NCBI GenBank assembly: GCA_000320545.1
Contig: ADNK01002262.1
Coordinates: forward strand, 1 to 36,727
Reading direction: 5' to 3'
DNA: 36,727 nt
Source of the DNA: Bigelowiella natans CCMP2755
Lineage: Eukaryota; Protista; Cercozoa
This document shows, one piece after another, positions 1 to 36,727 of the stretch; positions within the stretch are counted from its first letter, which is position 1; every line of letters begins with the position of its first letter. The notes below the pieces were generated by a model, which worked only from the letters and a program-made list of their open reading frames with translations, was not told the DNA's origin and did not search any database. A program made the position numbers and the translations under genes.

Positions 1-70
1 TCCCCCCCCCGTTCCGTTCGTTGTTGTCGTTGTCGTTGTCGTTGTGTATTGGTCGACCGATCACAAACAG

Positions 71-566
71 GTGTGGGTTCCTTATCCTTACCCGGAGGCG
101 CAGCTCAAAGACAGAATCAAGGCTCTTGGTTGTCTTTCGATGATTAATAATACAGACTGTAGCTAATTTTAGATATATATTTTATTTTATATGAAAACAT
201 CTTTGACGTCAATGAAACGCATCACCGGTTAGTGGGCGTCCCTCCTATTCACGTACAATACATGTATGTTCTTTTCATCAATCTCCCTTTCCCTAACTAT
301 CTCTCGTACAAAGCACACACACGCGCGCGCACGTGTTTATTGTAGAAAGCATTCTAGAGAAGGGTCTTAAGACGAATGGTGACAACCCAGGCAGCAGTAG
401 CAGCAGCAGCCTCCTTCTTATGACTCACTCGGGTGCGGATATTTGTACATGTTATCAATACATATAATAAATATAATATACAGTACGTATGCAGTACAGT
501 GATACAACATGTACCATGTGATGAAGTGCGATCTATTTGCTCTGGTTTAAGAAGAAGTAGAAGAAG

Positions 567-636
<70 letters not shown>

Positions 637-701
637 TATAACGCACAAAAGGTCCAGATCTAAGCTCCACCGTCAAAGTAACAGGGTGCGGAAAGCTGCT
701 G

Positions 702-732
<31 letters not shown>

Positions 733-794
733 GACTACTACCTAGAGATATTGTTGTTCCCCGCGTATGTAATATAAATAAATATATAAATATT

Positions 795-836
<42 letters not shown>

Positions 837-1038
837 TGCAAGGATGATGTCCAATTCTCGTCCTCATGGATGTGAATCCGCCTTTCCTTTCCTGCAACGA
901 AAACGTGCTTAATTTCGATGTTTTGAGCAGAGTAGATCCGAATTCTCTGAACAAGCCCGGACTTCGTAGCCACATCATCAATAGGTGAAAAGATGTGTCT
1001 TTATGTGTACATGTGTATGTGTGTGTATGCGTGTGTTT

Positions 1039-1088
<50 letters not shown>

Positions 1089-1403
1089 AGGAAAGGAAGG
1101 AGAGGGGATCAACAACATTAAATCAGGCAAAAGCCAGATTTCAGTATTACGATTACTTATCTTACAATACATACGCAATTCATTTTTCAATTCTAGAAAT
1201 TAACACATATTATCTGAAACTTTTGCCTGCATCTCCCTCCCCCCTCCTTGCTTGCAATAATGACGTTTCTTCTTGCATCTGCAAGCGGAAGTGCATCTCT
1301 CTCACGGCTTCTGAGTAGTCCGATGATTCAAAAATCGTGCATCCTCTCCATGCATGGCCACACCCATCAAGGCATGGGTGAGTCGTAGTAATAGTAGTAG
1401 TAA

Positions 1404-1436
<33 letters not shown>

Positions 1437-1521
1437 CTTGGGTATTAACAATGGCGGGTAAGTAGCGTGTTCTTTGATATAATACCTTGAGCTTGACGTG
1501 AGCTGTGTGTGTGTGACTGAG

Positions 1522-1561
<40 letters not shown>

Positions 1562-2010
1562 GTCTGGCTCGCGTGGGCGGGGTTCCGATTCTAAACCCTG
1601 GCAGCATTCTCCACAGTATTTGGGGGGGGCTAGGGGGTGGGGAATGCAGGGTTCTAAGATTTGCATTGCATGATTTTTTCGATGGTTTTCCCGTTATCTA
1701 TTTGTATGCGATGCGGAAATTTGTTGGGGTCTCGACAGCAAAATATAGTGTACGAATGAAAGGTGAAGTTGTAGGGCCGTTGGGTTCAGCTCATTTATTT
1801 AGATTGCTCGTTTCTAGTGAATGTTTTTAATATTATGCTCTTTCAGCCGGATCGTATAGCCTCGTGACGCTCAGAAAGAAGAAGCAGACGTCAACAACAG
1901 AGAAGAGCGAACACAAAGAGGGTGATAAACCTATTCACAACTATAAAGGACCTTGGTATGTGGCAGATATAAGAACCTTGTTTCTAGAACGCAATGCTAA
2001 TGATGCGTAA
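71..2010 (+). CDS. Calcineurin-like metallophosphoesterase, multi-exon, 5' part outside window
   Basis: GT-AG exons at ~71-128, ~358-431, ~651-684, ~956-984, 1319-1377, 1562-1615, 1847-2010 give ...LLLMTHSGPD...CILSMHGHTHQGMGLARVGGVPILNPGSILHTGSYSLVTL...WYVADIRTLF...*. TH-x-GP, HGHTH and NPGS are the C-terminal metallophosphoesterase motifs. Splicing at 680-960 is unresolved. Confidence 0.75.
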
Positions 2011-2591
2011 GGAAACTGCACACTTTGTTGCCAATCCAGAGTGCACCGATTTTATGCATTTTAACATGGCATCGCCGCATTATGACACATACTAGTATAT
2101 CTAGAGGTGCATTCGTGGACTATATTTAGATGAATATAATAGTGACGTGTTATCATAATTTTACATTGCTGCTTTCGATCAATACGCGAATGAATCGAAT
2201 CCAGGCGCTATGTAGTCGTTAACGCGCACACTGTGCACCGACGCTTTCAGCATGCATGCATAGCTTTATTGTGGTAAGCTTGGCACATGATATCGATCAG
2301 CGCTAAGCAAGCTGTTCCCAGGCTCATGACAATCACCTTTGTGCCTGCTTGCTCCGCGTATCACAACCAATACGCCAAAATGCGTTGCAAGGCTCAAATT
2401 AGTAACGATTTTAAATTAGTAATGAGATCGATGCCGAGAGAAGATAGTAAGTCTCAAGCCATAGAGTAACGTGCAGATTATTTGAACGGTCCTAAATTGA
2501 GTTCTGCTGTTTTATTTAAATAATTTAATTGATATCACAACAGCAATCGACTCGTTGCCCTTCTCTCGTATGACTTGTCCCCGGTCGGCAA

Positions 2592-2941
2592 TTACTTTGC
2601 CGCAGGGCGGAAGCGACCACTTTCCTTCATTATTCTCCCTAGACCCCCACGGGGCCGCGGCCGCGGCCGCGGTCCATTTAACATGTTTATAGGTGGGCGC
2701 GGGAGAGCTGGCGTTGGAGCGATAGGATACGGACGCGGAGGAGGCGGTTTGACGTTCTGATGAGAATAGAATGGGGCATGAAATGATGCATGCTGCACAA
2801 TGATGACCGCCGCTGTACTTGTGGATGATATGTTTGTGGTCTTCACTATGCTATAGATTTTGGCATATTTCTAGGCAAATAATGTGCCCCCCGCACCATT
2901 GCCTCCTCGCCCCCAACCTCTCCTTCAAAATACATATATGT

Positions 2942-2980
<39 letters not shown>

Positions 2981-5730
2981 ATATTATATTTAATATGACG
3001 ATGAGACTCCCTTTTTTCGGCCCACATCGCCATCACCCTATCACTCACATGTATATGTGTATATCGTATATTGTTGTCGTTCCTTTTTACTCACCGGTAT
3101 TGGTCGTGCAGGCAGCTTCTCTCCATCCATAGGTGCTTCAAACCTTTGCCGTTGTAGTATTCGAAAGAAGAAGAACAACAACAAGAAGAAGAAGAAAGAA
3201 GGGGGGAGGGAGAGATAGAGAGAGAGCGCGCACGATAAGGACAGGTGGTTTGATAGAATATCTGTGTAAGTTGATTGCGGTGACTACTTGCATTTCACCA
3301 GTGATAGTGAAAAAAAAGAAAGAAACCACACCTTGGATTGATCCAAATAGCGGGCGCATTCACGTTGAGTCCTTTGCATTCGACTCGCAACTCAATCCTG
3401 GTTTGTGCAAGAAGGGGAGGGAGAGGACGGAGGTTGATGGAACATGTGTTAGATCCAAGAGAACGAGGGAAGAGGTTATGTAACTAATCCAAGGCATGAA
3501 TGAAGGATTATCGATGTCGTTGTTGTTGTTGTTGTTGTTGCTCTATATTCTACTTATTACGTCGATCCATCGTCGGGTCGATATAGAATCTGAGGGATGG
3601 TAAGTTGTTTGAAATAAGATTTTGAAAATTGTTGGACGATGACGACGACGACAAAGAAGAAGAAGAAATGATCGATCATCCGCAATACGTATTCTTTCTC
3701 AACGTCAATCATGCTATGCAGACGGCGCAGAAGTAACTGTGGAAGCAGCACTCAAGAAATACAACAACTTGAAAAAGGGAAACTTGCATCACAACCAAAA
3801 CACACTTTACAGATCATTTTTGTCCTAAGACGAAAAACAGAAGGCATTAGCATGTATACACGCCGCAAGATAAATATTCATGTCGCGCATTGAGAAATCC
3901 TCAAAAACCCATCTCATACGATGTTACATTTTTGCGACCCCCCCCTTTGCAATGCTCTTCTGAGATGTGGTAGCAGTAGTAAGTAGCACTTACCTCGAAC
4001 GATTTCTTCTCAGAGGAGGTCGAGATCCAAGTGTTCGCGTTCCATAGCAGGGCCTTACCATCCCCGTACTGCCATATTGAGAATTGTACGCCTTTCCCCA
4101 ACATCCGAGATCTACATGGAACATGAGAATTGTATCTGTTGTGATCTGCATTCATTCTACGTGCAGCATGGTCAGCAGCCTACATGCAGGCCTTACCCTC
4201 TTAAGAAGGGAGCGAGAGAGGAAGATGATCGGGAAAATAAAAAAAGAAGCGAGCGAAACCGGTCGTCGTGCTTTGTTGATGCATGCAGTCTTTGTCTCTC
4301 ACTTTTGTGAATCGTCAATGCTGACGGAGCCACGGAAGAAACTGGCTGATATATCCTGATGGAAGAAGAGAATCCTGCGAATCATACTAGTGCTAATAAC
4401 TAAGAAAAATGATAATGATGATGATGATGGGGATCATGGCGCCGATGATGGTGTCCTATGATGACGACAACAGAGAAGGCCGCGGAAAATAGATAATCAT
4501 CATCTGCTCTGGGGGTGATATTCGTGTAGTCAGTTACGATGATGACCACCACCTTATCCACGGTGAATCTGACAGTGCAAGCTGAGTTTGCGCGTGGGAA
4601 CCTACGGTGCGATTATTTGCAGTGTGTTCCTTCACCGAGCTAAAACTTCGGTACTTCACGAGAACGAATTTCTTCGGAAGAACATGCACGATTTTCAATT
4701 TCCCTTTCCAACAGGAGTAGTTGCCGGTTGTATTTTGTTTTAGCATGCGGACGATCTGCTCCATGTTAGAGGCGATTCATATCATATTACATCCCAACGC
4801 CGTGTTCAATAGCCTCGCCTCCGGATGTAATCTTTAAACCCTTTTCGAGTAAATGCAATAAGTGAGGGTGCACGAGGAAGACGTCAATACATCGTGAAAT
4901 CATCATTGATCTCTTTCGTTCAGCCTGCTCGTGCCGAACGACAAGCATCATTGGCAGTAGTTGTAGTTGGAGTGCCAACTATAGCAGTTGTGGGAATATA
5001 TGATATAAATATTGATGAAATCAATTTTACATTGTGTCCAAGCTCTGACCCAAGCCCGAGTTTTCCTTTTCCTGTGATAGGAGTGTGCAGAAATAAGATC
5101 AGGAGTGTGCAGAAATAAGATCAGCCAAAGTATCTCCACAGCTCCCTCCCCCCCTATGTGTGTGGGGGGAGGGGGGTATAATTTAGATCATGTATCCGAC
5201 CACCACCACCGCCATTATCATCAATGAGACGTTTGAAATACCTATGTTCAAGATCTCATCCACCTGTGAAATATACGTGAATTATGGGAAAGCGAAGTTG
5301 ATGAAAATGGAATTTGTGCATTTTAATAATAACTGCGGCTACTTTAAGGCATTCTTCAAGTTAGACTATTCTCCTTCTCCCCTCCTTCCCTCTTCTCACG
5401 CACGACACTGATTGACTACCTTCATATCGGAGAGAAAATACGGTTTCACGGCCTAGTACACGAAGCGGATAATGAAGAAAAGATTCAGGGTTGCGTTTGC
5501 GTTTGTATATAGGTTTTCCGGTTTCCGGAAAAATGCCATGTAATACAGTAAAATATGAATTATTTTTGCTTTGTAGATACTAATTAGAGTCTTGTTGTTC
5601 AATATCGTTTGTGGTGCACCACCATCCAATGTCTGCTTATGTGCAAGTGTGAGTAGTAAGTGATAACAACCACCTTGAACTCTTGAAACCTTCGCAACAA
5701 TTTCGCTCTACATACAACAGTAGACCACAT

Positions 5731-5764
<34 letters not shown>

Positions 5765-7051
5765 CATTACATGTGCATTATCATAATCCTGTACGCATCC
5801 TATTCAAGATCTTACAAAACCCCCATGAGTAGCTATTGTTGAACTGTTCTCTGGTTGTGCTACCTGTGGCCAGGCTTCACTCCAGCCTTCTCTAGCAGAG
5901 CCTCTCTTTCATCATGACTCATGTATGAAATCTCCTCCAGCGATGCCCCTCCCTAACGCAGAAAAAGAACGATACGAATGTCTAAGATGTAACATCGCTT
6001 GCGTGCTGCTTTCGGAATGATTCCGGGGGGGACACCCACAATTTATGGTTCTCTTTTGTGCTATGATACAGCCAAATCACTGTTTTCAGTGACGTCAAAG
6101 TGTGACGAAATTTCGATTCTAGAATTGTCTATCATGCATGTTAAAACTGACGGATTTCCATAGCGCTGGGTCCTCGATGTCCTGAATAATTAAATGATTC
6201 AAAGTATTCTTATCTGCGATCTTTTCGCATTGACAATTACTTCATACCATGATTCATATGTACTATGCATACATGTTTAAAGAAGAACACATAGAAGCGA
6301 ACCTCTTGGTAATTTTGTAGGTTTAATTCCTTCAGTATCCCCCTCAATTGCTCTGCACACATGAGGGAATGATTGAGATATCAGCATGTAGTTAAATGGC
6401 AACGTTGATGTAACTCTAAGGGGTACCACATCCAGATTTCTGGGGCTTTGAGCTGTGTCCCTTCTGAAATTAGAAAGTAATGTTGCCGGAGAAATTGGAA
6501 ATATGATCACGTTAAGATTAAAAACCTTATCTTGTTCTGGGTTTTTATCGGTTTTGCCTGAACAGAGGAATTAGTTCAGAAGAAGCCTCTTAATAAAGTG
6601 GGCAATAAACTTCGTAAATTTCGTTATATAATCTATGTTATCCCTTGCCCTCTTCACACACATGTATGATATCAATAACAGCCTCACCCCAAGTTCCCTC
6701 TTTGATTGCTTTGAAGGCCTTGCGCATTCCTGCCTGAGTATTAAGTTGCACTTTAGTTTACCTCTCTAAGACCAAGGTTAACAACGTACCTTTTCGGAGA
6801 GTTTTATTTTCATGCCGCTTTGTGCACAATCTTGGAGGAATTCGTTGATGTCCTATCAAAGGTGGGGATATAAAATGGGAACAAGGCAATAGAAATAAAA
6901 AAAGGCAGCAGAGGCGCAAAACGATGACGTGCAAGCATCTTAGAACCTCCGCTTCCAGAAATTCGAGGCCCTTTGGCTCCTCTATGCCCTGTTCCTTCAG
7001 TTTGGGTCCCAGACGTTCGATGTTGAACTCTTTCAAGAAAGCCTCCATCAT
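2592..7051 (-). CDS. Multi-exon protein with 2-3 N-terminal SAM-like domains and a Pro/Arg-rich C-terminus
   Basis: Minus-strand exons with GT-AG borders read MMEAFLKEFNIERLGPKLKEQGIEEPKGLEFLEAE|DINEFLQDCAQSGMKIKLSEK, EQLRGILKELNLQNYQE, and SLEEISYMSHDEREALLEKAGVKPGHR|AKLLRRFQEFK (SAM-type GxKxGHR). Further short exons run to a terminal exon NVKPPPPRPYP...RPAAK* (stop at 2592). The middle of the model is tentative. Confidence 0.6.
5079..5122. repeat. Perfect 22-bp tandem duplication (intronic)
   Basis: aggagtgtgcagaaataagatc at 5079-5100 and 5101-5122. Confidence 0.9.
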
Positions 7052-7475
7052 TGTTCGTATGTTCCTTCGAAGCTTGGATTCAGTTGTGACGTTGACGGAA
7101 GAATGGCGTTTTAAGTTTGAATCCCAGCACGTTCTAGTCGTGCGACTTCGCTTCCCGGCCAACTGATGGGATTTTACACAGGTGGTCTGAGGACCATGTA
7201 CATCGAGCAAAAATGGCCTGGGTTTCACAACGGTCTTGCGTCTCCAACCGAATGTGAATTGATTGGCTGTTGGTCGGTACGGGTGCGAGTCAGAAAGATT
7301 TGAGGAGCACCTAAATTAAAAGCTCACGTCGTCGGCCTACATGTAGTTGTACCGGTATGAAATTGCTGTCGTAGGCCTTTACTTGAGGGGAATTCGTTGA
7401 GTTTGTTCCGTTCAAGATTCCCTATTCAAGTAGACAGATTTCATCCTGCCCTAGAGCTTCCAGCGCGAGCGAACG

Positions 7476-9311
7476 ATGGGTGCGGTGGCGCTGCGAGCTG
7501 TAGAGACAATCTGATGATCGATTTTAATTGTGTTGCATTCAATTTTGCAATGTTACAAAGATGATTCGAACCGAAAGGTTTCTGCTGAGTTATTCGCTCT
7601 CCACTTGTCGTACGTACATAGCAAATCCACGAGGCGCTAGCAGCGAATCTAGAGTTGTCACCGTGAAGAGAGAAGAAATTCCCGGTATTCTTCGAGATCG
7701 AACCCCGCTAAGCAATATTGTTGTGGATGGCTCCAACCTCAATGGCCCTCTACGCTACGCAATAGTCACAGGAGACACGGCATTGGTCAAACAGATCCTC
7801 GCCAAAGGGTGCTGCGGTTACCACATATAACACGAACATCATCGCATCAATCTCTTCCTGTCTCTCGCAATGACACAGCTGCGTTTTCTTCTTTTCCCTT
7901 CATGTTTGCTTTTGGTAGAATAATGGTGGGGGTGAACGCCGTTGGACAAGACAACTTGTCCCACCTGCATATGGCGTGCTCTGACATCATCGACGAAGGT
8001 AGGTAGAGGGTTAGGTGGAAAACGGAAAAACAAAAGCCGTGATCAAATCAAACCAGAGCTGAAACAATCTCGAAGCAGACTTAAATACACAAACAATTTT
8101 TAGTCGGATACGTGTAGCAAGCTGTGATTGCATCGTGATACTTCAACTGGGAGCAGTTAGTTTCGCAAATTGTCCTCTTGAGAATCATTATTTACGTTTG
8201 CGATTCAGATGATGCGTGTGTCATCGCCAAAGCCTTGATCGAGAATGGTGCCCACACAGAGCTGCGCACTAAAGACGTCAACTGGTTCTCCTGCTGCTTT
8301 ACTTACCTCTCTGCTTAATTGCATGTGTATGTGCGTGCGTGTGTGCGTGTGTGTGGGTGTGCGTGCGTTACGTGTGTAGGCGACGATGGCGTGTTTTTTC
8401 ATATTCGCTTATGAACGAACAATATCCTTTAAACAACTCGAAAGGAAAGGAGGTTCTGGAGGGGATGCGCCAGGCGGGGGCTCTGGAGTGAAGGCTGGAG
8501 TGGTACAAATGTATGAAACTGGAGGACGGACATGCCTTCATCTGGCCGCCGAAAGAGGCCTTGTGAAGCTAACACGGCTGTTGCTTGACCAAGGTAGTGG
8601 TGGTAATTGTAGGCAGCTAAAGGGGAAAGAGCAAAAACAATGATTCATCGTTTTTGGAGGAAAATCTCGATATGTTCCGAGCCGTGAGATGTCCGTTCTC
8701 AATTTTACCTCAAACGTTGTCATCATACGAGAAACATTCGTCGGTATTCTTCATCGCCATGTTGTAAGAAGAAACCCTGATTTCCGAATCTGGGCTGCTG
8801 TGCGTGTTCTCTGCGGCCGTCGCCATCCTTTCATCGCTCGTAGCTATGATTCATTCATTTGTATGTGAGCTCAATTATTCAAAAACTCCTCCCCCCCCTC
8901 TTCCCTTGCTCGGAATACATTATCCTGGTGCTAGGTGCTGAGGTGTTCGTGTGGGACAACGACGGGGACACGCCTCTCTCCCTTTTCTCCCGGTCAAAAA
9001 GGGTTCAGCGCATTATGTCGGAAAAGAAGGGGGAAACCAACACCAACAACAACCATCAAGAAACCTGCCCAAGGGCTAGCATTACTGTGTTGATGGAGAG
9101 GCTTAAGGGGGGTGACAATAATAGCAGCGAGAAGAAGGAGGCAGTGTCAGAGTCACGAGCACGGCAAATGCGTATGCGGGCGAGAATCACTCGGGCTGCG
9201 AAGAGAGATGCACGTGCAATGCGCCTGGAAACCATCGGCATTATACGCCGAGAATTCGATTGGAGAGGTTAGTGTCATGATTCCACAATTGTACTCATCA
9301 ACACCACCATT

Positions 9312-9344
<33 letters not shown>

Positions 9345-9555
9345 GCTATCGCTCGTCATCGTTGTTGTTATCGTTATCATCATGTTTGGAAAGGTGTGAA
9401 TGTATTGGATGAAGAGAAGGTCTTCGATCCTCGGTTTCTCTCCGCATACAATACGGACCACCAAAAGCCGCCTCACGAGCGATCGAAGCTGCAAAAACTG
9501 CTCTATAGACCGGTAGTGTCAGTAGTCGTCGTAGTAGTAACAGTAGGAGAAGTAG

Positions 9556-9607
<52 letters not shown>

Positions 9608-9867
9608 TGGCTGCATATATTTTAATATTACGAATGTAACATCTGTTTATACCTATTTTGATGTGTGTTATTGATAAGGCTCCTAAGCATCCGAAGCTAG
9701 CCGTGTGGGCCTTCACAATGCTGTCGAGGACATACTGCGACAGCCTCATGGAAGCTCTCGGCCGTTTCGAGGCTTTTAAAAAGGTCACCACATTCAAGAG
9801 ACATTCTCACCGCATTCAAGAGACATTGCAATCAATAGATCATCACTTTCATTACCATCATCATCGT

Positions 9868-9898
<31 letters not shown>

Positions 9899-10758
9899 CC
9901 GCCCCCCTCCCCCCTTCCCGTCCTCCGCCTGTTGCTTGGCAAAAAGTAGGCCCGGGGGCTGAAGATCCGTCGATCTGGGTCGCGTTACGGCGCTTTGTTC
10001 AATCATGTTGGCTTTCAAGAGGTATTACAGTAATACCTTGTGGCAAGTTTTCTTCACGTTTTTCCTCTTTCTTATCTTATTTCTCTCCCTGCTCTTCTTG
10101 TTGCTCTCCTTGGCTTGTTTTCTATCTGTTCTATTCAATCCATCCATCCCCTTCGTCTTCCCCGTCCAATAGTGTGAATCATCCATAGCTTTCTTGTTTA
10201 CACGTCTCTCCTTCTTCTTCTTCTTGTTTCTTTTTCTTTCTTCTGTATCATCATGTTGTCGTTGATGGTCATCATCACCGGCATAATCGTCCTCCTCTCC
10301 TTTAGTTCTTTGACACCCTTGTCCGAAGGTACCTGCGTGCCCTCGCTGAAATCGTGTATCCTGAGGAATGCCAGGTGATAGTGCTATAGAAGAAGGCCGA
10401 ATCATGGCAACGACAACACTCCCTGTTATATCCGAAATGTACCGCCGTGTCGTGTCCAAAGGCATGCGCGACTGTCGGTAGTTTATACTTTCCCTCTCCT
10501 CTCTGACTTTCTCCAAATCATACATCGCTCAGCGTGTGGTGAAGAATTGCGTTGTCGCAGCATTAGAATTGCCACTAATGTGATTGTTGTTGCCTACAGG
10601 AGTTTCATCAGCAGCACAGCTTCCTCGTCAGCTATGAGGTGGTGGTGATGGTGGTGGTGGTGGTGGTGGTGATGACGTGCACACTCTCTATCTCCTCTAA
10701 GTGTTACATGCGCAGTTTTGTGTTGGAACATCAAGTCTTTATTAGGTGTACGTTTGTC

Positions 10759-10796
<38 letters not shown>

Positions 10797-10991
10797 CTAT
10801 ATGAGCGTGGTCGCACGTTTCTACTGCTATACGCTAGTATATTGAGCGATGTGTCTGTTTGTTGTGTGTTGCTTGTCCTCCTTCTTCTCGCCGCAACAAC
10901 ATCGCAGCCTGGAAAGGAAATTCGACAAAACACGCATGCTGACGATTCCACCCTTACAGTCAACTATTGCCTGTAAGTGATGTGATAACAA

Positions 10992-11027
<36 letters not shown>

Positions 11028-11057
11028 TGAAAACAATCCTTTATATTTTTATATGTA

Positions 11058-11095
<38 letters not shown>

Positions 11096-11099
11096 TATG

Positions 11100-11141
<42 letters not shown>

Positions 11142-11764
11142 GTGTGTGTTTGTGTGTGTGTGTGCGTATAAAGTGCTGCATTTTGTAATTGACGACAACC
11201 TCAAAATCTAGAGAACGACGATGATGACGAACGTTCGTCATCCTCATCCTTTCCCATCGTTGTCATCTTCCCATCATCATTTTTATGCAATCGATTCTGT
11301 ATCCTATTTTTATGGTCCCCCTCCTTCCTCCCCCTCATTCTCCCATTTTCCCTATCATCACCGCCATCACCACCACCACCACCACCACCACCATCATCCT
11401 CATCATCATCATCATCATCACATGAACATCCAGTGGCACAGTCGATGAAAAAGGGGAGCGCAACTGGGATGGAGGGGACCTCTTCTTCTACTGGGAGAGG
11501 GAACAGGAGAACGAGACTAAGGGGGAGGGGGAGAAGGAGGAGATAGGGGGGGGGGCGAAAGGGAATGAGAACAGGACAAAGGAGGGCAACAACGATCATG
11601 TAGCCGAGGAGAAAGAGGATGTGGCGGGAGGGAGCGCGAAAAGCGCGAAGAACAATCACAACAACCCTCGTGATGCCAGGAAGGATCTTCCGCCATTGCG
11701 GCCAGATGAAAAGGGTAAAGATTCTATGGCGTCACACATTATCTCTCTCTCCGCGTTCTAATTG

Positions 11765-11814
<50 letters not shown>

Positions 11815-12208
11815 GACTGTCTGCATGAAAAGGAGCGGATGGGAAATTGCCACAGCCTCAACCTCTCTGGGTCTATCCACATAAGGTATTATTAGTAGTA
11901 ACAATAGTAAGTAGTAGCAGTAGTAATAGTAGGAGGAGGAGGTGGAGGAGGAGGAGGGGATTTATAGGAAGGAAGGGGGAGAGATGCGGTAGCTTCCTAC
12001 GAGGACAGTTAGGTAGCAATAAAATCCATGCCCTGATTGGCCATTCAGCCTTTCTATTTGCGCATAGATGATGCTCCTCTACTGCTTGGTCGTTTTCTGG
12101 ATGATGATTTCATTATTGTAGTCTTAGCACGCCCATGGTTATAGGCTTGCTGTTGGTGATGATACTCTCTGCGCACGAGCGTGCATAACCACGTGTCGTT
12201 GGCGCGGA

Positions 12209-12255
<47 letters not shown>

Positions 12256-12401
12256 GTGTGTGTGTGTGGTGTTGCTTTCAGATTGGACACGGGATTTTCC
12301 ATCTTGGGCGTCAATATCACGGAGCCTATCCCCTCACCTCTGGCCGCCGGGTGAACCTCATCATGTGGGGACGCGCGGAGGAACGGAGCGGAAGATTGTG
12401 A
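7476..12401 (+). CDS. Ankyrin-repeat + OGFOD2/PLOD-like Fe(II)/2-oxoglutarate dioxygenase fusion, ~15-16 exons
   Basis: Ankyrin exons: PLRYAIVTGDTALVKQILAKG, GRTCLHLAAERGLVKLTRLLLDQG, DNDGDTPL. Dioxygenase exons join in phase: FFDTLVRRYLRALAEIVYPEECQ (10306-10374), EFHQQHSFLVSYE, PGKEIRQNTHADDSTLTVNYCL (10908-10972; HxD), GTVDEKGERNWDGGDLFF (from 11434), WVYPHK|IGHGIFHLGRQYHGAYPLTSGRRVNLIMWG (12282-12401; distal His and 2OG-binding Arg). Start codon uncertain. Confidence 0.8.
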
Positions 12402-13156
12402 CTTATTAGCGTGCACGCACCTGCAACATTACGTGCGTCGCGCATCGCATAGCTAGCAGCATTGGAGTGCGATGTACATCGCAGACGTGATTCCTTCACT
12501 CACGCTACGGCAAACGGGCTAAGGAATTATTTTCTGGAATTGTTTTTACCATAAATGAAGAACATGTATGCATATATGTAAGACGGGTGTATATGATATG
12601 TATGTCCTGAACTTGTTGACTGAATTTGCTCGCAGTCGCCAGAACGCCTGCGTCGTTGTCACACACATGCCAGCATTCAGACATTTTGCGGCGCACCAGG
12701 CTAGCAGGCCCATGCGCACAATGAGCCCCTGTCATCATTTGATCCTGTCTGTGAGTCATTGTCATCTGGCCATCGCTAGATCGTACCTTCATGTCGCTGT
12801 ACGTATGTAGATTATCACCGCGCTGCTTGCTAGCTTCTTGTGCTCAGACGTCCACATGTGTTGAAAAGGAAACTTGTCCAGATCGATTCTTCGCATGGCG
12901 CACGCGCGTGCATAATCTAGTGATGATGAGACTAGCGTGTGCTGGCAAGTTTTTTGCATTTATTTAGTAGTCTTAAGGCCGAACATCTACGTGACGCTGA
13001 GGCAGTACGTAACGCCACACGATATTTACGCATCGCTTGATAACCGCCTCGCTTGTGCACGTACGTCCGATCCCCATCGTGTGCGCTATTGGATACACAA
13101 TATGTCTCGATGTGCTCGATGCTGTCATCCGCTTCACAATCATTTCTAATGACGCA

Positions 13157-13574
13157 CTAACGGTGGCGATAGATGAAAGGGCCGGAGGCTTGCAGTGCTC
13201 TCACAGTCACCTCGAAACGAGTAGTAGTGGTGGTGGTGGTGGCCGTGGTAGAAGTCGCATCATCCGGAGGCAGAGGATGCACGTTTCGATAGGGTCCAGG
13301 AACTCTCTGCCAAACGGATATGTAATGCGACGATAACATGTCATATCGAAGCTAAGCATTTATTTACACCCAACGCACACGCACACATAATTAGCTGGCC
13401 GACATGTAATTAACATCAACGTACGGCTCTTCCCTCGCTGTGGCCTCTTATCGTCGAGAACTTGTCTTTGTTGTCACTGTGGACATGGTAGACTACAGCA
13501 GCGATAAAACAGCATGAAGACAACACGAACGGTATTTATCAGTTTAAGGTATCCATGGTAAGAGAGAGAGCGGC

Positions 13575-13651
<77 letters not shown>

Positions 13652-14014
13652 ACGTGCGCGCGTGTGAGTATGCAGCTACAGTGAACGAAGCTTGATTTTC
13701 CCTCGGAGTGTACATCGGGATCTCACGTACAACAACAGGAGCATCATAACAAGACCAAAATGGCTTCAATTGGTGTGGAAAACAACGGCGCTCGCTTTTG
13801 CTTGTTAAGAAGCTGGCTCGCAGGGAGGCAAGCGTCGTTGTGTTCGCAGTCACCAATATTCGTAATCGCTCTCGAATGATTTTTATCAAAAAAATATTCC
13901 TGAGTGTGTTTCTCTGCATACTACTTTTGATGGTGTGGCAAGGGTTTAGGACGTGATATCCATTCCTCGCCATGTTGTACGCAATTCGATTGTCACATCC
14001 GGGCTGCCTGAGAA

Positions 14015-14051
<37 letters not shown>

Positions 14052-14092
14052 GACGACGTGGAGGTTAGGTTTGTGGAGGATTAAACAGAGTC

Positions 14093-14131
<39 letters not shown>

Positions 14132-14321
14132 ACTTTGAGTGAGTGAGTGAGTGAGTAAGTGAGTGAGTTTTTTTGAAAAGTTGAATTGCGAACGAACTGA
14201 TGCAAAGTCGGTCTCCTAATGCAGAGAAACCGTGTCGCCACATCATAAGAGAGGCAGGGGTATTTGTTTGATTTGGCAGTGTTTGGGAATGATTATTTGT
14301 TGCTACGGGTAGATCAGTCAG

Positions 14322-14359
<38 letters not shown>

Positions 14360-14417
14360 CGTAGTACCCTAATCGGAACTCAGAGTCGGGAATGTAGAAA
14401 GGTGACTACGTGCGCAC

Positions 14418-14453
<36 letters not shown>

Positions 14454-14692
14454 CGCGAAGAAAACTATGAATGGTGCAAACAAGCTAATCCATTCTGCAA
14501 CTACTTATTACGACATGCAACGACTAGTACTACTTCATTATTGTCAATGTCGATACAACGAAGGCGAGGCCATGAATGTAATCTTATTCTCACGGCAAAG
14601 ATCTGACCGAGACAGAACTACCTCGTCGCTGTAAAAGAATGTATATAGCCGCAACGTGTACATGCACATACGTTGCTCGCACTAGCTGATTG

Positions 14693-14740
<48 letters not shown>

Positions 14741-14997
14741 CAGCAGAGCAGCAGCAACAGCAGCAGCTATGACCTCAAACACCCACACATCCTGCGAGTC
14801 TGGCCTGATAAATCATCAGCATCGCAGCAGAGAAAAGCAAACAGCCATCCATAGCGGCGCAACAAAGCACATTGGGGAATCGGAAGAAAAATCACTTTCC
14901 CCAGCAGCATCATCATCATCATCATCATCATCGTTCATGTCATCAACTGGGCCTTGCCCCACCCTTCAAAAAAGGGGGAGGAGCTCTACTACCACTG

Positions 14998-15031
<34 letters not shown>

Positions 15032-15211
15032 CACTACTACTGCTAGATGTGGTAGTCTATATAACCTTGGTTTCCTACGCCTCCCCTGAAATAACTCAAG
15101 ACGAGGCGATATCTGGAATGAATACGTGCATGCAATCGTGCTGATGATTTCGCCTCATTTTGAAGTAGTAGAGTAGTGGTGGTAGTAGAAGTAGTAGCAG
15201 CACTATTTTCC

Positions 15212-15257
<46 letters not shown>

Positions 15258-15432
15258 CCTCCCCATCGTCGTACTATCGATTCTTCCGCTCGTTAGCAGC
15301 CGCTCCCTACCTCCCATCGAAGTAAGCAAAGGCACACGTGGGAGAAAGGGCCGATCCTCTTTAGAACCTCTGTAATGGTAAACAGTTTTGAAAGCGTACA
15401 TGTGTGTACACACACACACACACACACACACA

Positions 15433-15473
<41 letters not shown>

Positions 15474-16005
15474 GTGTGTGTACATGTGTGCGTGTGAGTC
15501 CAAGCACCACACACACGTTCTCCACATACCATTGAAAGCATACGAGAAGATTCAAACTCATAAACAAAACTATTCAGGAGCCTACCAATCGTGTCGTCGA
15601 AGTAGATGTCCGCATTCGCTAGCAGTACCTAGCACCAGCAGCAGCGCAGCAGCACGTTTCCCTCCATGATATCACAACGATTGCTTTACAGATAGATGCA
15701 TTTGACGGCATTTTTCGGGGGGTAAAAAATGGTTTGTTTCCTTCCCTGATGCCCCTGCACTACCAGGACGACGACGATCTCTCTTTCGAAATTATGCGAT
15801 GTACCTTGGCTCCGATGGGGATATGAATGGAGGCGAACCTGAAGGCCCGGCCGAACGTTAGTCTACCACCGATGTCGTATGGTTTTACCTGTTTAGAATC
15901 AGGAAATGGTGATGATGATGATGATGATGATGATAATGGTGAAGATGATGCCACTATCACCACTGCCACGGGTGATTTTGGTAGTATTGTCCGAGTTTCT
16001 AAAAT

Positions 16006-16044
<39 letters not shown>

Positions 16045-16428
16045 GGAGGGGAGGGGGGGGGGGGGGGGGCAAAGAGTCTTTTCAACCTTCTTCAAGTCGG
16101 AAGCAGTAAACCCCCTCCGTTTTTGCTGGTCTTCAAAACCGTGAAGAAACCCTTCCTCGAGCAGAACGTGGACCTATATGTGTGTTGTAATCTGGTGATG
16201 AGTATCGAAGCAAACAGCTACTAGTAGTAGGGCAAAGAACATACATTCTAAGAAATAAACCCGCATGCATGCCACCAACACTTTCGCAACACTTTCGTAA
16301 CGCTTTTTGCTTGTTGCACACTGTAGCTGTATCCTCCTTTCATAGCTGCTACCTTGGTGAATAAGGGGTTTTGAAGGTTCCGGCGCAAACAAAAGTCGAG
16401 CTCCTTCTGTCTGTTTTTATATTTGTGC

Positions 16429-16460
<32 letters not shown>

Positions 16461-17228
16461 CCATTTTTTTTATAAAATTGGGAATTGGAATGTAAGGAAG
16501 ATATAATACAAGGTAGTAGTGTGCTGAAGCATATGTTTAACAAAAGGGACGGTTGGAGGGCTCCCCACAGAAGTAGTACCTCTTCTGATCTGGATGGTTG
16601 AAGTACTGTACCACTAAGTGAAGCTGCTGCTCTGACCTACACCCGTCGCCTCTACTCCTCCTGCTGCTACTGCTGCTGCTGCTGCTGCTGCTGATATTAT
16701 TCGATGGTGCTGCTACGATGTCCGCCTCTTCCCCTTTCTCCTCGATGCCACCTTTGCTGCTATGGGTGGTGGTGGCTACATAGGTGTTGGATTTGATGAC
16801 CCGCCTTCTCTTTTCCAAGGATAAATAGGAATGCACACGCCTGATAGACGAAGATAAAATGAAACGAGGGCGACGCTTAGGGAGCGCATTTTTCGACGCT
16901 TAAGGAGCGCCTTCCCCGTACTGCATGCCACATCAATGAAACTCCCCATCTACGACAAACCCCATTCCCCCTCCCAAAACCAAATCAGTAACCCCTATCA
17001 GCTCGAACGGAAAAGAAATTTGCCGGCGTAGTATGCGACCTCGAGAGCTCGTTGAGTGCCTGCACTAATCGATTCTGCTCCGCTTCTAACCTGGCAATGG
17101 ATGACATGATGAAGACGAGAGTGAGATCAATACAGCAATGCTCCCTCTGAGCGCTCGTCCGAGGAGGGAGCGGAATATATAGATATCTACGGTTCTTGTG
17201 CGCACCTCTTAAGCTGTTGCTGACTCAT
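13157..17228 (-). CDS. Putative glycosyltransferase-like (GT-A-like) type II membrane protein, multi-exon
   Basis: Spliced exons give a hydrophobic N-terminal segment, then LVVQYFNHPDQKR, KELDFCLRRNLQNPLFTK|VHVLLEE, RLTFGRAFRFA, VLLANADIYFDDTI, CLLRWE, PDSQDVWVFE, FRLG|QPGCDNRIAY...GYHVLNPCHTIK|IYHVHS, RVPGPYRNVHP...* (stop at 13157). Function and start codon are inferred. Confidence 0.65.
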
Positions 17229-17358
17229 CCGCGGCCGAAGAAGCAGGGAGAGCGGCTGCAGTGCTTCACTTCCGAACGTCCATTGTCGCTCTGTTGTTTG
17301 TGTTGCTTTACAAATATTATTCAGAAAAATTATTATACCAAATATATCACAAGAAAAT

Positions 17359-18861
17359 ATGACATCCTATTTTTATTTTGAATCAGAGGGTTCATGCCAA
17401 AACTTTCGAAGGATTTCTGACCAGCCGTCCGTTTTCCACGCCACCATCCGAAAGTAACGGCGGTTTCACGCCCCCCCCCCTCACACACGACACTGTTTTC
17501 GCCGAACGAGTAGAGGGAAGAAAAAGAGGGGATAAAATTCATTAGTTACTTTCATCCTCTGTTCCACGATCGAACTAAAAGGATACTCTTGACCCCCCCC
17601 CCCCCCTCTTTCAGTATGCATCGTAGAGAGGGAAAGAGGAAAAAGCCTAAGTCCCGATTGCGACAGGCCATTGAGCAGCATCGGCGTGATGCAGCTGCAG
17701 GTACCGCTCGGTCCATTCGAATAGAGATCCAGAACCGACACAACTCTCGTTATCTTATCAGGCAGTAATCTGAGCAATATCACCGCCATGCTGGCGAACT
17801 TTGAGATGAGAATAGAGGCTCTTAGAACTCGTACGTGCTTCTGCAATGCCTAACAACACCCAACCCTTAATGGACATGGAAATAGGGCTGTACTGCACCG
17901 ATCGGCATCATGATTGGTGTTGCTGTTGGTGTCACCATCCTGTCTTCTGTTTCCCTGCTCATTGTTTGCCCTTCTGCAAACCCCAATTCCACAACCCAGA
18001 GATTAGAATCGACGACCGAGAAATCGGTGAGCTAGAAAAGCAGCTTATACCTTTGCGGAAGAAGAGGTTGTGAGGAATGTGGACTTCTTTCGTCTTTGCT
18101 GATTCCTCCGCTACTAGTGATACCGCTTCAGTATATGTTGCTATTATATGAATATACACACAAATATAATATTATATCCTTATTCTCCCTCTCCCTCTCC
18201 CCCTCCCTTTCTCTTTCGTCTGTATTTCAATCGATATCAGGGACGAAATGCTAGAAGAAACGAAAGATTTGAAGGAGTTCGTCAGGGTGATTAAAAGCCG
18301 CTTTCGTGCGTCTTCCTTGCAATACAATTCCATCTCGTGCTACTGCAGAAATTCATTGTTTTGGTTTGTATTTAGCATTTCGATAAAAATATTGGTCCGT
18401 TCAACGACAGCTACGACAACCTGCAAAAAGGTTGATCCAGCCACGTATTAAAAAGAGGAGAGAGAGGGGGGGGGGTGGGATGACGAGGCTGCAGAGATGT
18501 GCGAACACTACAAATGCGCAAACGATATACTGAGCTGACGTTTGTTTTTGATACTATAACCTGTGCATCACAGGCTTAAGGATCGATATGAAGTCGCAAA
18601 GGGGAAACATGCTGCTGGAATCCAGCTCCTGGTACTCCTAGTTTCGCAGCCAGTGTTCGTTTTGTTTAGCGTAGGAAAGGGTCGTTGAATTTGCGTTCTT
18701 CGTGCAACACAAGAACATGATTAAAGCTCGTCATTCAGTCCTATTTGCCACCTGAAAAGCATTGACCGTTTTTTTTTTCCTAGGTTGACGTATATGACTA
18801 CCATCCGGCATTTAAACGATGGGACGACTCCTTTACCGCAACGCCCTTCAAGCCCCAGTGA
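17359..18861 (+). CDS. Hypothetical coiled-coil protein, multi-exon
   Basis: GT-AG exons: NLSNITAMLANFEMRIEALRT, IRIDDREIGELEKQLIPLRKKR, DEMLEETKDLKEFVR, HFDKNIGPFNDSYDNLQK, LKDRYEVAKGKHAAGIQLL, VDVYDYHPAFKRWDDSFTATPFKPQ*. 5' exons uncertain. Confidence 0.6.
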
Positions 18862-20092
18862 GAGAGCAGTAAATAGCATGTTGCCTTTCTCATGGAGCTT
18901 CAGGATCAAATGTGCGAGACCGGCGAGCATTTGATGAGTTCATCTATGTGATGCTAATGGAGGCGAAATGTAGCTACGCTACGCGTTACCTACTGTTTTG
19001 CTTCCGCATGTATATTCATGTGTCGTTAACATATTTCCGATCAGTTCATACTTCTAGATCTTAGTACGTGTAGACTCGTCCATGCAGCTTACACTATAAT
19101 TAGTAATAGCATGCCATTCTAGTAGTGTGACTACATTAGATTGCAGGCGTGCTGCAAACACCCCATCTAGCCATATGCAATGTACAACGCGTTTAGACAT
19201 GTGGTGTGTGTCTGGTCGAACGAGTGCGATGCGATGATGCGGCAGCCTGCCTGCAGCTGAGGGCGTCATTAGATTTTGTATTTGTTTGTTTTAGCGATCA
19301 TGTGTTCTATGCATGCGAACGTCTCATGTCGTCATGTCGATGTCTATGTATATCTGTGTCTATGTGCCAGGCTGGAGCTATATGGCTAGAGACAACAATT
19401 TAATACGGCAGTACACTGACTCTCTATCATTGTAGAAGCATGTAAACCGTGCGTGGGACCCCACGCAATGAGGCTGCTTGCGCACCATGCCATTCACGAC
19501 ATCTATAACATCTAGACATCGAGCTATCTCTAGTAGATCTAGCTATGAACCGCCTGCATATTTAAATACCACGTGCGACACATGTGGTGTAATGTCAATA
19601 AAGACATAAAGACATCGATCATCTTCTACAATTCCTATAATGCAGCAATGCGAGGCATGCGAACACCAACAGCTAAGATTGCGAATCCAATTGAATGTCA
19701 TTATGCATGAATCGAAACGATGCGAGGTGAAACGACTTTATAACTTACTGAAGCTGAAAAAGAAACACGAACCGCTCTAGCTAGCTAGCGCTGCGCGCGC
19801 ACCGCACAACATAGAAGACAGGATGCAGATGCTTTCAAATGCATGAAACATGTGTTGTGTTAGACGAAACAAACAGATACATACGCAACCTAAGCGCTGT
19901 AGCTGCTGCTTTGCATAGCTACATTAGGATGGCCATTGAAAAGATTGAATCACTTCATTATATCCGTCTGATAATTTGTGTAATACATGGTATGCATGTA
20001 TGTACACGATGCGTTGGCAAAATAAAACAGAATTCTAAACCCTCCGAGGCACAGCAAAATCACATGCAAGAACCGCCGCTGTGGTCGGCTTG

Positions 20093-21978
20093 CTACCACG
20101 ATTTGCAGCATTGGTTGTGCTTCTTTGACTGAGCATAAAACTCTTTCGCTATCTCTGAGAGGTCCTGAGAATTCACAAGTTTGAGACAAAGAAAGGCGGG
20201 CATTAACACGGTTCGATGCATTACAGGCGACGCTCAGTTTTACAGCTTCTGAGTCTCATGTTGCTGTGCAACGCTCGATCACTGTGCTGCAGAGTGCAGG
20301 GTAGCACCCTCACATCGGCCTCTCAACTTGATACAAAAATAAGAGAAAAATATGGTTGCATTACTAGTAGCTTCTACCTCAGTCTTGTAAACAAGATCAT
20401 CCAGCTGCTCTCCTCGGTCCAGTAGAAGAGTAAGGTTGTCTTTCTGCAATCACACAGCATACGAACAGTATGTCAGAAAACAAAGCTTTGCGAAATCTAC
20501 ATCACCACCGTTGTCGTCATCGTCATCATCATTATCATCACTATTGTCATCATCATCGCTGTCATCATTGGAGTGTACATTTCATTTACCAGCTGCAGTT
20601 TTAGTTCCGAGACCTCTTCTTGGACTTTTCCAAGTTTATCCATTTTCTTTGGGTCCTGATGCACATTTTATGATTAAGAGGAGTCGAGAGGTATGCAACG
20701 AGAGAGAGAGAGAGGGAAACCTTGTATTCCTTAAGGTATTTTTCCATAAAAGGAGGTGAGACTGGTTTTTTTGATTCTTTCGTTACTGTTTTCCTGATTT
20801 GACAATAATGATCATGCTAATAATCAGCTTGCCGCACAACACTCCACACCTTATCTGCAAGACATACCCACCCCCCCGTTCGATAGATCATATATCTGCA
20901 TTCCAAGACCACATCTTCCCATCCAATGGCCCCTTTTCCCTTCTTGCATTGCTACCATTTGTCCCCGAGCTTGCTATTGAGATCTTTACACACGAGGTAG
21001 AGCAGCTGATAAGCCATATCCTGCGGATATTCCTGCGAAAAAAAAAATAACAATACTATCATCAGTGTGATCATGTAGGTAGCTCTTAGAGTCACTTTCT
21101 GAACGACCTCATCTGTCACGCAAACAGCTGCAAGGCCATCCGAACGAACTAAACTCTGCCAAACGGACGCAGAAAACACGATAATCAGTTTGCTGTATCT
21201 TGCGTTGCGAATTACTGTGGCAATGACGGCAATGATGATCTAGAACCAAGGTAGGCGTACATGAGCTATATAGTCTTCATATCCGCAGCCAACCGACACT
21301 CGTTCTCCCCTGTGCGGAAATGATGGTTACGATGGTGGTGCTTGTCAGGGGAATGAACAGTCTCTACGAGTTAAGTGTAAGGTTCACAACACTACTTTGG
21401 TGTTCTTTCGCACGTTGTCCGGGAACCGAAGTACACAAACTCACGGGCCTTGCCTCTGGAGAAGTACCTGTAGGAAAGGTGGTGGCTTTTTAAGAACAAC
21501 ATTGGGTTTTAAATAACCGCGTATTACGAGCGTTTCGCATTGGTTGTCGGAATGGAATCAAATCATTGCTATCTGCTACATTCAAAAACGTAGTTGTAAA
21601 AAATTGAAGAAACTCACCCAAATGGCGACATGTCATCCACCTGAAGCAACAATGGTTGGGATTTCGTTAACAATTCTGTTGGTATAGACAAGAAGAAGGC
21701 TGTTCACCTGCGCCAGCTTTAATGCCCTTTCGCCTTTTCCCTCATGGCGGAACACAATGATGCAAATTAACTGGAGAAATATTGGATCAGGGGAAGAATA
21801 AGCCAATACCATTTATCGATTATTGAGAATTAATGAATGTGTGCTGCACAGAGCGAGGCCATTTTCTCCCCATTGAAAGGTGCTACGGCGGTCGCCAAAG
21901 AAGGATCCACACGTATGCACAACATTGGGCTCAGATGCATTCTCCCGAGGCCTGACCTCAGGGCATTACCTTAACCAT
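20093..21978 (-). CDS. YKT6: Longin-domain R-SNARE Ykt6
   Basis: Eleven exons splice in phase: MVK|LICIIVFRHEGKGERALKLAQ|VDDMSPFG|YFSRGKAREFVYFGSRTTCERTPK|GERVSVGCGYEDYIAH|SLVRSDGLAAVCVTDE|EYPQDMAYQLLY...KW|...EYK|DPKKMDKLGKVQEEVSELKLQL|KDNLTLLLDRGEQLDDLVYKTE|DLSEIAKEFYAQSKKHNQCCKSW*. Longin fold, R-SNARE LDRGE core, no TM helix, terminal CC motif. Confidence 0.92.
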
Positions 21979-22501
21979 GCTCCCGACCGGAGAGAAGAAT
22001 ACGTCAGGAAGGTGGGATAGGGCGTCGGCACGAAGAGAGCTTGGCTATTTTTTGGTCGTAGAGACAAAATTAGGCTATTATTTTACGATGTCGCACATAA
22101 CTTTCACAGGCCATTTTATCGAATCATTCGAGCTGCAGGTTCTCGGAAAGAGCGGAATCCCAACGAAGAGAAATATACGAAATCCCCTTGGTTTTTTCTC
22201 TGCGTCATCTAAGATATGCAATAAATAATAATCAGCTTCGTGTGAGAAATAACGGCTGAACTCCATAGTTTAACGAACGCACTTTGGATCACAACACAAA
22301 CTAATCCACGGCATCTTCATGTAAAGAATACCATAGAATAGAATGTGAGACGAGTACCATGTACATGTATTCGTACTCGTATTTGCATTCAAGCATCCCC
22401 CCCCCCTTCTCTCTCTTTGGTTATTCATCTTTGCTTCTCTCTTTTTTTCTCGCTTTACGTTCCGACGACACCCCTAACTCTTGCAGATTTTTCCCCAGAC
22501 A

Positions 22502-24222
22502 ATGCAAGAAGATGGAAAAAAGGAGGAGGTCTGGAATACTCCAGGAGGGGCGTTTATGATGGGTGCTGATCCTAAGAATGCTAAGTTCATGTTGGATTGG
22601 TGGGAGACAATCACCAGAGTCGTAGGTGAAACCAAAGCTTTTCAACAAGCCTTGATTCGCACTAGAACTCAATTTCTAAAAAGACGCCTGTAAATATACT
22701 TAGCCGATCCCAAAGATTGTGAGGATCAAGTAAAATCATTTAAAGAGGCTTGCTTGAAAGGTACCAAAACTTTTTTTTCTTATGCTTTCTTCAAATTACA
22801 ACTTAATGGCACACTATTTCACTCACAGGCTTCACCGGGGGCAAAGAAGAAGGGGGAGCATACGAATTGATAGCGAGCCTTCAGCTATATTATGGGGATT
22901 ACACTATGTTGATGTTTGCTGCGCGCGCAGGTAATTTGGAAAACACCAAGTTTCTCATTAAAATGGGCTCGAATGTTGACCAGGTCGACTCGCAAGGTTA
23001 CACTGCGCTCATGCACGCTGCAGTTACCGGACACGCTGACTGTGTCAGTGCAATTCTACAGAGCGGTGCACTGAGTTTCCTGAAGAACAAGAAAGGTTTG
23101 ACTGCAGCCGACCTCGCGGCAAACCACGAGAAACAGGGTGTATATAAAAAAAGGGACCAAAAGAAGTGCGTCGAAATCCTCAAATCAGCAGGAACGGACT
23201 CTGATGCAGGAGCAATTGCTCTCATGCGGAATGGGACAGTTGCTCAGATCGACGCTGCGTTTGAACAATTTCCCGAATTGTTGGGTAAGAAACTCTCCGT
23301 AATGTACACCGAAAAGTTGGTCAGTAAATCGGGCACGAACATGTTCCTAATTGCCGCAGCCGCCGGTAGGCTCGAAATCCTAAAGAAAATCTTCCCATGT
23401 TACATGAAAAGGAACAGGAAAATATTAATTAACAGGATGGATTACAAGTTTACGACCTATACTCCCCTAATGATGGGTGTAAAGAGCGGTAATGTAGAAA
23501 TGGTCAAATGGCTTCTCGAAAATCAGGCGTCCCCGAAAATCCTAGGGGACCGCAAGACAGGGGAGTACCCGATCGGAGCCGCAGCGTCGAAGAACGATAT
23601 CCAGCTTCTCAAGATACTGATTGATGCTAAAGCGGATTTAAACGCGAAAGAGAACAATGGTGATTTCCCGCTCGTAAAAGCAACGGAGATAGAGGCGCTC
23701 AGGGTTCTAATTGAGGCAAAGGCAGATCTTAATCAGAAGGATAGAGATGGAAAAAGTCTACTTGTGAAATTGGCGATCAACAAGGATGACAAAAAGCTGG
23801 AAGTAGTCAAGCTCCTGGTTGAGGGCAAGGCGGACCTTGACTCTCAAGACCGCTACAAAAATACAGCCACTCACTATGCGGCAGACACAGGCAACGAGCC
23901 ACTTGCAAGGCTGCTCCTGGAGAATGGTGCAAACGGCATGATCAAAGGAGAGAGGGGCAAGACGCCATTTGATCTTGCCACCAGAAAATTGAAACCCATG
24001 TTCGAGAAGATCATTAAGGCTGCAGAGGAGGCTAAGGCCAAGGCGGATGCTGAGGCTAAGGCCAAGGCGGATGCTGAGGCTAAGGCCAAGGCGGAGGCGG
24101 AGGCAAAAGCCAAGGCTGAGGCGGAGGCAAAAGCCAAGGCTGAAGCGGAGGCAAAAGCAAAAGCTGAAGCGGAGGCAAAAGCAAAAGCTGATGCAGAAAG
24201 CCAATGTTGTGTAGTGATTTGA
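22502..24222 (+). CDS. Ankyrin-repeat protein with AEAEAKAK helical tail and C-terminal CC/CaaX motif
   Basis: Long last exon (~22829-24222) with many ankyrin repeats ([33 protein letters not shown]), ending SQCCVVI*. Upstream introns 22626-22703 and 22761-22828 keep the frame. Start uncertain. Confidence 0.85.
24031..24198 (+). repeat. 24-bp coding tandem repeat ([16 protein letters not shown], about 7 units)
   Basis: gctaaggccaaggcggatgctgag-type units with stepwise synonymous drift along the array. Confidence 0.9.
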
Positions 24223-25616
24223 TGGACCCAATTTCCGCATCATTGAGGACCCAACAAAGCACAAAGGCAAGCTCTACAAGATCAACGGTTAACGTCGAAT
24301 GAGCACATCTTTAGCAGACATGCACACATGCACATGCAGGCATGGCAACATGCCTCATTAAATAGCTACATAGCACAAGCAGCAATCTTTGATGCAATTT
24401 CACATGTAGTCATCAACATTGGTAGTGTGACAGCTAGTCGTACGTGCAACATGTCTAGATGGATGTGTGGTATCTAGGATGCATGCTAGCATGTAGCTGC
24501 TCAACAACTACATGCAGCATGTGCATGTGTTTGTGCGTAGCATGGTCACGCACATACATGTCTAGATGTCCATTGCATGCATTACACATTGCATGTCAAA
24601 AGATGCTACACACGCATGCATGCGCTGCGATACACGCGCTGCTCTCGCACGACACCTGTGACAACGAAGGCTGTCACAGCAGTCCAGTCAATCACCACGC
24701 ACCACTTCGTTGAGCAGACGATAGATATGCATGCTAGCATGGTGCACACGATCTAGGTGTTATCCAACCAAACTGGTGAAGATGCAAAGACAGTGCAATT
24801 GAACATACAGCAAAGATGGAATTGTGTGGCACAAGCCAGGCTAGCAGGGTTCATGTGTGGCACAATGAATGAACTCATATCGAGGCTAGCTAGCTAGCTC
24901 TAGAGCTAGCTAGCTCACAGCAGTCATTGCACAATGCAAGCAACGCGTGGCTTGCTGTAGCTCTTGCTAGCTTGATTGCACATGGCGCGTGGACATTCTC
25001 GGCCACCGTGTGTGATGTGTAAGTAATAATAATAATAATTATTATAACCGCCAATGGCGGTATCTGCGATGTGGGCAGAGCCCACCTGCTCGCAAAGCGA
25101 TGCGACAGCTTCATTATGCTGTATCATATTACCTTATTATACTTATGTTTTCCCAGGGGGTGTTTTCCGGGGGCGGGGGTTATATATATAAAGTATGTAA
25201 GTATTTAATATATATATATATATATATTATAAAAAGTTTGGTTTTTAAAATGCCCCATAAGCCCTCATTAGTTATAAAATGAATGAGGTTAGAAAAAAAC
25301 ACTAATTAAAGTGGGGGTCTGAAAAAAAATGAAGAAGCATACGATGTCATTATATGCGATGTGCTATGCCGTGCGAAGCGATATGCCGTGCTATGTATGT
25401 ATGTATGTTGCGAGGCGATATGCGATGCTATGCGACTGCTATGGGACTGCTATGTATGTTGCGATGATGGTATGTATAAAGCAAAAGGATTTTAGCAAAG
25501 TTTGTTATCACATTGTCAACAACAGAAGGGTGCTTTTAAAGTGAAAGGTCATCTACACATTGATTGTTCCAACCACATTTTCTCCAGACAGAACCCAATG
25601 TGTGTGCGGAAGCAGT

Positions 25617-27983
25617 CTACATAGCGATGCGAAGATACTCCCCAGATTTTTCACCAACTCCACCAACAGCGAACAGTTTGCCATCCCCAACGGCCACACC
25701 CAAACCATACCTCTTAGTATTCATATCAGGAATTTTCGTCCACCCCGCATCCACATTCTCCAAATCCAGATACTCTCCAGATTTGAGAGGATTAATATCA
25801 TCAGCAGACCCACCAACAGCAAACAGTTTGCCATCCCCAACGGCCACACCCAAACCACTCCTCTCAGTATCCATCTCAGGGAGTTTCGTCCACCCCGCAT
25901 TCACATTCTTCAAGTCCAGATACTCCCCAGATTTGTGAGTATTACGACCATCATACCCACCAACAGCAAACAGTTTGCCATCCCCAACGGCCACACCCAA
26001 ATCACTCCTCCCAGTATTCATCTCAGGGATTTCCTTCCACCCCGCATCCATATTCTTCAAATCCAGATACTCCCCAGATTGGAGACGATTACGACCATCC
26101 CTCCCACCAACGGCAAACAGTTTGCCATCCCCAACGGCCACACCCAAACCATTCCTCGCAGTATCCATATCAGGGAGTTTCGTCCACCCCGCACCCACAT
26201 TCTTCAAGTCCAGATACTCCCCAGATTTGTGAGTATTACGACCATCATACCCACCAACAGCAAACAGTTTGCCATCCCCAACGGCCACATCCAAATAACT
26301 CCTCTCAGTATTCATCTCAGGGATTTTCTTCCACCCCGCATCCACATTCTTCAAATCCAGATACTCCCCAGATTTATCACCCCACCCACCAACAGCAAAC
26401 AGTTTGCCATCCCCAACGGCCACACCCAAACCATTCCTCGTAGTATTCATATCAGGGATTTTCGTCCACATCTTCATCTCCAGTAATTTTCGTTGTCGCT
26501 CTGCTTCTTTCTTCCTTCTTTCCGCTTCTTCTTTCTTCCTTCTTTCCGCTTCTTCTTTCTTCCTTCTTTCCGCTTCCTTCCTTTTTCTTTCTGCCTCCCT
26601 TTCTGCTTTCAGTCGCTTTCTTTCCGCTTCCTTCCTTTTTCTTTCTGCCTCCCTTTCTGCTTTCAGTCGCTTTCTTTCCGCTTCCTTCCTTTTTCTTTCT
26701 GCCTCCCTTTCTGCTTTCAGTCGCTGTCTTTCTGCTTCCCTTTCTGCTTCCAGTCGCTGTCTTTCTGCTTCCAGTCGCTTTCTTTCTGCTTCCAGTCGCT
26801 GTCTTTCTGCTTCCAGTCGCTGTCTTTCAGCTTCCATTCGTTTTGCTTCAAGCTCATCCCATATTGCTTTCAATTTCTTCACAGTATCACTTCGGGCTTT
26901 CCTCACATTCAAGTTCATCCTTTCCAATTCTGTTTTGATAGATATTGGCAAGTTCCGTTTCCGGAGCTTCCTTGTAATCCCAATGTCTCCTAACCATTCA
27001 GCATCCACTTCAGGCAACTCCTCGCCACCGATTTTCGCATCGGCAAACATTTTCGCTTCTTCTGGTTTCCCTATTTTCCGAATTATGTCAGACACCGCCC
27101 CCGCATCCAATTTCTTGTCAAACTTCTTCTTTACCAACGATAGGGTTTTTGTCAGATGCACACTCTTGTCCTCAAACACACAATGCCCATTGGATAGCAC
27201 CAACCCACAGTTGCTTTGTTTCGCATCAGATTCCAAGCACACAACATCTCCAATTGTAATCACTTCTGGTTTAATCACTTTTTTACTCCATCGTTTTATC
27301 TTTGAGAGTAGACACCTGCGGTGATTCAACTTCACCTCCAAATCTTCCAGTGTCTCCAAATCCATACTTAAAAGAATGTCGCCTCCTATTAGATTGTCCT
27401 CAAAACTTGCCTTGTATTCTGCAAATCCCCACTTGTGCAACAAATCACAAACTTGCTTCACACTCAGGGTCTTCTTCTGCATCAGCTGTTCGCTGGAAGG
27501 CAGGAGTTTCAAGTCTTTGGCAATCCACTTGGCAATAAGATACACATTGTATGCAACGACTGGTTTATCTGCTGGATTGAACTTGTTTTGGTGGGCGGGT
27601 AGGTTCCCCTTTTCTCGGAGCTGATGTAAACGAGAGTGCAAATCGCTCGTTATTCTTCCTTTCACCGTTTTGATGTTGTCAGACAGGTTCGCAAACCCCT
27701 TTCTTTCCTGAACTGTCAGCAGAAAGCCCTTAACGAAAAACTCAGCACATTTGCGACCGTTCAACATAACAATCTCGCAACTGCGATGGTAATCCTCTTG
27801 AATCTTATTCATAGACAGAGCCACATCGTGTGCATTCTTGTGCTTTACACCACCTTTCCCTTTGCACCCAAAGAAAATGGCATCCCTCAATTTGACCCAC
27901 TCGTCGTGTGTAAAACCAGTTGGTGGGTTCGCATCGTCGTGCATCTTGCTTTTGGAGCCATACTTCAACGGTTCAGCAGACAT
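25617..27983 (-). CDS. SAM-SAM-coiled-coil-Kelch (6-blade beta-propeller) protein, 788 aa
   Basis: SAM-like segments LSVKQVCDLLHKWGFAEYKASFEDNLIGGDILL...NHRRCLLSKI and LDAGAVSDIIRKIG...KIGGEEL...GITRKLRKR; E/R/K helix; six Kelch repeats W-x3-P-x-M-x-T-x-R-x2-L-x-VAVGDGKLFAVGG...SGEYLD. Intronless. Confidence 0.9.
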   Translation of the reverse strand: MSAEPLKYGSKSKMHDDANPPTGFTHDEWVKLRDAIFFGCKGKGGVKHKNAHDVALSMNKIQEDYHRSCEIVMLNGRKCAEFFVKGFLLTVQERKGFANLSDNIKTVKGRITSDLHSRLHQLREKGNLPAHQNKFNPADKPVVAYNVYLIAKWIAKDLKLLPSSEQLMQKKTLSVKQVCDLLHKWGFAEYKASFEDNLIGGDILLSMDLETLEDLEVKLNHRRCLLSKIKRWSKKVIKPEVITIGDVVCLESDAKQSNCGLVLSNGHCVFEDKSVHLTKTLSLVKKKFDKKLDAGAVSDIIRKIGKPEEAKMFADAKIGGEELPEVDAEWLGDIGITRKLRKRNLPISIKTELERMNLNVRKARSDTVKKLKAIWDELEAKRMEAERQRLEAERQRLEAERKRLEAERQRLEAEREAERQRLKAEREAERKRKEAERKRLKAEREAERKRKEAERKRLKAEREAERKRKEAERRKKEEAERRKKEEAERRKKEAERQRKLLEMKMWTKIPDMNTTRNGLGVAVGDGKLFAVGGWGDKSGEYLDLKNVDAGWKKIPEMNTERSYLDVAVGDGKLFAVGGYDGRNTHKSGEYLDLKNVGAGWTKLPDMDTARNGLGVAVGDGKLFAVGGRDGRNRLQSGEYLDLKNMDAGWKEIPEMNTGRSDLGVAVGDGKLFAVGGYDGRNTHKSGEYLDLKNVNAGWTKLPEMDTERSGLGVAVGDGKLFAVGGSADDINPLKSGEYLDLENVDAGWTKIPDMNTKRYGLGVAVGDGKLFAVGGVGEKSGEYLRIAM
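25630..26470 (-). repeat. Six ~135-150-bp Kelch-coding tandem repeats, near-identical in DNA
   Basis: acagtttgccatccccaacggccaca recurs six times at ~147-bp spacing. Confidence 0.95.
26488..26840 (-). repeat. 21/24/54-bp coding tandem repeats (EAERQRL, KAEREAERKRK, EAERRKKE)
   Basis: ctttctgcttccagtcgctgt-type units encoding a charged helix. Confidence 0.9.
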
Positions 27984-28095
27984 TTCCAGAGATTTTATCT
28001 TCCAGGTAGGTCGCGGATTCCTTTCTCACTTTCTCGCAAAGAGAGGGAGAGTCTCCAGAGTGTCCAGAGTCTGTTTTCCAAAAAATACATCCAAC

Positions 28096-29178
28096 TTAAC
28101 TCACGAAAAATCCCCTATCAACTTGCTTTCTTTTTCGCTTACTAGTCCGTATTTCAACAGGTTCATCGGTCCACTTCTCTCTCGGTTTCGGTGTTTTTTT
28201 CTCAATTGCTTTTTTCACTATTTCGTTTTCAGCAGGTTTCAGTTGATTCTTGCTGAAAGTTTTGTCTAAAACACCTTCCAAAATATATCTTACTGGTCGG
28301 TCAGGTAATAATAATATGTTTTCAATTTTGTGCGGTTTCAACGAATATCTTATGTCGCCCTCCCTGAAATTGCCTATTTGTTTCTCTCCTTTAAAATTCA
28401 CAGGATAATCCAATTTGTATCTCACCTTCCTACCGACCTCGTACAAATCACAATCGCCTCCCTTCTTACAAGGAACTTCTCCTGTCTGCTTCAACTTCTT
28501 CACCCTAGCATTCTCGTTTAACTTATTCAATATGTCAGGTAATAACTTTAACCACTGCTTACTTACTTTATCGTTCTCTAATTCTTTCACCAACTGAGTT
28601 TTGATAATAATACTGCCGATACTCTTATTTCGTGCTTCCACATTTGCCTGTTGACTATGCCTAGCAATACCTGCTCTTCTTAAATATATACCTTTCTCTC
28701 TCAAATACCCATCCAATCCTTTTTTAAACTCACTACCAGCATCTACTTGTAGGATTTTCGGCGGTTTCAACACCTTGTTCTCGTAATACACCTTGTCTAT
28801 CGCTTTTCTTACCGCTTCAGCAGTCCTTTTTCGTAAAGGTATAGCATCAGTTTGTTTAGTATGATTATCTACTGCTACTAATAAATATCTAAACCCTCTA
28901 TCATTAGGTAGATACAGCAAGTCCATCTGTCCCCGCTTACCCGGATACCCATAGGCATCGTTGTGGGTTGCTTTTACTTCAGGGTCTTGCTTTTTCTCCC
29001 TGGTCAGTTCATCTACTAAATCCTTACTCTTCTTGCCGATTAAACTTCCCAGTATGGTTGGTTTCTTCTTTCGTTTGACTATCTTTTTCACTATTTTCTT
29101 TTTAGGCATTTCAGTTTCTGTATCAGTATCATCATCATCACTACTGCTTTCGCTACTATAAGGTTCTTTCTCGTCCAT
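28096..29178 (-). CDS. Retroviral-type (rve, DDE) integrase of Polinton/mavirus type
   Basis: GQMDLL (D), YLLVAVDNHTK, LQVDAGSEF (D), QANVEARNKSI (E); C-terminal YEVGRKVRY...FREGDIRYS...VRYIL segment typical of Polinton-like integrases. Confidence 0.92.
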   Translation of the reverse strand: MDEKEPYSSESSSDDDDTDTETEMPKKKIVKKIVKRKKKPTILGSLIGKKSKDLVDELTREKKQDPEVKATHNDAYGYPGKRGQMDLLYLPNDRGFRYLLVAVDNHTKQTDAIPLRKRTAEAVRKAIDKVYYENKVLKPPKILQVDAGSEFKKGLDGYLREKGIYLRRAGIARHSQQANVEARNKSIGSIIIKTQLVKELENDKVSKQWLKLLPDILNKLNENARVKKLKQTGEVPCKKGGDCDLYEVGRKVRYKLDYPVNFKGEKQIGNFREGDIRYSLKPHKIENILLLPDRPVRYILEGVLDKTFSKNQLKPAENEIVKKAIEKKTPKPREKWTDEPVEIRTSKRKRKQVDRGFFVS

Positions 29179-29220
29179 ATATACATAATGTGAGATATAA
29201 AATATATGTAGTTTATTTTA

Positions 29221-29406
29221 ATGGATAAAGAAATAGAACGAATGCTCATACACAAGGGATTAACCAAAGGAATAATAAGTATGATAGATGAATACCTATA
29301 TCAAAGTTATTTAGTGTGTTTAACTCACAATTTCCGCAGACTAAACAATAGTCCTAAACTTAAGTTCATCAACAAATTAAATTTTAAAAAAAAATATGTA
29401 AATTAA
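29221..29406 (+). CDS. Small hypothetical viral protein, 61 aa
   Basis: ATG-started ORF divergent from the integrase, AT-rich leader with TGTA 10 nt upstream. Confidence 0.5.
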   Translation: MDKEIERMLIHKGLTKGIISMIDEYLYQSYLVCLTHNFRRLNNSPKLKFINKLNFKKKYVN

Positions 29407-29418
29407 TAATATAGGAAT

Positions 29419-29595
29419 ATGATAAAGTTAATATATGAATTAATCGTAAATTTACTGCCTGACAATTTTACAACATACAGGAATGATGATGCTGTTGTGG
29501 TTTATGACAGGTCGGTGTGGAAGATGGAAAGCAGGGACGATGCTATCTTATTGATTAAGAAGAATATATGTAATATGTCAATAATAAATTGTTAA
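29419..29595 (+). CDS. Small hypothetical viral protein, 58 aa (below ORF-track cutoff)
   Basis: MIKLIYELIVNLLPDNFTTYRNDDAVVVYDRSVWKMESRDDAILLIKKNICNMSIINC*; fills the gap between ORFs and is followed by a hairpin. Confidence 0.5.
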   Translation: MIKLIYELIVNLLPDNFTTYRNDDAVVVYDRSVWKMESRDDAILLIKKNICNMSIINC

Positions 29596-29610
29596 TATAT
29601 ATTTTCCTCC

Positions 29611-29663
29611 AATATTGAAATTCAACACTTTAGACACCCTCGAAGGTGTTGAAACACAATATT
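29611..29663. terminator. Intergenic hairpin, putative 3'-end/polyadenylation signal
   Basis: aatattg (29611-17) pairs with caatatt (29657-63); ttcaacac (29621-28) pairs with gtgttgaa (29646-53). Confidence 0.5.
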
Positions 29664-29696
29664 AAATTAAATATAAAAATATATAGTATAATATAT

Positions 29697-30656
29697 ATGA
29701 ATAGTATACTCAAAGATGTTGATAGAACTTCTCTCTTTCCAATCAGGCACAAAGACATATGGAATGCCTACAAGATACAACAAGCAGGATACTGGACTGC
29801 CGAAGAAATAGATTTCAGTAATGATGCCGATGACTTCTCCAAATTAAGTCAGGACGAACAAAAGTACTTAAAATATACCCTCATCTTCTTTGCGAATAGT
29901 GATATTGAAGTGAATGAAATGATAAATAGGAATCTATACGAGGAGTTTAAGGCATTAGAAATTCGTATGTGCTACGACTTTCAAAGGCAAATGGAAAATA
30001 TACACACAGAAACATACAATCTACAGATAGATACTTTGATAAAAGATAAAAAAGAAAAGGAGGATTTAATAAATGCTGTAAAGAATAATCCTATCATAGA
30101 ACAAAAGATAAACTTCTGTAGGAAACAGGTCTTGTTATACAACTCCATACAGCATAAATTGATATGTCAGGTCATCTTTGAAGGCATATTCTTCGCTTCC
30201 TCGTTTGCTTGTATTTACTACTTCAAGCAGAAAGGTATATTGAAAGGTCTAACTTTATCTAATGAATTTATCAGCAGAGATGAGAACCTACATTATAGTT
30301 TCAGTATTATGCTATACAATAAGTTAGAGAAGAGACTATCACAAGCAGAAGTAGCGGTGTTGTTTGATAAGGCACTATGTATTGAACGAGACTTTATCAC
30401 ACAAGCATTGCCTGTTAGATTGTTAGGAATGAATGCGGATATGATGTTAGACTACATCAAATTCACAATAGACAATATATTACTCAAATTAGGTTATGAT
30501 ACAATCCACAATGTGAGTAATCCTTTGACCTGGATGGAAAGACTGGATTTACAAGGCAAGACCAATTTTTTTGAGAGTAGAGAAAGCAACTACCAATCTG
30601 CTAATGTATTAAACGAGAACAAAGAAGACATCTTCCAAGTAGACCTCAATTTTTAA
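29697..30656 (+). CDS. Ribonucleotide reductase small subunit (class Ia R2, eukaryote/NCLDV type)
   Basis: YWTAEEIDF, FFANSD, MENIHTETY (E-x2-H plus radical Tyr), FEGIFF, SRDENLH, KTNFFE, C-terminal FQVDLNF. First ATG is at 29697. Confidence 0.95.
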   Translation: MNSILKDVDRTSLFPIRHKDIWNAYKIQQAGYWTAEEIDFSNDADDFSKLSQDEQKYLKYTLIFFANSDIEVNEMINRNLYEEFKALEIRMCYDFQRQMENIHTETYNLQIDTLIKDKKEKEDLINAVKNNPIIEQKINFCRKQVLLYNSIQHKLICQVIFEGIFFASSFACIYYFKQKGILKGLTLSNEFISRDENLHYSFSIMLYNKLEKRLSQAEVAVLFDKALCIERDFITQALPVRLLGMNADMMLDYIKFTIDNILLKLGYDTIHNVSNPLTWMERLDLQGKTNFFESRESNYQSANVLNENKEDIFQVDLNF

Positions 30657-30671
30657 TCTAAATTATTATAG

Positions 30672-30881
30672 ATGCTACTGGAAATAGTTAGACTATTACA
30701 ATTACAACTACGATTAACAAGATTAAGAAAAGAGATAAACAAATTGATAAAGCAAAACAAGAAACTGATAAAAGAGAACAGCAAATTGTTGATACAATTA
30801 AATATTATGAAACAACCCTTTGATGACAATGGTGATTTAACTGATAGTGCATTTAGGATGTTGATGAACGACGAAAAATAA
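30672..30881 (+). CDS. Small coiled-coil viral protein, 69 aa
   Basis: Leu/Ile heptads (LRKEINKLIKQNKKLIKENSKLL); TCTA 11 nt before the ATG. Confidence 0.65.
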   Translation: MLLEIVRLLQLQLRLTRLRKEINKLIKQNKKLIKENSKLLIQLNIMKQPFDDNGDLTDSAFRMLMNDEK

Positions 30882-30896
30882 TCTAATCTTTATTAA

Positions 30897-31007
30897 ATGA
30901 TTGTAGTGTTATTAATATTAGGACTCATCTTTTCCATAGGTTATACAATAGGTAAGATAGTAGCAAGGAACACGGATTTAGACCCCACCAACGATATTAG
31001 AGTATGA
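30897..31007 (+). CDS. Putative 36-aa single-pass membrane microprotein
   Basis: MIVVLLILGLIFSIGYTIGKIVARNTDLDPTNDIRV*; TCTA 11 nt before the ATG. Confidence 0.55.
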   Translation: MIVVLLILGLIFSIGYTIGKIVARNTDLDPTNDIRV

Positions 31008-31308
31008 TGAGATTAAATTTATCAGCATAGTCCTCTAAACTATCCTTCAAATCAGGTTTATTCCACAAGACCCAACGAGATAATGAACCAGCAGTCAGGA
31101 ATTTACTCCAATCTTCATTCTTCATATGCCTTGTCAGGTATCTATCTTTTCTGTTTTCATCTTTATGTATCGTAAAGTCGCTATACCGACTATCTCCAAA
31201 GTCTGTGTGTTTTACTTTTATTATCCTTCCACCCTTATCAACATAAAAGAGCATCCTATGCTTCTTATTTTTAAGAGGTGATTTCATTAGTTTAATATAT
31301 ATTTTCAT
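30997..31308 (-). CDS. Tlr6F-like / DUF5754 family protein
   Basis: KSPLKNKKH...DFGDSRYSDFTIHKDENRKDRYLTRH...EDW...AGSLSRWVLW matches the family pattern found in Polinton-like viruses, virophages and NCLDVs. Confidence 0.85.
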   Translation of the reverse strand: MKIYIKLMKSPLKNKKHRMLFYVDKGGRIIKVKHTDFGDSRYSDFTIHKDENRKDRYLTRHMKNEDWSKFLTAGSLSRWVLWNKPDLKDSLEDYADKFNLIIL

Positions 31309-31323
31309 ATTATAATAGTTAAC

Positions 31324-31420
31324 ATAAAATAAATTGTTAAAAAAACAATTTATTTTATATTAAGAGGAAAAATAAATTTCTATTTATTTTTTCTTGTTCT
31401 TAACAAGAATATTATAATAT
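31324..31420. terminator. Cluster of AT-rich hairpins downstream of the MCP gene
   Basis: Perfect 15-bp inverted repeat 31324-38/31344-58; 10-bp 31368-77/31382-91; 8-bp 31391-98/31402-09; palindrome atattataatat 31409-20. Confidence 0.65.
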
Positions 31421-31425
31421 AAAAT

Positions 31426-33249
31426 TTATAATAACGAAGAGAGTTTCTTTTTCATTCCACCACCACTTACGGATGCTTTACCTCCTATCTTTTTCTTAAG
31501 CACATTTGCTCCCATTTTAAGAACGGCATCTTGAACTTTAGGATTAGAGGCAATATTTTTCACAGTTTTTCCAACTTTAGATGCTAAACTGCTGAAGAAC
31601 CCTGAACCGACTAATTTGTTTTCAACATCACTTCCTCCAAATTGTGCTGATAATACATCCTGTTCTGTAATAAGGTTCTTAACAATCATAGAAGAACCTG
31701 CTACAGTCTTGAAAAATCCTGATTGAGGGGTCATAACTACAAGTTGAAGGTTTGGAATAGCAACATCACCCATTGCTGTAGGTTTCATACAGGTTGCTTG
31801 GACTTGTAATGTGTAGTTTCCAATCACACCTGGTGCTTGAGAAGGGTTTAATTCAATATCTTTACCCATTTTAGCAATGACGAACCCACCACTGGTGTGG
31901 ATTTTTCTGCCTTTACTTCTACTGCTTCCAATGTAGGTGTGGAAATCAATTTCTAATCCATTATCATAACTCATCTTGTATAATTTATCCACAGGCATTG
32001 TGTTTAAAAGACCGCTTCTGTTATCAAAGGTAATGTTTAAATTTGTGATGGGAAAATAGAATTCGTTTTCGGTCGCATCATATGTTGTTTTCTTAACAGC
32101 AATAATTAAACTATCAGGGATACTTGGTAATGTTATAGTAGATGATAATATGGTTTTACTATTGTTTATCCCTTGAGGAAAACCATTACTATCAATAGTT
32201 CTATATGTAGGGAACTCCATATATGGGACAATATTTTCAGGACTGACTTTGAGGTCTAAAGCAGGAGTTAAATACACAACATCTATATAACTTTGTAAAA
32301 ATGGTCCTGGTTTATTCGCTAATGTAACGAATTCTGCTCTACATGTTACATCACCTGCTTGAGTGCCGATTCTGTTTCCATCGTAGCAGACTGCTCTACT
32401 TGGGTCTTTAAAATTGATTTGGAGGGTAGCATTGTTAACACCGTATAAACCTACACTATGATAATTCTCAGGAACATAGCATAACGGACTAATCATAAGT
32501 TTCTCTTTGGATGTAAATTTTAGGTAAAATTTATATTCTGCTTGGACAAGATTTCCAGGTGCTCTTACGACTGGTTCGCCATCCGCATATGGATAAGCAA
32601 CACCACCTATGACCACATTTCCATTAAAGTTGTCCGGTAAAACATCGCCATTACCATCTACAAAATTAACATCAAAATGTGCTCCATTCTTGTGGTAGAA
32701 TTTATCGCCGTCAAAGAACCCAGTAATACTATTATTGAATGCTCCTTTACCTTCGCTATATTTTCCATAAGGTGACAAATAGGAAGGGCAAATCGCACTG
32801 CTACTGTCATATTTTGGGTCAGTAGTCATTAGAAGCAACTGCTCGTTTATGGATTGGTCTAAATTAGTTGTGGATACTGTATCGTTAATTTGTAGACTCA
32901 TTGTGGAAACCATTCTATGTAAAGGGAAGTTGTTTAATGATAAGATTTCACTTAAGGTTGCGATTTTAGCATTAGCAGCAGGGTTTCCACCAGCACCAAG
33001 ATCAGCACCAGTATTAAAATCACCTCTGTTTACAGTAACTAAAAGGGTGACCTCGGAGGTCCAGTTTATCTTTCGGTCAACGAAGACATTTAAAGAAGGT
33101 ATGGTAATGTTATAGTTTTGATTACTCGCACTTGCGGATAAGGATTTAATCTGTTTGTTATTCACTGACATAGAACTCTTAGAGATTTTGTATTCAGGTG
33201 GTAACTGAACTGTTCTTGCATCATAAACTGCTTTCTTACTTAAATTCAT
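31426..33249 (-). CDS. Virophage major capsid protein (double jelly-roll), 607 aa
   Basis: Virophage-typical length; N-terminal D-x-R...NYNITIPSLNVFVDRKINW, FPLH, LYGVNN, TITLPSIPDSLII, PITNLNITFDNRSGLL, APGVIGNYTLQV, Gly-rich basic tail; adjacent to penton. Confidence 0.9.
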   Translation of the reverse strand: MNLSKKAVYDARTVQLPPEYKISKSSMSVNNKQIKSLSASASNQNYNITIPSLNVFVDRKINWTSEVTLLVTVNRGDFNTGADLGAGGNPAANAKIATLSEILSLNNFPLHRMVSTMSLQINDTVSTTNLDQSINEQLLLMTTDPKYDSSSAICPSYLSPYGKYSEGKGAFNNSITGFFDGDKFYHKNGAHFDVNFVDGNGDVLPDNFNGNVVIGGVAYPYADGEPVVRAPGNLVQAEYKFYLKFTSKEKLMISPLCYVPENYHSVGLYGVNNATLQINFKDPSRAVCYDGNRIGTQAGDVTCRAEFVTLANKPGPFLQSYIDVVYLTPALDLKVSPENIVPYMEFPTYRTIDSNGFPQGINNSKTILSSTITLPSIPDSLIIAVKKTTYDATENEFYFPITNLNITFDNRSGLLNTMPVDKLYKMSYDNGLEIDFHTYIGSSRSKGRKIHTSGGFVIAKMGKDIELNPSQAPGVIGNYTLQVQATCMKPTAMGDVAIPNLQLVVMTPQSGFFKTVAGSSMIVKNLITEQDVLSAQFGGSDVENKLVGSGFFSSLASKVGKTVKNIASNPKVQDAVLKMGANVLKKKIGGKASVSGGGMKKKLSSLL

Positions 33250-33266
33250 ATATAATTACACCGAGA
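33250..33266 (-). promoter_or_regulatory. Viral promoter-like motif TCT[A/C]-N13-ATG (MCP copy; recurs at other viral genes)
   Basis: Same 13-nt spacing at integrase (29192-95), penton (34583-86), lipase (35522-25) and protease (36297-300); 11 nt at 30657-60 and 30882-85. Confidence 0.7.
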
Positions 33267-33279
33267 AAAAAAATTTAAA

Positions 33280-34569
33280 CTATTTTTGCTTTCGTTGAAA
33301 CATTAGTTTTAGATGGATGCTACTTTTGTTAGGCATTCGTATAGGGACTAAATCACCGGTTAAGCGATGCTTCCAAAATGCCGAAATCTGTATACTTTTC
33401 AAGGGGATGTTCGCAGAGGTAAAGTTAATATATCTGTATTCACCGCTTGGAACATAGGTAATCGTTCCGCTATAATCATCGGCACTACTAATACCTACTG
33501 TCATATCACTAATAACCTTTTGGGAGGTATCTTGCCTACTATCGCTTACTTGCTGTCGGTCCACAAATTCTAAAGGTGTTCCTGTGATTTCACTCTCAAT
33601 GGGAATGATATTGGTAGTAAATACAATCGCACTGACTGGACACCATAAACTGCTCACACTCTCATAGTCTTGAGATAAAATACTATATGTTTTATTTCCT
33701 TTGGTGAGTGAATGAAGGTCTAAATCATCCTCAATTGGTAGAATATCGTAGGCACATCCCGGTATGGACATATTTTCTACTATATCAGTAATTGTGCCTC
33801 TGTTATATTCTATAGTGTTTTTAAGGTCGCCTCCTATATAGTTGTGATGAAAATTGCTAAAGAGTAAAAAGAGATTGCTGTTAAAAAACAATCTACCTTT
33901 CACATCAAAAATGGTATTGTTGAACCTGTTGTCTTTCTTTCCGTGTATATCCTTGTCTAAATAAAGTTTAAATAACTGCGAACTCTCTTCATAATAAAGT
34001 ATAGGTGCTTTGAGATTGTCTAAATGTGTTATTTCATCAGGAAGAAGACCTGGGACTTCTGCTTTACATTTAGCAATCAGGTTGTCGTGACATCGTTTAA
34101 GAGTTTTGTTTATCAAGTGTGCTATATGACTATAGGTAGAGACATAGTAATAATTTGTAGATAAGTCCATCTGCTTCCCTACAGTTGTGGGTGGACTGGT
34201 GTTTTTGTTCTGGGTTTCAAAATAGACAGTTTCGGTCTGAGACTTTTTGTGATGTATCCCATTTTGAATAAAGTGGTAGAACAGAGTTATTTTGTAAATG
34301 GTCTTATTCGCATCGGTCTGGTCTCGTTCAATTTCAGGTATAAATATAGGGATTTCTCTACCTACACCATTTAATTGAAACCGAATGATGGAGAAATACC
34401 AACTGCTGACATCGTCTAATAATGCCTTTGATAGGGTGTCTGTATAACTCACTACAGGATTATCCTTATTGCTGTCTATGGTCTCGTTATTCACAATATC
34501 TAAATTGTAATAAAGGTGGTCTTGATGCTCTTTGTTAAAATTATTCATAGCAAATATATAACTATTCAT
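33280..34569 (-). CDS. Virophage minor capsid protein (penton), 429 aa
   Basis: HLYYNLDIVN, WYFSIIRFQL..IPIFIP, WCPVSAIVFTT, ITYVPSGEYRYI, PLKSIQISAFWK, IHLKLMFQRK; immediately upstream of MCP. Confidence 0.88.
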   Translation of the reverse strand: MNSYIFAMNNFNKEHQDHLYYNLDIVNNETIDSNKDNPVVSYTDTLSKALLDDVSSWYFSIIRFQLNGVGREIPIFIPEIERDQTDANKTIYKITLFYHFIQNGIHHKKSQTETVYFETQNKNTSPPTTVGKQMDLSTNYYYVSTYSHIAHLINKTLKRCHDNLIAKCKAEVPGLLPDEITHLDNLKAPILYYEESSQLFKLYLDKDIHGKKDNRFNNTIFDVKGRLFFNSNLFLLFSNFHHNYIGGDLKNTIEYNRGTITDIVENMSIPGCAYDILPIEDDLDLHSLTKGNKTYSILSQDYESVSSLWCPVSAIVFTTNIIPIESEITGTPLEFVDRQQVSDSRQDTSQKVISDMTVGISSADDYSGTITYVPSGEYRYINFTSANIPLKSIQISAFWKHRLTGDLVPIRMPNKSSIHLKLMFQRKQK

Positions 34570-34594
34570 TATTAATAAAATTTAGATAATTTTT

Positions 34595-35473
34595 TTAATA
34601 TTTTAAATTGTTTTTTTTGATGTATTGTGATGCTTCAATAAACTTTAGTCCCTTATCTTTCATCAATTTTTTAATCAAAGCACCCCTTCGTTTCCTTCTG
34701 TCGTTTGGATTTGTGGATTTGACCCTTGACTTAACAATCTTAAATCCTTTCTCACATTGGATGTTGTTGCTTCGGTTGGTTTTCCTTTTCTTTTCTGTAC
34801 TGATGATGGTGGGTGTAATACGACGAGACGGTTTGGATTTTTTAGTTTTCCTTCCTTTTGTAACATCTACCTCATTGATTTCATCCAGCGATTTGCCTGT
34901 GTATTTAAGTGCGATGTCGTTCAGTCTTTCTCGTTCTGCTTCCTGTGCTTTTGTTCCACCTACTCGTTTACCTTTCCCTGATTTCTTTTCTTCGTCTATT
35001 ATCACATTTGTTTTCTTATTCCCTTTGCTACTTTTCAACTTTTTATTTACCCTGTCCATTATCCTTTTCTTAAATTCTTTGTTGCTCTCCACCCACTGAA
35101 ATAGTTCTTTTGAAGGTTTGTCTACCACTACCCAATCGTCTTTAGCACCTCCATAGTGGTATCCTTTTCCTTTGACTTTTTGAATGAGTGCCTTTATATT
35201 AATCTTTTTCTTCTTCTTCTTTTTGTGTTTTACTCCAGATGCTTGGACGACTTCATTCGCTACATCCAGGACAGGTGCTATTTCTGGGAGTAATTTTTTA
35301 CCCACTTTCATAGGTATTGAAAACCCCTGCTTAAAACCTTTGTGAAAGTCTTTCCAAAATCCAGCACCCATTATATTCTTTAGTTGTTTAACTTCGTCAT
35401 CCATTTCCATAATATTCTTAGCATAGTGTAATCCTAACTGTAATGCTCTTGATTTATCAGCATTCTGTGACAT
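34595..35473 (-). CDS. Lys-rich putative core/DNA-condensing virion protein
   Basis: Highly basic; several Gly motifs (IMGAG, HYGG, RVGG), amphipathic FWKDFHKGFKQGF, C-terminal RGALIKKLMKDKGLKFIEASQYIK. Start at 35473 or 35494. Function inferred. Confidence 0.6.
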   Translation of the reverse strand: MSQNADKSRALQLGLHYAKNIMEMDDEVKQLKNIMGAGFWKDFHKGFKQGFSIPMKVGKKLLPEIAPVLDVANEVVQASGVKHKKKKKKKINIKALIQKVKGKGYHYGGAKDDWVVVDKPSKELFQWVESNKEFKKRIMDRVNKKLKSSKGNKKTNVIIDEEKKSGKGKRVGGTKAQEAERERLNDIALKYTGKSLDEINEVDVTKGRKTKKSKPSRRITPTIISTEKKRKTNRSNNIQCEKGFKIVKSRVKSTNPNDRRKRRGALIKKLMKDKGLKFIEASQYIKKNNLKY

Positions 35474-35538
35474 ATGTATATATATATAAATCATTAGATA
35501 TTTTTTTTCTCAATAAAATTTTCTATATAATAATTAAT

Positions 35539-36306
35539 ATGGTGAAAAAATTTAAAGATGTCATTGATGAGAAAGAGTATTACATAGGTTCTGTGAATTC
35601 CTATAAACAAAAACCTACAGACATAAACCAAAACCTAAAATTAAAATATGATAGTGATACTTTTGATGTATATATAGACGAGAAACTCAAAGTCATATTA
35701 ATAACAATTAGAGGGACTAAACCTACAAGTATGGGTGATTTATATGCCGATTACAAGATTGCTTGGAATAATCTACAAGCAAGTAATAGATTTAAAACTG
35801 ACATTAAGAGAATGGACGAAATAATAAAGCAATATAAACCCAGTCAATATCTGTATTTCATAACAGGTCATTCTTTAGGTGGAGCGATAGTGAATGAATT
35901 TATAAGGAGGTATCCTCTTATTAAATATGCTACAACCTTCAATGGAGCATCTCAACCCCAAGATATAAAGATACAGAACAACGATAAGGTGAAGAGAATA
36001 TACATAAACAAAGACTTTTTATATAGACTTAACAACGGATACAGATATGATAGGTTGAAGGTGTTGAAATACAATCCTGAACAAGTTAGAAGTTTCTTTG
36101 ATTTTGTGAAAAGAAGGTTTGACTATACCCCAACTATGCTAAAGGCACACAGTTTAGACCAACCTGCTTTCAGGAAACTATATAATTACGAAGATGGAAA
36201 CCCAACGATATTACGGAACGACTATGTTGAAGGCGGATGTAAAAAGAAGAAGAAATGTAGGTGTAAATACAAAAAGATTATCTCTAAAATTATAAATCTC
36301 AAATAA
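35539..36306 (+). CDS. Class-3 lipase / alpha-beta hydrolase
   Basis: ITIRGT oxyanion segment, TGHSLGG nucleophile elbow, TFNGA, distal AHSL. ATG at 35539 has TCTA 13 nt upstream. Confidence 0.9.
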   Translation: MVKKFKDVIDEKEYYIGSVNSYKQKPTDINQNLKLKYDSDTFDVYIDEKLKVILITIRGTKPTSMGDLYADYKIAWNNLQASNRFKTDIKRMDEIIKQYKPSQYLYFITGHSLGGAIVNEFIRRYPLIKYATTFNGASQPQDIKIQNNDKVKRIYINKDFLYRLNNGYRYDRLKVLKYNPEQVRSFFDFVKRRFDYTPTMLKAHSLDQPAFRKLYNYEDGNPTILRNDYVEGGCKKKKKCRCKYKKIISKIINLK

Positions 36307-36313
36307 TATATAT

Positions 36314-36727
36314 ATGAATTTATGTAAGAATGTAGATTTCCATAAAAGTTTAGATAATCTTGTCAGCAGTCTTAAATCCTACCCTCTTTCCAATTATGAT
36401 TTAACAAATGCTCACCCCAACATCAGAATAACTACATCTGCCGACTTACCGAAATTGCGATTTGCCGACCAACTATTTAATGGTAATATCGGTGTCTTGT
36501 TGTGGTTGAATGAGGAGAATTCAGACACTGGTTGGGTTTAATACGGAAACAGCACACAATAGAAATTTTTGATAGTTATGGATTTCCTTTTAAGAATATC
36601 AACAAGCACCTAAACTCCAAAATGAATATCTCGCCTATGTGTATTAAACCTCATTAAGAAAAGCGGATACAACCTATATTAATAAGAAAATATACCAAAA
36701 CAGGACCGATAAAAGCAATGCTACCTG
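36314..36727 (+). pseudogene. Adenain/Ulp1-like virophage maturation cysteine protease, frameshifted (decay or sequencing error), cut by window end
   Basis: YPLSNYDL...VLLWLNEENS in one frame; HWLGLIRKQHTIEIFDSYG in another (from 36526); INKKIYQNRTDKSNAT-tg[Cys if the next base is t/c] in a third (36678-36727). Confidence 0.8.

What the first reader, a model, noticed from the sequence alone, without database searches (positions are those of the whole stretch)
25150..36727. Integrated virophage with rve integrase, its own RNR subunit and a eukaryote-like cargo gene
Seen: a compact intronless block (integrase, R2, Tlr6F, MCP, penton, basic protein, lipase, protease) joined directly to intron-rich host genes, with all long ORFs except the protease intact. 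Established: MCP, penton, cysteine protease and ATPase define virophages; mavirus-like elements integrate using rve integrase and can reactivate upon giant-virus infection; endogenous virophage-like elements are known in Cafeteria and Bigelowiella. Inference: a recent, possibly reactivatable provirophage that could serve as anti-giant-virus defence. By eye the MCP and penton look closer to Sputnik/lake-virophage types than to mavirus, so the lineage may be undescribed.
Basis: partly seen in the sequence, partly recalled or inferred. Interest (0 to 1): 0.92.

Follow-up and report, generated by a model that had tools for sequence, protein, structure and literature searches.

The report
Known Bigelowiella provirophage, spliced by host

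Summary
The gene block is real, but it is not a new lineage. Capsid (94-97%), integrase (98% outside one gap), R2 (99%) and the N-terminal part of the SAM-kelch cargo (99%) match Bigelowiella natans gene models on several scaffolds. This is the endogenous virophage family published in 2015, later placed in clade Vp.cl15. R2 also occurs in 6 of 80 related virophage loci and in Cafeteria EMALE07. The protease frameshifts all lie in the last 204 bases; DNA contigs carry the missing base at three of them, so they are probably contig-end errors. The left junction and target-site duplication were not tested, and no ATPase is in the window. New: in one marine metatranscriptome, 11 of 13 listed joints have GT/GC..AG ends, all on the + strand (chance 0.7% each). 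They cross R2, lipase and protease in sense and the capsid genes in antisense, and are absent from two DNA runs. Known 'transcription' of these provirophages may therefore be mostly non-productive host read-through. The scan's notes held nothing on this sequence.

The parts
22807..24222 (+). Host-side ankyrin-repeat exon ending in an EAKAKA repeat and a CaaX-like end (CCVVI); flank, not part of the element
   Evidence: only distant ankyrin relatives found in a length-limited search (4 hits, 25-44% identity)
25150..25616 (.). Putative left terminal region (G-run, AT-rich stretch, short minisatellite); exact end not established
   Evidence: two exact patterns found nothing in viral and metagenome contigs; L081 diverges at about 25,571
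25617..27983 (-). Cargo gene, 788 aa: N-terminal region, two SAM stretches, coiled coil, about 5.6 kelch repeats; host-like composition (GC 0.46, TpA rho 0.40)
   Evidence: Pfam; residues 1-360 are 99% identical to B. natans models on scaffolds 54 and 119
28096..29178 (-). rve (retroviral-type) integrase, 360 aa, DD35E intact
   Evidence: PF00665; near-identical B. natans models on scaffolds 85, 2, 146
29221..29595 (+). Two small ORFs (61 and 58 aa), no family
29697..30656 (+). Ribonucleotide reductase small subunit (R2), 319 aa; ExxH motifs and Tyr107 present
   Evidence: PF00268; 99% to five named B. natans sequences carrying 8 accessions
30672..30881 (+). 69-aa coiled-coil ORF
   Evidence: only sub-threshold coiled-coil hits
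30997..31308 (-).
   Evidence: PF19058 53 bits; in 5 of 80 related loci
31426..33249 (-). Virophage major capsid protein, 607 aa
33280..34569 (-). Virophage penton (minor capsid protein), 429 aa
   Evidence: PF21507; in 75 of 80 related loci
34595..35494 (-). Lysine-rich basic protein (likely start 35473); C-terminal 37 aa shared with other virophages
   Evidence: 5 of 80 loci; same order basic-penton-MCP in fused B. natans models P0134, P0138
35539..36306 (+). Alpha/beta hydrolase (lipase-like, GHSLG motif)
   Evidence: below cut-offs; in 16 of 80 related loci
36314..36727 (+). Virophage cysteine protease, cut by the window end; one-base gaps relative to reads at 36523, 36636, 36641, 36670, 36678
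29863..36703 (+). Span of 13 listed RNA joints in run X15 (skips of 54-537 bases), 9 GT..AG and 2 GC..AG, none on the minus strand

Best explanation
This is a young copy of the multi-copy endogenous virophage family of Bigelowiella natans, likely inserted by its own rve integrase and likely latent until a giant virus supplies transcription and replication. Shown: virophage capsid, penton, protease, integrase, R2 and a host-like SAM-kelch cargo in one compact AT-rich block, repeated in the same order on other B. natans scaffolds. Inferred: the element entered the nucleus as a virion genome and was pasted into the chromosome by the DD35E integrase. On infection by a mimivirid such as ChlorV, the helper's late transcription apparatus would drive the capsid module and produce virophage particles that lower giant-virus yield in neighbouring cells, as mavirus does in Cafeteria. 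R2 would top up dNTP supply in the virus factory, probably pairing with a host or helper R1. In the latent state, host polymerase II likely reads across the block at a low level, and the spliceosome cuts that RNA at cryptic GT/GC..AG sites. The protease of this copy is probably intact in vivo (about 0.8).
For: MCP 96% to Bigna1 aug1.85_g18969, next hit outside the family 42%; five B. natans-type MCP rows form one clade, SH-aLRT 100, quick tree. By accession adjacency (inference): integrase and R2 neighbour each other on scaffolds 85, 2 and 146, R2 and MCP models on 85, 161 and 187, SAM-kelch and MCP models on 54. The window's own R2 and SAM-kelch proteins are held letter for letter by EukProt. 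Reviews report 38 such elements, six with TIRs, lower GC than flanks, with an integrase. DNA contigs of runs X1 and X4 carry the extra base at 36523 in all depth there and at 36641; X15 shows it at 36636, 36641, 36670, 36678; reads continue past the window end. 11 of 13 X15 joints are canonical, P about 2e-22, none in X1 or X4. ChlorV infects B. natans and has a TCTA late motif; TCTA starts 11-20 bases upstream in 3 of 11 ORFs, shuffle p 0.02.
Against: The junction with host DNA was not tested with reads, and the flank was not tied to B. natans by homology. No ATPase or replication gene is in the window. TCTA is missing upstream of MCP, integrase and R2, and the position window was chosen from recall. 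Contigs collapse copies and drop rare variants, so this one copy could still be broken; at 36636 only 193 of 879 (X1) and 34 of 134 (X4) depth units carry the extra base. No reactivation has been shown for this family in the papers read; Koslova et al. state that no particles were seen without a giant virus. Splicing rests on contigs of one RNA run; the culture RNA run gave 49 reads and no listed joint.
Confidence: 0.88

Rival explanations
1. This copy is a decaying relic: the protease really is broken here, the right half may be lost, and the copy can at most be mobilised in trans.
For: Protease in three frames. Other copies are damaged: DNA contigs show an 83-base and a 366-base deletion and foreign sequence joined inside the basic gene at 35347 and 35189. 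Reviews describe many truncated copies. One copy (scaffold 146) is hypermutated in culture.
Against: All five one-base gaps lie in the last 204 bases, all in one direction, while about 8 kb of ORFs before them are open. TpA rho of the viral block is 0.90, and 11 of 27 shown transitions are in TpA context against 32% expected (p 0.23).
Confidence: 0.2
2. The host-virus join in the window is a misassembly of a repeated element onto unrelated host sequence.
For: No junction-spanning read was seen. The 0.70-0.73 word share of 14 DNA runs is close to the share of the element alone in the stretch sent and so does not prove the join. L081 parts from the window at about 25,571.
Against: The same gene order stands on several B. 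natans scaffolds; integration of this family is published; spliced RNA implies nuclear copies.
Confidence: 0.07
3. The SAM-kelch gene is a host gene lying beside the element, whose true end is just after the integrase near 28,050.
For: Host-like GC3 (0.47) and TpA depletion; no match in 80 related viral loci.
Against: Intronless over 2.4 kb, 112 bases from the integrase on the same strand; 99% paralogs on two other scaffolds, one beside an MCP-bearing model; only 2 hits in 3682 candidates, both from this family.
Confidence: 0.12
4. The RNA joints are artefacts (template switching, assembly) or come from a processed DNA copy, not from splicing of provirophage RNA.
For: One run, each joint in one contig at depth 15-28, amplified library, likeness set to 90; 14 further joints were not shown; 2 of 13 lack canonical ends in the window's letters.
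Against: 11 of 13 canonical against 0.7% chance, all on one strand, sides of 25-65 bases (11 of 13 at 44 or more), six joints at one depth (20.1) forming a chain, absent from both DNA runs.
Confidence: 0.1

Closest known systems
Bigelowiella natans virophage-like elements / provirophages (Blanc et al. 2015, PNAS 112:E5318; not readable here, seen through passages of PMC6723459, PMC11172284, PMC5127031, PMC6905037)
   Same: Near-identical proteins and gene order; lower GC than flanks; integrase; core morphogenesis genes. This copy is very probably one of the 38, not verified.
   Different: None in kind. Spliced, partly antisense read-through was not found in the papers that could be searched; the original paper and its supplements could not be checked.
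Mavirus and EMALEs of Cafeteria burkhardae (PMC8547959, PMC10945749; passages)
   Same: rve integrase, nuclear integration, multi-copy; EMALE07 also carries an RNR small subunit gene.
   Different: Capsid is far from mavirus (33 against 203 bits to Sputnik V20). EMALEs are reported silent without CroV. Reactivation is shown there, not here.
Metagenomic virophage clade Vp.cl15 (YSLV5, Trout Bog virophages; PMC6905037, passages) and related IMG/VR contigs
   Same: MCP 30-37% identical; penton, protease, lipase, DUF5754 and R2 occur among them.
   Different: rve integrase and SAM-kelch in 0 of 80 loci within the flanks fetched (up to 10 kb each side).
Punuivirus endogenous giant virus of Chlamydomonas (bioRxiv 10.64898/2026.10.09.758095; passages)
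   Same: Integrated viral DNA transcribed and spliced by the host during latency.
   Different: There the introns lie in 61 coding latency genes. Here the joints cut through intronless viral ORFs and run antisense to capsid genes.
TpA hypermutation of integrated viruses in B. natans (bioRxiv 10.64898/2026.01.13.699255; parts 1-3 of 5 read)
   Same: Its hypermutable virophage on scaffold 146 belongs to this family (integrase and R2 models).
   Different: No TpA erosion is visible in this copy.

Membership tests
Maveriviricetes (virophages sensu stricto; criteria of PMC9952930 section 2.1) | Virophage-like hexon (MCP) | tested here: met
   PF21915 and PF22031 above cut-off. The ICTV group's own HMMs were not available.
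Maveriviricetes | Virophage-like cysteine protease | tested here: met
   Pieces match proteases of 6 related loci, profile E 1e-12 and 5e-11 in two frames; frameshifted in the window, reads indicate an open form in the family.
Maveriviricetes | Virophage-like packaging ATPase | not testable with these tools
   No Walker A motif and no tblastn hit in 25150-36727; the window ends inside the element and no genome is held.
Maveriviricetes | Penton (expected) | tested here: met
   PF21507, 62.7 bits.
Maveriviricetes | Genome of 15-45 kb (expected) | not testable with these tools
   Only about 11.6 kb are in the window.
B. natans virophage-like elements | Near-identity to annotated B. natans copies, same gene order | tested here: met
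B. natans virophage-like elements | Lower GC than host flank | tested here: met
   0.34 against 0.45; the kelch cargo is an exception (0.46).
B. natans virophage-like elements | Terminal inverted repeats and target-site duplication (complete copies) | not testable with these tools
   Right end is outside the window; pattern scans found no other copy of the putative end.
Functional provirophage (mavirus type) | Reactivation by a giant virus, particle production, lower helper yield | not testable with these tools
   Needs infection experiments.
Functional provirophage (mavirus type) | Promoter motif shared with the helper's late genes | tested here: inconclusive
   TCTA in 3 of 11 upstream regions at -20..-11 (p 0.02) and 5 of 11 within 40 bases (p 0.046); absent for MCP.
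Polinton / polinton-like virus | Polinton/PLV-type capsid rather than virophage-type | tested here: not met
   Only virophage MCP families hit; 120 of 120 listed homologs carry PF21915 and PF22031. No PLV outgroup was in the tree.

The most novel reading that the evidence does not exclude
The Bigelowiella provirophages are not simply 'expressed' in latency. Host RNA polymerase II reads across the whole block on one strand, and the spliceosome chops the AT-rich viral RNA into 55-120-base exons. This yields non-coding RNA that skips the R2 start codon, breaks lipase and protease, and is antisense to capsid and penton. It would act as a built-in lock that keeps the provirophage mute until a giant virus transcribes it in the cytoplasm, out of reach of the spliceosome. 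It would also be a candidate guide for the TpA hypermutation of these elements. It occurs in wild ocean cells.
Probability: 0.4. Interest if true: 0.65.

Novelty: already known. Interest (0 to 1): 0.33.

Why it matters
The element itself adds little: it is a copy of the first host-integrated virophage family described. Two things still matter. First, these provirophages are cited as transcribed, unlike the silent mavirus-type elements; if that RNA is spliced and partly antisense, the contrast disappears and splicing becomes a simple explanation for why nuclear copies of a cytoplasmic virus make no particles on their own. Second, with ChlorV isolates that infect B. natans now in culture (PMC13196603), the ten-year-old defence hypothesis for this family can be tested directly, and this copy looks intact enough to be a candidate.

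Tried and rejected
No whole genome is held, so copies could not be compared as DNA. Blanc et al. 2015 was not available by DOI or PMC id. Single-protein scans of viral contigs with MCP and integrase found no relative; the phage collection gave no match. Two exact patterns from the putative left end found nothing. The junction region was not covered by any read lay. The word share of the DNA runs was considered as support for the junction and rejected, as it fits the element alone. TpA hypermutation of this copy was tested on the 40 substitutions shown (86 more not shown) and not found. The homolog search for the ankyrin flank did not find a B. natans match but was length-limited. The ESM Atlas did not answer for the basic protein. 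The MCP tree is the quick search, 49 rows (39 database proteins or parts, 9 locus ORFs, the window), without Sputnik, mavirus or PLV rows; its 'one change' figure for R2 carriers compares them only with the B. natans group and was not used. No complex or structure prediction was run, as sequence profiles were decisive. Literature searches for spliced or antisense provirophage transcripts and for kelch with virophage and natans found no report; 'splic' was absent from PMC10945749 and bioRxiv 068312 and appears only in methods in PMC9356565 and the hypermutation preprint.
Full report
What is in the window. From 25,617 to the end there is a compact block of intronless ORFs. Pfam names them: SAM and kelch repeats (788 aa, minus strand), rve integrase (minus), RNR small subunit (plus), DUF5754 (minus), Sputnik-type major capsid protein (minus), Sputnik-type penton (minus), and a weak lipase-like hydrolase (plus). 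A lysine-rich ORF and three small ORFs have no family. The integrase has DD35E spacing and R2 has its ExxH motifs and Tyr107 (their roles are established knowledge). The block from the integrase on has GC 0.34 against 0.45 in the first 22.9 kb, and microsatellite runs fall from 39 to 1 across position 25,150. No ATPase motif or replication gene is present, and 929 ORFs from 80 related virophage loci hit nothing left of 29 kb.

What it is. The best MCP homolog is a Bigelowiella natans gene model at 96%; the second is an unnamed contig protein at 94%; the next are at 42%. R2 falls in a cluster of 10 with five named B. natans sequences. The integrase cluster has B. natans models on scaffolds 85, 2 and 146. 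The N-terminal 360 residues of the SAM-kelch protein are 99% identical to models on scaffolds 54 and 119. Accession numbers place integrase next to R2, R2 two numbers from MCP, and SAM-kelch three numbers from an MCP-bearing model; reading this as gene order is an inference. Two fused models (P0134, P0138) show the order basic-penton-MCP directly. So the block, cargo included, is a repeated element of B. natans. Passages of four papers report that Blanc et al. 2015 found 38 virophage-like elements in that genome, six with terminal inverted repeats, lower in GC than their flanks, mostly transcribed, with an integrase; Paez-Espino et al. place it in clade Vp.cl15 with YSLV5. I could not read the 2015 paper itself. 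I recall that it lists RNR and kelch or ankyrin ORFs, but that comes from no call.

Lineage. In a quick tree the five B. natans-type rows form one clade on a long stem, nearest to five unnamed contig proteins. R2 is not peculiar to this element: it is in 6 of 80 related IMG/VR loci and in EMALE07 of Cafeteria. rve and the kelch cargo were in 0 of 80, within the flanks fetched.

The protease. It matches related virophage proteases in pieces spread over three frames. Laying reads on 29,700-36,727 shows one more base than the window at 36523 (all depth in X1 and X4), 36636 (part of the depth), 36641, and, in X15 only, 36670 and 36678; loose ends continue beyond the window's last letters. All five places lie within 204 bases of the end and all are missing bases, which is the pattern of a poor contig end. 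Contigs merge copies, so a real break in this one copy is not excluded.

The junction. This was not tested with reads. Two patterns from the putative end found no other copy. One contig, L081, carries part of the cargo gene and parts from the window 46 bases after its stop and again inside the ORF, both at places that could be splice sites; whether L081 is DNA or RNA is not known. The end of the element lies between 24,222 and about 25,570.

The unexpected result. Run X15, a marine metatranscriptome, gave 45 contigs on the block. Of 29 joints, 15 were listed: 13 in X15 and 2 in DNA runs. Of the 13, 9 have GT..AG and 2 GC..AG ends in the window's letters, all on the plus strand; random joints of the same lengths give 0.7%. 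The two DNA joints are listed with non-canonical ends. Two more X15 joints with one letter between, and three loose ends, also fit GT..AG by inspection; these are not counted. The joints fall in R2 (4), DUF5754 and MCP (3, antisense), penton and basic ORF (2, antisense), lipase and protease (4). Six at one depth form a chain with exons of 117, 55, 64, 63, 64 and 80 bases, whose first exon begins after the R2 start codon. None is in X1 or X4. Spliceosomal ends imply nuclear transcription (established knowledge), so wild cells likely hold integrated copies of this family and the host processes their RNA. In the culture run X21 only 49 of 15,999,702 records were laid, about 0.4 per kb per million over all copies, with no host control and no listed joint. 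In it, first mates lie on the same strand in the R2, MCP and lipase bins although MCP is coded on the other strand, so one set is antisense under either library convention; the basic gene shows mostly the opposite direction, which does not fit a single plus-strand transcript. This is evidence from one run plus a few reads. Three literature searches found no report of it, but the 2015 paper could not be searched. B. natans has been noted for noisy splicing, with later data disagreeing on its level, so the joints may be a by-product rather than a selected lock.

How it likely works. Shown: gene content, repetition, open frames, canonical RNA joints in one run. Inferred: integration by the rve integrase; latency; low host read-through made non-coding by cryptic splicing; induction by a mimivirid. 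ChlorV isolates infect B. natans and share the TCTA late motif with CroV; TCTA lies at -20..-11 in 3 of 11 ORFs (p 0.02) but not before MCP, which is weak support. A preprint reports TpA hypermutation of the scaffold-146 virophage and suggests RNA guides; that copy belongs to this family, but this copy shows no such scar.

Verdict. The element is already known. The spliced, partly antisense RNA is a lead worth a proper test. Papers seen: PMC13196603, PMC6723459, PMC5127031, PMC6905037, PMC11172284, PMC6142364, PMC10945749, PMC8547959, PMC9356565, bioRxiv 068312 and bioRxiv 2026.10.09.758095 as passages; PMC9952930 as passages and section 2.1; bioRxiv 2026.01.13.699255 parts 1-3 of 5 and passages; Blanc 2015 not seen. 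No supplements were read; those of Blanc 2015 and of the hypermutation preprint may list this copy.

Noticed in passing
window 28826-28948 (minus strand, integrase): Three B. natans integrase gene models (P0143, P0293, P0294) all have a 41-residue gap; in P0143 it matches a 123-base stretch with GT..AG ends that holds the first catalytic Asp. It may be a prediction artefact or a real splice that would inactivate the integrase.
   Followed up: partly
window 29863-36703: 9 of 13 X15 skip lengths are multiples of three (p about 0.009), including four antisense ones; unexplained, perhaps codon phase of AG/GT words.
   Followed up: partly
window 24300-25000: Host-side gap strongly enriched in CpA/TpG (rho 1.96) with many GCATGC/CTAG words; TpA rho 0.78, so it does not meet the published hypermutation cut-off.
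   Followed up: partly
window 35347 and 35189: DNA contigs with 255 or more and 135 unrelated letters joined inside the basic gene: likely ends of truncated copies or insertions elsewhere in the genome.
   Followed up: no
window 35143: All three contig runs carry a 9-base in-frame insertion in the basic gene relative to the window; other copies carry 83-base (31316-31400) and 366-base (36236-36603) deletions.
   Followed up: no
window 26480-26850 and 25660-26469: The cargo gene varies between copies in coiled-coil repeat length and kelch sequence while its N-terminal 360 residues are 99% fixed, as expected for a variable binding module.
   Followed up: partly
L081:1-122 and 1617-1729: Unrelated sequence joined to the cargo gene at both ends, at places compatible with splice acceptor and donor.
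   Followed up: partly
window 31426-33249 against P0001, P0134, P0138: Differences between MCP copies appear by eye to cluster in a few N/G/A-rich stretches, possibly surface loops.
   Followed up: no
window 20282-20449 (-) and 8380-8640 (+): Host exon-like pieces resembling synaptobrevin/VAMP (below cut-off) and ankyrin.
   Followed up: no
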